The notes under the pieces: model-generated
Told to the model about the DNA's origin: nothing
The model's database searches: none
Seen by the model: only the letters and a program-made list of their open reading frames with translations
Translations under genes and position numbers: made by a program
IMG/VR virus record: IMGVR_UViG_3300033144_005150
Source of the DNA: an uncultured virus (IMG/VR IMGVR_UViG_3300033144_005150)
Lineage: Duplodnaviria; Heunggongvirae; Uroviricota; Caudoviricetes
Direction: 5' to 3' (one strand)
Length of the DNA: 64,000 bases
Part shown: positions 1 through 64,000 of the stretch, piece by piece
Layout: each line of letters opens with the position of its first letter
Numbering within the stretch: position 1 is the first letter of the stretch

Positions 1-116
1 GTAGAGGGCAGCGAAGGGGCGGGTCTGGGAAGTGATTTTCATGGTCGGGTTTCTCCGGGCTCGTGGGTATTACACAGGGGCGATAGGTTTCATTCCCCGG
101 TGCGTCGAAAAACTAG

Positions 117-308
117 TTAGTCGAGACGTTCAAGCAGTCGAACGCCTGCGGCTACAGGGTCATCATCCGCCTCCGATTCATGGCGGTCTGTTTTGGACGC
201 CACCGCGACCCAACGCCCCTTAAATCCGTTTGCGCGGTTGATTTGCAAAATCCCGTCGCGCATCGCGTCCATAACGGCCAGTGCTTTTTCTGCTCGTGTT
301 TTTTCCAC
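117..308 (-). CDS. small hypothetical protein (cassette array)
   Basis: 63-aa ORF with GTG start directly after a hairpin-TTTCGGGGT element. Confidence 0.55.
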   Translation of the reverse strand: MEKTRAEKALAVMDAMRDGILQINRANGFKGRWVAVASKTDRHESEADDDPVAAGVRLLERLD

Positions 309-378
309 ACCCCGAAAGCCTCCGCGAATCGAATCGCCGGAGGCTGTTTCGGGGCCGGTGGGGCTAGAACGTGCCCGA

Positions 379-615
379 TTAAAATCCGCTCTCCACTAAC
401 ACGAGGTCGGCCCCGTTCAGGGAGGTATCCTCCGCGCGCAGGCGGGCGATCACGCCTTCGTGGGACTCCCCTGGTCGAAGGGTAATGGACCCGCCGCCTT
501 CCACTCGGTGCCAGCCGATATCCCGGTGCTCCCAGAGTTGAGCCGCGCGCCACATTCCCGTGTCGCCACGTGCCGCTGTTCGTAGGTTCTTCATCGTTTT
601 CGTGGTCTTGCTCAT
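379..615 (-). CDS. small hypothetical protein
   Basis: 78-aa ORF downstream of class A motif at 643-670. Confidence 0.6.
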   Translation of the reverse strand: MSKTTKTMKNLRTAARGDTGMWRAAQLWEHRDIGWHRVEGGGSITLRPGESHEGVIARLRAEDTSLNGADLVLVESGF

Positions 616-642
616 GGTCTTGCTCTTGTGATTCGCTAGGGT

Positions 643-812
643 CTACCGGTATCACCGTTGTGTGATTCCCGGAGTTCGCGTCTTTTCGTGAAAAAGATTT
701 GACCCCTCACAGGCCGCACGGATCCCCACGGTACGGGATGCGGAGGCGCCAAATATGTTTGGCAGGCTGCGAGCGGGCTGCGCACCGGGGCCGCTATGGC
801 TCCCGGGTGATA
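643..812 (-). promoter_or_regulatory. class A regulatory module (28-bp motif, 16-bp palindrome, 18-bp palindrome); copies start at 643, 1311, 1992, 4284, 4814, 5293
   Basis: CTACC(G/A)(G/C)TATCAC-N6-GTGATTCCC, with GCCAAA(T/C)ATGTTTGGC 105-107 bp further right in each copy (4390 copy degenerate). Confidence 0.8.
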
Positions 813-821
813 CCCCAGGGC

Positions 822-1073
822 CTACCAGCGCAGGCCCAATTGGGTGGCCCGGCCCCGGTGGGGTCGGAGATTGCCAGCCACGGCCATGGCGGCCACTACC
901 CACCGTGAGGCCGCATAGCCGGCTTGTGGGGCCCGGCCAGTGCGTTGCATGTGCACCACGCAGGCGGCTTCGAACTCGGCCTGTGTGCCCCCGTGGGTGG
1001 CCCGACACTTGCGATAGGTGTCGCGCGCGATCTCGACGGTGGACTCTTGGAGGCGGCTGCTGTCGGTGCTCAC
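822..1073 (-). CDS. small hypothetical protein
   Basis: GTG at 1073 after the same hairpin element as at 308; 83 aa. Confidence 0.55.
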   Translation of the reverse strand: MSTDSSRLQESTVEIARDTYRKCRATHGGTQAEFEAACVVHMQRTGRAPQAGYAASRWVVAAMAVAGNLRPHRGRATQLGLRW

Positions 1074-1128
1074 ACCCCGAAAGCCTCCGCGAATCGAATC
1101 GCCGGAGGCTGGATCGGGCCGGTGGGGC

Positions 1129-1302
1129 CTAGCGGGCCGCTTGGCGCAGAGCTTGGCGAGCGGCACGGCGGGTGATCCGCGAAACGGTGCGCTTGGCCCA
1201 GCGGCTCTGACGAGCACAGGCGGGGCAGGTCTCCCCCGCGCGCCCCAGGCGGCACTGATCGATCCAATAGACGGCTTGCGCGAGCTTGCGTTCCTTGTTC
1301 AC
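1129..1302 (-). CDS. small basic hypothetical protein (CxxC)
   Basis: GTG 9 nt from class A motif at 1311; MNKERKLAQAVYWIDQC... Confidence 0.55.
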   Translation of the reverse strand: MNKERKLAQAVYWIDQCRLGRAGETCPACARQSRWAKRTVSRITRRAARQALRQAAR

Positions 1303-1490
1303 GTAGGAGACTACCGCTATCACCCCTGTGTCATTCCCACCCCGTGAGTCTTTTTCGAGAAAAGATCGCAGACTCGCAGCGACCGCACGGGCCCCCACGG
1401 CACGGGCTGCGGAGGCGCCAAACATGTTTGGCAGGCGGCGAACCGGCTACGCACCGGGAGCCCTATGGCCCCCAGGTGATACGCCAGCCG

Positions 1491-1703
1491 TTAGGCGGTG
1501 ACGGTCTCGATCGTGACGCGGGTGTAGGGAACCCCGGCGTACCATTCCAGGCGCATGGCCTGGACCCATTCGCGCGGGCCGGAGAATTGGACATTCTCAC
1601 TGCCCGATGCGTCCGTTTCGGTCAGAGCTGCGGTGGGGGTGCCACAGGTCGCGGTGGACAGTTCGAGGGTGAGGGCGTGGACGTTGGTTCGTGGGTGTCT
1701 CAT
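1491..1703 (-). CDS. small hypothetical protein
   Basis: ATG after hairpin-TTTCGGGGTG; MRHPRTNVHALTLEL... Confidence 0.55.
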   Translation of the reverse strand: MRHPRTNVHALTLELSTATCGTPTAALTETDASGSENVQFSGPREWVQAMRLEWYAGVPYTRVTIETVTA

Positions 1704-1773
1704 GGTCTCACCCCGAAACCCCCGTGCTGCGTGGGGCAGCATCCGGGGGTGGGGGTCAAAGGGACGGCGCCGA

Positions 1774-1980
1774 TCAGGCAGCGACGGCCGCCTCCAAAGC
1801 GGGACGCAAGCGATCGTGGGCCATTTTGAGGTGTTTCCCGGTGAGCTGCCCGTAGGTGAGGAAGTGCTCAAAGGTATAGCCCATGTGCTCGAAATCCTTG
1901 GAGGTGGGCCCCGTGGTATCGAGGCGGGTGAGGATATCGGCGGCTTGCGCCGGGGTGGCATTCATTCGGACCTTGCTCAT
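1774..1980 (-). CDS. small hypothetical protein
   Basis: ATG 12 nt from class A motif at 1992. Confidence 0.6.
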   Translation of the reverse strand: MSKVRMNATPAQAADILTRLDTTGPTSKDFEHMGYTFEHFLTYGQLTGKHLKMAHDRLRPALEAAVAA

Positions 1981-2210
1981 CTCGCTAGGGACTACCGGTA
2001 TCACCGTTGTGTGATTCCCACCCTTCGCATCTTTTCGTAAAAAGATTTGACCCCTTCACACGCCGCACGAGCTCCGGTGCGCGGCCGGTTCGCAGCCGGC
2101 CAATCATGTTTGGCGGGTCGCGAACCGGCCGCGCACCGGGGAGACCTCCAGCGTCCGGGGATCGATACCCCGATCCCCGACCCCCAGAGCTCCAGCTCCA
2201 GCTCCAGCTA

Positions 2211-2305
2211 CCCCGATCCCCGATCCCCGATCCCCGATCCCCGATCCCCGATCCCCGATCCCCGATCCCCGATCCCCGCGTCCCCGCGTCCCCGCGTCCC
2301 CGCGT
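2211..2305. repeat. tandem repeats (CCCCGAT)x9 followed by (CCCCGCGT)x4
   Basis: read directly; short CTCCAG repeats just upstream. Confidence 0.95.
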
Positions 2306-2600
2306 CCCCGGATCGCCCCGGCACAGCCACCCCTGCGGGTGAGCCCCATCGCCCCGGGTGAGTGGGATTTCATGTTCACAACCGCCGGCCACGGGCGTGC
2401 CCCCGTGCGTCCAGGGATCGGGCCCCCCATGCACGAAACCACTTTTTTCATCACGGGGCACCAACCACCAACCGGGGCCGGGGCCGTCCTGGGATCGCCA
2501 CACGCCGCAACGGCCTTCACAGCACCCTGCGAGCCGGCCGCTAGACGCTCCAAACCCCCGTGCTCCTGCGAGCTACGGGGGTCGATTGCGCCGCTCGGGC

Positions 2601-2756
2601 CTAGAGGATGCCAAGCAGGTGGCGGGCGTCTCCGAGAAACGAGCGGGTGCCGCGGGGGACAGGCTTGCCGTACTCATCGGTGACGGTCTGGCACGCGGTG
2701 GCCATGACGAAAAGGGCGGGAAGGAGGACGACGAGGGCGGTGAGTAGGTTGGTCAT
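2601..2756 (-). CDS. 51-aa protein with hydrophobic N-terminus and Cys (lipoprotein-like)
   Basis: MTNLLTALVVLLPALFVMATACQTV...; below ORF-track cutoff; follows sigma54-like site at 2781. Confidence 0.6.
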   Translation of the reverse strand: MTNLLTALVVLLPALFVMATACQTVTDEYGKPVPRGTRSFLGDARHLLGIL

Positions 2757-2780
2757 TCTGTCTCTCTGCCCTACTAATGA

Positions 2781-2796
2781 TGCACGGTGCGTGCCA
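2781..2796 (-). promoter_or_regulatory. sigma54-type promoter
   Basis: minus strand TGGCACG-CACC-GTGCA, with GG and GC 12 apart. Confidence 0.7.
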
Positions 2797-2847
2797 AAGT
2801 ATCACACGAGTGCCATACCCAACTTAGGTAGCGTGCACCGGTTTGCC

Positions 2848-3005
2848 TATGACACGCGTGTCATACTTATTCCGAATACGACGTTTTATGGTATGACACA
2901 CGTGTCATACCCAGACGCCTCCCGGAGCCCGTTCCGAGATTCCCCAATGATATTACACAGTTGTGATAGGTCCTCAGACCCTCCAACTATGACACGCGTG
3001 TCATA
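2848..3005. repeat. four-palindrome module, copy 1
   Basis: TAT(G/C/T)AC-N6-GT(C/G)ATA at 2848, 2892, 2951, 2988. Confidence 0.9.
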
Positions 3006-3145
3006 CCCGCCAGGCGCCGCACGAGCCTCCACGCCACGAGCTATCGGCCCGCCAAACATGACCAGCGGGGCCTCGAGCCCTCACACGAGCTCACACGGGA
3101 GCCTCTGACACGAGGCCAGGGCTCCTAGGAATTCGCCCGCGACCG

Positions 3146-3514
3146 TTAGGCCGAGGGGCTCCGGTTCCCCGGCAGGGTGGGGGCTCCCGGGTGGTAGGGG
3201 TCGGGCCGGCGGGGTTGCGCCGATCGAGCGCGGGCAGCATCCCGGGCCGTCTCCAGACGGGCCAGCACGGTCGCCAGCATCTCGTCGCCTGTGGGGTACT
3301 CCACACCCACGACCAGCTTGCGGCAGTGCCACGAGGCCGCCAGGGGGTCGAGGCCCATCTCAGACGCCACGCGCTTGGCCTCGCGGGTGTTGTTGCCTCG
3401 CAGCCCTTGCAACCGATCCCACAGGTCAGCCAGACCGGCGCGCTGGCTCGCAGCCGACCGGCTCATGAAACCAACGTAGGAGGAAACGACGCTCGGGATA
3501 CGACTCATGCTCAT
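3146..3514 (-). CDS. hypothetical protein
   Basis: 122 aa; ATG 13 nt from sigma54-like site. Confidence 0.65.
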   Translation of the reverse strand: MSMSRIPSVVSSYVGFMSRSAASQRAGLADLWDRLQGLRGNNTREAKRVASEMGLDPLAASWHCRKLVVGVEYPTGDEMLATVLARLETARDAARARSAQPRRPDPYHPGAPTLPGNRSPSA

Positions 3515-3520
3515 GCCCTC

Positions 3521-3721
3521 TTAGGATGCACACTCCGTGCCATTTTCACGATCCCGTTCAAAGTTCACGGCCAATTGTAGGGCCGTCGCTCCCCGGAACC
3601 CGAAGCCGGTCAGACCCTCCCCGCACCATTGCAGCGCAAAGCCGGTCAAGCCCACGAGACCCACAAGGGCCGTCGCCACACAGGCCAGGGCCAGGACGCC
3701 GGCCCTACGCATTGGGGCCAC
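3521..3721 (-). CDS. small membrane protein
   Basis: hydrophobic segment; follows 3705-3965 in an apparent operon. Confidence 0.5.
   Translation of the reverse strand: MAPMRRAGVLALACVATALVGLVGLTGFALQWCGEGLTGFGFRGATALQLAVNFERDRENGTECAS
3527..3542 (-). promoter_or_regulatory. sigma54-type promoter
   Basis: TGGCACG-GAGT-GTGCA. Confidence 0.75.
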
Positions 3722-3965
3722 CTCGCAGCACGAGCCTTGCTTCGTTGCCGCTTAGGTCATAGTGGACCGGGGGAGTGTCGGCACCCTCCGGGGTCTCGAC
3801 CATATCAGCCAGCACAGACGCCAGGACCGTCTCAGGCTGGACCGGGACCGTGGGGCCGCTAAGGGTCGCAGCCAACACCGCAACAGTCACACCGGACAGG
3901 CCCAACATGCGGGACGTGTGCAGGAGGTTCAGGACGCGGGATCGAAGGGTCGGAGTCTTGCTCAT
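3705..3965 (-). CDS. small membrane protein
   Basis: MSKTPTLRSR...LGLSGVTVAVLAATL. Confidence 0.55.
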   Translation of the reverse strand: MSKTPTLRSRVLNLLHTSRMLGLSGVTVAVLAATLSGPTVPVQPETVLASVLADMVETPEGADTPPVHYDLSGNEARLVLRGGPNA

Positions 3966-3996
3966 TGTTCTTATCACTTGCACGTAATATGCCAGA

Positions 3997-4272
3997 CTAG
4001 GCGCGGTGCTCTTCGGGGTAGGCCAGCATGGTGCGCAACTCGCCCGCGAGATCCTCACGGTCGGCCCGCAATTCGGGGGTGTCATACCGGCCCGCAGGAC
4101 CCTCCAATTCGTCGGCGGCGGCCTCGACCATCGCCGGGCTCACGTAGTCACCCGCGCCCGTGCTGGACAGGGAGTAGGTGGCCGACCACTGGCCCGAATG
4201 CCACTCACTCACGCGGGTGCACAATTCGGAGGGGAGGATAAGGTCTCGGGTTTCGCTCGGGGTGTTCGCCAT
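3997..4272 (-). CDS. hypothetical protein
   Basis: ATG 12 nt from class A motif at 4284. Confidence 0.65.
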   Translation of the reverse strand: MANTPSETRDLILPSELCTRVSEWHSGQWSATYSLSSTGAGDYVSPAMVEAAADELEGPAGRYDTPELRADREDLAGELRTMLAYPEEHRA

Positions 4273-4489
4273 GCTCGTATGGTCTACCACTATCACCCCT
4301 GTGTGATTCCCGGCTCGTGTCGATTTCTCAAAAGAATCGACCACCCCCACAGGCGGATCTCGAGCCCTCACGCCGCGCCCTAGGGACCCGCCAAATATGA
4401 CCAGCGCCCACAGGCCGGCCGCACCACGGGGCCCCTATGGCGCCCACGTAATAAGGGGCCCGGAAACGGGCCCCCGGGGGTGTGGTGTC

Positions 4490-4783
4490 CTAGCGGACGG
4501 CCACGCGGTATCCCTTGCCGCGTTTCTCGTGGAACTTGTCGAGGCCATCGTACAGGGCGATCGGCTTGCTCGTGCCATTGCGGCCGATGCGACCCCAACG
4601 CCGGGTTACGCTCCCGTTACCGTCTCCCTCAAGCTGCCAGAATTTCTCACTGTGGCGGCTCTCGTTTTCGGCGTTGTAGCCGACGTACACACAGCGCAGG
4701 CGCCAGGGGCGGCCGGCTGTGGAAGCCTCGCGGGCCTCGTTGGGGGAGACGCAGGAATGGACGGGGGTTCGATAGGTGCTCAT
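4490..4783 (-). CDS. stand-alone WGR domain protein
   Basis: SEKFWQL...VTRRWGRIGRNG...EKRGKGY. Confidence 0.8.
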   Translation of the reverse strand: MSTYRTPVHSCVSPNEAREASTAGRPWRLRCVYVGYNAENESRHSEKFWQLEGDGNGSVTRRWGRIGRNGTSKPIALYDGLDKFHEKRGKGYRVAVR

Positions 4784-4995
4784 GTGGTTTTCTCTCTCGC
4801 TCTCTGTAGGGTGATACCGCTATGGGACTGGTGTGATTCCCGGTGTGGGGTGTTTTTCTCGAATCTTTTCGGGGGGTCTCAGGGGCCACAGGGGCCGACT
4901 CGGCACGGCCTAGGACCCTGCCAAATATGTTTGGCAGGCCCCAGATCGACGCCGCAGCGGGGCCGCTATGGCCCCAGTCCCATACGGGGCGCCCC

Positions 4996-5280
4996 CTAGG
5001 CGGCGTCGTATGGGGTCAACCGAATTTGCATCCCCTTGGGGGTGCTCCGGGCTTCAAGGGTGCCCGCAGCGACCGGGAGCATGAGCGCCAGTGCGGCAGC
5101 TTCCTCGCTCACGTCCACAAGGTAGCAGTGGCACAGGGTCTTGACGTAGTACCAGCGGGGGGCCTCCCAGCGGGGCTGAGTGAGGAATTCGCGGGCGAAC
5201 CCGTGAACCTGTCGCAACGTGGCGCCGTCCATGCGACGGGCTCGGGTGAGTTGCTCGGGTGTGGGCTGGTAGGTCTCCAT
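4996..5280 (-). CDS. hypothetical protein, paralogue of 7954-8232
   Basis: YQPTPEQ...QPRWEAPRWY...LCHCY shared between the two. Confidence 0.75.
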   Translation of the reverse strand: METYQPTPEQLTRARRMDGATLRQVHGFAREFLTQPRWEAPRWYYVKTLCHCYLVDVSEEAAALALMLPVAAGTLEARSTPKGMQIRLTPYDAA

Positions 5281-5512
5281 GCTCGTATGCTGCTACCGCT
5301 ATCGCCCTTGTGTGATTCCCGGCCAGGGTCGATTTCTCGAAAGAATCGACCCACCCCACAGGCGAGTCTCGAGCCCCCACGCGACGGTCTAGGGAGGCGC
5401 CAAATATGTTTGGCACCCACAGGCCGGCCCGTACCACGGGGCCCCTATGGCCCCCACGTAATAAGGGGCGACCACATGGCCGCCCCCTCAATGGGACCGA
5501 GGCCCCCGGGCC

Positions 5513-5737
5513 CTAACGCCGGGCTACGGGGTGCTCCCACTGTGAGCGGGCCACCGATTCGACACCCTCACAGATGAGGCCGTAGCCGACACACGCGGCG
5601 AGCATGGTGAGCACAACCGCGCCACCGTTGCCGGGTTGCATCGCGTAGACCAGCGAGCCGACAACCGACGCCAGCACCACGAGAATGAGGGTCGCAAGGG
5701 CCAGGAGGTTCAGGGTGGATCGGGTCTCGTTGCTCAC
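5513..5737 (-). CDS. small two-TM membrane protein
   Basis: GTG 13 nt from sigma54-like site; two hydrophobic stretches. Confidence 0.65.
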   Translation of the reverse strand: MSNETRSTLNLLALATLILVVLASVVGSLVYAMQPGNGGAVVLTMLAACVGYGLICEGVESVARSQWEHPVARR

Positions 5738-5749
5738 ACCCCTATTAGA

Positions 5750-5765
5750 TGCACGCTCCATGCCA
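5750..5765 (-). promoter_or_regulatory. sigma54-type promoter
   Basis: TGGCATG-GAGC-GTGCA. Confidence 0.75.
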
Positions 5766-6000
5766 ACGCTATCACACGCCTGTGATACCCCCACGGCCCC
5801 CGGCCGGCCCCAACTGGCTACTACAGTTGCCTATTACGTGGCTACAATAGCCGCCACGGCTGAGACGCCACAGGGGTCCACACGCCGCAGGCTAGGGAGG
5901 CGCCAAATATGTTTGGCACCTTCCAAAACGACGGCGCCACAGGGCGAGTATGACACGAGAGCCATACCCTAGGGGCTAACCCCGGGAGGGCCCACAGGGG

Positions 6001-6174
6001 CTAGCTCATCCAGCCATTGTCCACAGGGTCTCTGTCGGCCGTCTCCGCGAGGTAGACCACGAAACAGCCCACGGGAAGGAGCAAACAGCCCAACGCATTA
6101 ACCGCGCTCAATCCGAGAAGGGTGAGGCCCCAGGTGAGGACGGCGAGGACGGTGAGAAGCACAACTTCGAGCAT
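6001..6174 (-). CDS. 57-aa membrane protein
   Basis: MLEVVLLTVLAVLTWGLTLLG...; not in ORF track; ATG 13 nt from sigma54-like site. Confidence 0.65.
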   Translation of the reverse strand: MLEVVLLTVLAVLTWGLTLLGLSAVNALGCLLLPVGCFVVYLAETADRDPVDNGWMS

Positions 6175-6186
6175 GCCCCAATTAGA

Positions 6187-6202
6187 TGCACGTCCTATGC
6201 CA
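6187..6202 (-). promoter_or_regulatory. sigma54-type promoter
   Basis: TGGCATA-GGAC-GTGCA. Confidence 0.75.
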
Positions 6203-6252
6203 AGCCTATCACACGCTTGTGATACCCCTCCGGGGTGTGCAGTCTCGTTCGC

Positions 6253-6410
6253 TATGACACCCGTGTCATACTTGTTCCGAATACGACGTTTTACGCTATG
6301 ACACAGATGTCATAGTCCGACGCCTCCCGAGCCGTACCCCGGGATTCCCCAATGATATCACACACTTGTGATAGACCCTCAGACCCTCCAAGTATGACAC
6401 GAGTGTCATA
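6253..6410. repeat. four-palindrome module, copy 2
   Basis: sites at 6253, 6297, 6356, 6393; spacing 44/59/37 as in copy 1. Confidence 0.9.
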
Positions 6411-6562
6411 GCTGTACCACGCCGCGACGAGCCCCACGGTACGGGCTAGCCTCCTGCCAATTATATTTGGCACCTTCAAAATGGACGCCGCCACACGCCG
6501 GCTATGGCACGAGGGCCATACAGGAGCCGGCCCTCGTGGGAGCCGAGCCACACGCCCGGGGG

Positions 6563-6817
6563 CTAGCTCAGCGAAGGCTCTACCGGTTGCGTCTCACGCT
6601 CCCCCTCAGCGGCGTTGCGGGCCTCAACCCGGTTGGCCTTGACCGCATCGGAGAACAGGCCCGCGGCCGTCTCCAGGCTCTCAGTGACCTCGCCGGCTAC
6701 CGTGAACCCCTCGCCGGGCTGGTAGGAGACGCGAACGCCGGAGATCGTGCGCCCCGCTTGGACCCCTTTGGTCTGGGCGTAGGTGCGGAGGATGCGGAGG
6801 AGGTTTGTGCCGTTCAC
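6563..6817 (-). CDS. hypothetical protein
   Basis: GTG 13 nt from sigma54-like site. Confidence 0.6.
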   Translation of the reverse strand: MNGTNLLRILRTYAQTKGVQAGRTISGVRVSYQPGEGFTVAGEVTESLETAAGLFSDAVKANRVEARNAAEGERETQPVEPSLS

Positions 6818-6829
6818 ACCCCTATTCAA

Positions 6830-6845
6830 TGCACGTCCTATGCCA
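6830..6845 (-). promoter_or_regulatory. sigma54-type promoter
   Basis: TGGCATA-GGAC-GTGCA. Confidence 0.75.
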
Positions 6846-6913
6846 AGGGTATCACACGCCCGCCATACCCGCCCCCACACGCCCCAGACGTGAAAAACCC
6901 CGGCCGTGGGGGC

Positions 6914-6998
6914 CAGGGTCTCAGGGTCTCAGGGTCTCAGGGTCTCAGGGTCTCAGGGTCTCAGGGTCTCAGGGTCTCAGGGTCTCAGGGTCTCAGGG
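6914..6998. repeat. tandem repeat (CAGGGTCT)x10
   Basis: read directly. Confidence 0.95.
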
Positions 6999-7000
6999 CC

Positions 7001-7084
7001 CTAGCAGAACATCGCCCCGCCGATGAGGACCGCGAATCCGAGGCAGGGGATGCAGACAGCGACGAGGAGGATGGTTACGAGCAT
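7001..7084 (-). CDS. 27-aa single-TM peptide
   Basis: MLVTILLVAVCIPCLGFAVLIGGAMFC; ATG 13 nt from sigma54-like site. Confidence 0.55.
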   Translation of the reverse strand: MLVTILLVAVCIPCLGFAVLIGGAMFC

Positions 7085-7096
7085 GACCCAACTAGA

Positions 7097-7112
7097 TGCA
7101 CACTCCGTGCCA
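7097..7112 (-). promoter_or_regulatory. sigma54-type promoter
   Basis: TGGCACG-GAGT-GTGCA. Confidence 0.75.
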
Positions 7113-7327
7113 ACCCTATCACACGCCCGCCATACCGGGCCGAATAATCGGCCCCATAGGAGACGCCACAGGGAGGCCCCACGGTACGGGTTGCCTGGGT
7201 GCCAATTATATTTGGCACCCTCCAAAACGGCCCCGCCATACGCCGCCTATGACCCCTGTGTGATACGCAAAAGGAAACCCCCGGAGCCGAAGCTACGGGG
7301 GCCGGTGGGGGCCGGGGCCCCTAGGGG

Positions 7328-7582
7328 CTAGCCCTCGGTGTTCCAACTGTCGCCGTGCAGGCGGGTGTCGGTGGCCCCATCGGCCCAGATGCGGGCGCTG
7401 TACTGGGGGCGCCCGTCACAGGGGGTTACGAGGAAGGACCAGCGGGGACCGAAGGAATCGACCGCGTGGGTCCCACCCACGACCTCACGGGGGAGCAGAT
7501 CAAGCTCAGCCACGAGCGCGCATTTGGCGCCCTCGACGGTGGTGAGAGGGGCAGGAACCGAAACGGTAGCGGTGTTGCTCAT
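7328..7582 (-). CDS. hypothetical protein
   Basis: ATG 13 nt from sigma54-like site. Confidence 0.6.
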   Translation of the reverse strand: MSNTATVSVPAPLTTVEGAKCALVAELDLLPREVVGGTHAVDSFGPRWSFLVTPCDGRPQYSARIWADGATDTRLHGDSWNTEG

Positions 7583-7594
7583 GCCCCTACTCAA

Positions 7595-7610
7595 TGCAAT
7601 TCCCATACCG
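7595..7610 (-). promoter_or_regulatory. sigma54-type promoter
   Basis: CGGTATG-GGAA-TTGCA. Confidence 0.65.
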
Positions 7611-7662
7611 GCCCTATCACACGCCTGTCATAGCGCACTTAGCCACGCCGCGACGCCGGCAC

Positions 7663-7820
7663 TATGACACTGATGTCATACTTTTGCCGAATACGCCGTT
7701 TTACGCTATGACACAAATGTCATACTCAGAGGGCCGCATACGCCGCCTCCCAGAAAACCCTTTGATATCACACACTTGTGATACCCTCCCACACGCCCCA
7801 ACTATGACACTCGTGTCATA
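7663..7820. repeat. four-palindrome module, copy 3
   Basis: sites at 7663, 7707, 7766, 7803; spacing 44/59/37. Confidence 0.9.
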
Positions 7821-7953
7821 CCCTACAGGCACCCTAGGACGCCGCCTCACAGGGGCCGCGGAGGCCGTGGTCATAGTTGGCGCCCAAAATTGGCCCTCCC
7901 CACAGGGGGCCTCTAACGCCGGGGCCCTATATAGGGGCCTCTAACGCCGGGCC

Positions 7954-8232
7954 CTAGTACCGGGGTGCGAGCCTCACTTGGGGCCCCTTGGGGGTGTTGC
8001 GGGCTTGCAGGGTGCCCGCTGCTACGGGGGGCATGAGGGCCAGCAGCATATCGGCCGGGCTCACATCGGCCATGTAGCAGTGGCACAGGGTGCTCACGAG
8101 ATACCAGCGGGGGGCCTCCCACCGGGGCTGGCGTAGGAAGCTCCTAGCGAACCTGTGCACACGCCGGAAGGTCACGCCGTCCATTTGGCTTGCTTGTGCG
8201 ACTTGCTCAGGGGTGGGCTGGTACAGGCTCAT
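7954..8232 (-). CDS. hypothetical protein, paralogue of 4996-5280
   Basis: MSLYQPTPEQ...; ATG 13 nt from sigma54-like site. Confidence 0.75.
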   Translation of the reverse strand: MSLYQPTPEQVAQASQMDGVTFRRVHRFARSFLRQPRWEAPRWYLVSTLCHCYMADVSPADMLLALMPPVAAGTLQARNTPKGPQVRLAPRY

Positions 8233-8244
8233 ACGCCGAACAAA

Positions 8245-8260
8245 TGCACGAACTGTGCCA
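8245..8260 (-). promoter_or_regulatory. sigma54-type promoter
   Basis: TGGCACA-GTTC-GTGCA. Confidence 0.75.
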
Positions 8261-8289
8261 ACCCTATCGCCTGTGTGTGATAGCCCACA

Positions 8290-8760
8290 GGGCACCACCT
8301 AACGCCGGGGCTCTCATCGTCCACCGTGGGGCTGTGCTTTCTGTGGACCACCCCCCACCCCCTCCCCCCCTACCTAACGCCGGGGCCCACAGGGCACCCC
8401 CACAGGGGCCCTACCTAACGCCGGCCCCTACCACCCCACCCACACGCCGCATGCCCACCCCATGCCCACCACACCCCACCCCATGCCCACCACACCCCGG
8501 GGCCCACCATGCACCACCACACGCCGGCACCCACCACCCCCACCCACACGCCGGGGCCTTGCCTGTGGATCGCTACCTCACCCACCACCCACACGCCGGC
8601 CACTTGCTTGGCTCATCCTCACTTGCTTGGCTCACCCTCTCTCGTGTGTGGCTCGCGCATTGTTGACCCTCGGATGCTCACCCCATGACCTCACAATTTT
8701 CTCACCCTCTCTCACCTTAATGCCTTGACTCACCCCCCCTCCCCTGGATCACTCAGAACC
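8290..8760. repeat. C-rich low-complexity tract with CTAACGCCGG/ACACGCCGG repeats
   Basis: strong C/A skew; repeats from 7912 to about 8600; sits at the strand switch. Confidence 0.75.
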
Positions 8761-8983
8761 GTATAGAAAAATTGAGGGCATGGGGGGCCCCCCCAAATTC
8801 ACCGTATCCGACCTGCAGTAATTTCCAAACGATCGATTTCTCTATTGGAGTTCATCCAGGGATGGAATCTCCGTTCCGTCTCAAAAACCGCCGGGTAGGC
8901 GCGTTAAGGGGTTCTGAAACTGGGGATGGAACGGGAACGGGAACGGGACCCTGGTACAGTGACGGGAACGGGACCCTGGTACA

Positions 8984-9259
8984 GTGACGGACATGGAAAC
9001 CGCGAAGGTCATACTCGGAGGGCTGATGTTGCCACCAGCCTTAGCCGGTCACTGGGTAAGGAACAAGTGGCGGACCTCGCTGGGTAAGCCGCCGATCGAT
9101 CTCAAGACGGGAGAGCCGATGGCCCTGGGACCGCGACTGTGCAATGGACGGACGGTGCAACTCGAGGGAGACTTTCGCCGGTGCAAGCGATGCGGACACG
9201 CGGGCCCGTTCATGAAGAGGTGTTGGGAACCGTACGTGCGCGGACTGGGGCCTTTTTGA
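8984..9259 (+). CDS. hypothetical protein with Cys motifs
   Basis: 91-aa ORF. Confidence 0.5.
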   Translation: MTDMETAKVILGGLMLPPALAGHWVRNKWRTSLGKPPIDLKTGEPMALGPRLCNGRTVQLEGDFRRCKRCGHAGPFMKRCWEPYVRGLGPF

Positions 9260-9457
9260 GAGAGCCGGAGTGGGCGCGCGTAGTGGAAAACGAAATTGGG
9301 GTATCGTGTCGGTGTCCAGGATGGGCAACAGGCCGGGGTTGTTTCTGATCCTCGTTAAATCATTTGTCCGTGGCGGGTCCTCTCAGCAGGAGCCGGAATC
9401 ATCTGGTAGGAGCCTTGTCCTCACCGCCGCGCTGGACATTTCAAGGTACAGTGCCCC

Positions 9458-9799
9458 GTGACCTTCCCGCCCTACGACACGTTCACATCGCCGGGCATCT
9501 ACGAATCGGAGCTCGAGCGACTGACCGTGAAAGATTTGCTCGAAGCTCGGGTCATCGCACCGGTTCACGTATCGCAGGTCGAACAGCAGATGGCACGGGC
9601 TTCTTCGAGCGCGTGGCAATCGGTGTGTGACCTCGGACTCAAACCGTCCATCCTCACGGACCTGGAGATCAAGGCACAGATGACCGAGCTCCGACACCGG
9701 CACCCGGAACTGGACGAGGACGGGTTACTTCGTCAGGGGATGCTCTTTTTCAAGGGACATGCGACCCCGACCAGCATCCGCAAAGCTCTTGGAGACTGA
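9458..9799 (+). CDS. hypothetical protein
   Basis: 113-aa ORF with typical codon usage. Confidence 0.6.
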   Translation: MTFPPYDTFTSPGIYESELERLTVKDLLEARVIAPVHVSQVEQQMARASSSAWQSVCDLGLKPSILTDLEIKAQMTELRHRHPELDEDGLLRQGMLFFKGHATPTSIRKALGD

Positions 9800-10188
9800 C
9801 CCCGTACATGCGCGGACCGGAGCCTTTTTGAAATCGCTGGGGTGCGCGCGCGTAGGGGAAAATGGAACTACAGATAGGCCCTGGATTTTTTCAGGACCGC
9901 TCTCCCATACATTTCGCGTACCGGAGTCTTCTTGAAAAAACTGGGGTCCCGCGCCCGTAAGGGAAATGAGACTGGGGTTAGCTATTGACCGCGTCTTTTT
10001 TGGCAGGATTCCTGATGAGACGGTACAAAGTGGTGCCACCAACGAGGCCCCTGGTAGCCCCCAGGAGCTCCGGGCCGGGGATCAGGGGCACTCGGGCCTC
10101 TCGGGGCCGCTGACGGCTCTGGGGAGCGCTCAGGGGCTGGAGTAGCCCTGTCTGGGAAGCCCGTGGGGTAGAACGGTTGAGCCCACAC

Positions 10189-10297
10189 CCAGGGGGGGGG
10201 AACGAGTCGGGGTCATTGAACCCTCGTCAAATCACTACCTCGCAGCGGGTCCTAGGAATCCGGAGCCGTCCGGATAGGCACTCGACCTCACTGCTGC
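10189..10297 (+). ncRNA. candidate structured leader RNA, copy 1
   Basis: conserved blocks shared with 11097-11210. Confidence 0.5.
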
Positions 10298-10317
10298 ACC
10301 GGGCTCAACTTTTCACG

Positions 10318-10698
10318 ATGGCGAAAGAAGCACCAGAATGGCTGAACTTGGCCAACGAGATTCGGCTCTACTGGCTCGAAGAGGGAAACCGGGCGGTGGT
10401 TCATTTCGTGGACACGCCGGGTCCTGTGGTGGAGGGCTGGGTTCGTGACCTGTTGAAGTTCACCCAAGAGCACTGGGAGGGCTGGCGCGAGTCCAACGTG
10501 CTGTTGGATGACGACACCTACGCCTACCAGATCGAGTCGGCTTCCGAGTGGATCTTCTGCAACCACGAGAACCGACCGGACCATGCCAAGGTCGTTGTGA
10601 AAGACCTCTACTTTTCCGTCGAACCCAAGACGGACCCGCTCGAACGTGATGTCAAAGCGGAAGTCACGATTCGACGAAAAGGCTGGGAGAATGGCTGA
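10318..10698 (+). CDS. hypothetical protein
   Basis: MAKEAPEW... Confidence 0.65.
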   Translation: MAKEAPEWLNLANEIRLYWLEEGNRAVVHFVDTPGPVVEGWVRDLLKFTQEHWEGWRESNVLLDDDTYAYQIESASEWIFCNHENRPDHAKVVVKDLYFSVEPKTDPLERDVKAEVTIRRKGWENG

Positions 10699-11050
10699 CT
10701 ACGACAACCCACAAGACCTGGCGCATCTGTTCGTGAACTTCACGGACTTGATGACGGGTCAGGAGACGCCCCCGGAGCAGACGGAGATCGAGGTGGTCTA
10801 CGGCCCGACTCGTGGCGAAGCGGTCCCTGGCAAAGTGACTTTGTTTGGTCGAGCGCGGGAGTCCGCTGTCTGGGTGGAGACGTGGAAGCTGTGGTCGGCG
10901 GGGGGAGAGAACCTGGGCATCTTCCGTTGCTACGACGATCGACGCCGGCAGCACACTCGAAGGGGCGGAGGATTTGGAGCGGTGGAGAAGGACGGGGAGT
11001 CCCTGTTCGTCTGGGATGCGAAGGCTCCTGTTGCGGGGGACGCTGACTGA
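10691..11050 (+). CDS. hypothetical protein
   Basis: start overlaps upstream gene end; GGGAG RBS. Confidence 0.65.
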   Translation: MADYDNPQDLAHLFVNFTDLMTGQETPPEQTEIEVVYGPTRGEAVPGKVTLFGRARESAVWVETWKLWSAGGENLGIFRCYDDRRRQHTRRGGGFGAVEKDGESLFVWDAKAPVAGDAD

Positions 11051-11096
11051 CCGGTACGATGTGTTTGTTCGGTTGGCTAGGGAATGCCTTTTTTAG

Positions 11097-11210
11097 CCAG
11101 GGGGAACGAGCCGGGGGTGGTCGAACAGCCTCGTTATCTCATAGGCCCCGCAGCAGGTCCCTTCACGGGGAGTCGGAATTCTCCGATCAGGCGCTCGTCC
11201 TCACTGCTGC
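11097..11210 (+). ncRNA. candidate structured leader RNA, copy 2
   Basis: see 10189-10297. Confidence 0.5.
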
Positions 11211-11238
11211 TCGAACTTTTTTACGGAATTTTGAGCTG

Positions 11239-11466
11239 ATGGAACTCTTCAAAAACAGGATGACGCCTCGGTTCCGCCGGCTCTTCGTGAAGGTGTCCCT
11301 ACTCAACGTGGCGCTCTTTGGTGCGATGGCGGCGATGGGATGGTGGAGTTGGCCCGCAGTGTTTGGGACGCTCGTGCTCAATGGACTGGTCGTGGCGTTC
11401 TGGCCATCGAACAAAGCATTGGTCGAAGCGGAGAGGATGAAGGAACTCGGAGATGGGAACGACTAG
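11239..11466 (+). CDS. small membrane protein, paralogue of 12116-12325
   Basis: shared M(T/S)P...FWPSNKAL motif. Confidence 0.7.
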   Translation: MELFKNRMTPRFRRLFVKVSLLNVALFGAMAAMGWWSWPAVFGTLVLNGLVVAFWPSNKALVEAERMKELGDGND

Positions 11467-11797
11467 CCCAGTTCCTTTGGTCAACGGTGAGGCGGTTCTT
11501 TTTCGTTTTTTCACGGAAGCGGAGAACGCCAAGATTCGGAAGCAGCAGGCGGAGTTCCTTTCATTTTGGTACGAGCGTGGGAAGCCACGGGGAATCGTGC
11601 CCAACACGGCACGTCAGTATCACGTAGAGATTTTGGTGCCGTGCAAGCCGGGTGACAACCTCACGTTTGACCATCACCCGAAGGAGTACGACCAGCTTTG
11701 GGTTCGTTTCCCTTTGGTCGATGGGGGCTCATCGACCAATAAGGGGAACATGATGGTGAGTGGGAAGAACCCAGGGGATGAGCTTTGCGATGGATAG
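11453..11797 (+). CDS. hypothetical protein
   Basis: overlapping operon arrangement. Confidence 0.6.
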   Translation: MGTTSPVPLVNGEAVLFRFFTEAENAKIRKQQAEFLSFWYERGKPRGIVPNTARQYHVEILVPCKPGDNLTFDHHPKEYDQLWVRFPLVDGGSSTNKGNMMVSGKNPGDELCDG

Positions 11798-12119
11798 TCC
11801 ATGTCCCCTTTGCGCTCGAGAGATGAAGCCAGGGCGCTCCGTGAACCGTCATCATCTTTTGCCGAAGCTCAAGGGTGGGAAGGGAGCGGCTATGTTCGAC
11901 ATGCACACGATCTGCCACTCCAAGGTGCATTCGATCTGGAGCGAGGCGGAACTGGCCAGGATGTACGAGGACTGCGAGACTGTGGCGGAACGAGTGTGGG
12001 CCATGTACTTGGAGAACGAGCACATCGTGAAGTTCGTCAAGTGGATCTCGAAGAAGGACCCCGAGTTCAGGAACTCCAACCGGATGGTCTCGGATCACAA
12101 GAAACGGAGACGTAGATGA
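11790..12119 (+). CDS. HNH-like endonuclease
   Basis: CPLC...HHLLPK..GG...HTICHSKVH. Confidence 0.75.
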   Translation: MDSPCPLCAREMKPGRSVNRHHLLPKLKGGKGAAMFDMHTICHSKVHSIWSEAELARMYEDCETVAERVWAMYLENEHIVKFVKWISKKDPEFRNSNRMVSDHKKRRRR

Positions 12120-12325
12120 TGAAGAATCCCATGAGTCCCGAACGACGACGGTTGCTCCTTTTCTCTACGATCGGAGCGATCGTGACGGCGTGGGCGAGTT
12201 CGCATGCTTGGTGGGCTTTTCTCCCGTTCTTTGGAGTGTACGCTCTCGTCATCGGGTTCTGGCCATCGAACAAGGCGCTCAAGGCGGCAGAAGAACGAAA
12301 AGCGTTGGAGGAAGGAAGCGGATGA
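12116..12325 (+). CDS. small membrane protein
   Basis: paralogue of 11239-11466. Confidence 0.7.
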   Translation: MMKNPMSPERRRLLLFSTIGAIVTAWASSHAWWAFLPFFGVYALVIGFWPSNKALKAAEERKALEEGSG

Positions 12326-12462
12326 CCGACAAGACCCCACCTCCTCAAACTTTGAAGTCGAAGGCCACGGTTTGGGTCGGGAGACATCTCGTTCTGATCG
12401 TTTTCTTTTTCATGATCGCCGGCATCTACATTGCCCTCAACCCACCCCCGTGGGCCCAATGA
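12322..12462 (+). CDS. small single-TM protein
   Basis: ATGA overlap; hydrophobic C-terminal half. Confidence 0.55.
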   Translation: MTDKTPPPQTLKSKATVWVGRHLVLIVFFFMIAGIYIALNPPPWAQ

Positions 12463-12477
12463 GCGCAGACCTACAAC

Positions 12478-13353
12478 GTGAAAAAAGAGATCGAGAAGTT
12501 ACCCCCGCCTGACGTTCGGGTGTCCCTTGGGGCACCTCAGCCAGCTCCTGCGGAGGGGCGTGCGGAGCGAATGGCTCTTCTTCGGAAGGGTCTCGTACCT
12601 CCGAAGAATCTCCAGGCTCTCGATCTGGAGGCGATGCCATTTCCCCAGGAACTCGACCAATTGTCGTTCGAGGGCGATGGCGACCCGCACGGGAAATTCA
12701 AGAAGGGTCAACGGATCAGGGAGATCATGGCGTTCGGGTCCCTTCTCTATCCGAGTCGGATGTGGGACCAGCGCGTCGAACTGCTTCGGGTTTTGACGCT
12801 TCCCCAGTTGGAGCAGCTTCTGGTGAACCTCAAAGCGATGGTCCAAAGGGAGGAAGAAGAGGTGCTCCGAGCCATGCTCAGGAACCAGCAGGCGGAGTGG
12901 GTCCGACGGGAGGCGAAGGCCAGGGAGGCGTGGGTCGAGGGGGAGATGGCGGACATCCAGACGGAACTGGAGTCTCCCATCCGCGACGCGATGTTGACGC
13001 TGTCCCATCCCGAAGAGCCACTACAGTTCTATGTCCTCAAGCACCGGGCCCATCACGAGACGGACCAGACGTACGACCTGACGCATTTCAACGACATGCC
13101 CCAGATGTTGTCGCCCGTGTTCCGGGATGAGGACAAGCCCCCGAAGAAGAGGGGCTCTCGGAAGAAGAGGCGATCGACAAGGCTGGCTACTGGGGCGTGG
13201 ACGAGCCCTGAGTTCTACGAACCGACGGCGGGTGCTTTACCGGTCCCGAGTAGGTGGCCGAGTTCTCGACGACCCATGGGGATTCTCAGGTACTCCGTGA
13301 TGGTTTTCCCGAGTTTTTCCATCTGCGTTTTGAGCCGGTGGAGGGGGATGTAG
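12478..13353 (+). CDS. hypothetical protein (3' end overlaps opposite-strand gene)
   Basis: 291-aa ORF with coiled-coil-like segment. Confidence 0.6.
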   Translation: MKKEIEKLPPPDVRVSLGAPQPAPAEGRAERMALLRKGLVPPKNLQALDLEAMPFPQELDQLSFEGDGDPHGKFKKGQRIREIMAFGSLLYPSRMWDQRVELLRVLTLPQLEQLLVNLKAMVQREEEEVLRAMLRNQQAEWVRREAKAREAWVEGEMADIQTELESPIRDAMLTLSHPEEPLQFYVLKHRAHHETDQTYDLTHFNDMPQMLSPVFRDEDKPPKKRGSRKKRRSTRLATGAWTSPEFYEPTAGALPVPSRWPSSRRPMGILRYSVMVFPSFSICVLSRWRGM

Positions 13354-13634
13354 TAGGAGCCCAGGTCGTCGTTGTGAACGGTGGAAATGTGGAAGCCCAT
13401 GAGGCGCCGGGAAGGATCGTCTCCACTGAGGACGAGGTGGTTTTTCCCGTCTTTTTGGCATCGGGTGTACCACTCGACAACGTCTTTGAAGACCGTGGCG
13501 TTCTCGGGAAGTTCGGAGCCAGGGTCCGGGGGGCCTGAGTTCCGGGCGATATCCACTACGGTGTCCCAGTGGTCCGGGTGGGCAGTGATGTAGTCTTCGA
13601 TCTCTGTCGTGAGCTGGGCGAGTGACAGGGCCAT
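13215..13634 (-). CDS. hypothetical protein
   Basis: GGAGG RBS; 139 aa. Confidence 0.6.
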   Translation of the reverse strand: MALSLAQLTTEIEDYITAHPDHWDTVVDIARNSGPPDPGSELPENATVFKDVVEWYTRCQKDGKNHLVLSGDDPSRRLMGFHISTVHNDDLGSYYIPLHRLKTQMEKLGKTITEYLRIPMGRRELGHLLGTGKAPAVGS

Positions 13635-13664
13635 CCTCCAAGTTACCGGTCGGTATGATGGGTC

Positions 13665-13985
13665 ATGAGGATTTCAACTCAGAGTGCTGGAGCCGTTTGT
13701 AAGATCCTCGCAGCGGGTGAGGCACTGGCGTCACGGAAGAAGGGCGCGAAGGCTCAGTGGGTCAATCTCATGGAGGAGATGGCGGTTCCAATGTCGGACC
13801 CCAAGTACGTGGCGGAGCACAAGGCTCGGGTGTGCCTCGATATTGCGGAACTCGAAGGGATCAAGGGGATGGCTCTAATCGAGGCTCGGGCGTTGACCCT
13901 CATGGATCACAGTTTTCGAAAAGGTCATGGAGATGCGGGACGGACTACAGTCGTGATGCGCCGGGTACGCGCGGGCTTTTGCTAA
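13665..13985 (+). CDS. hypothetical protein
   Basis: 106-aa ORF. Confidence 0.55.
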   Translation: MRISTQSAGAVCKILAAGEALASRKKGAKAQWVNLMEEMAVPMSDPKYVAEHKARVCLDIAELEGIKGMALIEARALTLMDHSFRKGHGDAGRTTVVMRRVRAGFC

Positions 13986-14259
13986 AAATCGCGGTCCCCA
14001 CTGGGGGACTACTCGATGGGGGATCAGCCCTCCAATATGGGGAACGGGATGTTACAGGGAGCAGTGATGCCTTTCGTGCTTTTCACGAAAGGCATTCGTG
14101 AAAATCGGGTAAAAGCCTTGAACCCATGTCCGGGAACCCTACAAACATGACAACTACCGACGAAACAATCGTTCTCCCCTCCAGGCGCAAGAAGCCCGCC
14201 TAGGGCACACTACATCGATCGCAGCCCGCCTAGTTCGTCTAGGCGGGCTTTCGCGGTGA

Positions 14260-14706
14260 ATGTCCGACCAAAGTGAAACCCAAACCACTCAAACCGATGC
14301 GCTTGCCAGCGTTTTCATGCTGCCGCCTGTCTGTGGCCTGATTTGGCTGTACTTCATCGCCCAGAAGCCTCTGATCTTTGCGATGGACGCCATGTCCACT
14401 TGCGGCTTCGTGGTCGTTTTGGCCAGTGCCGTTCTGGTGGGGGTTGATGCTGGTAAACTCGGTTTTGGCGGCACCGATGCCAAGGGGTGGTTGCAGAAGC
14501 AGACCCCGGCAGCGTGGGGGATTGCCTGCGCCCTGCTTTGGTTTCCTATGTACATCGTCTATGGGTTCACCCGTGTTAGTCGGGGAGGGACTAGCCGTGC
14601 CCTCCCTGTGCTGCTGCTGAGCATCCTCTTCGCGCTCGCCTACTTCGGTTTGTACGGCCTGATCGAAGAGAAAATGTCCGGCATCCGTTCGATGTTTGGC
14701 CAGTGA
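14260..14706 (+). CDS. four-TM membrane protein
   Basis: four hydrophobic segments. Confidence 0.65.
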   Translation: MSDQSETQTTQTDALASVFMLPPVCGLIWLYFIAQKPLIFAMDAMSTCGFVVVLASAVLVGVDAGKLGFGGTDAKGWLQKQTPAAWGIACALLWFPMYIVYGFTRVSRGGTSRALPVLLLSILFALAYFGLYGLIEEKMSGIRSMFGQ

Positions 14707-14755
14707 CCCGTAAAAAAGAGGAGACAAGGGGAGGGCCATCGTGGCTCTCCCCTTT

Positions 14756-15394
14756 TTACGTTCCGGCGGTGTCGTGGCCTTCGGTGGCATCCTGGATCGC
14801 CTGGACCGTTTCGAGTTCGTCTTTGTCCGGCTTGCGGAACGGATCTTCGTGACTTCCGAACCCGAGGTTGGCAGCCAGGAGTTCACGTCGTCGCGGGTTG
14901 GCGAACCAGTACTTGATCTCATCGGGCTGTTCGTTGACGGCTTTGATGGTGAGGGTGAAGCCCCGGCCGGTCACGTCGTCTTGGAACCGGAGGCGTCGGT
15001 GGCGGATGTCTTGGACATCGGTGACCTCCTTGATCCACAGGAGTTGCTCTTCGACCCCTTCGGTTTCGTTGGGGTCTTTGACCTCGGTGGCAGGTGCTTC
15101 GGCTCGGGTCTTCTTGATATCGGCCAGGAAGGCGTCGAGGGTTTCGTGGTGGGTGGTGAACCGCTCGTGGAGTTCGGCCTGGGCCCCTTGGAGCTCGTCC
15201 CATTCGTTCTGGGGGTTCTGGAGATCGGCCAGTCCCACGTCGAAGGCAGCGGCCACGGCCATGAGGGTTTCCTTGGCGGGGATCAGTTCGCCCTTCTCGA
15301 GCCGGGTGATGGTTTTGCGGGAGAGGGAACTGGCGTCAGCGAGGTGCTGCTGCGTCCAGCCCCGCTTTTCACGTAGATGGCGGATGCGGTGCAT
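14756..15394 (-). CDS. XRE-family HTH transcriptional regulator
   Basis: IRHLREKRGWTQQHLADASSLSRKTITRLEKG. Confidence 0.85.
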   Translation of the reverse strand: MHRIRHLREKRGWTQQHLADASSLSRKTITRLEKGELIPAKETLMAVAAAFDVGLADLQNPQNEWDELQGAQAELHERFTTHHETLDAFLADIKKTRAEAPATEVKDPNETEGVEEQLLWIKEVTDVQDIRHRRLRFQDDVTGRGFTLTIKAVNEQPDEIKYWFANPRRRELLAANLGFGSHEDPFRKPDKDELETVQAIQDATEGHDTAGT

Positions 15395-15580
15395 GTTTGG
15401 ACCCTACCTCACTGAAAGGGGTGGTCATGGGACATCTGGGGGACTTGGGGTAAAACAGATGCGATGGGCTGGACTACGACAGGGAACGGGATCTTCACGA
15501 TCAACCTCTCGTCTATCACGACCGCTTCGACGGCGACCACCATCACCTTCACTACCTGACTCACCACTGGAACCACTTCT

Positions 15581-15769
15581 GTGCCCGAAGAGAAGCCCAA
15601 GCCGAAGAAGAAGACCTTCGATCAGCTCGTGGCTGGCATGAGGTTTTCGCAGCCGGAGATGCTGCCGCCCAAACGGTACGGCACCTGTATGCGTTGCTCG
15701 ATCAGCGTGGATCTGTCGGCTTTTCGCGGTCGCTGTTCTGTGTGCGGTGGTCCGCTGGGCAGCCGGTAG
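15581..15769 (+). CDS. small zinc-ribbon protein
   Basis: CxxC...CxxC. Confidence 0.55.
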   Translation: MPEEKPKPKKKTFDQLVAGMRFSQPEMLPPKRYGTCMRCSISVDLSAFRGRCSVCGGPLGSR

Positions 15770-15778
15770 AGTTCCTTC

Positions 15779-16210
15779 ATGGAATTCTCGGCGGACTGCT
15801 ACATCAAAAAGCTCTCTTTGTACGAAAAGGACGACCGACGTGAGGAGCGTGGTCGTCTCGAAGTAGAGATCGGTTCCAGGGAGCTCGACTCGGACCGGGT
15901 CGGGAGTTTCTCCACGCAACTGTCTGACGCCGAGTACTTGATCTTGGACCGTCCCTACCGGTTGACGGTGCGCACTGGGGACGACATGACGGGGGGAAGC
16001 AACGACCCCAAGGCCATCGTGAAAACCGGCTACGTGGCGAGCATCCAGGGGATGCACAAGCATGCTCGTGTGGAGCTGACCCCAGAGACGGTGGAGCACG
16101 GTGGGGGGCCGATGTACGACCTCTTCCACCTGCAACTCAGCGTGCCTTCGGAGCTCGTGAAGGGGCTGCCGTTTGGGGACAAATTTGAAATGACGATCGA
16201 GAGACTCTAG
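15779..16210 (+). CDS. hypothetical protein
   Basis: 143-aa ORF. Confidence 0.6.
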   Translation: MEFSADCYIKKLSLYEKDDRREERGRLEVEIGSRELDSDRVGSFSTQLSDAEYLILDRPYRLTVRTGDDMTGGSNDPKAIVKTGYVASIQGMHKHARVELTPETVEHGGGPMYDLFHLQLSVPSELVKGLPFGDKFEMTIERL

Positions 16211-16926
16211 TTCTCGAACTTGCCGTCTTTGACCGCGAAGTGTTCGCTAGATCCTTGCGAGGGGGACACCTTGCATTTGTCCAGAGTCAGGTCGTAGCCG
16301 TTTGCGTTGAGGACCGCCCTGATGCGGAGGGAAGTGTAGTACCTCCAGGCTTTGCCCCCATCGACAGAGAATTCCGACACGGAGCCTTCTGGGGGTTTTC
16401 GCATTTGGCCGAAAGCGATGACCGTGTGTTTTCGGTTGGAGAGCCTTCTTTTGGTCTGGGGAAGGAACGCGCTCCAGAGAGCGTTCGTTTTGGCGATGTC
16501 GTCACCCGTAGCTCCAAGGAGCACATCATCGAGGATGAGGAGGTTCCCTTCTCCTTCGCTTTGGGAGACGGCCACCCAAAGGTCCGCGACGAGTTTGTCA
16601 GCGTCAGTGTGACGGACGATGGCCAGCTCCCCGAGATCGTCCAAGGGGTCCTCCCGCATCGTGAAGAGAGTTGCACTTTGGGGGCATGAGCGGATGACGG
16701 TGCTCCGTAGATCCTCGAACTCATTTTCGGGGGCGTACAGCATCGTGATCTTCCTCTGCGGGTAGCCGTCACAGAGGTGGTCAGGGCCACCGATGAGAGC
16801 ATCGAACTTGGCGGAGCCTGTAGACGTGGCAGACTGTTCGAGTTTTGGAGGAGGGCTACGGTCCCCTTGACCAAGGGCGCCTTCCAGAAGGCCACGAGCT
16901 TTGGAGAGAGGTGTCTCTGTCATCAT
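16207..16926 (-). CDS. degenerate RecA-like protein lacking Walker A
   Basis: STGSAKFDALIGG, GYPQRKITMLYAPE, GQMR, GGKAWRYYTSLRI and KCKVSP parallel RecA motifs. Confidence 0.75.
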   Translation of the reverse strand: MMTETPLSKARGLLEGALGQGDRSPPPKLEQSATSTGSAKFDALIGGPDHLCDGYPQRKITMLYAPENEFEDLRSTVIRSCPQSATLFTMREDPLDDLGELAIVRHTDADKLVADLWVAVSQSEGEGNLLILDDVLLGATGDDIAKTNALWSAFLPQTKRRLSNRKHTVIAFGQMRKPPEGSVSEFSVDGGKAWRYYTSLRIRAVLNANGYDLTLDKCKVSPSQGSSEHFAVKDGKFEN

Positions 16927-17156
16927 GGGTTATACCCACGACCCCGAGCCGTTCGTGAAACTACTCGTCGGAGGTGTCATCCCCGTCCACGTAATCGAGA
17001 ACCTTGTCGAGCAGGCGTTCGGCCTCTTCGACCGCGTTGGGTCCGCTGGCGGACACGGTGACTTTGAGGTCGCCAGTCTCAAACGAGATGCTGGCGCTGC
17101 ACTGAGGTTCTGGATTCTCCGACATGGCTCCCTATTAGGGGAGCGCAATAGGCGAA

Positions 17157-17726
17157 TTAGTCGTGCTCGTACTCGGTGATCTCGACGCCATCGCGGGTGA
17201 CGGTGACTTTGACGTGGTCGCCGAAGACGGTTTCCATCGTGACCTTGTTGGCATCGTGATGGATCCATTCGCCCAGTGCGACCACGGTGTCCCAGCACGC
17301 TCCGTACTTGTCCTTCTTTTTGTTGTTCTTTTTGTTGGCGCTGTAGCTGGACACGTACTCTTCCTCGCATAGGGAGTCGAGGTCGGGCTCGATCCATTCC
17401 TCGAGATCGATGCCCAGTGCCTTGCGCTGTTCGTCGGACAGGTTCTTGGCGGTGGCCTGCTTGTTTTCGTGGGCCCGCTTCTCGGCTTCGTACCTTTTGG
17501 TCTTCTCGGGGTCGCTGATCAGCACGTTGAGTTCGTTGACCGAGAAGTAGCAGGGGTCACCGTCGCAGAAGTACGGGGTGTACTGCGTCCAGTAGAGCTT
17601 CTGGATCTGCGGGTACTGGGCCAGGAGATCCTTGGTCGCTTGGAGGAGCGCCTTCTTTCCACGGTCGCGGATCTGCTTCTGGACTCGTTCGGTTTCTTCG
17701 GTGAGGTCTTGGAGTGCTTGGAACAT
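17157..17726 (-). CDS. hypothetical phage protein
   Basis: WTQYTPYFCDGDPC motif; paralogue of next ORF. Confidence 0.75.
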   Translation of the reverse strand: MFQALQDLTEETERVQKQIRDRGKKALLQATKDLLAQYPQIQKLYWTQYTPYFCDGDPCYFSVNELNVLISDPEKTKRYEAEKRAHENKQATAKNLSDEQRKALGIDLEEWIEPDLDSLCEEEYVSSYSANKKNNKKKDKYGACWDTVVALGEWIHHDANKVTMETVFGDHVKVTVTRDGVEITEYEHD

Positions 17727-17739
17727 GATGTCTGTCTTT

Positions 17740-18195
17740 CTAGTCGTGGCTGTATTCGGAGACGGTCGCCCCGTCTTTGCTGAGCCGGACCAACTGGTGA
17801 TCGTCATACAGAGTGAGCATGAGATCCTTCTGTGATCCGATGAACTTGGTGAGCGCCTTGGCGTCGGCCTTCACGTCGTCGGGGAGTTTTTTCGTCTGAT
17901 CGACTTCGCCGTAGCAGTAGCCCTGGTCTTCCCCATACTCTTCTTCCGCCATCTCCTTGTCGCCCCCCTCCAAGGGAAGGAACCGAACCTCAGTGCCGCC
18001 GACCCGGAAAACACAGGGATCGCCGTCGTTGAAGTACGGCGTGTACTGGCACCATGTGATCGTGGTGCCTTCGGGGGCTTTCTCGAAGAAGGCTTGCGCG
18101 GCGTCGTTGAAAGAAACCTGGAGCTCTTGCTTCATGGCCTTCTGGGCGTCGGCTGCTTTTTTGGTTACGGCTTTGAGTTGGTCTGCGATACTCAT
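17740..18195 (-). CDS. hypothetical phage protein
   Basis: WCQYTPYFNDGDPC motif. Confidence 0.75.
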   Translation of the reverse strand: MSIADQLKAVTKKAADAQKAMKQELQVSFNDAAQAFFEKAPEGTTITWCQYTPYFNDGDPCVFRVGGTEVRFLPLEGGDKEMAEEEYGEDQGYCYGEVDQTKKLPDDVKADAKALTKFIGSQKDLMLTLYDDHQLVRLSKDGATVSEYSHD

Positions 18196-18198
18196 GAT

Positions 18199-18669
18199 CT
18201 AGTCCTCGTTGGCGAAGGGGATGAACGTGGCTTTGGGGGTGCGAGTACGGGGTCCTCCGTACCAAGCCTGCATGGGCATGTTGTCGAGCCAGTTGGACAG
18301 GGACGGGATACGACCGAGGTCTTCGATGACGTGTTGTTCGGCTACATCACGAACCGAGACATGCCTGTCGTCGCTGTTGACCATCGTGCAGGCGCGATCG
18401 GTCTTGGCTTCTTTGAGGAGCTCCAAGACGGCTAGTTTCTCTTCGTCACTCCAGTCGAACTTCTCAGCCGTTTTGTCGAGCATGGTGAGAGGCATTCCGA
18501 AGACACGTTCGACAACGTAGGGTCCGAGGCTGTTGTGGAAGATCGCTCGATGCCGCATATCGGCGTGAGCCGACTTCGAGATGTCCATGAAGTTGTGAAT
18601 GTCGAGGTAGTCCTCGGGCGATCCACCGAACTTTTTGACGCTGTTGCGAGCGTGGCGATGAGGCTTCAT
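18199..18669 (-). CDS. DUF6915-like protein
   Basis: HARNSVKKFGG..EDYLDIHNFMD.SK..HADMRHRA..H; AEQHVIEDLGRIP. Confidence 0.7.
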   Translation of the reverse strand: MKPHRHARNSVKKFGGSPEDYLDIHNFMDISKSAHADMRHRAIFHNSLGPYVVERVFGMPLTMLDKTAEKFDWSDEEKLAVLELLKEAKTDRACTMVNSDDRHVSVRDVAEQHVIEDLGRIPSLSNWLDNMPMQAWYGGPRTRTPKATFIPFANED

Positions 18670-18814
18670 CAAGGGTTCTACGCACCGACTTTTCACGATG
18701 GCCGGTTTACCGGCACAGAGTTGCATCCAAAAGGGGGATCACCCTGGATATGGGGTGCCTACGGCTGTGTGGCTGAAAACGGGGGTTTCGTGAAAATGGG
18801 GTATAACACCTGAC

Positions 18815-18973
18815 ATGGGAAGTGACATCGATCTGTACGCCAAAGGGGAGATGGGTTGGTGGGGCCTCTCGACCGATGAGAAGGACGAGGGCAAATGGTC
18901 CGAGGAGATGACGCGTCTCTACGACGATCTGCCTCCTGACACCATGCTCACCCTGGTGGACTGCCACATCTAG
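18815..18973 (+). CDS. 52-aa stand-alone copy of the C-terminal domain of 19480-20748
   Basis: YAKGEMGWW...LYDDLPPDTMLTLVDCHI; TATAAC 7 nt upstream. Confidence 0.7.
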   Translation: MGSDIDLYAKGEMGWWGLSTDEKDEGKWSEEMTRLYDDLPPDTMLTLVDCHI

Positions 18974-18982
18974 GAGACCGGT

Positions 18983-19483
18983 ATGGGAACTCGATCACTT
19001 ACTGTTTTCAAAGACGCGGCCCAGGAAGAGCACGACAGTGAGATCGCCGTGCTCTACCGTCAGTTCGACGGCCACCTCGACAGTCACGGCGCCGACATCG
19101 TCAAGTGTCTCGGTGATAAGACCGTGGTCAACGGCTACAATGCTGATGACCAGATCAATGGCGCCGGGTGCATGGCGGTGCAGCTCATCGCGTGGCTCAA
19201 ACAGAAGCACGCCCGCGAATTCAACCTGAGCGCCAAGGAGTACGTCAGCAAACCCGTCAACACGCCGGGCCAGTTCGTTCTCCACCCTCCGGGTACGCGC
19301 GACTGCTGTGAGGAGTACATCTACACGCTGACGTGCCCTGCACGCGGTGACTGGACCGCGTCCCCCCGCTGGGAGGACAAGGTCCACCTCAAGGTCGAGA
19401 ACACGTACGGCGAAGGTGAGGTGCTTTACGAGGGGCCTCTCGATGACTTCAATCCGTACATGCTTCGGGAGGACGAAGAATGA
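18983..19483 (+). CDS. hypothetical phage protein
   Basis: AGGAG RBS; MGTRSLT...YRQFDG. Confidence 0.75.
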   Translation: MGTRSLTVFKDAAQEEHDSEIAVLYRQFDGHLDSHGADIVKCLGDKTVVNGYNADDQINGAGCMAVQLIAWLKQKHAREFNLSAKEYVSKPVNTPGQFVLHPPGTRDCCEEYIYTLTCPARGDWTASPRWEDKVHLKVENTYGEGEVLYEGPLDDFNPYMLREDEE

Positions 19484-20748
19484 GTCATTTTCCAGTATTG
19501 GTGATCGGTGAAGAGCCGGTCAAGTTACTCCAGCCGTACCACGAGTTCGAGTGCACGGGCACCGATGATGAGTACGTGCAGGACCTCGACGAAACCCAAA
19601 ACACGCTCCTTGACTACGCGGAGGCGACCACATCGATGTTGATGTCTCCCGAAGGCGAACGGTTCGACTACTACGACAAACGGTTCTACACGGGGATACC
19701 TACGGACTCCGAGCGCGAACGAGGGCTGACGGACACCTACCGGGTGACGCCCGAAGGTTGGGAAACGGTCGAGGTTCCTACGAAAGAACTCAAAACGTTC
19801 ACCGAATATGTGCTCGGCCAACTGGAGGGGGAACAGGGGGAGAGTGCAAAGCACATTCTGCGTCCCGGTCAGGAGAGGGACGAAGGCCACAAATATCGTT
19901 TCATCGAACTGGACGAGAACGACGAAGTCCGTCGGGTGGTCAGGCGCACCAACCCCAACTCCCACTGGGACGGTTGGGTTCTCGGCGGGCGCTGGGGACG
20001 GTTTTTCAAACTCAAACCCGACTCCGAGTTCATCATCGACGACGTGGGCAACGGGGATCTTTATACGAAAGATAGCTGGCTTCAAACCGGCACGGAAGAG
20101 GAACTGGAGGCGTACGCCAACCATCCCGCAACGCGTGAGAGCCGACGCGAGTTGGTAGCCGAACTGACGGCCGCCCACTCCACCGATCACGTTCGGGTCA
20201 AAGACATCGATTTCGAGGCCGGTCGTGACCGTGCTGAGGAACGGGCTCGAACTCAGTTTGCCAAGTGGCGGGTGCTCTTCGTGAAACACGGGAAACCGTT
20301 ACCGTTTTCCCACTTCACCGAAATGCGGGACACGGCGGTTGCGAAGCTCAAGGAGCAGGGCATCGACAAGGAGGAATTGTCCTCTCTCTACGAAAGCGTC
20401 AAATACCTGGTGACGCGGGAGAACCAGGAAGACGAGCGAGCCCGAATGTCTTACAACGCTCAGCCGACCCTCAAGGCTGCGAACAAAATCCACCTGTCTG
20501 GGTTCCGATCCTCCCCGATGGAGATGTTCGGGTACGACGAAGAAGCCTACGTCGCCAAGATGCGCAACAAGGCGATGATTCCCTACGCCGTGATCAAGGA
20601 CGGGAAGTGGTTCGCCAAAGGCAAAATGCACATGTTCGCCCATTCCGACGACAACATGACCGACGAAGAGTGGTGCGCCCAAGTTCACAAGCTCTACGCC
20701 GAGCTTCCCGAGGACGCGTTGCTCACCCTGGTGGACTGTCACGTCTGA
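19480..20748 (+). CDS. hypothetical phage protein
   Basis: 422 aa; NPNSHWDGWVLGGRW; ends LTLVDCHV. Confidence 0.8.
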   Translation: MSHFPVLVIGEEPVKLLQPYHEFECTGTDDEYVQDLDETQNTLLDYAEATTSMLMSPEGERFDYYDKRFYTGIPTDSERERGLTDTYRVTPEGWETVEVPTKELKTFTEYVLGQLEGEQGESAKHILRPGQERDEGHKYRFIELDENDEVRRVVRRTNPNSHWDGWVLGGRWGRFFKLKPDSEFIIDDVGNGDLYTKDSWLQTGTEEELEAYANHPATRESRRELVAELTAAHSTDHVRVKDIDFEAGRDRAEERARTQFAKWRVLFVKHGKPLPFSHFTEMRDTAVAKLKEQGIDKEELSSLYESVKYLVTRENQEDERARMSYNAQPTLKAANKIHLSGFRSSPMEMFGYDEEAYVAKMRNKAMIPYAVIKDGKWFAKGKMHMFAHSDDNMTDEEWCAQVHKLYAELPEDALLTLVDCHV

Positions 20749-20776
20749 GGCTCTCGAAAGCCTCCAGACAGATTTC

Positions 20777-21310
20777 CTAGGACTCGCGCTTAGCCTCTTT
20801 GCGTTCGCCGGGACCGCAGAGGTCCAGGATGAATCGAAGTCCCATAGCGGCGACCTGGACAGCCTCAGCGCGGACGTTTTCGGGGGTGGCATCCTTCGAT
20901 CGGACTTCCTCCCACAGTTCGTCCACTTCCTCAAGCAAAACGGCGTACCCGTGATGCTCGGAAGGGAACGGCTGGAACTTGGCTCGAGCGCGGCCGAGCT
21001 CGGCCAAGACCTCCTGGACCGCCGAGATCACATCGAGTTCGACGTGATGACTTGTGAGGTCAAAGGTCTCCTTGGGCCATGCTTGTTCCCTTTGGTGTTG
21101 GAGGGCTTCGTCCTGACGCTGGAAGTGCTCGTCCAGGAGGTACATGAGCTCCTCCCCGTTGTCTCCGTCGCCTCCTGACTTGAAACAGAACCCATCGTCG
21201 TTCAGATCGAAATCGATCTTGGCGACGTTTTTGTAGATCTCCTCGGAGCGGGGATCGTGAGCGACGCCAGTTTCCCAGCGTTGGTTCGGAGTACGAGCTT
21301 CGGAAGCCAT
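20777..21310 (-). CDS. protein with MazG-like (dimeric NTP pyrophosphatase) C-terminal domain
   Basis: LLEEVDELWEEV...EAVQVAAM. Confidence 0.6.
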   Translation of the reverse strand: MASEARTPNQRWETGVAHDPRSEEIYKNVAKIDFDLNDDGFCFKSGGDGDNGEELMYLLDEHFQRQDEALQHQREQAWPKETFDLTSHHVELDVISAVQEVLAELGRARAKFQPFPSEHHGYAVLLEEVDELWEEVRSKDATPENVRAEAVQVAAMGLRFILDLCGPGERKEAKRES

Positions 21311-21349
21311 CGAGACTTCTACCCCTCGTTTCGTGAAAAGTCGAGACCG

Positions 21350-21886
21350 TCAGCACTGACTTTTGACGTGTCCCCACATCAGCAGGTCGTCGATGGCCGT
21401 GATGACCAATGGGTTCTTTTCGATGTTTTTGTGTTTGCCTTTGACGGCGATATTCTCCGTGGGAGGTCCGATGAGGTACCCCGATCGAAAACCGTACTGA
21501 TGAAAGTTTTTGGCGTAGTTGATCTTGGGAATCGACCGCGTCCTGCGCTGCATCCTCGACAACGTGAAAGCGGGGTCAAGCGTGACCATCGCCACCGCTC
21601 GGAAATTGAACAGGTCCTCTCGATCGGCCAACTTCCATAGGAGCCTGGTGCACCAATGGGCCCCGTAGCTCTTGCCGACCAGGCAGAGAACTTGGTCCTT
21701 TTTGGAGAGTTTGGACAGTTTTTTTCGGATGCGGGTGAATTTGACGATCCCAGCCCCTCCCCGTCCCTGGATCAGGGTGATGTTGTCCGTGGAGGGCAAT
21801 CTGCCTATGGATTTGGCGACGATGTTCGTCACGTCTACACGGTTCTTACGGTCCCCTAGGAACCCGTTTAAGGCAACTACGATCAT
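21350..21886 (-). CDS. alpha/beta hydrolase-fold protein
   Basis: GKSYG nucleophile elbow; TLDP; late His. Confidence 0.6.
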   Translation of the reverse strand: MIVVALNGFLGDRKNRVDVTNIVAKSIGRLPSTDNITLIQGRGGAGIVKFTRIRKKLSKLSKKDQVLCLVGKSYGAHWCTRLLWKLADREDLFNFRAVAMVTLDPAFTLSRMQRRTRSIPKINYAKNFHQYGFRSGYLIGPPTENIAVKGKHKNIEKNPLVITAIDDLLMWGHVKSQC

Positions 21887-21950
21887 GGGTTTCTCTCTAC
21901 CCAAAGGACGGCTATAGGAATGCGATTGGCGCAAAACGGGTATAAGCCTC

Positions 21951-22517
21951 GTGGTGCCGCTGCCCCCGCCAGATGCCGAGATGCTCGAGGACCTTCGAGT
22001 GCGACGGGAGTCCGTGTTCCGAGGAGCCGTGGCGGTCACCGCCAGCGCCTTGGGAGTCTGGGGAATCAACATCGTCGGCGCCATTTACTGGCCAAGCCCA
22101 TGGTTCGGGTTGGGCGTCGTCAGTGCGTTGACATGCGTTCTTGTCACCATCTTCACGATGACCCTATGGCGTCTTCATCGACGGCTGCGCCTCCAGATGA
22201 CGGGTCGCATTTTTATCATCGTGGCTGAACCGTTCGGGGTGTTGATCGTGGAGGGACCTGCGAAAGAGGGGCGCAAATGGAAGGTGACCCAGCAGCGTCC
22301 GCTGAAATGGTGGAACCCCATGGTCACGCTGATGGATCCAACGGGTCGAGGCCCCACGATATCGAAAGCCCTCCTTGATCTGTGGGTTTCCCAGGAGCCC
22401 GACATGAAAGGGATCCCCCAAAAAGCCTTTGATGAACTGACCGACAACCTGGAGGTCGAACTTCAAAAAACTTTCGTACCCTCGGTGGAGGATTCCTCCC
22501 AGGAGCGTGTAGAGTGA
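21951..22517 (+). CDS. membrane protein
   Basis: two TM segments; TATAAG upstream. Confidence 0.6.
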   Translation: MVPLPPPDAEMLEDLRVRRESVFRGAVAVTASALGVWGINIVGAIYWPSPWFGLGVVSALTCVLVTIFTMTLWRLHRRLRLQMTGRIFIIVAEPFGVLIVEGPAKEGRKWKVTQQRPLKWWNPMVTLMDPTGRGPTISKALLDLWVSQEPDMKGIPQKAFDELTDNLEVELQKTFVPSVEDSSQERVE

Positions 22518-22854
22518 ACTCGCGTCCCCCATTCTGGGGATTTCTGCGCATGGTGCCCGGGGAGATCCCGGTGACAAGGTGGACGGTTTTTGAGGGCTTA
22601 CCGGCCGGGTTTCGCGATTGTGACCTTTTGGCCTTCATGAAACACGCGGAATGTCGGCGGTAGGGGGCCTGAGCGCACCCCCTACGCGGCCGACTTTTTG
22701 TGTAAAAAGTTCCCAGGCTCCGTGCAGGGTTTGATCTCCCCCGGATCAACCCTTTGATTTATAGTTTCTCGACTTCGGGTGTCAGCTTTTTCTTTTCACG
22801 GAGTGTCAGAAATAGAGGCCCCCGCCCGTCTACTAAATACAAGGACCAAACCAC

Positions 22855-23436
22855 ATGACCGACAGCAACAGCACCCCCACCTTTGGCATCAACAGTTTCG
22901 TGCTCCGGCAGACCACTAGGAGCGAGTTCACCCACTTTGAGGGTGGCTGGGACCGGCTTCTTGAGCTCGTCGTCGAGAATTTCGACCGGGCTGTGCCTGG
23001 ATACCGGCCCGGGGTATGCCTGGTCCCGGTGCCCGCAGAGGGATTCTTCTGCGGCGTTGTGGAGCTCCAGGAGGGTGACAAGCTCACGGGGGCCTACGAG
23101 GCCCGGCGCGCTGGAGAGGAGCCCAGGAAGACGCTCAGGGCCGTCTCCGAGGGCAAGACCAAAATGCCCTCGGTCAAAGTCGATATCGTGCTCTACAGCC
23201 GGGAGGTCCTGGCTGAGGGGGACGACGACCCAACCGGTCAGGACTGGGACGTGATCAGTGTGAACGGGAACCCCACAGATGGGGAGATGCCGATCGCGCC
23301 GATGACGTTGATCGCCAACCATTTCGAGCTCGATGGTGGGACCGCGACCGGGATGTCTCCGGAAGAGTTCGAGACGGCACTGCGCGAGTCGGTGTTGTTC
23401 TGGAAAAACAAAGCGATGCTTGCGCCGAAGGGCTGA
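22855..23436 (+). CDS. DUF3228-like protein
   Basis: PGYRPGV, YEARRAGE, IVLYSRE, PMTLIAN..GGT motifs. Confidence 0.65.
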   Translation: MTDSNSTPTFGINSFVLRQTTRSEFTHFEGGWDRLLELVVENFDRAVPGYRPGVCLVPVPAEGFFCGVVELQEGDKLTGAYEARRAGEEPRKTLRAVSEGKTKMPSVKVDIVLYSREVLAEGDDDPTGQDWDVISVNGNPTDGEMPIAPMTLIANHFELDGGTATGMSPEEFETALRESVLFWKNKAMLAPKG

Positions 23437-23589
23437 GCGTCACCCTTTTGTCACCCTGTGATCCGGGACACTGCGCGCATCCGGCGGAAAATGAGGCGAT
23501 TGATACGTGCGACCCTGCGATTTTCGTAGGGTCGTGCTTTTCAAATCGCACTAACCTTTGCATGAGACACTGTAGGTGTAGGTGTACTC

Positions 23590-23946
23590 ATGTCGGAGAT
23601 TCAGGTAACCCAGGAAAAGGTTCGCGCCCTGTTGGATGAGCTGCGCACTTGGGATGCGGGCGAAGAGCGTTGCACTCTGCAGGCGCTCATGGAGAGGTTT
23701 GAGCTCGATCGTTTCGTCGTAGAACGTGTCGCTCGCAGTGAGGGGTTTTATTTCAGGGACGACCGGGAACCGCCCCCGAGCACGGACCCCAACGCGTCCA
23801 CGTTGGACCTCGATCCAGACGAGATTCAACGGGCATTGACGCAACCGGAAACGAATCCCGACTACTTGCCCGATCAGGACACCGGACTCTGGCGCAAGAA
23901 CCCTACGGGGGACTGGGAACTCATCCGCAAGAAACCTAGAACCTGA
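23590..23946 (+). CDS. hypothetical protein
   Basis: 118-aa ORF. Confidence 0.6.
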   Translation: MSEIQVTQEKVRALLDELRTWDAGEERCTLQALMERFELDRFVVERVARSEGFYFRDDREPPPSTDPNASTLDLDPDEIQRALTQPETNPDYLPDQDTGLWRKNPTGDWELIRKKPRT

Positions 23947-24766
23947 TCGGTTCTTGGAACGTCGGGAGCCTTCCGTATCGAGCGCTCCCAACACGCACCA
24001 CGAGGTTTTCCCGGGGTTGGTATTCCCGTTTCCCGTGCGTGTGTCCGGCGTAGACTTCGAGGTTCAACTGACGGTGTTCGTCGGCCAGTTCGAGCAGGGC
24101 CTCACCGAGCACCTGGTTGACGTAGAAAGGAGCGGCCTTGGCCTCGGAAGGTTTGCCTCGAAAGTAGCTGGCTTCTCGAAACGGCGGAACGTGGGTGATG
24201 ATCAGGATGCGTCGAGCTCCTTGGTCTCGAGCTTGGACGACCATCTTGCGGATGTGGTCCGCTGATGCGGCGCCTAGTTCCTGGAGTTTGTCGAACAGGG
24301 CGTGCGAGCTTTGGTCGAAAGCGTGGACCAGGTCCAGGATGCCGTTGGGCATGTAGAACTCGCTTAGGGAGAAGGAGAGCCCTGGTTCGCCTGCTTGCCC
24401 GTCGTACCAGCCTTCGTGCCCGATGATGGCTGTGCGGTCGTCGAGCATCAGGACGCCCACGTCGGTCATCCAGTTCAGGATCCCGGGAGGGACGGCGTTG
24501 CAGATGCTGCGGACGCGAGCGTGGGTGTCGGCCATCCAGGCACCGTAGTGATCGTGGTTCCCCAGGATGAAGTAGATGGGACGCCGGTAGCACCCGGAGA
24601 GGATCTCCAGGAACTGGTAGATCGTTTTGGACTCCGCGATGTCACCGGTGATGACGAGGCCGTCGGACTTTCGAGCCGCCAGTTTTTTCACGAAGTTCAA
24701 CAGCATCGTCTCGCCCTTGAGATGATCCAGATGCGGGTCAGTGATCCAGTCGAAATGTTTAGTCAC
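23936..24766 (-). CDS. calcineurin-like metallophosphoesterase (CpdA/Icc-like)
   Basis: DxH, GD, GNHD, HxPP, GHTH motifs. Confidence 0.85.
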   Translation of the reverse strand: MTKHFDWITDPHLDHLKGETMLLNFVKKLAARKSDGLVITGDIAESKTIYQFLEILSGCYRRPIYFILGNHDHYGAWMADTHARVRSICNAVPPGILNWMTDVGVLMLDDRTAIIGHEGWYDGQAGEPGLSFSLSEFYMPNGILDLVHAFDQSSHALFDKLQELGAASADHIRKMVVQARDQGARRILIITHVPPFREASYFRGKPSEAKAAPFYVNQVLGEALLELADEHRQLNLEVYAGHTHGKREYQPRENLVVRVGSARYGRLPTFQEPIRF

Positions 24767-25076
24767 CGCTCTCCTCCATGTTCTCGACCTGGGTGGCCAG
24801 CTCGACCATACTCCGCTCGTACTTCTGGTGCTTCGTCTTCATCTGATCGAGTTCCTGACGCATCTGTTTCTGCTGTTCTCTGACGTGCTCGAATTGATGT
24901 TCGCGGGTGAAAAATGCGGAGCCAATGTACGCGATCCCGATGAGGAGAAAGACGAGGAGACCGGCGACGGCGGCTCCGGTCGTATGGTTGACGAAGAAGA
25001 CTCCGCTGGACGACTCATGGTTCCGTGTCTCGGGGGCCTCCGGTTCTCGATCCGCCTCGGTCACGGTTTGTGGCAC
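24759..25076 (-). CDS. membrane-anchored coiled-coil protein
   Basis: TM segment followed by coiled coil. Confidence 0.55.
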   Translation of the reverse strand: MPQTVTEADREPEAPETRNHESSSGVFFVNHTTGAAVAGLLVFLLIGIAYIGSAFFTREHQFEHVREQQKQMRQELDQMKTKHQKYERSMVELATQVENMEESGD

Positions 25077-25312
25077 GCGCAATCGCGGGGACGCAATACG
25101 TTCCCGTTTCTTGCTGTAGTCTCCTTGGCGATCCACACCCTCAGTGGAGCACAGGCAAATTAGCGATGCCCCACCACCGTGTCGTACCCGCGATCTTCGG
25201 GGGGACACAGTGGCAAAGCACCAGTTGGGACGCGAATTGCGGAGGCTTTACAGGGGCGCGTCTGTCGCGTCACCCTCTCTTAACCCGCGCTTTTACACGC
25301 TTTCAATCGATG

Positions 25313-25696
25313 TCACCAGACGCCGCCGTGGACGCTGATGGATTCGCGCCCATCATGCTCGTTGACCTCGATGTTGACCGTCACTTCGACCACCCTGAGA
25401 TTGGCGGTCATCGTCCGAAGCAGGCTGCTCTGCTCGCGCCATGCCAGCGATTCGTCGGAGTCGATTTTGACTTCGTACTCGGCCAGAAGTTCCTCGACCA
25501 CGGCGACGAGATCGGGGTCATTGCGTAGCCATTCACGGTCGTCGTAGGGCAGGTAGTAGTTCGAGTTCCCGGGACCGGTTTGTCCGCAGCGATCCACCCA
25601 TTTGCAGCCGCGCTTCTTGAGACGTTCGACCATCTCTTTGGTCAGGGAGAATCCACCGTACTCGTCGTGGATGACGGCTTTCACTTTCCAGTTCAT
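25313..25696 (-). CDS. hypothetical phage protein
   Basis: YGGFSL...RNDPDLVAVVEEL...EHDGRE. Confidence 0.7.
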   Translation of the reverse strand: MNWKVKAVIHDEYGGFSLTKEMVERLKKRGCKWVDRCGQTGPGNSNYYLPYDDREWLRNDPDLVAVVEELLAEYEVKIDSDESLAWREQSSLLRTMTANLRVVEVTVNIEVNEHDGRESISVHGGVW

Positions 25697-25710
25697 GGCA
25701 TGTCTCCGTT

Positions 25711-25992
25711 CTAGAATTGAGTCCAACCGGCGCTTTCACACCGGCGCCGCACACCGTCGTCGCCGACGATGACATCTCCTACGGAAGTTGAGCGCGAACC
25801 TTCTGTGAAGGACTTGACCTCGGGGTTTTTCCACCAATCCGCGTCGATGTGGTTGGTGATTCGGAATACGTCACCGTAGTTTTCGGCGGGGCACTCGACC
25901 TCTGCGACGACCGTGAAATTGTCGTCGTTGAACTCGGGTGTTTCGCCGAAACCGAAAGTAGGAGTTTTGTGATGGTAGACTTTGAAAATCAT
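25711..25992 (-). CDS. hypothetical phage protein
   Basis: RSTSVGDVIV motif; GGAGG RBS. Confidence 0.7.
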   Translation of the reverse strand: MIFKVYHHKTPTFGFGETPEFNDDNFTVVAEVECPAENYGDVFRITNHIDADWWKNPEVKSFTEGSRSTSVGDVIVGDDGVRRRCESAGWTQF

Positions 25993-26080
25993 GGCGTTCG
26001 CGCCTCCGCTCTATGCACGGAGCGGGGGAAGAATTTACATTTGCGCGATGGGCGCGAAAATAAAAGTTCGAGAAAGGCCC

Positions 26081-26109
26081 TTGACGAGCCCTGGGAGCGT
26101 CTCTACGAT
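26081..26109 (+). promoter_or_regulatory. sigma70-type promoter
   Basis: TTGACG-N17-TACGAT. Confidence 0.65.
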
Positions 26110-26111
26110 GG

Positions 26112-26630
26112 GTGGCATGCAAGCACGAGCTTGACAGCCTAGGGCGCCCCACCCAGAGTGAGGGGCACAGTGAAGGAACCTGGAGCACGGCCACAGCGGC
26201 CCTGCGAAGGTTCTTCGCAAACATTTGGCCACTCCCCTTTGGAGGGGACCTGAGCGTAAGCACCTCGGGAACAAGCGGGTTCGAGACCCGTAGTGGCTGC
26301 CAGTCTCTTGAGACTGCGACTTCAAGTACGCACTACTGCATTCTGAGGAAAGACCTCCCTCTTGGGGTTCTTGCTGCGCAGCGGATCCATGCTGCGGGTG
26401 AGAGCGCTCCCAAGGGTGGTGTCTCTTCCGGCACGTACGCCGTGGCATTGGCCGCCAAGAGCGAGGAACACCTCGCTTTCTTGGAAGACAACCTGCGGCG
26501 TCTTTCTATTCCTCATGTCGCGATCCGTGAACCGGACCGTGGCGATGAGCTCATGGCCATTGGCATTCGGCCTGTGGCTGACCGTAACCAACTCAAGAAA
26601 GTGACGAGCAGCCTTCCGCTGCTCAAATGA
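26112..26630 (+). CDS. Pth2-like peptidyl-tRNA hydrolase (start uncertain; domain begins about 26330)
   Basis: YCILRKDL..G..AAQ..HA...IREPD...AIGI.P...LPLLK. Confidence 0.7.
   Translation: MACKHELDSLGRPTQSEGHSEGTWSTATAALRRFFANIWPLPFGGDLSVSTSGTSGFETRSGCQSLETATSSTHYCILRKDLPLGVLAAQRIHAAGESAPKGGVSSGTYAVALAAKSEEHLAFLEDNLRRLSIPHVAIREPDRGDELMAIGIRPVADRNQLKKVTSSLPLLK
26227..26302 (+). ncRNA. tRNA-like element inside the 5' part of the Pth2-like ORF
   Basis: GGCCACT/AGTGGCT-G-CCA; T arm GCGGG-TTCGAGA-CCCGT; non-canonical D and anticodon arms. Confidence 0.55.
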
Positions 26631-26644
26631 AAAGGAACAAGACA

Positions 26645-26908
26645 ATGAACATCAACATCTCTCAACTCAAGCAAGATCGTCGTGAACTCGAGGCCCGAAT
26701 ACGGCTCGTGAAGAGGGCGCTCCGTTCTACCTGGACCAAGCCCATGGCCGACACCCAGTACGAACTGATCTCCCTCAAGCGACAGGCTACGGAACTGTGC
26801 ATCCTTCGTGCGTACGCCCGTGGTCGCTGGCATCTCCCCGATGCTGACTACTGCAAGGAAGTCGCCGAGCGCATTGCGCCCCGGTACGCACGAGAGGAAG
26901 CAGCCTAG
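26645..26908 (+). CDS. hypothetical protein
   Basis: basic helical protein; AAGGA RBS. Confidence 0.65.
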   Translation: MNINISQLKQDRRELEARIRLVKRALRSTWTKPMADTQYELISLKRQATELCILRAYARGRWHLPDADYCKEVAERIAPRYAREEAA

Positions 26909-26940
26909 TAGACCCTGTCGCCTTCACCGGCGACACCCAA

Positions 26941-27016
26941 GCCCTCGTAGCTCATTGGTAGAGCGACGGACACTTAATCCGGAGGTAGTGCGGTTCGATT
27001 CCCGCCGAGGGCTCCA
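26941..27016 (+). tRNA. atypical tRNA, loop CACTTAA (Lys CTT with A33)
   Basis: GCCCTCG/CGAGGGC-T-CCA; irregular T stem. Confidence 0.6.
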
Positions 27017-27047
27017 ACGAAACCCATCATGAACACTTCAACCCCAT

Positions 27048-27125
27048 ACCCGCCTAGCTCAGTTGGTAGAGCGTCTCCCATCAAACGGAGAAGGTCGTCT
27101 GGTTCGAATCCGGCGGCGGGTACCA
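27048..27125 (+). tRNA. atypical tRNA, 8-nt loop CATCAAAC (TCA or CAA)
   Basis: ACCCGCC/GGCGGGT-A-CCA; canonical D arm. Confidence 0.6.
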
Positions 27126-27263
27126 TTCTGTGTGGCTGGCTCGGCAGCGGCACACAGAAGCTGAACCTCAAGGTGTGGTTCACCTACCGGTACCGAGTGG
27201 AGCCAACGACCAATGGCGTTAAGAGTAGGTCCAGACTCCGGGGTGAAAGGCCCGGATGCCAAC

Positions 27264-27339
27264 GCGCCCGTAGCTCAGAGGTAGAGCTCCTGTTTAAGCA
27301 ACCAGGTTGTCGCCGGTTCGAGTCCGGTCGGGCGCCCCA
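27264..27339 (+). tRNA. atypical tRNA, expanded loop TTAAGCAA (anticodon undetermined)
   Basis: GCGCCCG/CGGGCGC-C-CCA; canonical D and T arms. Confidence 0.6.
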
Positions 27340-27360
27340 TGAAACGAAAGAACAAGAACA

Positions 27361-27663
27361 ATGAGCTGGGCTGATCGGAATATCGCGGAACTCCGCGAAG
27401 GGAAAACCAGCCAGTGTCGGCCCCATGGGGGGTCGATGAGAGGACGGATCGAGAGCGGCCAGTTGGTCACCCTCGATCCCAACAAGACGCCCGAAGTTGA
27501 CGACGCGGTTCTGTGTCGCTGCAAAGGAAACGTGTACGTCCATCTGGTGAAGGCCGTTCAGGGGCACCGCGAGAAACGCCGCTACCTGATCGGCAACAAC
27601 CGGGGTGGGACGAACGGCTGGACGACCACCATCTACGGGGTCGTCACGGAGGTCACGGACTGA
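27361..27663 (+). CDS. S24/S26 peptidase-like protein
   Basis: GGSMRGRIESG.LV.L.P...D.VLC...VHLVK. Confidence 0.55.
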   Translation: MSWADRNIAELREGKTSQCRPHGGSMRGRIESGQLVTLDPNKTPEVDDAVLCRCKGNVYVHLVKAVQGHREKRRYLIGNNRGGTNGWTTTIYGVVTEVTD

Positions 27664-28097
27664 TGCACGAAGACACACTCACGGAACTCATCGAGTGGAA
27701 AACCACCACGTACACCTGCGACCAGGAGGGGTGCGATTTCACGACCGAGAGCAAGTCCGAATCGGACAACCACTACGGGAAGAAGCACTCCATCGCGGAG
27801 GTGGGGTTCGCCGGGGGCGAGAGCTTCTACCGGTTCGAGTCGAAGGAACACTTCGACGCTTACGTGAAAGGGAACCACATCCAGGATCGCCATCTTCACT
27901 GGGACGAGCCCGGATGGTTCCGATCGTTCTGGAAGGAGGACACGCGTGGGTGCTCGTGTTGCTACGACAACTTCCAGCACCTGCACCCGGCCTGCTGGAT
28001 CGGGTTCGACTGGCAGAAGAAGATCAAGGGCTACACCGAGAAGCTCACTGAGCTCGCGGAGTTCCTCGACGACGAGTTCCTCCTGGAGTTCGACTGA
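27663..28097 (+). CDS. zinc-finger hypothetical protein
   Basis: YTCDQEGC...H...H. Confidence 0.65.
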   Translation: MHEDTLTELIEWKTTTYTCDQEGCDFTTESKSESDNHYGKKHSIAEVGFAGGESFYRFESKEHFDAYVKGNHIQDRHLHWDEPGWFRSFWKEDTRGCSCCYDNFQHLHPACWIGFDWQKKIKGYTEKLTELAEFLDDEFLLEFD

Positions 28098-28306
28098 TGT
28101 TCTGTGCCAAAGACAGGCTCGACGCCATCGATACGACCCTCCGGATCGAACTTCGGAAGAAGGATCGTGAAATTGAGAGCCTCCGACGCCAACTCGAGGA
28201 CGCCCTCATTTGGGCCCGCAAGTGGCGTAAGAAGGCAAAGTACCTCCGAACGGTCCGCAGGGATCTCACTGAAAAACTGACTTTTCACGAAAAGCCCGTT
28301 GCGTAA
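28097..28306 (+). CDS. small coiled-coil protein
   Basis: TGATG overlap. Confidence 0.55.
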   Translation: MFCAKDRLDAIDTTLRIELRKKDREIESLRRQLEDALIWARKWRKKAKYLRTVRRDLTEKLTFHEKPVA

Positions 28307-28369
28307 AAACCCGGGTCGAGTATAAGCCCCGACCCTCAACTTCAAACTCAAACTGAGAGAGACAAGACC

Positions 28370-29104
28370 ATGGCAAAGCTAAACCAAATCCTCGCAATCG
28401 AAAAGGGCAAGAAGACCCAGCTCCACGGCGAGATCACCCAACTCCACAAGGCGACCCAGAAGCCCCAGCTCATGACGGGTCACCACAAGACCTTCGTTCC
28501 GAAGGAAGATGATGGAGAGACTTTTCCTGATGACCAACAGCACGTTCAACACCGTGCTAAAGAGGTCATCGATCAAGTGACCGAACGTCTGACCAAGCTG
28601 ATGGACGTGACCGCCACGAAGGACTGGGCCAACACCAGCGCCCGTGCCGACGTGATGGTGGATAACAAGCCGTTCCTCGAGAACGTGCCCGTCACGTACC
28701 TTCTGTTTCTGGAGAAGGAACTCAACGACCTGCACACGTTTGTGTCCAAGGTCGTCGAACTGGATCCGGCAGAGGTGTGGACTCTGGATCCCAACTCTGG
28801 GCTGTTCCGCAGCGAACCGGTGAAGACCGGCAAGACCAAGAAGACGCAACGGGCAATCGTCAAGTACGACGCCACTGAGCACCACCCCGCTCAGACCGAG
28901 ATGATTACCGATGACGTGGTCATCGGACACTGGACCACCATCAAGTTCTCCGGCGCTCTCCCGCGTCCCGAGAAGAAGATGGTGGAGCGCATTCGCGTTC
29001 TCCAGGATGCGGTGAAGTTCGCACGCGAACACGCCAACTCCATGGAGGCCCCTGATCAAAAAGTCGGACGGAAAGTCCTCGACTTCGTGTTCAAGGACGC
29101 GTAA
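28370..29104 (+). CDS. DUF7873-like protein
   Basis: MAKLNQILAIEKG; VPVTYLLFLEK; YDATEHHPAQ; AVKFARE.AN. Confidence 0.7.
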   Translation: MAKLNQILAIEKGKKTQLHGEITQLHKATQKPQLMTGHHKTFVPKEDDGETFPDDQQHVQHRAKEVIDQVTERLTKLMDVTATKDWANTSARADVMVDNKPFLENVPVTYLLFLEKELNDLHTFVSKVVELDPAEVWTLDPNSGLFRSEPVKTGKTKKTQRAIVKYDATEHHPAQTEMITDDVVIGHWTTIKFSGALPRPEKKMVERIRVLQDAVKFAREHANSMEAPDQKVGRKVLDFVFKDA

Positions 29105-29114
29105 ACAAGACTTC

Positions 29115-29560
29115 TCATTGGAGACAAACTCAAGCTCAAACTCAAGCTAAACGCACGGTCGACCAGGGCACTTTGGAGGTTCGATCCCTTCTCCCCGCAC
29201 CATTCTTATGCGGGGGTGGCGGAACTGGTAGACGCACTCCCCACCGAGGCAATGACGCCCTAGGGGAGAGCCTGCAAATGGTTGACCACCTCAAGCTCAA
29301 GTTATCTCCCAAATTCAACAGCACACTGGACCGTGACATCTCTCTGATCAGCTACAACCCCGTCCGAGATCGTGGTTAGAATCCATGGGCCCTCACCAAT
29401 GGGAAGCGGAGACACGCTCCCGCTCAAGTGCAAGACTTGAGCTTCCCCACTCGCACACACGAGGGCCTGGTAAAACGTCATTACGCGGACTTTCTTTCTA
29501 AGAGCTGAAACCTGCCGTTGTCGCGAAAGCCAGCGCCGGACCCCGAATAAGGGCCGGAAA
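29115..29560 (+). ncRNA. large candidate ncRNA with two permuted tRNA-like modules
   Basis: T arm, then acceptor, then D arm order at 29175-29237 and 29371-29487; CTCAA(G/A) repeats; nested long-range stems. Confidence 0.65.
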
Positions 29561-29564
29561 ATCA

Positions 29565-29607
29565 GAGCCCCCCAAGTGAGGTTATATCTTGGGGGGTTCG
29601 CTTTTTT
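29565..29607 (+). terminator. intrinsic terminator
   Basis: GAGCCCCCCAAG...CTTGGGGGGTTC followed by T run. Confidence 0.85.
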
Positions 29608-29651
29608 AAGCTACGTGAAAATGCGATCCTTGCGATTTGGGTAGAAGACTC

Positions 29652-29966
29652 GTGAGCGACTCATCAAGTTCCAGCACACCCCACCAGCACCTCGTCGGTG
29701 CCAAGGTTTCCATCACCTCTGAGATCCAAGAGAGTCTCGAGATCGACTGGAGCGACGGCCTTGTCGTCACCGCGCTCGACTCCGACCAAGGTGTCTGCGT
29801 ACACGTCTGCAACCCCAAGACCGGGGCCGTCACCGCAGCCGTGACACTGGCCGCCGTGACGCTCCACCCCGACACTGTGAAACTCCTGGTGTCGTCCGGT
29901 GAGATGATCGCCAACGCGATGGAGATGACCAGCAAAATGTTGGCGGATCAGATGGAGAACATGTAG
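29652..29966 (+). CDS. hypothetical protein
   Basis: 104-aa ORF. Confidence 0.55.
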   Translation: MSDSSSSSTPHQHLVGAKVSITSEIQESLEIDWSDGLVVTALDSDQGVCVHVCNPKTGAVTAAVTLAAVTLHPDTVKLLVSSGEMIANAMEMTSKMLADQMENM

Positions 29967-30057
29967 GGATCACCTCGATTTTCACGTTTTCCCCTCCTCG
30001 CCCAAATAGAGGCCCTCCACGGGCACTTTGCTTGGGCGTAGGCGTATAACTCCTGAC

Positions 30058-31968
30058 GTGGCGCTCAACGAAGAACAAAACCGTGCGGTGAAGCATCGAG
30101 GCTCCGGTCTCCTGGTGCTTGCTGGTGCAGGCACAGGCAAGACTCGGGTCATCACCCACCGCATCGCGGACCTCGTGGAAGAGGGTGTGGAGGCGCGTCG
30201 GATCCTGGCCGTCACCTTCACCAACAAGGCTGCCAAGGAAATGCGAGCACGCCTTTCCAAGATGGGGGTCAGCGAGGACGTGTGGATCGGGACCTTCCAC
30301 GCCACCGGTTTGCGGATGCTTCGGATGCACCCCGAGCTCGTCGGCTATGAGAAGAACTTCACGATCTACGATGACAGCTCCCAGAAGGCCCTGGTCAAAG
30401 CTCTCCTCGCCGACGTGGACACGCGCGGCCTGAAAGTCACCGAGAATCTGATCCACTCCCTCATCCAGCAGATGAAGGGGAAGGACAAGGGCCCGAAGGA
30501 AGTCGAGCACGAAGACTCCCCGATCCCCTACGCTTTGCGTCGGATCGTGAGAGAGGTGTTCGATCGCTACGAAGAAGCGTTGCTCCGTAGCAACGCGATG
30601 GACTTCGCCGACCTCCTCATCAACACCACCCGTCTCTTGCGCAACGCGAAAGGCACCAAAGCCGAGTGGCTGATCGGTCGGTTCAAGCACGTCCTGGTGG
30701 ACGAGTTCCAGGACACCAACTCCGTCCAAATGGAGATGGTCGATCTACTTTCCACGAACGGGGAAACCTGCGTGGTCGGTGACGACGACCAATCGATCTA
30801 CGGATGGCGCGGTGCCAACCCCGACGGCATGATGGACTTCAACGCGCGCCCTGGCGTCCAGCTCGTGAAGCTCGAGGAGAACTACCGGTGCACGAAGCCG
30901 ATCCTCGACTGCGCCAACGCGGTCATCGCCAACAACAGTAAGCGCCTGGGCAAGACGCTCCGTCCGAACAAGGACGGGGACCTCGTGCGCGTCACCCTGC
31001 TCTACGATGAGCGCTCCGAGGCCAAGGCCGTCGCTGACAGCATCAAGGCGCCCTGGGAGAACCACGCCATCCTCTACCGCACCCACGTGCAGTCACGGCC
31101 GTTGGAGGAAGCCCTACGGCTCCAGGGCATCCCCTACACCATCGTCGGTGGGCTGCGCTTCTACGACCGCGCTGAGATCAAGGACGTGCTGGCGTACTTC
31201 CGGTTGGCCGTGAACCCCAAGGCCGACATGGACCTCCTGCGCGTGGCCAATGTGCCGAGTCGCGGGATGGGCCCCAAAAAGATGGGGGCGCTCAAGACGG
31301 CTGCGGCCAAGAAGAGGCTCACGATGTTCGAGGCGCTCAAAGAGTCGGATGAGGAGAAATCTATCGCGCTTCGTAAAATCCTGCTCGATCTGGCGAAGGC
31401 CAAGAACACGGCTTTCACGTTGCTCGATTTTTACGATTCGATGATGGTCCTCACCGGCTACAAAGCCGCGTTGCAGAAGACCACCCTGTCCAAGAGCCTC
31501 GCCCAGCGCGATAAGGCTCAGCAGAAACTCGACAACGTCAACGAGTTGGCCAATGACCTGTCCGAGTACACGATGGCGCACCCCGGTGCGACCGTCGAGG
31601 ACTACCTCGAACACGTCGCCCTGGTGTCCAGTTTCGACAAAGAGTCAGGGCCGTCCGTGTGCCTCATGACGATCCACGCGTCGAAGGGGCTCGAATTTCC
31701 CCACATCCATCTGGTGGGGTTCGAGGACAAAATTCTCCCGCACTTCAACAGCATCAAGGCGGCGGACGAGAAGGGGAAGCACCAGGAGATCGAGGAAGAG
31801 CGACGTTTGACCTACGTGGCCATCACGAGGGCGAAGGACCAACTCGATATCACCTTGGCCCAGGTACGGAGCAGGTCGGGCAGCCGCGAAGTTGCGATCC
31901 CGTCACGGTTCTTGAAGGAGCTCCCCGACGGTCGTCACAAACGCATAGGATTTGGACCCGGATTATGA
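30058..31968 (+). CDS. uvrD: UvrD/PcrA-like SF1 DNA helicase
   Basis: AGAGTGKT, VTFTNKAA, DEFQD, VGDDDQSIY, TIHASKGLEF, EEERRLTYVAITRA. Confidence 0.95.
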   Translation: MALNEEQNRAVKHRGSGLLVLAGAGTGKTRVITHRIADLVEEGVEARRILAVTFTNKAAKEMRARLSKMGVSEDVWIGTFHATGLRMLRMHPELVGYEKNFTIYDDSSQKALVKALLADVDTRGLKVTENLIHSLIQQMKGKDKGPKEVEHEDSPIPYALRRIVREVFDRYEEALLRSNAMDFADLLINTTRLLRNAKGTKAEWLIGRFKHVLVDEFQDTNSVQMEMVDLLSTNGETCVVGDDDQSIYGWRGANPDGMMDFNARPGVQLVKLEENYRCTKPILDCANAVIANNSKRLGKTLRPNKDGDLVRVTLLYDERSEAKAVADSIKAPWENHAILYRTHVQSRPLEEALRLQGIPYTIVGGLRFYDRAEIKDVLAYFRLAVNPKADMDLLRVANVPSRGMGPKKMGALKTAAAKKRLTMFEALKESDEEKSIALRKILLDLAKAKNTAFTLLDFYDSMMVLTGYKAALQKTTLSKSLAQRDKAQQKLDNVNELANDLSEYTMAHPGATVEDYLEHVALVSSFDKESGPSVCLMTIHASKGLEFPHIHLVGFEDKILPHFNSIKAADEKGKHQEIEEERRLTYVAITRAKDQLDITLAQVRSRSGSREVAIPSRFLKELPDGRHKRIGFGPGL

Positions 31969-32309
31969 AACTCAGCAGCCTCCTCATCTTTGCCCCTCTC
32001 CTGTTTGCTTGCAAACCTGCTGCCGCTGGCGCTGGCGCCGGGATCTCCGAGGAACATACCGTTTTGATGTGCCGGAACGCGCAAGGTGAGGTCGTCCTCC
32101 ACACCAAGGACATCAAGGGTGGCCACGTCTGGATAAGTGATGCTCGATGGCACTGGGAAACCCCGGACGGTACCGATTTCTGGATTTCGGCACCGCCTTT
32201 CGAGTGCGTGCGAGAAGAGCATGATGCAATGCCGGGCGAAACATGCTCGTGCCCCGAGTCTGATCTGAACGAGTTGCGCCCGCACCCTCTCGGGGAGAAA
32301 CCCGAATGA
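31965..32309 (+). CDS. putative lipoprotein
   Basis: MKLSSLLIFAPLLFAC lipobox. Confidence 0.7.
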   Translation: MKLSSLLIFAPLLFACKPAAAGAGAGISEEHTVLMCRNAQGEVVLHTKDIKGGHVWISDARWHWETPDGTDFWISAPPFECVREEHDAMPGETCSCPESDLNELRPHPLGEKPE

Positions 32310-32506
32310 GCAAGAAACGGAGCACTTCGTATGGCACCCACGCGGGTGATCTGAACCGTGACCTCCGGACTCCGGATGGACCCGTGAGCCATGTCGAGCA
32401 CGACACGGCCCAGCGATGTACCCGTTGCAAAGCGGAGATCCGTTTGGAGCAGGTCGGAAAACGTTGGGTCAAGATGGAAAACGGGAAACGGCACAAATGT
32501 CAATGA
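32306..32506 (+). CDS. small zinc-binding protein
   Basis: CxxC...HxC. Confidence 0.55.
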   Translation: MSKKRSTSYGTHAGDLNRDLRTPDGPVSHVEHDTAQRCTRCKAEIRLEQVGKRWVKMENGKRHKCQ

Positions 32507-32796
32507 ACGAAGCACCTCCCCCGATCACGACCAAGGAGTGGTACTGGATTCACCTCGCCGTGAAACGATTCCACGACGCCATGATGGACCGTCCCCATGC
32601 TGACCCCCACAAGAGCGTGTGGCCTGGGGTCATGGCCGCTGTGGACGCCCACGCCAGGATGGACCCTAAAGTGAAGAACATGCTCGAAGTCGAAGAGCGT
32701 GTCCGTACAGAGATGGCCGAAGAGGACAGCAAGACGTGGTGGGGAAGATTGTTCGGCCGTCGTCGTCCCATCCCGCCCCCTCCTGATCGTCGATAG
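32503..32796 (+). CDS. hypothetical protein
   Basis: ATGA overlap. Confidence 0.6.
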   Translation: MNEAPPPITTKEWYWIHLAVKRFHDAMMDRPHADPHKSVWPGVMAAVDAHARMDPKVKNMLEVEERVRTEMAEEDSKTWWGRLFGRRRPIPPPPDRR

Positions 32797-32810
32797 TTTC
32801 GTGAAAACCC

Positions 32811-32839
32811 TTGACCCGCTATGACGCGGAGGCTATACC
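32811..32839 (+). promoter_or_regulatory. sigma70-type promoter
   Basis: TTGACC-N17-TATACC. Confidence 0.65.
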
Positions 32840-32845
32840 CCGCTT

Positions 32846-33281
32846 GCGAAGCTGATGGGCGGTTGGCTTAGAGGCAGCCATCCATAATGAGTAAGCAAGT
32901 GGAAGGGGCGATGTGACGTTCAGTAGTCCCAAGGCCGATCCTGCTGATCTGGGGATGCGGGGTCCAATCCACAGGGCATGATGAAAGACGAGGTGGCACC
33001 ACGTAAGACGACAGTTCAGAAATGGATTGTTGTTGGTTCAGCGGTTTTTTGGGCTCCGGAGACGGGGTCAAATACGGGTCGGTCAGATCAACCGACCTTC
33101 CTCCCGCGACATGGACTCAGGTGTCCTCGACAGGTCGATTAACCGGCATCGGTTTTGCCCCCACAACTAAGAAGGAATGGGGGTTTGAGGGAGACGAGCC
33201 ACGAACCAGCGGACAAGTTTCCTGATGACCGACAGCAACCCTTTGAGCTTTTCAGCGTAACAGCACACCCTAGGGTTTCGT
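32846..33281 (+). ncRNA. candidate ncRNA mimicking 23S rRNA H43/H44 (L11-binding site)
   Basis: GTTGGCTTAGAGGCAGCCATC at the 5' end; GCGTAACAGCACAC at the 3' end; own promoter and terminator. Confidence 0.7.
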
Positions 33282-33314
33282 ACCCACCTCCTTCACGGGA
33301 GGTGGGTTTTATTT
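33282..33314 (+). terminator. intrinsic terminator
   Basis: ACCCACCTCC...GGAGGTGGGT followed by TTTATTT. Confidence 0.85.
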
Positions 33315-33638
33315 GTCTTCCAAGAGTTCGTCGAGGACGGCCTGTGCCTCATCGATCTCTTGTTCTCGGGACAACAGGAGCTTGTCGATTTCCGCGCTCA
33401 GTTCGGGGATTGCCTTGATCGCCTGGAGCCGAAACACGAGGGGAGCCTGGGACAGTGGGGTCCCCGTTGCGGCGCGATCTTTGTCCGCCACTGCGAATGT
33501 CCATACGTCCCCTTTGTTGCGCCACCAGAGAATAGCCGGCCCGAAGTCCACCGAGGCTTTGACGAGACGCCCGTCGGCGATCCACCGAGCTGCGAGTTCG
33601 TTGATACTCTTTTTCAGCACGTCAAATTTGTCGTTCAA
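33309..33638 (-). CDS. hypothetical protein
   Basis: 109-aa ORF. Confidence 0.6.
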   Translation of the reverse strand: MNDKFDVLKKSINELAARWIADGRLVKASVDFGPAILWWRNKGDVWTFAVADKDRAATGTPLSQAPLVFRLQAIKAIPELSAEIDKLLLSREQEIDEAQAVLDELLEDK

Positions 33639-34237
33639 GGCAGCATCTCCTCACGGCCCAGGTTGTGGGCTTCACCGAGTTGGGCCGACTGGTACATCAC
33701 GTCGGTGCGCATGGTGTAGCGCATCCCTGAGACGAGCGGTGCGGCCCCGTGGAGGATGTAGTGCGGGAACACGATGGCAGTCCCCATCTTGGGTTTGAAC
33801 TTCTCCACGCCGCCGATGAGGGCTTCTCCGCCTTCGTAGTCGTCGTTCAAATAGACCAGCACCGTGTAGAAGCTGATCGTGTCGTCGAGGATGTAAGGCT
33901 GGTCCGCGTGCAGGGTGAACTGGTCCCCAGGCTCCTCGTATTTGTAGACGTGGAGTCGAGGGTTGCAGCCCACGGGGGCGAACCCTTCCTCCGTGTGGAG
34001 CTCCACCGCCTTCTGGACCTGCTTGAAATACCTGGACGCTCGGACATGCTGGCCGAACAGGGTGATGCGCTTGTTGTTGCGGAACCGGTCATCGACACGC
34101 AGGGTTTTGTCGGCGGTGTCGAGACACTCCCGGATCTGTTCGCACCCAACGGCGTCGAAGAAACCATCGATCACGAACACGTCCGTGACGTTCTGACTGG
34201 GGTAGAACCCTTCGACGTTGATCTTGCGGACGTTCAT
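33635..34237 (-). CDS. 2OG-Fe(II) oxygenase, prolyl 4-hydroxylase-like
   Basis: HAD, LVYLNDDYEGGE, H..., RYTMRTDVMY. Confidence 0.85.
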   Translation of the reverse strand: MNVRKINVEGFYPSQNVTDVFVIDGFFDAVGCEQIRECLDTADKTLRVDDRFRNNKRITLFGQHVRASRYFKQVQKAVELHTEEGFAPVGCNPRLHVYKYEEPGDQFTLHADQPYILDDTISFYTVLVYLNDDYEGGEALIGGVEKFKPKMGTAIVFPHYILHGAAPLVSGMRYTMRTDVMYQSAQLGEAHNLGREEMLP

Positions 34238-34527
34238 GCCAAACTCCTCGATAATTCTTTCACTTCGCGTACCAGGGGTTGCCACGAGGTCCCTTGGAAA
34301 ATGCGGGAACTGTGTCCTTCACGTTGGAGGACCACCGAATAGGTGCCGGACCCGGTTGCTTTTGTGCGCTTGTTACGGGTCAGCGTGATGCGGTGGACGC
34401 CTTCGGGGGTTTGCCGTTCCCAGACTTTGCTGTCGAAGGTGTGCCAAGACGGGGCAGCGTGGCCCGTCACGCTGTGCTTGTCAGCGTGGCTTTGTTTGAC
34501 CACCATAAACCGTTTGGTCTCCTCCAT
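34234..34527 (-). CDS. hypothetical protein
   Basis: ATGA overlap with next gene. Confidence 0.55.
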   Translation of the reverse strand: MEETKRFMVVKQSHADKHSVTGHAAPSWHTFDSKVWERQTPEGVHRITLTRNKRTKATGSGTYSVVLQREGHSSRIFQGTSWQPLVREVKELSRSLA

Positions 34528-34706
34528 CTCAAGAGTTCTACCCCCTCGACCCGGTACGCTGGGATATGGCCGGGGATCAGTCCGATTTGGAGCAGCTACG
34601 GGCCTGGAAACGGGCTCGGCTGGCCATGACACTATCTGTGGCCATCCACGGGGTGATCCTCGGACTCTTGACCCTGGCACCTTTTGGACCATAGATTTTG
34701 GCAACG

Positions 34707-34991
34707 ATGAGTGACCCACAGAAAAAGAAGAAGCGCCGCGGCACCTGGGCCGAGGTCGAGACCATCCAAGACCCCGACAGCAACGTCGCGTTGATCCTCT
34801 CGGAACGCATCCGTGGAAAGCCGGAGTACTCGATGCAGCTCGGTCATTTCGATGACATGGGCTTCAACAAGTTCATCCCTCTCGAGCCCGAAGGTGCCAA
34901 GCACCCGGTCGAGTGGATCGTGAAATCCCTGGTCGATCGCGCGAAAGAGATCGTCGCGCAGCGCACGGCCGAGTCAGAAAAGAAGGACTAG
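34707..34991 (+). CDS. hypothetical protein
   Basis: 94-aa ORF. Confidence 0.6.
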   Translation: MSDPQKKKKRRGTWAEVETIQDPDSNVALILSERIRGKPEYSMQLGHFDDMGFNKFIPLEPEGAKHPVEWIVKSLVDRAKEIVAQRTAESEKKD

Positions 34992-35647
34992 CCCTGGGGA
35001 AGCACCGGGACTTGCCCGGCCGAGCAGATCTTGAGCATGTAGGTGATGACGCCGTACTCGCTCTCGGACATGCCGAGTTCCCAGCCCTCTTTCACCTTCA
35101 CCCAGTCCTGGATGTACTGGCACCGGGCGGACTCCAGCGGCGGGAGCCACTCGTCAGGGCCCTTGGCGCCTTTGGAGCGGTTTCCGTACTGGCTGGTGGT
35201 CAGGAGGTGGGTCGGGTCGTCGAGCCCGTTAGCGTACGCCTGACGCTGGTCAGCGGGCCATCCCCACCCTCCGGACTCGTGAGCGTCCTTGAGGGCGACC
35301 ATGTGGTCCACATCGACCTTGCTGGCGTCGGTGATGACCGTCCCGGTGTAGGGGCACGTCCACTGGCCTGTGGCGACCTTGCACTCTTTTTCGTCGTCAC
35401 GGGGCTTGAAGGTCACAGGGACCTCTGAGTCTCGGACCAGGACCTCCTGGCGCGCGTCCTGACAGTCTTTGTCGGCGTCCTTCCAGTGTTTCCAGAGCTT
35501 CCGGTCGTACTCGGGAGGCTCGGGGTCAGGTTCAGGGGCCGTCTCGGGCTCTGGGCAAACCGCTGTCGGGTCTTCGGCAAAAACGGGATCAAGGGTGGTC
35601 GCGCATGCGAAGGCGCCCATGAGTAATACAGTGGTCCAGCGGTGCAT
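34988..35647 (-). CDS. secreted HNH nuclease (DUF1524-like)
   Basis: signal peptide; DVDHMVAL..AHESGG; NRSKG.KGP.EWLP. Confidence 0.8.
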   Translation of the reverse strand: MHRWTTVLLMGAFACATTLDPVFAEDPTAVCPEPETAPEPDPEPPEYDRKLWKHWKDADKDCQDARQEVLVRDSEVPVTFKPRDDEKECKVATGQWTCPYTGTVITDASKVDVDHMVALKDAHESGGWGWPADQRQAYANGLDDPTHLLTTSQYGNRSKGAKGPDEWLPPLESARCQYIQDWVKVKEGWELGMSESEYGVITYMLKICSAGQVPVLPQG

Positions 35648-35686
35648 CTTGTTAATTGTACTCCCGATAGGGGTACAACTCGTGAG

Positions 35687-36532
35687 ATGAGAATTTTCCT
35701 CGTAAGACATGGGATGAGCAGGGCCAACGTGGATTGGTCTGAGAACCGACGGGTCGCGGATCACGCAATCGAATTAACCGAAGAGGGCAAGAAGCAGGCC
35801 CGCGGGGCCGGCGGAGCTCTGGCCAAGTACTTCGAGGACAACGTGGTGGACTACAAGATCGATGGGCTCTTGGGGCCCATCCGGATGGGCCTCCCCAAGA
35901 TCCGGATCTGGAACAGCCCGTACAAGCGCACGCGCCAGACTCGAGACGAGCTGATGTCCGCCTGCGTCCTGCGCGATCTGTCGAAAATTATCAAAGACAC
36001 GGGCACTGGTGCTCACTGGGAGCGTGTCCATGAGGATGGTCAGATCACGTACCCGAAGCCTGGGGAGTCGTGGTTCATGGACCAGCGGGAGGCGGTCATG
36101 TTGCATGAGCAGCAGTTCGGTATTTTCGACGGCCTTTCCGACGAAAAGCGCAAGGAGAAGTACCCGGCTGAGCACGAGTACTACGAGAAATGCAAAAAGT
36201 TCGAGGGCAAAGTCTGGGCTCGACTTCCGATGGGAGAATCGCGGATCGATGTCGTCCAACGCATGCACGGAGTGTCCGGCACCTTCAAACGTGACGAAGA
36301 GAAACACGGGGTCGAGAACCTCGTCGTCATCGGGCACGGCACCACGAACCGCTGTTTCACCATGTCGTGGCTGCACCTCGAACCTGAGTGGCTTGAGAAA
36401 GAGCCCAACCCGAAGAACTGTGCGATCCGCCTCATCGAGGATGGTGACGACAAAGGTTACATCTTCAAAGGCTACGATCACCCCGAGGGATTCATCCACG
36501 ATCACCTCCCCAACAAGGAGTCGGAGGAGTAG
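35687..36532 (+). CDS. histidine phosphatase (phosphoglycerate mutase family)
   Basis: LVRHG, SPYKRTRQT, GES, VIGHG. Confidence 0.9.
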   Translation: MRIFLVRHGMSRANVDWSENRRVADHAIELTEEGKKQARGAGGALAKYFEDNVVDYKIDGLLGPIRMGLPKIRIWNSPYKRTRQTRDELMSACVLRDLSKIIKDTGTGAHWERVHEDGQITYPKPGESWFMDQREAVMLHEQQFGIFDGLSDEKRKEKYPAEHEYYEKCKKFEGKVWARLPMGESRIDVVQRMHGVSGTFKRDEEKHGVENLVVIGHGTTNRCFTMSWLHLEPEWLEKEPNPKNCAIRLIEDGDDKGYIFKGYDHPEGFIHDHLPNKESEE

Positions 36533-36904
36533 ATGAACTGGCTGGATGCGATCTGGTACTCGGGCTACTGTAACGAGATGGTCGAGTTCTCCTCGACTAC
36601 TGCGTTGGATAGCGCGGGTCCCCAGGAGCGTGTGGACTGGTTGAAGGCCCACGCCCCTGATTGTCCCGACTGCCGCAACGCTATCTTCTTCAAAGAGATG
36701 GAAGGGGAGATCGCCAAAGAGCTCGGGTTCTTCGAGGAGTTCCGCAACGGCGGGGATGTGACCGCCCTCCCCGCGTTCCAACCGGCTTTCGGAAAACACC
36801 TTGCCTCTGCGGTCGTGCAGGGTCGGATCGGTTTGGCCGTCATGGGATGGATGGAACAGATGACGAAACGAAGGGTTCGGCCATGGCCCGGAAGAGTTCA
36901 GTGA
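36533..36904 (+). CDS. hypothetical protein
   Basis: GGAGG RBS; HxxxCxxC. Confidence 0.6.
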   Translation: MNWLDAIWYSGYCNEMVEFSSTTALDSAGPQERVDWLKAHAPDCPDCRNAIFFKEMEGEIAKELGFFEEFRNGGDVTALPAFQPAFGKHLASAVVQGRIGLAVMGWMEQMTKRRVRPWPGRVQ

Positions 36905-36923
36905 GAAAACTTGAACAAGGCGC

Positions 36924-36952
36924 TTGACTTCACGTCAGAGCCCGAGTACACC
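36924..36952 (+). promoter_or_regulatory. sigma70-type promoter of Pro/Arg/Leu tRNA operon
   Basis: TTGACT-N17-TACACC. Confidence 0.65.
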
Positions 36953-36972
36953 GAATTCATCGGATTTCAGTC

Positions 36973-37089
36973 ATGAACGTCGCAAGCAACATTCTCGGGT
37001 CGAGCCTCCCCCAACCACTCTGTGGTCTGGTGCTGCTCCCCGTGCGTCTGCGCCGGCTCCCGCGATTGCCCGGTGTCCTCCGAACGTAA
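36973..37089 (+). CDS. leader peptide rich in Leu/Pro/Arg
   Basis: MNVASNILGSSLPQPLCGLVLLPVRLRRLPRLPGVLRT; 10 Leu, 5 Pro, 5 Arg. Confidence 0.65.
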   Translation: MNVASNILGSSLPQPLCGLVLLPVRLRRLPRLPGVLRT

Positions 37090-37167
37090 GTTCAACATAC
37101 GAGGATACTGGGCGAGGGCGGACAAAGGGTTCGCCCTTAGTCGTTTAAGTCCCTAGGAGCCACCTTT

Positions 37168-37244
37168 CGAGGAGTAGCTCAGTTTGGCAGAGCATCCGCT
37201 TTGGGAGCGGAGGGTCGCAGGTTCGAATCCTGTTTCCTCGACCA
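37168..37244 (+). tRNA. tRNA-Pro(TGG)
   Basis: cloverleaf; TCCGC-TTTGGGA-GCGGA; CCA. Confidence 0.95.
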
Positions 37245-37286
37245 CAGGAGAAGTACGTCTACAGATCGATTTTCACGAAACAACAC

Positions 37287-37391
37287 GTCCAAGTATGCCA
37301 AAGAGAAGCACCAACCTAGGCACGGTGTGGATCGCGGAGAGCAGCCCTCGCAAGGGGTGGAGTGAGGGTTCGACTCCCTTCTTGGACACCC
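37287..37391 (+). ncRNA. atypical tRNA-like element
   Basis: GTCCAAG/CTTGGAC; T arm; oversized D region. Confidence 0.45.
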
Positions 37392-37394
37392 CAT

Positions 37395-37469
37395 ACTCTC
37401 GTCGTCCAACGGATAGGGCACTGGTCTACGGAACCAGGAACGAAGGTTCGAATCCTTCCGGGAGTGCCA
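37395..37469 (+). tRNA. tRNA-Arg(ACG)
   Basis: CTGGT-CTACGGA-ACCAG; CCA. Confidence 0.95.
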
Positions 37470-37472
37470 TAT

Positions 37473-37549
37473 CGAGATACAGACTCAAGGAGGGTCACCT
37501 GCCTCGGACGCAGGGCATTGGGTGGGTTCGATTCCCACTATCTCGACCA
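37473..37549 (+). tRNA. tRNA-Pro(CGG), divergent D arm
   Basis: CCTGC-CTCGGAC-GCAGG; C1:G72; CCA. Confidence 0.8.
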
Positions 37550-37593
37550 ACCGGAGAAACCAACAACGATTACCTCAATCACATAAACAGCAT

Positions 37594-37665
37594 GCCTTGT
37601 TAGCTCAGCGGAAGAGCATCGGTCTACGGAACCGAGGGTCAGGAGTTCGAATCTCTTACAGGGTG
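37594..37665 (+). tRNA. tRNA-Arg(ACG)
   Basis: TCGGT-CTACGGA-ACCGA; no encoded CCA. Confidence 0.9.
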
Positions 37666-37668
37666 CTA

Positions 37669-37754
37669 TGCAGGTCGCTTTTAGTGTCAATGGAAACACG
37701 CCTTGCCTTCGGGCTTAGGAAACTCGGGTTCGATTCCGCGATAGGGCGGCTTGC
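37669..37754 (+). ncRNA. tRNA-like element with UUCG in place of anticodon loop
   Basis: D arm GTGT..ACAC; GCC-TTCG-GGC; GGTTCGATTCC. Confidence 0.5.
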
Positions 37755-37759
37755 AACTT

Positions 37760-37834
37760 GTTCTCGTAGTTCAGCGGAAGAGCGTCTCCCTCCGGAGGAG
37801 AATGTCGGGGGTTCGAATCCCTCCGGGAACACCA
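37760..37834 (+). tRNA. tRNA-Arg(CCG)
   Basis: TCTCC-CTCCGGA-GGAGA; CCA. Confidence 0.95.
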
Positions 37835-37871
37835 ACATCGGGATGTGGTCGGGGTATGGTATACTCGTCAT

Positions 37872-38405
37872 GTGTCCGACCAAAAGTTCTGCAACGCCTG
37901 TCGGAAGACTAAACCCACCAAGGAATTTTCGCACAGACCCGTCAATGGCAAGAAGTACTTACGATCAGCATGTCGCAAGTGTGAGAACAAGAAGAGATAC
38001 GCAAGGAGAAAACAATCCGGCACAACCTACGCAGACCCCCAGCGGCGTTACTCGGCCAAAGTTACAGAGATGAGGCGCAGCGGAGAAGATGTTCCTCGGT
38101 GGATCCTCCAGGACTCCAAGGGAACCGATCGAAAGTCTGGTCGCAAGAACGACCTTACTAAGGAATACATCACGGAGCAGATTGCCAAAGGGTGCTCCTA
38201 CTGTGGGGAAACCAAAATTCGCATGACTCTGGATCGGATCGACAATGACAAAGGACATACGCAAGACAACACCGTTCCGGCCTGCATCCGCTGCAACTAC
38301 ATTCGTAGAAGCATGCCTTACGAAGCGTGGCTTTGTTTGAAACCAGGACTACGGCGCGCAAAGAAACAAAATCTCTTCGGGGATTGGGTAGGTCGAGCAA
38401 GATAA
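37872..38405 (+). CDS. HNH/His-Me homing-type endonuclease within tRNA cluster
   Basis: CNAC...CRKC...CSYCG...LDRIDND.GH...N.VPAC..CN. Confidence 0.8.
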
Positions 38406-38479
38406 CGAGGTGTAGCGCAGTCTGGTAGCGCACTTGACTGGGGGTCAAGGGGCCGGAGGTTCGAATCCTCTCACCTCGA
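38406..38479 (+). tRNA. tRNA-Pro(GGG)
   Basis: CTTGA-CTGGGGG-TCAAG. Confidence 0.95.
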
Positions 38480-38481
38480 CT

Positions 38482-38635
38482 AAAAGAGTGAGATCTCAGA
38501 AGAGATCACAAGCAAAGGTATTCGGAACCCGAGGTCGCAGGTTCGACTCCTGCCCCGTTCGCCATTTATGAACGGGTAGCTCAGTCTGGTTAGAGCGCGT
38601 AGCAATTTCCATCTCCTCAACTCTCTCACTCTTTT
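38482..38635 (+). ncRNA. Y RNA (YrlA)-like permuted tRNA mimic
   Basis: outer stem AAAAGAGTGAGA/TCTCACTCTTTT enclosing T arm, loop-closed acceptor stem, then D arm. Confidence 0.7.
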
Positions 38636-38640
38636 TACTT

Positions 38641-38726
38641 GCCGATGTGGCGGAATGGCAGACGCGCTGGTCTAAGGAACCAGTGGGGGAAACCCCGTAG
38701 GAGTTCGACTCTCCTCATCGGCACCA
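38641..38726 (+). tRNA. tRNA-Leu(AAG)
   Basis: CTGGT-CTAAGGA-ACCAG; long V arm; CCA. Confidence 0.9.
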
Positions 38727-38727
38727 T

Positions 38728-38848
38728 GAACAAATGCTGGAAATGGCATACAGGGCGGCTTGGCAATCCGCTGGTTAGGAGCGACCGTGACATACACCTT
38801 TCAACGGTTTAGCAACCTCGCCTCTAGGTTCGAATCCTAGTTTGTTCA
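38728..38848 (+). tRNA. atypical tRNA, GGC anticodon in a Leu-like body with very long V region
   Basis: GAACAAA/TTTGTTC-A; loop TTGGCAA; T arm CTAGG-TTCGAAT-CCTAG. Confidence 0.6.
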
Positions 38849-38855
38849 TGTCTTT

Positions 38856-38940
38856 GCTCGAGTGGTGAAATTGGTAAACGCAGTCGCCTCAGAAGCGGCC
38901 GGAGAAATCCTTGAGGGTTCAAGTCCCTCCTCGAGCACCA
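38856..38940 (+). tRNA. tRNA-Leu(CAG)
   Basis: GTCGC-CTCAGAA-GCGGC; long V arm; CCA. Confidence 0.95.
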
Positions 38941-38983
38941 AACCAAAAGGAGAAAATCCTGATCAACACAAGTTTCACAAAAG

Positions 38984-39324
38984 CTGAGTAGGCAAGACGA
39001 TCGCGGTGGGGCTTGCCCCATCGAGGAAAGTCCGGGCTCCAAAGAGCAGGGTGCTTGGGAAATCCAAGACGGAGTGATCCGCTGGCAAGTGCAGCAGAGA
39101 GAAGACCGCCGATGGCCTTCGGGCACAGGTAAGGGTGAAAGGGTGGTGTAAGAGACCACCGGACCGCTGGTGACAGTCGGTTGCAGGTAAACCCCACTCG
39201 GAGCAAGACGAACAGAGGCGTTACGGGCTGCTCGCCCAGTCTCAGGTAGTTGCACAGATGAATGATCGTTGCCTGGTGAGGGAGACCGACCCAGGAACAG
39301 AACCCGGCTTAACAGCCTACTCAG
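38984..39324 (+). ncRNA. rnpB: RNase P RNA, bacterial type A
   Basis: GAGGAAAGTCCGGGCTCC, GGGTGAAAGGGTGGTGTAAGAGACCACC, GGTAAACCCC..GGAGCAAG, ACAGAACCCGGCTTA; P1 CTGAGTAGGC/GCCTACTCAG. Confidence 0.95.
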
Positions 39325-39337
39325 GAGATGTGTTTTT

Positions 39338-39416
39338 GCGGACGTGGGTAAATTGGTAAAGCCGCTTCGTTGAGGTCGAAGAGAATTTGCGGGTTCGAGT
39401 CCCGCCGTCCGTACCA
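39338..39416 (+). tRNA. tRNA-Leu(GAG), short V region
   Basis: CTTCG-TTGAGGT-CGAAG; CCA. Confidence 0.9.
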
Positions 39417-39442
39417 CAGACAGACCGGAAAGACGGTCACAT

Positions 39443-39516
39443 GCTTCGGTAGCCCAATTGGCAGAGGCGCTCGGTTTAGGTCCGAGAGGTTGAGGGTTCG
39501 AGTCCCTCCCGGAGCA
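39443..39516 (+). tRNA. tRNA-Leu(TAG), short V loop
   Basis: CTCGG-TTTAGGT-CCGAG. Confidence 0.9.
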
Positions 39517-39544
39517 CTACTCCAACTGGAGATTTTGAGCTGTC

Positions 39545-40066
39545 ATGGAACCCTTCTACAAAGACAACGCCTTCGAGGTTTCGGAGGACGACTTATCCTC
39601 GATACCCTGGGTGACGAGGACCAACGCGCGTAAGGAGTGCTTCATGTCTCCCGTGTCGCGGTCGTACACCTATGGATCGGGGAGGGGCATCAGGACCTAC
39701 GACTCCGTCGAAATGTCCGACTGGGTGAAGAAGATCATGGGCGAGCTCAAGGGCGATCCCAACGTCTGCTTCTTCAACGGGTACGAGGACAGAGGCAACT
39801 CCTTGGGGTGGCACTCTGACGATTCCCCCGACACCTCGGATGCGAATCCGATCTCGGTGATCTCCTTTGGAGAGCCTCGGGAAATCTGGTGGAGGGAGAT
39901 CGGCACCAAGGGTGTCGTGCCTTCCGAGAACCGGAGGGTGTTGGAGTCGGGCTCCTTGTTCGTGATGCCTCCTGGTTTCCAGAGCTCGTACGAACACAGG
40001 ATCCCCAAGGGCGACAGAGAGATGGGCCCCAGAGTATCTCTCACATTCAGGACGATGACCGTCTAG
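39545..40066 (+). CDS. alkB: AlkB-family 2OG-Fe(II) dioxygenase
   Basis: NGY...LGWHSD, ISFG..R, HRIPK, RVSLTFR. Confidence 0.9.
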   Translation: MEPFYKDNAFEVSEDDLSSIPWVTRTNARKECFMSPVSRSYTYGSGRGIRTYDSVEMSDWVKKIMGELKGDPNVCFFNGYEDRGNSLGWHSDDSPDTSDANPISVISFGEPREIWWREIGTKGVVPSENRRVLESGSLFVMPPGFQSSYEHRIPKGDREMGPRVSLTFRTMTV

Positions 40067-40080
40067 GAAGGAGCCACGTC

Positions 40081-40377
40081 ATGGCAAAAGTATCAGCTCG
40101 TGACCGTGCTCGAATCGTGCTCTTGGGGCTCGAGGGCTACCCGAATCTCAAGCACGTCTGGGTCGAGTCTTGCCGCAAGAGGCGGAACCTCGACAAGTAC
40201 GACCTGGTCCTCCGAACGGAAGACGAACTTCACAGCGGTGACGTAGAAGCTGCCGAGGAAGTTCTCGGGGGCGACGCCGGGTCTTTGTCCAGCGGCTACG
40301 AGTACGGCTGTGATTGCTGCGGCGGGGGATCAAGCTACATGGAGTTTGATCTGTCCGGATGCACCATTCCGGCCTGA
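40081..40377 (+). CDS. hypothetical protein
   Basis: AGGAG RBS; GCDCCG. Confidence 0.65.
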   Translation: MAKVSARDRARIVLLGLEGYPNLKHVWVESCRKRRNLDKYDLVLRTEDELHSGDVEAAEEVLGGDAGSLSSGYEYGCDCCGGGSSYMEFDLSGCTIPA

Positions 40378-40415
40378 TCTGGACTTTTTCACGAAGTCCT
40401 GGGGTATAACAGCCG

Positions 40416-40751
40416 ATGCCCCTGGACCCTCGTGTCTGCAAGGTTTGCTGTGTCCCCAAACCCCTCAAAGAGTTCTCCCTACGCGACGGCCGAAACTACC
40501 CCTACCGGCTCAAGACTTGTGACCCTTGTCAGAAGGAGAAAGACCGCGCCCGCACTGTTGCGTACATGGAAAAAAACCGGGAGAAAGTCAACGAAAGGGT
40601 GCGCACGGAGCGATACATTCGCTACCACACCGATCCGGAGTTTCGTGAAAAGATCAAAGAGCGCTCGCGGAACACCTCGAAGACGTACTACGAGAAGAAC
40701 CGGGAGCGGATTTTGGCTCGACGGCGAGAACGGCGAGCTGCTAAAGAATGA
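40416..40751 (+). CDS. zinc-finger basic protein (HNH N-terminal-like)
   Basis: CKVC..KPLKEF...CDPC; TATAAC upstream. Confidence 0.65.
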   Translation: MPLDPRVCKVCCVPKPLKEFSLRDGRNYPYRLKTCDPCQKEKDRARTVAYMEKNREKVNERVRTERYIRYHTDPEFREKIKERSRNTSKTYYEKNRERILARRRERRAAKE

Positions 40752-41182
40752 CCATGCGCGTCTTGATCTCGTCCTCCTGCTCTTTTTGGATCTCCCGTGA
40801 GGCCGTTCTCCGGGCTCGAGAGCTGGACGCGTCGTGGGCCTTCCCGGACCACATCCAAATCAAGGGAGAGGAGGGGTGCTGGCTCAACGACCGAGAGCAC
40901 GCTGAGGAGGAGTACTACAGTCTCGATCATCGAGTGCCTCGGCATGACCCGTTGCTGCTCCAGGTGTTCGACGAGCTCGGGCCCAAGATGAACGGGTACG
41001 ACGGCTACGAAATCAACTGCATCGAGGTCCCGGATGATCTGGCGTACTTCGTCGGGAGCTACCTCGGTGAGTGGATCGCCGAGGCCCACCAGACGTGGAG
41101 CGAGCACACCGGGAGTGAAGGTCAGTCCGGAGGAGCACCCGTCTTCACGAAGGACAGCCAGTTTTCTGACTTCGCCTCTTGA
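40748..41182 (+). CDS. hypothetical phage protein (family of 25313-25696)
   Basis: PRHDPLLLQVFDELG...EW.AE.H.TW. Confidence 0.7.
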   Translation: MTMRVLISSSCSFWISREAVLRARELDASWAFPDHIQIKGEEGCWLNDREHAEEEYYSLDHRVPRHDPLLLQVFDELGPKMNGYDGYEINCIEVPDDLAYFVGSYLGEWIAEAHQTWSEHTGSEGQSGGAPVFTKDSQFSDFAS

Positions 41183-41207
41183 CGACGCGTCAAGGTTCGT
41201 CTAAACA
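41179..41207 (+). promoter_or_regulatory. sigma70-type promoter of Tyr tRNA operon
   Basis: TTGACG-N17-TAAACA. Confidence 0.55.
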
Positions 41208-41271
41208 CAAAGGGACTCGCTGCACTGGTGCAGCCTGACGATCAACCCCGACCACGAAAGGAGCCAAGCAG

Positions 41272-41334
41272 ATGAACGCGACGTATCGAACTTATTCTTG
41301 GCTCCGCGGGTCGTGCGGGTTGATTGAGGGCTAA
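41272..41334 (+). CDS. leader peptide with two Tyr codons
   Basis: AAGGAG RBS; MNATYRTYSWLRGSCGLIEG. Confidence 0.6.
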   Translation: MNATYRTYSWLRGSCGLIEG

Positions 41335-41393
41335 CCAAAAGCCGCGACATCACCCACTAGGCACCACCCTCGGAGCGATTCAAGCAATCGCAT

Positions 41394-41467
41394 CCGGTTG
41401 AAGCCTCAGAGGCGAGGCGGCGTGGCTGTAACCCACGTACCAGAGGGTTCGACCCCTTCCAACCGGA
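41394..41467 (+). tRNA. tRNA-Tyr(GTA), C1:G72, short V loop
   Basis: CCGGTTG/CAACCGG-A; CGTGG-CTGTAAC-CCACG. Confidence 0.8.
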
Positions 41468-41492
41468 CTAGACGCATAAGTGCGTCTTCTTT

Positions 41493-41578
41493 GGATGGGT
41501 GTCCGAGTGGTTAAAGGAAGCAGACTGTAAATCTGCCGCGTTCGCGCTACGAAGGTTCAAATCCTTCCCCATCCACCA
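41493..41578 (+). tRNA. tRNA-Tyr(GTA), bacterial type
   Basis: G1:C72; long V arm; CCA. Confidence 0.95.
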
Positions 41579-41974
41579 CAACAGTTTTTGGTCTTGAAAG
41601 TGGGCGCTCCCTGGGGGCTATCGGTTCGATTCCGACTCAAGGCAAGTGGAGGGCCGGCGGAAACAACCGGCAGCGGTTTGGCCACCGAGGCTAATTGAAG
41701 AAACCGGTCCTCTGCGGACGTTTACGAGGAACAAGACCATGGCAGACATCATCACTTTCACCACGCGGAGGCGACTTTATCCGCATCGTTGAGTGGGCTC
41801 GCGAGGGCACCCACGAAGACGAAGTCCAAGACTGGCTCACCAAGCAACATGCTTGGGTGGCTGACTCCATCGACCGATTTCCCCACCTTCAAAAGCGCGT
41901 TACGAAAGAGCGCCAGAAGGAAAAGCGGGAACACAAAGCTGCTCGGAAAGCAGCAGCACAAGAGAAATTCACCA

Positions 41975-42409
41975 ATGTCACATGACGCCAACATCAGCCT
42001 CGCCTGTGTCGAGAGCGATTTCCTCGGACTCCTGTTCAAGGGAGAGACCGAGATCGTGTACTCCAATCAGGTGGGTGGCACCTGTTGCTCCCATCCTTTG
42101 GTTGAAGGTTTCTTCGTGCTCATCAACGGTGGGGGGCCCGAGGGAGAGGCGGACCCTTTCCTTGACGACGGTCCGACCACGTACAACTCGTCCCACAAGG
42201 AGATGGTCACGCGTCTCATCGACGAGTTGGGGTACTCGGAGGTTCTTGAGGCTCCAGAAGCCCACGAGTTGGAAGAAGAATGGTGGGCTGAGGTGTGTGA
42301 GGCGTGGGTTCCGGTGAAAGTCCGGGAAGACGCCAAAGGCTACAACGCCGCTCCGGTCGAGAATCTCAAAGGTCGAGTCGGCATCCTCACCTACCCCAAC
42401 TCCGATTGA
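41975..42409 (+). CDS. hypothetical protein (DUF6210-like)
   Basis: YSNQVGG.CC.HP.VEG; EAWVPV; ILTYPNSD. Confidence 0.6.
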   Translation: MSHDANISLACVESDFLGLLFKGETEIVYSNQVGGTCCSHPLVEGFFVLINGGGPEGEADPFLDDGPTTYNSSHKEMVTRLIDELGYSEVLEAPEAHELEEEWWAEVCEAWVPVKVREDAKGYNAAPVENLKGRVGILTYPNSD

Positions 42410-42477
42410 ACAATTTTCAGGCTGACGGCTCGGAACAATAACGGATTATTGTCCAGCTTTGCGGGTACCATTGGTAG

Positions 42478-43044
42478 GTGGTCCCCACCAGCAAAACTTG
42501 CCGAAAATGCAACGAAGATAAGCCTCTGGAAGAGTTCTATCGCTCTCCCGACTGCCGATTTGGCCGAATGGCTCGTTGTAAAAAATGCGTCTCAAAGAAA
42601 CGTGAGGAGGTCCAAAACAACCCCAAAAGAGTCCCCAAAAAGAAGAAGTGCAATAGTTGCCAACGGGTAAAACCCGCATCCGAGTTTTCCCGTCGTGCTT
42701 CAACCGCTTCTGGACTCAGGGCGTACTGCAAGGTGTGTTGCGATCTAGATCGGAAAACTCCTCGGCAACTTTTCAGGCGCTACAAACAGTCCGCTCGTGA
42801 TCGCAACCTGTCTTTCAAAATTACGTTTGAAAAGTTCCTCTCTTTTCAAAAGCACCCTTGCACTTACTGCGGAGACACTCAGGACGCGATCGCTCTTGAC
42901 CGCATCGATTCAAACGTCGGATACGAAATACACAATCTCACCCGCTGCTGCGGGACCTGTAATTATATGAAACGCCGTCATTCTGTTGAGGAGTGGCTGG
43001 CCCATCTGGAGAAAGTTCTACGGCACATGGGCCGTACAAAATAG
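42478..43044 (+). CDS. HNH/His-Me homing-type endonuclease
   Basis: repeated CxxC; CTYCG...LDRIDSN.GY...N...CC..CN.MK. Confidence 0.8.
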
Positions 43045-43054
43045 GAGAAGCAAC

Positions 43055-44215
<1,161 letters not shown>

Positions 44216-44221
44216 ACACCA

Positions 44222-44256
44222 AAGCCCGAAGGATGCCTGATCCTCCGGGCTTTTTC
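44222..44256 (+). terminator. intrinsic terminator
   Basis: AAGCCCG..GGAT...ATCC..CGGGCTTTTT. Confidence 0.75.
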
Positions 44257-44330
44257 GTGAAGTTGTTGCTTCACCGGGGGTCCTCAGCCGAGGGCTCCCG
44301 GTTTTTGCGTAAAAAGAAGGGAGAAGAACC

Positions 44331-44585
44331 ATGGACGCCAATAAACTCAAAGTGCTGCGGGAGATCGACTACAAGATCCCCACGACGTGCGAGACGTGTG
44401 CCGCTTCGGACATCGGCGCGGACGGGTGGGGCGTCTGCGGTGTCCACGAGTACAAGCACCTCAAGCACAGCGAACTTACGAGCTTTCTCAGCGTCCACCG
44501 TTCGGGGTGTTGCAACAAGCATGAGCTCGATGAGAACAAGGTCGCTGTCCTGGGTCTTCACGCTTTCAAGGAGTTCATCAAATGA
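44331..44585 (+). CDS. small Cys/His-rich protein
   Basis: GGGAG RBS; CETC, CGVH, CCNKH. Confidence 0.65.
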   Translation: MDANKLKVLREIDYKIPTTCETCAASDIGADGWGVCGVHEYKHLKHSELTSFLSVHRSGCCNKHELDENKVAVLGLHAFKEFIK

Positions 44586-45358
44586 CCACAACCGTCGCAA
44601 TTCACTTCGCCGGCCTCACCGGACCCGAGCGTTCGGGCGCAGAGATGGCCATTTCTTTCACTCTTCTCGTGAACGGGAAAATCCACACCACTTCTGCGAA
44701 GTACGTTCCTGCGAATCCAGATGGGTCGTGGCACACCGCCACGTACCTTGCGCTGGATTACGCCGTCGAGGAGTGCCGCCACTACCTTCGGTCGGATCCC
44801 ACGTTCGTCACGGATAACAAGATGGTCGTTCAGCAGATGACGGGGAGGTGGGGTGCCAAGGACGGTCACTATCTGGATGCCAGGAACAAAGCTCTCGCAA
44901 TCCTCGGCGCACAGCAGTTTCGGTTCGTGTGGGTGCCTCAGAAAGAGAACCGCGCCCTCTCGATTTGCAAGAATCTCTTCGAGTCCTTCGGGGTCAAGCT
45001 TTGGTCCTGGAAAGAAGAGAAACAGAAGCAACAGGATGCTGTCCCTGGCGGTCCTCGCAACCCGATCATGAACCTCCGGGACGGGTCGAAACTCCCGTGG
45101 TCGGAGCTCAAGCTCAAAACGAAAGATGGGGACGTGTTTTTCGAGGTCCCCGGTGCCGAAAACGGTATCTCCTTCTGGCTCGGCCCTGATGTTTTTCCCG
45201 ACAGCTACCGGCTCGCCTGGATGACTGCGGCCGAGAAGGAGGGTGGGTCTGATGCCTACCAGGACAATCGTGTACGCTCGAGCGAACCGGACGACTTCCT
45301 GTCCCGTATCGACCACCTGATCTCCGGCTCCGACGAGCCCTTCGTCCCCAAGGATTGA
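44582..45358 (+). CDS. protein with degenerate RNase HI-like N-terminal domain
   Basis: ATYLAL..A, TDNKMVVQQMTGRW..K, FVWVPQKEN. Confidence 0.65.
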   Translation: MTTTVAIHFAGLTGPERSGAEMAISFTLLVNGKIHTTSAKYVPANPDGSWHTATYLALDYAVEECRHYLRSDPTFVTDNKMVVQQMTGRWGAKDGHYLDARNKALAILGAQQFRFVWVPQKENRALSICKNLFESFGVKLWSWKEEKQKQQDAVPGGPRNPIMNLRDGSKLPWSELKLKTKDGDVFFEVPGAENGISFWLGPDVFPDSYRLAWMTAAEKEGGSDAYQDNRVRSSEPDDFLSRIDHLISGSDEPFVPKD

Positions 45359-45384
45359 AATGACGCTCAAGACCTCCACTTCCT

Positions 45385-45678
45385 ATGACGGAAGAACGTG
45401 AATTTCACTGCGACGGATGTCGCAAGGACTGGTCTTTTCACATGCGAGGGTGTCCCTCCGAGGGGTGCCACGGGGTCGTCGATGACGAGCTGCTCGTGCC
45501 CTGGTGCTGCAAATGCAGGCGGGAGTTGCCCGATGGGCCGGACGGGCCATTGGCCCTCCCGGCTCCGGACGGAGCGATTCTCCAGGAGGACGTGCTCGAG
45601 TGCGAGCCGGTGGAGTGTCCACCGGAGATCGCTGAGCGGCTCATCAGGGCGCTCAAGCAGCGCATCGACCCGAACTGA
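45385..45678 (+). CDS. Cys-rich hypothetical protein
   Basis: multiple CxxC motifs. Confidence 0.6.
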   Translation: MTEEREFHCDGCRKDWSFHMRGCPSEGCHGVVDDELLVPWCCKCRRELPDGPDGPLALPAPDGAILQEDVLECEPVECPPEIAERLIRALKQRIDPN

Positions 45679-45912
45679 CACCCAAGACCCCAGAAGAGCT
45701 TGACAGCGCTCCTGGGGTTTCCTACAACCTTCCTTGGCCGAGAGGTCCCGACTCATGTTGGCAAACCCTACAAACACAGCGTCTGAACCTGGAAAGCATT
45801 CAGCTTTTCAGCAACAGAACATGTTTTAGCGTCTGACGGGCCCAACTGATTCCCGCCAGGCGCAGGGAGTCAGTCATGAGCAACACAACAATCGAAGAGT
45901 GGAGCGATCGTC

Positions 45913-47187
45913 ATGCCTAGGGGCATGCAACTCGCAATGCGGCAGGAGCAAGAGCGCCTCCGCGAAGAATCAATCCAAGAGGCGTTCCGCCGATCCAAGG
46001 TCTCGGAGACCCGGTTCAAGGACGTGTTCTTGCTGACCGCGTTTGCGCCTCTCCAGAAGAAATCGCGCAAGCTGGCGGAATCTCCCCAGGCGTGGACCGT
46101 CCTTCACCGGCTGCTCCAGCACAAGGAGAAGTGGGTCAACGACGTGTCCACTTGGAAGCCGCGAGGCAAAGCGGTCACGACCCTCCTGCGGGGTCTGATC
46201 CGTCACCTCATCTGCAAGTACCCGATGCCGGGCTACTGGTTCAGCGTGTGGTTCGAGGGCACCGAGCGTATGCAGAACTACCGGGGCGGAGCTCGGGACG
46301 AGGAGGTGGCCGTGGTCGACACGAGCCTCATCCGCAACTTCGTGAAGCTCGCTCAGGGCACCGGGATGTACAAACTCATCCAGAAGGGCGAGTTTCCCGT
46401 CAGCCTGACCAAGAAGCAGTGCCACGCCTTGATGCAGCAGCGCAAGATCAGCACCGTTCCGCACGCCGTTCGTTGGACGCAGGTTCACAGCTTCGGTGGC
46501 GAGCGTCGTCTGGCCGAAGTCCTGTGTGATTCCAACTGGGGTGACGCGTGCGGTGGTCGTGACTTCGAGGATTTCCAGGCTACGGTGATCCAGTGGTTCT
46601 GTGGCCGTGGCATGTTGGACACGACCCAGGTCGGTCCCATCATCGACTACATCGAGAACTGCCGTCGTGAGAACGAGGAGTGGGCCATCACCGGGCGCAC
46701 CGTCGTCTCGCTCATGCGCGACATGGAAGAGTGGCACCGCAACTTGGTCGTTCAGCGTCGGGGAGCTCGGGCTGCCCTGTACGCCTCGCGGTACAAGCCG
46801 CCACCGGAGAAGTTCGACAAATCCGGGTTCAACGAGTGGTTCGAGTCTCGCAAGACGAAGGATTCTCGGGGTCGTCAGATCCACGAGAACCACCGCGTGG
46901 ATGAACTCCTCACGTACAAAGGGTTGCTCGAGGAAGGACGCGATCTCCATCACTGCATCAGCAGCTATGGCCACAACATCGCGCGTGGGGCTACGTCCAT
47001 TTGGTCGTACTCGAAGGACAAGGAGAAGATCCTCACCATCGAGGTCCACAACCCGACCAAAACCGTTCGTCAAATCCGGGGCTCCCGGAACCGGATGCCG
47101 ACTTCGGGAGAGATGCTCTACGTGCAGAGGTGGGCTCGGGAGGCCCATGTTCTGATCGCCCCTCGAGCTGTCCGACGCGGTTGGTAG
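45913..47187 (+). CDS. PcfJ-like domain protein
   Basis: L.EEGRDLHHCISSY...TIEV...QIRG.RN. Confidence 0.8.
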   Translation: MPRGMQLAMRQEQERLREESIQEAFRRSKVSETRFKDVFLLTAFAPLQKKSRKLAESPQAWTVLHRLLQHKEKWVNDVSTWKPRGKAVTTLLRGLIRHLICKYPMPGYWFSVWFEGTERMQNYRGGARDEEVAVVDTSLIRNFVKLAQGTGMYKLIQKGEFPVSLTKKQCHALMQQRKISTVPHAVRWTQVHSFGGERRLAEVLCDSNWGDACGGRDFEDFQATVIQWFCGRGMLDTTQVGPIIDYIENCRRENEEWAITGRTVVSLMRDMEEWHRNLVVQRRGARAALYASRYKPPPEKFDKSGFNEWFESRKTKDSRGRQIHENHRVDELLTYKGLLEEGRDLHHCISSYGHNIARGATSIWSYSKDKEKILTIEVHNPTKTVRQIRGSRNRMPTSGEMLYVQRWAREAHVLIAPRAVRRGW

Positions 47188-47188
47188 A

Positions 47189-48583
47189 TCAGTCGCCCAG
47201 GAGGGCTTCGTAGGCTTCTTGCTCGGCCTTGGCCATGGCACGGCCCATCTCAGCCCCGGGCTCCATGCCACGGTCGATCAGGTCCTTGCCGGTCAACGCC
47301 GGTGGGGACTCTGCGAAGTTCACGAACGCTTTGACCTCATCGATGGCGGGTTTGCCCAGAGCCCGAGCAGCCCCCATGATGTCCGACGCACCGATGTCGG
47401 CTTTCTCCATCGACTGAAGTTTCTGGTAGACCGCCTTGAGCTTGAGAGCTTCGGCGGGGCTGAGGTCCCGCATCTTGAGCAGGAACAGGACCTTTTGAAT
47501 CTCCGCGTCCGAGTACTTCATCTTGCGCATGACCTTCCCGATCTTTTTCTGTTTGTTGTCGCGCAGGAGACTCACCATCTGGAGGATGGGATCGGGAGTG
47601 TCCAGGTAGGTTTTGCCGACCGTGAGACCAGGGAACATCTGGTCGAACAGGCCCAGCTCCTCCAGCATCTTGAGGTAATGCTTTGGGTCCTTGGCCGATG
47701 CGATGCCACGAACGAACTCGTCCCGAATACGCTCGGGAGAGACTTCGTTTAGATCAGGATCGTCTTTGATGGCCTTGGAGGTCTCGGCATCGATCTCAGC
47801 GCCCAGGCGCCCCGCGAATCGGACGACACGCAGGACTCGGAGCTTGTCTTCGCGGAACCGGTCCTTGGGACGGCCCACGGTTTTGATGACGCCTTCTTTG
47901 GCATCCTTGATGCCGCCGACGTAGTCCACGATTTCTTTCGTGTCCAAGTCGTAGAACAAAGCGTTGATGGTCAGGTCGCGGCGAGCCACGTCCTCGTCGA
48001 TGGTCGTGAACCTCACCTCATCGGGACGACGGCCTTCACCCACGTCTTCGCGGAAGGTGGCGATCTCGTACTCTTCGCCCTCTTGGTCTTTGACCAGGAC
48101 GACACCGAAGGCTTCACCCGCCGTCTCCTTCTGTACGCGGAGTCGTTTGTCTTTGGAGAGCAGTTCGATGACTTTTTCGGGATGGGCCTCGGTCGCTAGA
48201 TCGAAATCCTTGGGCTTCTTGCCCAGGACATGATCTCGCACAGCGCCGCCAACCAGGTAGAGCTCGTGGCCGGCGTCCTTGAGGAGCTGGTGGATGATGT
48301 TGGCGCCTTCGGGCACCGGGATCTTGGCCTTCACCCGAATCGGAGTTCGACGTGTGCCCTTGGCTGCTTGTGCTTTGAGGGCCTGACGCCAACGCCGGTA
48401 TTCGTGGAAAAGCTGAGCTCGGAACCGGTCGTCGGTCTTCATCAACGTGAAGACTCCGACCTTCGGGTACTTATCCCGAGAGTCCAAGTTGGTGTTTGGA
48501 ACCTTGGCGCGGCCTCCGTCCTTCCCGAACTTGTGTTCGAGGAACTTGAGCCAGAGTTCTGGCATGTTCTTTGTGGAAGGCAT
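47189..48583 (-). CDS. cca: class II CCA-adding enzyme / poly(A) polymerase with N-terminal extension
   Basis: LYLVGGAVRD..KDFDLAT, EIATFR, DVARRDLTINAL, RFREDKLRVLR, VSPERI. Confidence 0.9.
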   Translation of the reverse strand: MPSTKNMPELWLKFLEHKFGKDGGRAKVPNTNLDSRDKYPKVGVFTLMKTDDRFRAQLFHEYRRWRQALKAQAAKGTRRTPIRVKAKIPVPEGANIIHQLLKDAGHELYLVGGAVRDHVLGKKPKDFDLATEAHPEKVIELLSKDKRLRVQKETAGEAFGVVLVKDQEGEEYEIATFREDVGEGRRPDEVRFTTIDEDVARRDLTINALFYDLDTKEIVDYVGGIKDAKEGVIKTVGRPKDRFREDKLRVLRVVRFAGRLGAEIDAETSKAIKDDPDLNEVSPERIRDEFVRGIASAKDPKHYLKMLEELGLFDQMFPGLTVGKTYLDTPDPILQMVSLLRDNKQKKIGKVMRKMKYSDAEIQKVLFLLKMRDLSPAEALKLKAVYQKLQSMEKADIGASDIMGAARALGKPAIDEVKAFVNFAESPPALTGKDLIDRGMEPGAEMGRAMAKAEQEAYEALLGD

Positions 48584-48634
48584 CTCTACGAAGGCTTTCT
48601 GATAGCCGCAGTATCGCGGTCGGTAGGATTACCG

Positions 48635-49042
48635 GTGACCTGGTTTTGCCGAAGCTGTCGAACGTCCCAACCGGTGGATCAATTTGACGAAGTACAGCGC
48701 TGTCGTCAATGCGTGAAAAACAAAAGATTCCCACCAACCGTCGGAGTTCAGCTCCCGCCCGGGTGGACCTCTTCCGATCCCGGGCTACCGGACATGAACT
48801 GGCCCGACCCCGACGAGATCAAAAACGGCTACGAAGGACCCCTGTGGACGGCACATCGTGGGGATCAGACGCTCGAGGTTCGGTGGATGGGCAACCACGC
48901 CAAGTATTTCTGCCGTGTGTTCCTGGTTCCAGGCGATCGAGAGAACCCGTCGGACTCTCGAACCTTCGCCTACCCGCATGAGGTGATCGACTGGCTGGCG
49001 ATGTGGTTCCAGAACATGGGGCCGTTCCAGGCTCAGCCTTAG
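48635..49042 (+). CDS. zinc-ribbon hypothetical protein
   Basis: WFCRSC...CRQC. Confidence 0.55.
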   Translation: MTWFCRSCRTSQPVDQFDEVQRCRQCVKNKRFPPTVGVQLPPGWTSSDPGLPDMNWPDPDEIKNGYEGPLWTAHRGDQTLEVRWMGNHAKYFCRVFLVPGDRENPSDSRTFAYPHEVIDWLAMWFQNMGPFQAQP

Positions 49043-49218
49043 TAACCGTCCTCATACCAGCCGCCCCCTTTGAGCTGGAAGCTGGACAACCCCATCGTGC
49101 GTTCGAGGCTCTTTTTGGCCTTGCACTTGGGACACGCTGCGGGTGCCGGATCGTCCATTTTCAGGAGTTCTTCGATTTCGGCCTTGCACTTGAGGCAGCG
49201 AAAGGTATAAATGGGCAT
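49039..49218 (-). CDS. FmdB-family zinc-ribbon protein
   Basis: MPIYTFRCLKC...CPKC...FQLKGGGWY..GY; not in ORF track. Confidence 0.85.
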   Translation of the reverse strand: MPIYTFRCLKCKAEIEELLKMDDPAPAACPKCKAKKSLERTMGLSSFQLKGGGWYEDGY

Positions 49219-49291
49219 CTCGATGGAACTCTACCGGGCATACGACACGCGATTGCATCCCTCCTTATCTTAGGAGCGAGGAAGCACTCGT

Positions 49292-49368
49292 GCGCGCGTA
49301 GCCCAACTGGTAGAGGCACTAGATTCAAACCCTAGGTGTTGTCGGTTCGAGTCCGACCGTGCGTACCA
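49292..49368 (+). tRNA. tRNA-Leu(CAA), short V loop
   Basis: loop TTCAAAC; CCA. Confidence 0.85.
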
Positions 49369-49371
49369 CCT

Positions 49372-49446
49372 GCGCAGGTAGCCCAATTTGGTAGAGGCAG
49401 GAGGTTTAAGCCCTCTTCGTTGTGGGTTCGATTCCCACCCTGCGCA
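49372..49446 (+). tRNA. tRNA-Leu(TAA), short V loop
   Basis: GGAGG-TTTAAGC-CCTCT. Confidence 0.9.
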
Positions 49447-49449
49447 CCT

Positions 49450-49625
49450 GAGACCGATGCGTGACAGAACATTTTTTGGCATCGAGTGGACCCGCGATGG
49501 ATCTGTGTTTTGCAGTCCACACATCTGCGAATTTGACGCCGCCCCTGACGACGGTTCTTGCCCGTGTAGGTGGGGGTCTGGGAGTGACAGTTGGGGCACA
49601 GTAGCCGCAGGTTTTCCAAACGATG
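49450..49625 (-). pseudogene. HNH endonuclease remnant
   Basis: LENLRLLCPNCHSQT..Y.GKN; N-terminal half absent. Confidence 0.6.
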
Positions 49626-49656
49626 ATCGGCGCCCTTTTCGGCTTACTGGGTTCGC

Positions 49657-50325
49657 TTAGGGCTTCTTTGATTTGCGGCTGTCATAGATGGGGAGGGTCC
49701 CCTGGTCGACCGAGCGGGTCCGAACGAGCGCAAGCAGTTGGGCTAGTGAATGAACGCCCAGCTTCTTGTAGACCGACTTGAGGTGGTTCTTGACGGTGTG
49801 AGTGCTTATCGACAGCTCGGCGGCGACCGGAGAGATCCCCCCCCGTCGGGAAGCCGCATCGACCACGTCTTGTTCGCGTGGCGTCAAACTGGGGAATCTT
49901 GGCTCGTTTGGCTCGCTTTGATGGCTGGAGGTCGCAACCAATTCGACGGCGGCTAGAAGTTGTTTGCGACTGACCGGTTTGACGAGGAGGGTGCAAAAAC
50001 GGAGGGCCGATGCGCGCGCGACCACATCGCTAGTGGGTTTGCCGGTCACGACGACGACGCCAAATTGGCCAAAACGCTCGATGGCGTCGCCAGCGAGTTC
50101 AAGACCATCGCGGCCATCGCCCAGGTTGATGTCGACTATCAGCACGGACGGTCGCGCATGGGCGATGGACTCCATCGCCCCATTGTAATCGGGGGCAACC
50201 TGCTGAACGGTATAGCCGTTGATCGTGAGGGTCTGGTGCATCAGGCGCCCCAAGGAGCGGTCGTCTTCGACGATCAGGGCCAAGACCTGCACTCGGGTAT
50301 AATACATGAGTTGCCCCACGTTCAA
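49657..50325 (-). CDS. response regulator, REC plus LuxR HTH
   Basis: IVEDD, VDINL, VTG, KP; LTPREQDV...TVKNHLKSVYKKLGV. Confidence 0.9.
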   Translation of the reverse strand: MNVGQLMYYTRVQVLALIVEDDRSLGRLMHQTLTINGYTVQQVAPDYNGAMESIAHARPSVLIVDINLGDGRDGLELAGDAIERFGQFGVVVVTGKPTSDVVARASALRFCTLLVKPVSRKQLLAAVELVATSSHQSEPNEPRFPSLTPREQDVVDAASRRGGISPVAAELSISTHTVKNHLKSVYKKLGVHSLAQLLALVRTRSVDQGTLPIYDSRKSKKP

Positions 50326-50459
50326 AAAGAGTACCCCTACCTAGTCCCTCTACCCGTTTGGAGGAGCTTTGGTTAATCGAGGGCCGGAAGTTGAGGGTTC
50401 GAGTCCCCCACTACGATGAAATACGCGCTTCTTGGTTTATAGCGCACCACTGAGTAGAG

Positions 50460-52100
50460 ATGGCATTTTCTCGACACGGCGGCCTTTTCCGGTACCCACC
50501 CCGGATGCACGAACAGATCCGCTCCTGGGTGGAGGATGTGATCCGGGCGAATGTGTACGAGCATCTTCAGCAGAAGCTCCAAAAGTTGAAAACGCACCCT
50601 TACCAGGACATCTTTGATGACATCGACGATGTCACGAAAAAGGTCGAATCCTCTCGTGGGAACTCCACAGCTAACGAGGACTCTGAGCACTACCAATACC
50701 TCCTCAACTGGATCGATGAACTCGAAGGCGAAGAGGAAGGCGAAGAGGTATGGGACGAGGACGAAGGCGAATGGGTCAAGAAAGAAAAGGAAAAGAAAAA
50801 AGACGAAGACACCTTTTCCGGTATGCGCCCGCAGAAGTTTAAAGACCTGAACGCGGACGACCGAGACAAGGAACTCACGAACCTTCTCGAGTGGTTTAAA
50901 CGCAAAAAGAAAACGGGGATGAAAAGAGCCTTGGAAGTGCGGGGGCAAGAGATCAGGGACACGAAAAAATCCTTGGCAAAAATCAAACGTCCTGAGAATG
51001 CGAAAGCGGGTTTTCAGACACGGGAATTTGAAATCGATCTCGACGGGTGGGGCTACTTCAACAAGGCGTTCAAATCGCGAGCCCGAAAAAAACTCAACAA
51101 GCAAGTCGATAAAGCGCTCGCCAAGGAGCACAAGGACGGCAAACTTTCGCCTGCGGAGCTCAAGAAGAGGAAGGCGGAACTTCAAAAGGAACTCGTCGAG
51201 GACGCGCTCGACAACCTCCCCAAGGTCACCGTGTCACTGATTGATCCTGCGCGGGCTAAAAACCAAGGCGCATGGTCGGACGAAAAAAACACGCTGTACC
51301 TGCCGATAGACCGAATGCCTGCCAAAGATTGGCGTCGTACTTTGAGCCACGAGTTGCGTCACATGGGTCAGTCGTTGATGCAACGTGCTCTGGGGATTCC
51401 CCATAGAGCGCCTGCAGAAGGTGGGCGTAAAAAAACACCGGCCGGTCCTGGCCTTCCTAGCCGCCGCATGATGGACCCTGAAATACAGCAGCAATACGGC
51501 CACCTTGGGGACACTCCCGCCGAAGCACAGAGACTGGTAAAACGTCTCAAGGAACAAGGGATAACGCAGACGAAATTCCACAGCCTTGATGACATGGAAT
51601 TCTATACGTTGCTCGCGGACGCGGTCGAGACGTTTAAGGATGAGCAGAAAAAAAAGAAGTGGGATGCTCGGGACACGCAGACCGCGTTACGCCTATATTC
51701 CGGAACACTGGAGACCCCCAAAAAGAACGCGGACTGGGACAAGATCGATCCAAATCGGAAAATCCGCCATTCCGAAATGAGGAAAGCGAACGATGCCCTC
51801 CAAACTTGGAAAGACCACAATTCCGAGAAATGGAAAAAAGCGACCAAAGAGCTCGTCAAAGCTGTGCAGTCTTCGGCGTCCTCGTCCGACAAAAAAAGCG
51901 TCCAAGGGCTCTGGAAACAGTTTTTGGAAGAAAAATACGAAGGAGGTAAGGCCAAAGTGGTCAACCCCAACTCGAAAACTCGGGATAGCCACCCGGAGAT
52001 CACGGTCTCGTACCTCATGGCCCAATCGGACCCGGCCTATGGCTCTGCGCGTCAACGAGTACGGAGAGAGTTCGTTACCTGGCAGCAACCCCAGCGATGA
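50460..52100 (+). CDS. Lys/Glu-rich hypothetical protein with HExxH motif
   Basis: 546 aa; HELRH; C-terminal domain shared with CCA enzyme N-terminus. Confidence 0.8.
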   Translation: MAFSRHGGLFRYPPRMHEQIRSWVEDVIRANVYEHLQQKLQKLKTHPYQDIFDDIDDVTKKVESSRGNSTANEDSEHYQYLLNWIDELEGEEEGEEVWDEDEGEWVKKEKEKKKDEDTFSGMRPQKFKDLNADDRDKELTNLLEWFKRKKKTGMKRALEVRGQEIRDTKKSLAKIKRPENAKAGFQTREFEIDLDGWGYFNKAFKSRARKKLNKQVDKALAKEHKDGKLSPAELKKRKAELQKELVEDALDNLPKVTVSLIDPARAKNQGAWSDEKNTLYLPIDRMPAKDWRRTLSHELRHMGQSLMQRALGIPHRAPAEGGRKKTPAGPGLPSRRMMDPEIQQQYGHLGDTPAEAQRLVKRLKEQGITQTKFHSLDDMEFYTLLADAVETFKDEQKKKKWDARDTQTALRLYSGTLETPKKNADWDKIDPNRKIRHSEMRKANDALQTWKDHNSEKWKKATKELVKAVQSSASSSDKKSVQGLWKQFLEEKYEGGKAKVVNPNSKTRDSHPEITVSYLMAQSDPAYGSARQRVRREFVTWQQPQR

Positions 52101-52102
52101 GC

Positions 52103-52324
52103 CTACGGCAGCTCGATCCAATCGAAGGCCAGCAGATCAGCGTGTTTGGGGTTCCAACGTTTGCGCGTGTGGCCCTCGTCGTGCCCTTTGAGGAGCATGA
52201 TGCACATTTCCTCGTCTGCAGGATCTTCCATGAGTTCAAGCCATGTTCGGGTCTTGATCCACGGTTTGCGGCGCACCCTCCCTCGACCGTGAAGGATCTG
52301 AATCGCTTCTGCGAAGGTGCTCAT
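52103..52324 (-). CDS. DUF2829 / Tad2-like protein
   Basis: TFAEAI..L..GRVRRKPW...WNP..ADLLAFDW. Confidence 0.65.
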   Translation of the reverse strand: MSTFAEAIQILHGRGRVRRKPWIKTRTWLELMEDPADEEMCIMLLKGHDEGHTRKRWNPKHADLLAFDWIELP

Positions 52325-52986
52325 CGAGATCCTTTCCTCGTGAAAACCGTAAGACCGTCGTGCAAACCCTCCCAGAAGGGAATGCGCACGTACTCCTCAT
52401 CAAAGTGCTCCCCCATGTGCTCGAAGAAGTAGTCACCGGCGGTGCAGCCACCTTCGCCCTCGCCGATGTAGATCACGGTGTCGCCCGTGTACTTCACGAC
52501 GGCCTCATGGGCCATCGACGACATCGGAGGCCAGCACAGGAAGAGCGTCCGGTCCTGATGCTCCAGAACGCTCTCAGGGCTCCCCAGATTGATTTGGGTG
52601 AAGACCGGTGTGTCGATCCTCGCCACCGTCTCGAAAACCGTCTTGACGCCGTCAGGAGGGCACCAGATGTTTTCCGTGGAGCGGTCTGGCGGGTTCTCGT
52701 CGTAGCAGACCACGTCCCCGCCAGCAGCTTGGACGAGGGATGCCCAGTAGCCCCGACCCGCACCGATTTCCACGATGGGGGAGTGCTTCACCATGAGGTC
52801 AATCGCAGCTTGGTCTGGGATCGCCCAGGCGTACTGATGCTGGAGTTGTTTGTAACGCGAGAAGGTGCCCAGCCATCGCTCCCCCATCTCGCGCGGGGTT
52901 TCCTTGGGGAACACCCACATGCCGTAGTCGGTCAGCTTGGCGTCTTTGTACTGCTCGTGCCAAGCGTCGTAGAGCGGATTGTCCAT
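52321..52986 (-). CDS. SAM-dependent methyltransferase
   Basis: IVEIGAGRGYWA, LFLCWPP, IYIGE..GCT. Confidence 0.8.
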   Translation of the reverse strand: MDNPLYDAWHEQYKDAKLTDYGMWVFPKETPREMGERWLGTFSRYKQLQHQYAWAIPDQAAIDLMVKHSPIVEIGAGRGYWASLVQAAGGDVVCYDENPPDRSTENIWCPPDGVKTVFETVARIDTPVFTQINLGSPESVLEHQDRTLFLCWPPMSSMAHEAVVKYTGDTVIYIGEGEGGCTAGDYFFEHMGEHFDEEYVRIPFWEGLHDGLTVFTRKGSR

Positions 52987-53005
52987 CAACTCTTATACGC
53001 CACGG

Positions 53006-53488
53006 TCAAACAACGATGCCGGCAAACCGGGTCACCCACTTCGTTGGGTGGAACTCGGGGATGGGGAGCGGCTCCAGAAGTTCGGCTCCCTCTTCCCAGA
53101 ATGACTTGAGGACGCGCTTCTCACCAGTCCGGTAGAAGTGCATCAGGTAACGCAGGTCGCAGGCCGAGAAGTCGCACAGCCACTGGTCCAGATCGTGAAC
53201 ACCGGCGTCGTGGAGTAGCTGGAGGCTGTACCGGCACGCGTCGTTCTCGTAGACCATCAGCTCGGCTAGCTGCTCCTCGGTGGGATTCTCGAGGACGCCG
53301 TAGCCGATGTCTCGAGCCTTGGGGCAGCTATTCCACTGCACCGTGTGACCGAACAGGTGCGCGAGAATGAAGACCGCGCTCTCGATATCCTCCGCGTAGT
53401 CAACGTGAATCTCCGAACCGTCGAGATCCCCCACGAAAGGATCCGGTACGTCCCGGATCAGCACCGGGATTTGGTAACGGTCCTCCAC
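53006..53488 (-). CDS. hypothetical protein with HxxxH motif
   Basis: AHLFGHTVQW...YE..A. Confidence 0.65.
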   Translation of the reverse strand: MEDRYQIPVLIRDVPDPFVGDLDGSEIHVDYAEDIESAVFILAHLFGHTVQWNSCPKARDIGYGVLENPTEEQLAELMVYENDACRYSLQLLHDAGVHDLDQWLCDFSACDLRYLMHFYRTGEKRVLKSFWEEGAELLEPLPIPEFHPTKWVTRFAGIVV

Positions 53489-53518
53489 GTAAGGCTCGAC
53501 GGTGTCGAGACTTATACG

Positions 53519-53956
53519 CTACTGGAGCGTGGGGCACAGTAGGAGGGCCACGGAGGGATCTTTCGTTTTCCCCTTGTAGCGCATCTCCAGGTGTACATGC
53601 GGGCCTGTAGCCCGTCCGGTGCTGCCCATGAGACCGATCTGATCCCCACTCCATAGTTGATCCCCCTTGGCCACGGTGGCCTCTTGGAGGTGCAGGAACG
53701 TGAGCTGGATTTCCCCAGATCGGACCACGACATAGCGCCCGCTCCAACGACTCCGAGAGACCCTGACTACGACACCCTGCCAAGGAATGCGGACGGGGGT
53801 TCCGGCCTTGTTGGCGATGTCGATGCCCTGGTGGAATTTGCGTCGGTGCGTCATCGGGTCTTGGCGGTACCCATACTCCGAGGTCACCCACCCCTCAGCG
53901 GGGCAGGCGGGGGTGAGCTGGAGGAGCCAGAGTAAGACAACGATCTCCACGTACAT
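53519..53956 (-). CDS. M23 family peptidase
   Basis: HQGIDIA, G.MGSTGRATGPHVHLE. Confidence 0.9.
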   Translation of the reverse strand: MYVEIVVLLWLLQLTPACPAEGWVTSEYGYRQDPMTHRRKFHQGIDIANKAGTPVRIPWQGVVVRVSRSRWSGRYVVVRSGEIQLTFLHLQEATVAKGDQLWSGDQIGLMGSTGRATGPHVHLEMRYKGKTKDPSVALLLCPTLQ

Positions 53957-53983
53957 GGAAACCCCATCAACGTGAAAGTGAGC

Positions 53984-54178
53984 TCAGGAAGTGCGCTTCC
54001 AGCCTTCAGACTGCATGCGCTTGAAATGGTCGTACAAATTGGACACAGCTTCGGAGTTTTCGTTCCCCGTAGCTGTGATGAAAGCTCGTAGGTTGTCCCG
54101 CTCCATCCACAGGATGGAGGCTTCCCACACTTTGTGGTAGCTGCTGTACTCAATTTTGCACTGCATCCTTGTCATCAT
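53984..54178 (-). CDS. small hypothetical protein
   Basis: 64-aa ORF in minus-strand run. Confidence 0.5.
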   Translation of the reverse strand: MMTRMQCKIEYSSYHKVWEASILWMERDNLRAFITATGNENSEAVSNLYDHFKRMQSEGWKRTS

Positions 54179-54264
54179 CTGATCGGTGGTCAGAGATGGT
54201 GGTGCGGGGGGTGAGTCGTCCACCCCTCGGTAAGGGCCTCCGTCGTGGGCGGTGTGAAGAACCA

Positions 54265-54594
54265 TCAGTGCCAGTACTCGCCCTCATGGAATGAGGGGCC
54301 CGCTACTCCGAGCTCTTCCGCCATGCGCTTGAGGGTGGCGACTTGTTCGGGGTCGGTTTTCGTGTCTCCCGTTTTTGGGTCTGAGGTGCTTGTGGCGTAG
54401 AAGAGATACTCGATCCCCCGTTCGCGGTAAGCCGTCCCCATTCGTCGGGGCTCGGAGAGACCGTAGTGGTCACAGAGTTCGAGGTAGCCTTCGTCGTGAT
54501 CGAAAGTGATCCCGAGCTTTTTGAAAGCGGTTTCGAGCTCGTCCTCTGTGAGGAGGACACCGAAACCGGATACTGCGCTGCAATCAACTCCCAT
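54265..54594 (-). CDS. hypothetical protein
   Basis: MGVDCSAVSGFGV... Confidence 0.65.
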   Translation of the reverse strand: MGVDCSAVSGFGVLLTEDELETAFKKLGITFDHDEGYLELCDHYGLSEPRRMGTAYRERGIEYLFYATSTSDPKTGDTKTDPEQVATLKRMAEELGVAGPSFHEGEYWH

Positions 54595-55120
54595 GTTTTT
54601 TTCTTTCTGCGATGCGTTTGTCGTACTCCGCGGCGGCGCGGCTGTACATAGCGTCACTGAAATAACTCAGTTCTCCAGCGCCGCTGATCGAGTACCCGAT
54701 CAGCATGGCGAACTGCTCACTGTCCTTTTGACAGAACCCTTGCGTGGCGAGGTGGTTCAGACCGTGAGGGCCGTTTTCCACCAGGTAGCGGACGATGCTG
54801 TTGCCTGTCTCTGGGTGTTGGAGCCGTGTGAACTGCTCTTCCATCCAGGGCTCGACTGGGATTTCAGTTCGCCAGTGTGGAAGGAGCTTGGACACCAACA
54901 CGTTTTCACGAAACCGGATAAGGTCGCCTTCTTTCTCTTCGACCCAGACAACTTTTTGGAGCTCACGCTCGGCCGCCTCTTTTTCGGTGACGGCCATGGC
55001 CGGAGTGTACGCCCCTGTGTATGCGGAGAACATCTCCATGAGCACGTACTCGTGGTCGACGAGCCCGACCAGGGCCTCCCGGAGCATGTCCAGCGTGAGT
55101 GTTTGGTGGTCGTCGCTCAT
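54584..55120 (-). CDS. hypothetical phage protein
   Basis: IRFREN; EQFAMLIGYSISG.GELSY. Confidence 0.7.
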   Translation of the reverse strand: MSDDHQTLTLDMLREALVGLVDHEYVLMEMFSAYTGAYTPAMAVTEKEAAERELQKVVWVEEKEGDLIRFRENVLVSKLLPHWRTEIPVEPWMEEQFTRLQHPETGNSIVRYLVENGPHGLNHLATQGFCQKDSEQFAMLIGYSISGAGELSYFSDAMYSRAAAEYDKRIAERKKHGS

Positions 55121-55860
55121 AGGGCGTGGTCGATACCGACGACGAGTTCGTCGTTGTCGATCGTGATGGCGAAGATGTCCCCGTGTTGGAACTGACCGGA
55201 GCCAGCCTTCGGGAACAGGATGCGACCACGGTCCTTGACGATGCCGTAGTTCACCGAGTTGGGGACCTGGTCCAGACTCACGATGGCGCGATCGGGGCCG
55301 TCCTCGAAACGGACCCACGCCTTGTCGCCGGCTTTGAAGCGCCGACCGGTGGCGTGCATGAGCGCCTCGAATGCGATGCGAGGCACGCACAGACGATGGT
55401 CCGCGTGGACCGTGGCTTTCATGTCCACCTTGCTCGGCACCTTGGGCGCCATCGGGACCGCCTGGATCGGATGCTCCGTTGGCATCGCGGTCAGGCCAGC
55501 GCCGTGCTTGGGGATGTCCAGCTCGAACGGGAAGTTGTCCACGTCGTCGTCGTCAGCACCGTAGACGAACACCGTGGTGCCCGAAGGGGTGCGGCCGAGG
55601 CCGGCGCAGACTCGAGGGACCTGCACGGCTGGCTGGCCGCTGTAGTCCACTTCCTGGTTGTAGAACTTGTCCTGGCATCGCTCCCCGATCCAACCGACCT
55701 TGAAGTTCAGCTTGGGACTGTACACCCGAAGGATGGTGGCGATGTGGCCGCTCGTGTACGGCTGGCCGAGTTGGGTCGTGCAGGTGATGAAATCATCGAC
55801 CCCCTCTTCCCAGGTTGCGGATTTCAGGATGGCGGTTTTCAGTGCGTCTTCGTTTTGCAT
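55117..55860 (-). CDS. hypothetical protein
   Basis: 247 aa; AAGGA RBS. Confidence 0.75.
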   Translation of the reverse strand: MQNEDALKTAILKSATWEEGVDDFITCTTQLGQPYTSGHIATILRVYSPKLNFKVGWIGERCQDKFYNQEVDYSGQPAVQVPRVCAGLGRTPSGTTVFVYGADDDDVDNFPFELDIPKHGAGLTAMPTEHPIQAVPMAPKVPSKVDMKATVHADHRLCVPRIAFEALMHATGRRFKAGDKAWVRFEDGPDRAIVSLDQVPNSVNYGIVKDRGRILFPKAGSGQFQHGDIFAITIDNDELVVGIDHAL

Positions 55861-55911
55861 GTGGTTCCTTGGCTCAATGAGTTCCGGTGTTGGTTTGCTT
55901 GGGGTGGGTGA

Positions 55912-56499
55912 TTAGCTCAGGTCGAAATCGAAAAGCGACGGGTCCGGGGTGGTGGACCCCGGGTCGAAGCCGGCTTGGACCAGCGCGTCACGTAAGTCGA
56001 ACAAGAGAGGGTCGTCGGCTCCTCCCAGTGCATTGGCCAAAGCTGCCAGGCCATCTGGGTTGAGTCGCAGTTTGAGTTTTTTCGTACGCTTCTTACCTTC
56101 GGGCGTGAGGACGTTCTCGAACTCAACGTTCGCCCAAATCTCTGACCGGCGACGTTCGAGCTCTTTCATGTAGGCCAGGAACTGGTCCAGCGAAGGCTCC
56201 GGGTTGACTTCCCAAAGAGTGGCGGCTTGACCGCTTGGCGTTTGGGTGATGTGCCCTGAATCGCGAACCAGGCCAGCGTCGGCAAGCTCCCCACGTCGAG
56301 GCCGCACGGTGTTTTCGCTGAGGCCGGTGATCTTGTGAAGTTGAAAATCGGCCGCGCGCCCCTCTGTAAACAGGGCGCCATAGATCCTTTTGCGGCCTTT
56401 GACGATGAACTTCTCGATGAAACGTGCGGCCTCCATGCTCGTCCCGAGGTTCGAGTAGGGCGCCGCCTTCGGGTCGAAATCGAATCGGTCGTCATCCAT
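55912..56499 (-). CDS. winged-helix DNA-binding protein
   Basis: TGLSENTVRPRRGELADAGLVRDSG...TPSG. Confidence 0.7.
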   Translation of the reverse strand: MDDDRFDFDPKAAPYSNLGTSMEAARFIEKFIVKGRKRIYGALFTEGRAADFQLHKITGLSENTVRPRRGELADAGLVRDSGHITQTPSGQAATLWEVNPEPSLDQFLAYMKELERRRSEIWANVEFENVLTPEGKKRTKKLKLRLNPDGLAALANALGGADDPLLFDLRDALVQAGFDPGSTTPDPSLFDFDLS

Positions 56500-56704
56500 T
56501 TTTTCGTGCTCCTCCTAGATCCGCGACGACGCTGATATGGGCTGCCTTTCGACCGCCCTCATCTGAGTCCAAAGGTTGCTGTTGGCCGCGTTCTTTGGCT
56601 CGCTCCAGGCTCTCGAGAATCTCGTCGTACGCCTGATCGTCCGCACCCTCTTTGTAGAGGAGCAACGTCAGGTGTAGTCCGAGAGTCTCGATCGCCCTCT
56701 TCAT
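56492..56704 (-). CDS. small hypothetical protein
   Basis: TAATG overlap with PARP gene stop. Confidence 0.55.
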   Translation of the reverse strand: MKRAIETLGLHLTLLLYKEGADDQAYDEILESLERAKERGQQQPLDSDEGGRKAAHISVVADLGGARKNG

Positions 56705-58368
56705 TACCGCCCCACCCGTGCTTCGATGACGTAGCGGATGAACTGCTGTTTGGGATCGAAGATGACGTGCTCGTCGTTGCCGAGGCTCATGCTGTTGCGA
56801 CGACCGGTGGCAGCGAAGACGGAGTCCGTGCCTCGTGGGCACGTTGTCGTGGTCCACATGGTGTCTGTGGCCATGTGGGCTTTGCCCATGGTCAGGTCGC
56901 ACAGGAACATGAAGAACCCGCGCGACTTGATGCCACCGCCGCCACCGTAGTAGCCGCCTCCTGTGTAGCCGTGCGACTTTTTAATGTCGGTCGCAAAGTA
57001 GATGCCGTGGCCGAAGGCAGCGCCCGTGATGTGGACGCCCTTGAGGCTCTTGGGGAGCCGGAGGTCGGATGACAGGATCGGCTGGACGTTGACGGCACGA
57101 GTGCCGTGGATGCCGATGCAGATGTTGGCGTCTCCGTACCAGTCCGCCATGTCCTGGATGTCGATGCGTTCCTTGGGTTGGTGGCCGGCACGGTTGTGCT
57201 TCGTTCCCTTGCGACTCTTGGCGATGGTCTTCGCGCGGTCCATGAACGCCTTGCGCTTGGCTACGTCCTCGACCGCGAACATATTGAGGACCTTGAACCC
57301 ACCACGGAGGTTGCCGTGACGGTTGTTGGTCATGCCCAGGTAGGTCGCCTCGACGTACTGGCCGAGTTCGGACTTGGGGTCGATCCAGGTGATGTTGCGA
57401 CCCAGGACCTTGTTGGGGTCCACTTGGTTGTCTTCCTGGATCTCGGCCTCGAAGTCCTCGTTGAGCAACGCAGCCTCGAACGCATCGAGGTCCTGCTGCA
57501 CAAGGAGGATGTTGTTTGAACTCAGGATGACCGCGGACGCATCACCGGTTCGAGGGATGGGGCGCGGGACGATTGTGGCGACGAAGGTGGACAGGTCTTG
57601 CAGCTTCTTGTTCTTGAGCTGCTTGGCCAGAAGTTTGTCGGGGTCCGGGTCCGTGCCGATCTTTGCGAGGATTCCGAGCGCGTCGGGGATCAACTCGTCA
57701 CGCACCTTGGCGATCGAATCCATCGTCGGCGTAACACCGGACTTCGCAGCAGCGGCACGAGCGTAGTCGACCGTACCTCCGACGAGCGACTTGGCGAGAG
57801 CGATGACCTGCGGCTGTGCGTCGATCTTCTTCTTGGACTTGGTCTTCTTCTTGGCCGCCTTCTTTTTGGTGCCCTTCTTGGCAACCCCGGAGTCGTCCTT
57901 GATCCCGTAGGCGTCGGGAAGTCCACGCTCACGAGTGGCGAGTTTCTGGACAACATAGCCCGACTTGCCTTTCTTGCCGACCCAGATTTCGCTGCTCCCG
58001 ATCTTCTTCTTCTCGATGACCTTGATGTTCTTCGTGCGACACTGCTTCTCGAAGAACGCACGAGCGTCAGCTTCACCGTTGCACTGCACGAACTGATAAT
58101 CCTGGCTCTGAAAACCCTGGTCCCAGGATTTTCCTCCCACGATGCGTCCCCATTCGAGGTACACGAACCATGATCCATCCGCGTTGACGACCCCCGCGTG
58201 GTAGTACTTGTTCTTGTTGTCGGACCCGAGTTGATCGATGCAGACCATGTCGGCAATGCCGACATCGGGTCCGAAATCATCTTGATCAACGGCGGGGCGA
58301 CCTTGGTACTTGAAGTCGTCCGCACTGAAATTAGAAGGGAACTCTTTCCTGCCGAGTTTCGTTGCCAT
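56704..58368 (-). CDS. WGR-domain PARP-like ADP-ribosyltransferase
   Basis: N-terminal NKYY...EWGRI; HGTR, FGHGIYFA..KSHGY, DEHVIF (H-Y-E triad). Confidence 0.88.
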   Translation of the reverse strand: MATKLGRKEFPSNFSADDFKYQGRPAVDQDDFGPDVGIADMVCIDQLGSDNKNKYYHAGVVNADGSWFVYLEWGRIVGGKSWDQGFQSQDYQFVQCNGEADARAFFEKQCRTKNIKVIEKKKIGSSEIWVGKKGKSGYVVQKLATRERGLPDAYGIKDDSGVAKKGTKKKAAKKKTKSKKKIDAQPQVIALAKSLVGGTVDYARAAAAKSGVTPTMDSIAKVRDELIPDALGILAKIGTDPDPDKLLAKQLKNKKLQDLSTFVATIVPRPIPRTGDASAVILSSNNILLVQQDLDAFEAALLNEDFEAEIQEDNQVDPNKVLGRNITWIDPKSELGQYVEATYLGMTNNRHGNLRGGFKVLNMFAVEDVAKRKAFMDRAKTIAKSRKGTKHNRAGHQPKERIDIQDMADWYGDANICIGIHGTRAVNVQPILSSDLRLPKSLKGVHITGAAFGHGIYFATDIKKSHGYTGGGYYGGGGGIKSRGFFMFLCDLTMGKAHMATDTMWTTTTCPRGTDSVFAATGRRNSMSLGNDEHVIFDPKQQFIRYVIEARVGR

Positions 58369-58524
58369 CTGGTTTTCCTGTTGGTCTTTCGTCCGTTGTC
58401 TGAGACTTGGAGCTGACCGCTCAAACCTTCTACCCCTTGATGGCGGGATCACTTACGCACGGGGCGGGGGAACTTTTTACATACGCCAGGAGGGTTTTTC
58501 ACGAAAAGGCGTATAACCCCTGAG

Positions 58525-58782
58525 ATGAAGTGCCCCTACTGCCCTGCGCAAATCGCGTATCTTGGAGAAAAGCACGACTGCCCCTTCCCGGAGCTATCCA
58601 GCGGTGATCCTCTTGGGCCCGAGGATTTCGGCGGGACCGACGAAGGCTCCCACTACATGTCGTCCAGCCAGGGCATGAAAGGGCTCGGCTACGGGACGAC
58701 CGAGGCCGACACCTGTGTGGTGATCGGCCCCGCGCACCCTTCCCAGGTCAAAGACATCGTAGGCGACCTCAAACTTCTGTAA
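58525..58782 (+). CDS. hypothetical protein
   Basis: MKCPYC...HDC; TATAAC 7 nt upstream. Confidence 0.6.
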   Translation: MKCPYCPAQIAYLGEKHDCPFPELSSGDPLGPEDFGGTDEGSHYMSSSQGMKGLGYGTTEADTCVVIGPAHPSQVKDIVGDLKLL

Positions 58783-58810
58783 CGTTTTTCAGGTTTCTCG
58801 AATAAAGTCC

Positions 58811-58839
58811 TTGACGCCAAGGTCTGAGGCGACTAGAAC
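58811..58839 (+). promoter_or_regulatory. sigma70-type promoter of Glu/Asn tRNA operon
   Basis: TTGACG-N17-TAGAAC. Confidence 0.65.
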
Positions 58840-58869
58840 GGAATTCCACTTCTGAAGTGGAACAGAACC

Positions 58870-58962
58870 ATGGCACTCCTGCTCAATACTTACCCCGTGC
58901 GGCCCGCTCTCGTTGAACGAGAGTGTGAGGGTGAACCATGCCTGCGCGGGGCAAATAGCTAA
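58870..58962 (+). CDS. leader peptide with clustered Glu and two Asn codons
   Basis: MALLLNTYPVRPALVERECEGEPCLRGANS. Confidence 0.6.
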   Translation: MALLLNTYPVRPALVERECEGEPCLRGANS

Positions 58963-59026
58963 GCAGTTCGAGAGCCAAAAGCCAACGAACGACAGCTACC
59001 CCGCGCAGGAAGGTTCATCCCCTCTT

Positions 59027-59103
59027 GCCGGAGTGGTCTAGCGGCTTAGGATGTCCGACTTTCACTCGGAAGATCGCGGGTTCGAATCCCGTCTCCGGTA
59101 CCA
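59027..59103 (+). tRNA. tRNA-Glu(TTC)
   Basis: TCCGA-CTTTCAC-TCGGA; CCA. Confidence 0.95.
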
Positions 59104-59106
59104 CCT

Positions 59107-59183
59107 GTCCCGTTCGTCTAGTTGGCCTAGGATCTTCGCCTCTCACGCGGAAGACACCGGTTCGAATCCGGTACGGTACACCA
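59107..59183 (+). tRNA. tRNA-Glu(CTC)
   Basis: TTCGC-CTCTCAC-GCGGA; CCA. Confidence 0.9.
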
Positions 59184-59186
59184 CAT

Positions 59187-59258
59187 GCTCCATTCGTATA
59201 GTGGTTAATACCGCGGGTTCTCAGTCCGCAAACCGGAGTTCAATTCTCCGATGGAGCA
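59187..59258 (+). tRNA. tRNA-Glu(CTC)
   Basis: GCGGG-TTCTCAG-TCCGC. Confidence 0.9.
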
Positions 59259-59348
59259 CTAAGTGTCGAGGTCGAGGACAGTGGCCGCTGTCATCTCGTG
59301 AAGCATCCTAACCCGATCGGGGTGACCTAAAAGATCGGAACTTTTCAA

Positions 59349-59424
59349 GGGTCGGTAGCTCAGTGGTCAGAGCGGCTGTTTGTTAGTCAGCGGGTCGTGA
59401 GTTCAACTCTCACCCGGCCCTCCA
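59349..59424 (+). tRNA. tRNA-Asn(GTT), divergent
   Basis: loop TTGTTAG; CCA. Confidence 0.8.
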
Positions 59425-59432
59425 AATTTCAT

Positions 59433-59507
59433 TCCGAAATGGTGTCAGCGGTAACACGGCGCACTGTTAATGCGCAATCGGGGGTTCGAATCCCTCTTTC
59501 GGAGCCA
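59433..59507 (+). tRNA. tRNA-Asn(GTT)
   Basis: GCGCA-CTGTTAA-TGCGC; G73-CCA. Confidence 0.92.
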
Positions 59508-59632
59508 TTTTTGAAGAAGCGCAGTGGGAGGACTCGAACCTCCCGGAAGCCCAACCTTACGGAACAGCAACCCCTCCGTCGGCCTGCGCCTGTCCATCGT
59601 ACCCGTTGGTGCGTCTATAGGCGCCCCTTCAT

Positions 59633-59863
59633 GTGACGAAGCTGAGCCTCCTGGATCTCATCGACGAGTATCAAAACTCGACCGGTGGGGCCTTGTCCCG
59701 CGTCGTGCGCTACGACGAAGACGGGGTGACGCCCCTCGTCATCGAGTTTTCACGTACCGACGACGAGGGGACTGTCTGGACTACACAGCGCAATTTGAAG
59801 ACCGGTGACTACCAAGCCCCTACGCGGACTTCGCCGACCGTACCCTTGATGACGAAGACCTGA
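59633..59863 (+). CDS. small hypothetical protein
   Basis: 76-aa ORF. Confidence 0.5.
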   Translation: MTKLSLLDLIDEYQNSTGGALSRVVRYDEDGVTPLVIEFSRTDDEGTVWTTQRNLKTGDYQAPTRTSPTVPLMTKT

Positions 59864-60888
59864 TCGCTCGGGTCCACGGACTCGTTCTCGGGGAGCATGG
59901 GCATCCCCTTCTGGAACCCGAGTTCCATGATGCTCTTGAGGCCCTTGAGCTTGTCGGTGCCTCCCAGAGCTTCCTGGCTCTCGTCGTAGTAGTCGAACCA
60001 CGGGTAGCCCTGGCGCGTGTACACGGAAGCCGTCACCGGGGTTGTGGGCGCCTTCTTCTGGGTGATCGCTTCCCAGGCCATCGAGTTGGCGAGGTGAACG
60101 AAGCACCGAGCCCTCTGGGACCGTTGCCACACTTCCATGCCGTGCGGGTCTTTGAAGATCTCCTGCTTCATCTTGCCGCCAGCACCGATGCCCATCTCGG
60201 CCGAGACACCGCGCTCGTTCTCCATGGAGTCACTCAGGCACAGGGTGCTGGCGTAAACGCCGGGAGCTGCGAAACCGCCGCCACGCGTGACGCCGCCGCT
60301 GGTCTTGACCTCACGCGGTTTGATCTTCGGGAACTTCTTGTCGAAGGTCAGGAAGTCCATCGGGTACACCTCGATCTGGATGCCACCGTGGTCGGCCTTC
60401 CCAGTGAGTTGCTCCTCGGCCGTGAACCCAGCACCGAGCGGGGCTGCCACGAACTGGCGCACTTGATCATCATCGACCGCATACCCATCGATCCAGGGCT
60501 GCTCGGGAACGACACAGTAGTCATCCTCCGTCATCACCTTGACCCACTCGTCACCGGTGATCGCCGAGATCTTGCCGGTGCCGATTTTGACGGCGAACGG
60601 GTAACGGGTACGGCGCTTCGGGATGTTCTTGGAGCTGAACTTGATCCACAGCGCTTCGGCTTGGTACATCGGCAGCATCACGCCACCATGATCGAGCCAC
60701 TTGGCCGGCACACGCTCACGATGGTCATCGACGTGCTGGAGCGGGAACGTGCCGAGCCCAGGAGGGAGCGGGTATGTCTTGTCGTCGTCGGGGATCCGAA
60801 GGGTTCGGACAAAGGTGATGGTGAGTTCCGCATCCGGGTGGATTTCGGGGAACGTGAATTTCAGGGTGTCTCCGTTGAGTTCGAGCAT
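59809..60888 (-). CDS. conserved hypothetical protein
   Basis: RTLRIPDD..YPLPPGLG.FPL, LPMYQAEALW, QPWIDG, RQFVA.PLG.G. Confidence 0.85.
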   Translation of the reverse strand: MLELNGDTLKFTFPEIHPDAELTITFVRTLRIPDDDKTYPLPPGLGTFPLQHVDDHRERVPAKWLDHGGVMLPMYQAEALWIKFSSKNIPKRRTRYPFAVKIGTGKISAITGDEWVKVMTEDDYCVVPEQPWIDGYAVDDDQVRQFVAAPLGAGFTAEEQLTGKADHGGIQIEVYPMDFLTFDKKFPKIKPREVKTSGGVTRGGGFAAPGVYASTLCLSDSMENERGVSAEMGIGAGGKMKQEIFKDPHGMEVWQRSQRARCFVHLANSMAWEAITQKKAPTTPVTASVYTRQGYPWFDYYDESQEALGGTDKLKGLKSIMELGFQKGMPMLPENESVDPSDQVFVIKGTVGEVRVGAW

Positions 60889-60918
60889 CTGTCTTCTCTT
60901 TTCACATTGGGTTGGTGG

Positions 60919-61272
60919 TTACCACTCTCCGTCTCGAACTTCACGAACGACACGAACGATGGCGTGGTCAGCTAGATCGGCAAACTGTTCGATGACCGAG
61001 GCGAACAGCTCTGGGCGCTTGGAAATGATCTCGACGAGTCGAGGGGAGATTTTGCCGGCCAGGGCCATCAGCACGTCGAGGTTCTCCCCAAGCTCGCGTG
61101 CGAGGGCCTCGATGACCTCTTCGGACGGGGGCTTCGTCTTCCCGCTCTCCAGGTGGCTCAGGTACGTCGGAGAGATGCCCGCACGGCTTGCGACCTTGCG
61201 GAGCCCGTACTGAGGGCTCTCGGCTCCCAGAGCCGTCCTGCGGGCTCTGATGTGGTCTCCGAATTTGGACAC
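60919..61272 (-). CDS. XRE-family HTH regulator
   Basis: GLRKVASRAGISPTYLSHLESG..PPSE. Confidence 0.88.
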   Translation of the reverse strand: MSKFGDHIRARRTALGAESPQYGLRKVASRAGISPTYLSHLESGKTKPPSEEVIEALARELGENLDVLMALAGKISPRLVEIISKRPELFASVIEQFADLADHAIVRVVREVRDGEW

Positions 61273-61360
61273 ACAGAGTGTTTAGTCTTTGCAAACGCTC
61301 GTGTCAACCCCTAATCGACAGCGAGATTCTCGCTCAGGTTTCCGGGTAGGTTGAGGGGCC

Positions 61361-61882
61361 ATGCGAAGTTTCATGACTGTCACCCTTCTGGTCGGCCTGG
61401 TTTTCACGATGGGGTGCCCCAAAGCTGAGACGGCTCAGCAGGTGGACAAGATCGAGGATTCGACGAAAAAACCCAAACCCGTTCCCGCAACGGCGATGGT
61501 CCTCATTCGGAACACGCACAAGGCTCTCGAGGCCGACTGCGGAGAGCATTTGCCGGAGGTCAAAAAAGGGGCTGAGCTCGCGAAGCTCGCGGTTTCCGAG
61601 TCAGATCAGAAGGAGGCCGACACTCTCCTAGCCGACATCGGTTTGTTCGCCCAGCAGTGCGCCAGCTACGATGCCCCGGAGCCCAAGACGGAAGGGTGCA
61701 GCCAGGACTGCTCCCGGTGCCCGGTCAAGTGGTACTGGTGCATCGAGAACGCCGGAGCCTGTGCTGGGGGCGACCACAAAGCGTGCTGCAAGCTCGGAGC
61801 CTGCGGGTCCAAACACCACTGCGAAAAGGTGTGCAAGTCGAGCTGTAGCTGCGACGTGTCGCCAGAGCCGGCCGGCGGCTGA
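61361..61882 (+). CDS. Cys-rich putative lipoprotein
   Basis: signal ending TMGC; many C-terminal Cys. Confidence 0.7.
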   Translation: MRSFMTVTLLVGLVFTMGCPKAETAQQVDKIEDSTKKPKPVPATAMVLIRNTHKALEADCGEHLPEVKKGAELAKLAVSESDQKEADTLLADIGLFAQQCASYDAPEPKTEGCSQDCSRCPVKWYWCIENAGACAGGDHKACCKLGACGSKHHCEKVCKSSCSCDVSPEPAGG

Positions 61883-61961
61883 TCGATCTGCGGACATGAA
61901 AAGACCCCCGGCCCGGATCGGGCACGAGGGTCTTCTCAAATCCCTCTCTGACTGACGGGTG

Positions 61962-62426
61962 TTAGGCGGCCCTCCGCTTGGGGGCAGCCTTTTTGCGAGC
62001 GGTGGTGGTTTTCTTGGGTGCCGCCTTCTTGCGAGCGGTCGTTTTCTTCGCGGCTTTCTTCGCGGTCGTCTTCTTGGGGGCTGCCTTCTTGGGGGCTGCC
62101 TTCTTGGGGGCTGCCTTCTTGCGAGACGTGGTTTTCTTGGCTGCCTTCTTCGCCGTCTTTTTCGGCGCAGCCTTCTTGCGAGCCGTCGTCTTCTTGGCGG
62201 ATTTTTTCGCCTTGGGCTTCGCGGTTGCTTTCTTCTTCGGTGTGGTCTTGGCCACCTTGGTCTTGTTCACCTTCTTGCGGGCCGTGGTCTTCTTCGCCGT
62301 CTTCTTGGCCTTGGGCTTGGCTTTCGCTTTTGCCTTCGTGCTCGAAGAGATCTTCTTGACGCGAGGGGTGGTGGCCTTCTTGGCCTTGGATTTCGCCTTC
62401 GCTTTGGTCTTTGTAGCTGTCGTCAT
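61962..62426 (-). CDS. histone H1-like (Hc2/AlgP-type) basic protein
   Basis: KKAAPKK and KKTTARKK repeats; GGAG RBS; terminator-like hairpin at about 61899-61935. Confidence 0.85.
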   Translation of the reverse strand: MTTATKTKAKAKSKAKKATTPRVKKISSSTKAKAKAKPKAKKTAKKTTARKKVNKTKVAKTTPKKKATAKPKAKKSAKKTTARKKAAPKKTAKKAAKKTTSRKKAAPKKAAPKKAAPKKTTAKKAAKKTTARKKAAPKKTTTARKKAAPKRRAA

Positions 62427-62683
62427 GTGTTTCTCCATCTGTCCGTCTGAGAGGGAGCGGCAGTGCCGCATCGTGAAAATAGTACCCGCAGAAAATCAAA
62501 TCGTCTCAACGGTATGATGAGGTCAGCCATGTGTTCCTCCTTTGCAGGAGAGGACGTGCCCCCTTCGGATAAGTAGTGCCATCCGGAGGGGGCTTTTTTG
62601 TAGTGCTTCCACCGCTGTCCAGATCGCGTAGTATGAGGACGCGGGTTCGTACAACACGGACCCATCACACGGAGACACAACAC

Positions 62684-63217
62684 ATGACCGACAGTAAAAA
62701 AGCATCCCAGCTTCCGGGCGATGAGCCTGAAACCACTGAGACTCAAGAAACGGTGGCCACCCTCGTGGAACGCAAGACTCCAGCACCCACCCGAATCAAA
62801 GGCAACAGCGTGGTTCGTGACTCGTTGCGCAGGGCACGACAAAAAGCAGAAGAGGACTCCGAGAGCAGCGTCCAGGAGTACACCCTCGTCCGGGACGACA
62901 ACCGTCCTCTCCGGTTCAACGGCATCCTGGTCGGCTACAACGAAGTGAACATCGAAGAGGATCCTCGTGGGACCCAGGTCCAGATCTTCGTCACAGGCTC
63001 ACGGAAGATCATCACCGCGGTTTACCAGTGGCAGCGCAAAGAAGGGCTCGAGCGTGAACGGCACAAAGCCAAAGTTCACGAAAACCCGGAGGCGGCTGTG
63101 GAGTTCCTCGAAGAGGACGGTGGTGGAAAGCTCGGTCGGGCTTCACGGGAAGCCTGGGACATGGCCTGCCAGGTCGAACCCTCTCTCAAGGGTCACGACG
63201 TGGAAGTGATCGACTAG
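62684..63217 (+). CDS. hypothetical protein
   Basis: GGAG RBS; 177 aa. Confidence 0.7.
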   Translation: MTDSKKASQLPGDEPETTETQETVATLVERKTPAPTRIKGNSVVRDSLRRARQKAEEDSESSVQEYTLVRDDNRPLRFNGILVGYNEVNIEEDPRGTQVQIFVTGSRKIITAVYQWQRKEGLERERHKAKVHENPEAAVEFLEEDGGGKLGRASREAWDMACQVEPSLKGHDVEVID

Positions 63218-63259
63218 GATCTCGGTGTCTTCTCTATCGGTCTCCGTAAGGTAAGACCG

Positions 63260-63571
63260 ATGGCGAAACCTATCCCGATCCCGCAGCTTCTTCTTTTCAC
63301 GCTGCCCGCAGTTTTGACGACTGTGATCTTGGCCCTGACCCCTCTTGGGTGGGACCTCCACACGCAGCTTGAAAATTCACGAGCCGAAGTCTTCGAGCTT
63401 CGTGAAGTTCTGCACACACAAGTGACCTGCACTCCGGTGCAAGTCACTTGTGTGTGTCCCGAGTACGACCAAGGCTGGGACGATGCCGAGTTTGCCGAAG
63501 GGATCGCCATCGAAGACCTCGAACTGATCTGCGCCGAGCTCAACGAGTTCGGGTACCTCCCTCGCTGCTGA
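63260..63571 (+). CDS. membrane-anchored hypothetical protein
   Basis: N-terminal TM segment. Confidence 0.6.
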   Translation: MAKPIPIPQLLLFTLPAVLTTVILALTPLGWDLHTQLENSRAEVFELREVLHTQVTCTPVQVTCVCPEYDQGWDDAEFAEGIAIEDLELICAELNEFGYLPRC

Positions 63572-63576
63572 CCTCT

Positions 63577-63686
63577 GCGCTGGGCGTGTGGTACGCGCAG
63601 AGGAACTCGAAGCGGTAACGTTAGAGCGGGGATCTGCTTTGCCCCGGCCATTCTCTCTGTTCCAGGTTCGACTCCTGGCTGGTGCG
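63577..63686 (+). ncRNA. tRNA-like element
   Basis: GCGCTGG/CTGGTGC with G3:U70; T arm CCAGG-TTCGACT-CCTGG. Confidence 0.4.
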
Positions 63687-63730
63687 CTTTTTCTAAACTC
63701 AGGTCTTCGTCAGAAAAATGAAGAATTCGT

Positions 63731-63759
63731 TTGACTTCGCGTCTGAGCCCCGGTAAGCC
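63731..63759 (+). promoter_or_regulatory. sigma70-type promoter resembling that at 36924
   Basis: TTGACTTCGCGTCTGAGCCC vs TTGACTTCACGTCAGAGCCC; N17-TAAGCC. Confidence 0.65.
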
Positions 63760-63780
63760 TTTTGAACTGAGGTAGTCACC

Positions 63781-63927
63781 ATGACCAACGTCCAGAACAT
63801 CAACTGTCGAGTCTTCCAGTCCGTCGCCGCAGATCCTTCTGCAGCCGCCGCGGCAGGATCGTGCTCCGGTTCGTGCTCAGGATGGCGAGGTATGGAGCCC
63901 AGTAGTTACGTCTCCAGACGTGTCTAG
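63781..63927 (+). CDS. leader peptide rich in Ala/Ser/Gly/Cys
   Basis: GAGG RBS; MTNVQNINCRVFQSVAADPSAAAAAGSCSGSCSGWRGMEPSSYVSRRV. Confidence 0.55.
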   Translation: MTNVQNINCRVFQSVAADPSAAAAAGSCSGSCSGWRGMEPSSYVSRRV

Positions 63928-64000
63928 TCCCCTTCGGGTGTACTAGACAACCCCGGAGGGCTCTACGCCCCCGAGGCCGACTGGAGAGGCAAGAGACTTC

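What the first reader, a model, noticed from the sequence alone, without database searches (positions are those of the whole stretch)
63731..64000. Fourth leader at the window edge gives a testable prediction
Seen: a promoter nearly identical to that at 36924, a GAGG RBS, and a 48-aa uORF with 9 Ser, 7 Ala (run AAAAA), 4 Gly and 3 Cys, followed by hairpins. Inference: a tRNA cluster containing Ala, Ser and probably Gly/Cys tRNAs starts just beyond base 64000.
Basis: inference. Interest (0 to 1): 0.78.

Follow-up and report, generated by a model that had tools for sequence, protein, structure and literature searches.

The report
Codon-matched leader gating phage tRNAs
A giant marine-sediment phage places a tiny test gene, written in the codons for serine, alanine, glycine, cysteine, tryptophan and AGA-arginine, in front of the tRNA genes that read those codons, probably so that these tRNAs are made when ribosomes run short of them.

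Summary
At 63731 there is a promoter copy of the one at 36924 (18 of 20 bases). A GAGG follows, then a 48-codon ORF (9 Ser, 7 Ala, 4 Gly, 3 Cys), then hairpins.

The prediction is supported, but through a relative. I could not read past base 64000 in this genome. A syntenic 619-kb IMG/VR phage (G001) has the homologous promoter and 48-codon leader. Its leader is followed by tRNA-Arg(UCU), Ser x4, Gly x2, Ala x3, Trp and Cys. The window's last 34 bases (63967-64000) align with the 5' half of that tRNA-Arg.

The pattern is general. Ten of 13 tRNA clusters in the two phages have a small ORF written in the codons their tRNAs read, for example MALWLQQQQI before two tRNA-Gln. The true leader-cluster pairing beats all other 3,628,799 permutations. 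The match is frame-specific (95/244 against 25/234 and 33/234). It covers 39 of 40 anticodons.

The mechanism is inferred. A conserved hairpin overlaps each ORF's end and reaches the tRNA, and a ribosome stalled on the cognate codons would keep it open. The window's leaders have no canonical terminator.

I found no paper on such control of tRNA genes. This scan has noted the same kind of element in other phages.

The parts
63731..63759 (+). Promoter-like motif: -35 TTGACT (63731-63736), 17-nt spacer containing GTCTGAG, -10-like TAAGCC (63754-63759)
   Evidence: Copies stand before the small ORFs at 36924, 41179 and 58811, and before 8 clusters of the relative. The generic sigma-70 consensus scan does not call it.
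63769..63772 (+). GAGG Shine-Dalgarno-like sequence, 8 nt before the ATG
   Evidence: A GAGG stands 9 nt before the ATG of the homologous leader in L002.
63781..63927 (+). 48-codon leader ORF plus TAG stop. 25 of its 47 codons after the ATG are read by the tRNA set of the relative's downstream cluster.
   Evidence: All 12 anticodons of that cluster have a cognate codon in this ORF.
63838..63885 (+). Run of 16 consecutive cognate codons: TCT GCA GCC GCC GCG GCA GGA TCG TGC TCC GGT TCG TGC TCA GGA TGG
   Evidence: 51 nt around it differ at one base between the two phages, while the promoter-to-tRNA stretch as a whole is 70% identical.
63922..63948 (+). Hairpin with a cUUCGg tetraloop whose 5' arm contains the last codon and the stop codon. 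It excludes the next hairpin.
   Evidence: a suboptimal fold at -20.9 against an MFE of -22.3 kcal/mol. The same pair of folds appears in L002 (-22.5 and -21.3).
63925..63965 (+). Conserved spacer hairpin running from the stop codon to 1 nt before the tRNA (CCCUUCGGG pairs with CCCGGAGGG; the stop codon pairs with CUA)
   Evidence: 12 of 12 pairs are kept in both phages. One pair changed on both sides: the last base of the stop codon, G-C in the window and A-U in L002.
63967..64000 (+). 5' half of tRNA-Arg(UCU): acceptor strand, D arm, anticodon stem and the first 4 loop bases. It is cut off by the window end.
   Evidence: Aligns with L002 4206-4130(-), which ARAGORN calls tRNA-Arg(tct). Rfam does not score the 34-nt fragment.
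36924..37089 (+). Sister unit B: promoter plus 38-codon leader MNVASNILGSSLPQPLCGLVLLPVRLRRLPRLPGVLRT, before tRNA-Pro x3, Arg x3 and Leu x4 (37168-39517)
   Evidence: The two hairpins after the ORF keep 25 of 25 pairs in the relative.
41179..41334 (+). Sister unit C: promoter plus 20-codon ORF MNATYRTYSWLRGSCGLIEG, before tRNA-Tyr x2 (41394-41578)
   Evidence: This is the weakest case: 2 Tyr in 19 codons, p = 0.1.
49223..49273 (+). Sister unit D: 16-codon ORF MELYRAYDTRLHPSLS with one TTG and one TTA codon, before tRNA-Leu(caa) and tRNA-Leu(taa) (49292-49448)
   Evidence: TTG, TTA and the stop codon are kept in the relative while 5 other codons change.
58811..58962 (+). Sister unit E: promoter plus 30-codon leader MALLLNTYPVRPALVERECEGEPCLRGANS, before tRNA-Glu x3 and Asn x2 (59027-59507)
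   Evidence: The long stem from codons 20-27 to 2 nt before the tRNA keeps 36 of 36 predicted pairs in the relative.

Best explanation
The stretch 63731-64000 is the control region of a tRNA operon of an uncultured huge phage. It holds a promoter, a ribosome-binding site and a 48-codon leader ORF written in the codons of the downstream tRNAs, including one run of 16 consecutive such codons. By homology these tRNAs are Arg-UCU, four Ser, two Gly, three Ala, Trp and Cys. A conserved hairpin spans from the leader's stop codon to one base before the first tRNA. The first tRNA, Arg-UCU, starts at 63967.

The most likely working is as follows. Ribosomes translate the leader while RNA polymerase is just ahead. 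If any of the tested codons is read slowly because its tRNA is scarce, the ribosome stalls in the ORF's 3' part. There it covers the 5' arm of the hairpin, the hairpin stays open, and the tRNA genes are expressed. If decoding is fast, the ribosome terminates and leaves. The hairpin then closes and shuts the operon down, either by ending transcription or by hiding the RNase P site.

Shown: the parts, the codon match, its frame specificity, and conservation of the ORF and the hairpin in a second phage. Inferred: that the ORF is translated, the direction of the control, and whether the hairpin acts on transcription or on processing.
For: 1. The homologous leader in the relative is followed by exactly the tRNA set the window's leader is written in.

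2. The rule holds across clusters. Ten non-orthologous leader/cluster pairs were tested, 9 from G001 plus the window's Tyr unit. Cognate-codon fractions run from 2/19 to 32/47, against coding-gene expectations of 0.009 to 0.24. Nine of 10 reach binomial p < 0.02, and own cluster ranks first by observed/expected in 9 of 10. The true pairing gives the highest score of all 3,628,800 permutations.

3. Striking single cases in G001. MALWLQQQQI (CAA CAG CAA CAG) stands before tRNA-Gln(ctg) and Gln(ttg). MFVMKRKHKL stands before Lys x4. MLTHSHTELPSAGGDHHHL stands before tRNA-His. Three AGG codons and one ATA stand before tRNA-Arg(cct) and a CAU-anticodon tRNA. MKRSTTNIATTATSMVVVAVVRPIMGDTTPC stands before Thr x4, Asp x2 and Val x3.

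4. The match is frame-specific: 95/244 codons in frame against 25/234 and 33/234 in the other two frames. 39 of 40 distinct anticodons have a cognate codon in their own leader.

5. All 4 orthologous leader pairs keep ATG, frame and stop position. Two have changed stop codons (TAG/TAA, TAA/TGA) and F has frame-preserving indels. The cognate codons are kept or gained while other codons vary.

6. The hairpins that overlap the ORF ends are kept in both phages: 25/25, 36/36 and 12/12 pairs, with many G-C/G-U switches and one double change.

7. In 9 of 10 leaders, cognate codons lie within the last 6 codons of the ORF or, for the His leader that reads into tRNA-His, of its pre-tRNA part. A ribosome stalled there would cover the hairpin's 5' arm (read).
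Against: No hairpin followed by a T-run lies between leader and tRNA in any of the window's four promoter-bearing units B, C, E and F. Only the Gln leader of G001 has one.

The F leader's bulk composition is not rare for random ORFs in this 59% GC DNA: 11 of 219 reach it, and 11 of 219 cover all 12 anticodons.

The main codon run (63838-63885) ends 37 nt before the hairpin starts. Stalls there would not cover the hairpin.

The leader ORFs were picked by eye as the first ATG after the -10. For the Gln unit the ORF starts at the second ATG, 5 nt after a first one in another frame.

Three of 13 clusters have no leader by this rule (Ile/Met, Asp-atc, and the Lys-ctt/odd-tRNA cluster).

Only two genomes could be compared. 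There is no expression data for the leader. The window's own downstream tRNAs were not seen.
Confidence: 0.6

Rival explanations
1. Same parts, opposite logic. Leader translation is needed to carry RNA polymerase through, either by coupling, by shielding the RNA from Rho, or by melting the hairpin when the ribosome reaches the stop. In this reading good decoding turns the tRNA operon on and stalling turns it off, which is a positive loop or a licence check.
For: The hairpin's 5' arm contains the stop codon, so a ribosome that reaches the ORF end melts it, while one stalled in the main run 37 nt or more upstream does not. The spacers of units C and E are C-rich and G-poor, as Rho loading sites are (recalled property of rut sites). 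There is no canonical terminator or antiterminator pair.
Against: A loop that lowers tRNA output when the tRNA is scarce has no obvious use. Cognate codons cluster in the last few codons, where a stalled ribosome would also hold the hairpin open. All known cognate-codon leaders act the other way (established knowledge of trp, his, leu, thr, ilv and pheA).
Confidence: 0.15
2. The leader and hairpin act after transcription. The closed hairpin pairs the pre-tRNA 5' leader right up to the cleavage site and blocks RNase P or exposes the transcript to decay. A stalled ribosome opens it and allows maturation.
For: The hairpins end 1-2 nt before the first tRNA in units F and E. The His leader of G001 reads straight into tRNA-His, leaving no room for a terminator. 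No T-run follows the hairpins. This phage carries its own RNase P RNA inside unit B.
Against: A block at the first tRNA would not control the 4-kb remainder of the operon. A stalled ribosome would itself cover the cleavage site. The Gln unit has a textbook terminator.
Confidence: 0.15
3. The ORF is a chance open frame in the GC-rich 5' leader of an ordinary tRNA operon, and its composition merely reflects base composition.
For: Ser, Ala, Gly and Arg are what random frames in 59% GC DNA encode. 11 of 219 small ORFs match the F codon set as well. Several leaders have only a weak Shine-Dalgarno.
Against: The true pairing is the best of 3,628,800 permutations. The match is frame-specific. A run of 16 cognate codons is unique among 219 ORFs. 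QQQQ, HHH, K.K.K, AGG x3 and TTG/TTA use codons that are AT-rich or rare here. ORF length and stop position are kept through stop-to-stop changes and indels.
Confidence: 0.05
4. The ORF encodes a small functional peptide unrelated to tRNA control.
For: The C-terminal half AAAAGSCSGS.SGWRG.EPSS is conserved between the two phages.
Against: The N-terminal half is replaced by different residues of the same cognate classes. Conservation extends to synonymous sites, as expected if each codon, not each residue, matters. Ten unrelated peptides each mirror their own tRNA cluster.
Confidence: 0.03

Closest known systems
Leader-peptide transcription attenuators of enterobacterial amino-acid operons (trpL, hisL, pheL, leuL; multivalent thrL and ilvL), recalled; principle as in the abstract of PMC1183508 (search listing)
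   Same: A short ORF lies between the promoter and the regulated genes. It carries runs of codons cognate to what the operon supplies. RNA hairpins overlap or follow the ORF. The ribosome serves as the sensor of charged-tRNA supply.
   Different: The regulated genes are the tRNAs themselves, not biosynthetic enzymes. One leader tests up to 12 anticodons of 6 amino acids and uses all synonymous codons. No hairpin plus U-tract terminator and no clear three-segment antiterminator is present in this window.
pheST attenuator (pheM leader controlling phenylalanyl-tRNA synthetase), recalled
   Same: A cognate-codon leader controls a component of the decoding machinery rather than amino-acid synthesis.
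   Different: It controls a synthetase gene through a classical terminator, for a single amino acid.
pyrBI attenuator and ermC/cat-type leaders, where a ribosome physically prevents a hairpin, recalled
   Same: In the proposed mechanism a ribosome sitting on the leader keeps a downstream hairpin open, without a separate antiterminator.
   Different: There the signal is UTP-dependent polymerase pausing or a drug-stalled ribosome, and the hairpin is a U-tract terminator or hides an RBS. Here the signal would be slow decoding of cognate codons, and the hairpin abuts a tRNA.
T-box riboswitches, recalled
   Same: They sense the state of a specific tRNA to control genes of the decoding supply chain.
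   Different: T-boxes bind the tRNA directly and need no translation. No T-box or other cis-regulatory Rfam family reaches its threshold in the window.
Leader-ORF units in front of phage tRNA clusters noted earlier by this scan on other DNA (e1-2978539, e1-6026389, e1-5737766, e1-6072339 and others)
   Same: The logic is the same: a tiny ORF in the codons of the tRNAs behind it, in uncultured phages.
   Different: Those notes describe a switchable terminator, whereas here a canonical terminator is absent in the window. Here the scheme covers 10 separate amino-acid-themed operons of one huge-phage lineage. These are AI notes that I did not re-test.

Membership tests
Leader-peptide (ribosome-mediated) transcription attenuator | Short ORF with a start signal between the promoter and the regulated genes | tested here: met
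   Promoter 63731-63759, GAGG 63769-63772, ORF 63781-63927, first tRNA at 63967.
Leader-peptide (ribosome-mediated) transcription attenuator | Regulatory codons cognate to the product of the regulated genes, enriched beyond chance | tested here: met
   25/47 codons in the window and 32/47 in the relative, with a run of 16. Across 10 units the true pairing is the best of 3,628,800 permutations. The match is frame-specific.
Leader-peptide (ribosome-mediated) transcription attenuator | Intrinsic terminator (GC-rich hairpin plus U tract) just before the first regulated gene | tested here: not met
   No terminator-like site lies between leader and tRNA in units B, C, E or F. One is present only in the Gln unit of G001.
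Leader-peptide (ribosome-mediated) transcription attenuator | Mutually exclusive antiterminator and terminator pairings | tested here: inconclusive
   The spacer has two exclusive folds of nearly equal energy in both phages (-22.3/-20.9 and -22.5/-21.3 kcal/mol), but neither is a canonical terminator.
Leader-peptide (ribosome-mediated) transcription attenuator | Read-through rises when the cognate charged tRNA is scarce | not testable with these tools
   This needs a reporter or in-vitro assay. No usable RNA data: the one RNA contig laid near the leader covers 63445-63681 only.
T-box riboswitch | Match to the Rfam T-box model | tested here: not met
   No T-box match at gathering score in the window, and none at E <= 10 in 63500-64000.
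tRNA (for 63967-64000) | Cloverleaf recognised by a tRNA detector | tested here: inconclusive
   Only 34 nt lie in the window, so ARAGORN and Rfam cannot call it. The stretch aligns with 31 of 35 columns identical to the 5' half of L002's tRNA-Arg(tct), which both ARAGORN and Rfam call.
Sigma-70-type promoter | TTGACA, 16-18 nt, TATAAT consensus | tested here: not met
   The consensus scan finds 0 sites, because the -10 is TAAGCC or TAnnnC. Support comes instead from recurrence. TTGACN(5-6)GTCWRRG occurs 5 times against 0.21 expected. The broader motif occurs 5 times on the + strand and 0 on the - strand, against 0.62 in shuffles.

The most novel reading that the evidence does not exclude
A lineage of huge phages runs almost its whole tRNA complement as ten or more amino-acid-themed operons. 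Each operon is gated by its own leader ORF, which samples every anticodon of that operon. Together they would form a modular array of decoding-capacity sensors that switches on only the tRNA families the infected cell is running short of, for instance after host anticodon nucleases or host shut-off. It would work by direct ribosome occlusion of a hairpin abutting the first tRNA, not by the classical terminator/antiterminator pair.
Probability: 0.4. Interest if true: 0.9.

Novelty: new variant of a known kind. Interest (0 to 1): 0.82.

Why it matters
Why phages carry tRNAs, and when they use them, is an open question. A built-in sensor that reads the cell's decoding capacity codon by codon would show that phage tRNA supply is regulated on demand. 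It would extend leader-peptide control, a 50-year-old paradigm known for amino-acid synthesis genes, to tRNA genes themselves.

It also has practical use. The leader's codon content predicts the identity of the downstream tRNAs, as it did here. The short leader-plus-hairpin modules could be tested in cell-free systems as natural sensors for single tRNA species.

Six full-text searches found no paper describing it. Subscription journals and supplements are outside that library.

Tried and rejected
**Direct read beyond 64000.**
- No whole genome is held for the window.
- The exact 40-mer of the window end has no match in viral, metagenome or genome contigs.
- Megablast found no match in phages or plasmids.
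- The promoter 20-mer and the 213-aa neighbour found nothing in viral contigs.
- The 178-aa neighbour gave one 1.5-kb metagenome contig in metagenome contigs (L001, 66% identity). It has a different downstream gene and no tRNA.
- Read laying showed that a contig of run X1 (record 8, 1124 nt) runs 570 nt past the window end, but the tool does not print those letters.

**Reads laid on the stretch.** No differences were listed in 63731-64000 for X2 and X5. X2's listed piece stops at 63844 and X5's starts at 63798. The RNA-library contig of X19 covers 63445-63681 only and says nothing about the leader.

**Relatives that led nowhere.**
- L003/G002 (51% identity, 126 kb) has no tRNAs.
- A 26-mer of the leader found only G001 again.
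- The 359-aa gene in GTDB genomes gave 80 loci of bacterial homologues, about 37-59% identical and mostly Planctomycetota and Gemmatimonadota MAGs. They are of no use for the leader and give at most a weak host hint.

**RNA and signal scans.** Rfam at E <= 10 over 63500-64000 gave only chance-level hits. The consensus scans found no canonical promoter or terminator at the leaders. I looked by eye for an antiterminator in the Gln unit of G001 and found none.

**Whole-leader fold.** The fold of 63765-64000 is only mildly better than shuffles (z = -1.95).

**tBLASTn of the 546-aa ORF** against phages gave no match.

Full report
**What is at 63731-64000**

The sequence holds TTGACT (63731-63736), a 17-nt spacer and TAAGCC (63754-63759). 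The first 20 bases match the site at 36924 in 18 of 20 positions. These are the only two matches in the window at up to 3 mismatches, against 0.02 expected.

A GAGG lies 8 nt before an ATG at 63781. The ORF 63781-63927 encodes MTNVQNINCRVFQSVAADPSAAAAAGSCSGSCSGWRGMEPSSYVSRRV.

A narrower motif, TTGACN(5-6)GTCWRRG, occurs 5 times in the window against 0.21 expected. Four copies (36924, 41179, 58811, 63731) each precede a small ORF, and the first three ORFs are followed by tRNA clusters. The fifth copy lies inside a tRNA-Pro gene and is chance. The generic sigma-70 scan does not call these sites, because the -10 ends in C.

**What the window is**

- It is 59% GC.
- It carries 22 ARAGORN tRNAs in amino-acid-themed groups.
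- It has a bacterial type-A RNase P RNA inside one of those groups.
- It encodes an EF-Tu homologue, a CCA-adding enzyme, a UvrD helicase and a PARP-domain protein. Several proteins match phage-only families.
- The index search listed 20 runs from 16 studies as holding all or part of the last 1.2 kb. Laid on 58000-64000, long pieces with few or no differences turned up in a marine-sediment run (possibly the source), a seawater run and a sediment run.

**Getting past base 64000**

No genome is held for the window, and exact and near-exact searches failed. One public contig runs 570 nt further, but its letters are not shown.

The 359-aa gene at 59809-60888(-) found a relative at 83% identity on an IMG/VR contig of 618,736 bp. 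That contig is locus L002, record G001, with CheckV completeness 92%. Gene order is collinear with the window.

Read in the window's direction, L002 carries Glu x3 and Asn x2, which is the window's cluster at 59027. Then come the 359-aa gene and the homologues of the window's last two genes. Next is the promoter TTGACTTTGCGTCCAAGCCCGCGTACAGC, a GAGG, and a 48-codon ORF: MSPIPNSIRRASSSAAAFVAAAAAGSCSGSWSGWRGTEPSSCASSRRV. After it come tRNA-Arg(tct), Ser(gct), Ser(gga), Ser(tga), Ser(cga), Gly(gcc), Gly(tcc), Ala(tgc), Ala(cgc), Ala(ggc), Trp(cca) and Cys(gca).

The window's final bases align with the start of that tRNA-Arg, with 31 of 35 columns identical. So the first tRNA begins at 63967 and the window ends in its anticodon loop.

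It is very likely, but not proven, for this genome.

**The rule is general**

G001 has 55 Rfam tRNA matches. I fetched nine further regions of it. I took as leader the first ATG ORF after the -10 of the recurrent promoter, or after a TATAAA promoter in the Leu-TTR unit.

Ten of 13 distinct clusters in the two phages have such an ORF:

| Clusters' tRNAs | Leader or its cognate codons |
|---|---|
| Thr x4, Asp x2, Val x3 | MKRSTTNIATTATSMVVVAVVRPIMGDTTPC |
| Gln(ctg), Gln(ttg) | MALWLQQQQI (CAA CAG CAA CAG) |
| Lys x4 | MFVMKRKHKL |
| His, Phe x2 | MLTHSHTELPSAGGDHHHL..., which reads into the tRNA-His gene |
| CAU-anticodon tRNA, Arg(cct) | a leader with three AGG codons and one ATA |
| Leu(taa), Leu(caa) | a leader with one TTA and one TTG |
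| Pro/Arg/Leu | see parts (unit B) |
| Glu/Asn | see parts (unit E) |
| Arg/Ser/Gly/Ala/Trp/Cys | the F leader |
| Tyr x2 | the window's Tyr unit (unit C) |

Three clusters have no leader by this rule: Ile/Met, Asp(atc), and the Lys(ctt)/odd-tRNA cluster, which follows a conserved 88-93-aa protein. They were left out of the tests.

For the Gln unit the leader is the second ATG, 5 nt after a first ATG in another frame.

**Statistics**

I used one version of each unit: 9 from G001 plus the window's Tyr unit. The four orthologous window leaders were left out to avoid double counting. The His leader was cut at the tRNA start.

Cognate-codon counts were 32/47, 8/29, 22/40, 13/30, 4/9, 3/9, 5/19, 4/27, 2/15 and 2/19. 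Expectations came from 7,490 codons of 26 long window ORFs and ran from 0.009 to 0.24.

- Nine of 10 units have binomial p < 0.02. Tyr has p = 0.1.
- Own cluster ranks first by observed/expected in 9 of 10.
- The true pairing gives the highest summed excess of all 3,628,800 permutations.
- The match is frame-specific: 95/244 in frame against 25/234 and 33/234 in the other frames.
- 39 of 40 distinct anticodons are represented in their own leader. The miss is Phe(gaa).

For the window's own fourth leader, 25 of 47 codons belong to the relative's cluster set. Against coding background this gives p = 1.7e-5. Against random small ORFs of this GC-rich window it is only the top 5%, since 11 of 219 reach it. 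Covering all 12 anticodons is equally common (11 of 219). The run of 16 consecutive cognate codons is unique, with only 1 of 219 ORFs, the leader itself, having a run of 10 or more.

**Conservation**

All four orthologous leader pairs keep start, frame and stop position.

- The stop codon changes TAG to TAA in F and TAA to TGA in E.
- F has frame-preserving indels.
- In E, all Glu and Asn codons are kept. Three of the 8 codons that differ become Glu or Asn or stay Asn; 4 of the other 5 change the residue.
- In the Leu-TTR leader, TTG and TTA are kept while 5 other codons change.
- In F, a 51-nt core differs at one base while the promoter-to-tRNA stretch as a whole is 70% identical. This is what one expects if each codon, not each residue, is under selection.

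**Structure and likely mechanism**

No hairpin plus T-run lies between leader and tRNA in the window's units. The Gln unit of G001 does have one, about 10 nt before the tRNA.

What recurs instead is a strong hairpin whose 5' arm lies in the last codons or the stop codon of the ORF. Its 3' arm ends close to the tRNA.

- In unit B, 25 of 25 predicted pairs are kept in both phages.
- In unit E, 36 of 36 are kept.
- In unit F, 12 of 12 are kept. One pair changed on both sides, and it involves the last base of the stop codon.
- The F spacer also has a second, exclusive fold, a cUUCGg hairpin, within 1.4 kcal/mol of the first in both phages.

Cognate codons lie within the last six codons in 9 of 10 leaders (for the His leader, of its pre-tRNA part). 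I therefore favour direct occlusion. A ribosome stalled there covers the 5' arm and keeps the hairpin open. A ribosome that terminates and leaves lets the hairpin close and shut the operon. This step is inference.

Three things are not settled: the sign of the control, whether the hairpin stops transcription or blocks RNase P, and the role of the long upstream codon run, which ends 37 nt before the hairpin.

**Known or new**

Six full-text searches (listings and abstracts only) found leader-peptide attenuation only for amino-acid, synthetase and resistance genes. None concerned tRNA genes or phage tRNA clusters.

This scan has recorded the same kind of unit on other phage DNA. I did not re-test those notes, and they are not independent evidence.

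I class this as a new variant of a known kind. It uses leader-peptide logic, with tRNA operons as the target, a multi-anticodon codon panel, and, here, no canonical terminator.

Noticed in passing
window 38985-39327 (+): A full-length bacterial type-A RNase P RNA (243.8 bits, model positions 1-367) sits inside the Pro/Arg/Leu tRNA operon of this phage, between tRNA-Leu(cag) and tRNA-Leu(gag). The 619-kb relative G001 has no match to this family.
   Followed up: partly
window 42986-44215 (+) and 47189-48583 (-): The phage encodes an EF-Tu homologue (all three EF-Tu domains, E 3e-60) and a CCA-adding enzyme or poly(A) polymerase-family protein, close to the tRNA operons.
   Followed up: no
window 27048-27125 and 27264-27339 (+): Two tRNAs that ARAGORN reads with 8-nt anticodon loops (four-base 'anticodons' tcaa and aagc). 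Rfam scores both as tRNA at about 52 bits. They follow tRNA-Lys(ctt) and a conserved 88-93-aa protein instead of a leader ORF.
   Followed up: no
window about 26225-26303 (+), behind promoter copies at 26080 and 26130: By eye this is a tRNA-like RNA, with acceptor-like ends, a GGGTTCGAGACCC T arm and an encoded CCA, but with a 9-nt 'anticodon' loop containing AAGC. ARAGORN and Rfam do not call it.
   Followed up: no
window 63603-63687 (+): A tRNA-like element with a CCAGGTTCGACTCCTGG T arm lies just upstream of the promoter, and its T arm is conserved in L002. ARAGORN calls it tRNA-Ser(gct) only at a relaxed threshold, and Rfam does not call it. A similar weak call lies at 59518-59602 (-).
   Followed up: partly
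window 61962-62471 (-): A 169-aa Lys/Ala/Pro/Thr-rich protein with AAPKK and TAKKAAKK repeats, resembling a histone H1-like DNA-binding protein. It has no PHROG match.
   Followed up: no
window 41330-41350 and 58975-58990 (+): The spacers behind the Tyr and Glu/Asn leaders share the motif CCAAAAGCC in a C-rich, G-poor stretch.
   Followed up: no
L004 2117-2180 (-), G001: The His-rich leader (5 His in its first 19 codons) has no stop before the tRNA. The frame reads on through the tRNA-His gene for 53 codons in all.
   Followed up: partly
L002 2580-1969 (-), G001: Protein genes are interspersed among the Ser/Gly/Ala tRNAs of the relative's cluster. One is a 203-aa ORF with a KLDGSN motif, which recalls (from memory, not tested) the nucleotidyl-transferase motif I of RNA ligases.
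   Followed up: no
window 58405-58919 compared with 62092-63844: In run X2 the stretch 58405-58919 differs from the window at 28 bases and 2 indels in 515 nt, all 28 listed differences lying in 58436-58620, upstream of the Glu/Asn promoter. The 1.75 kb ending in the fourth leader differs at only 3 bases, so divergence between strains is uneven.
   Followed up: no
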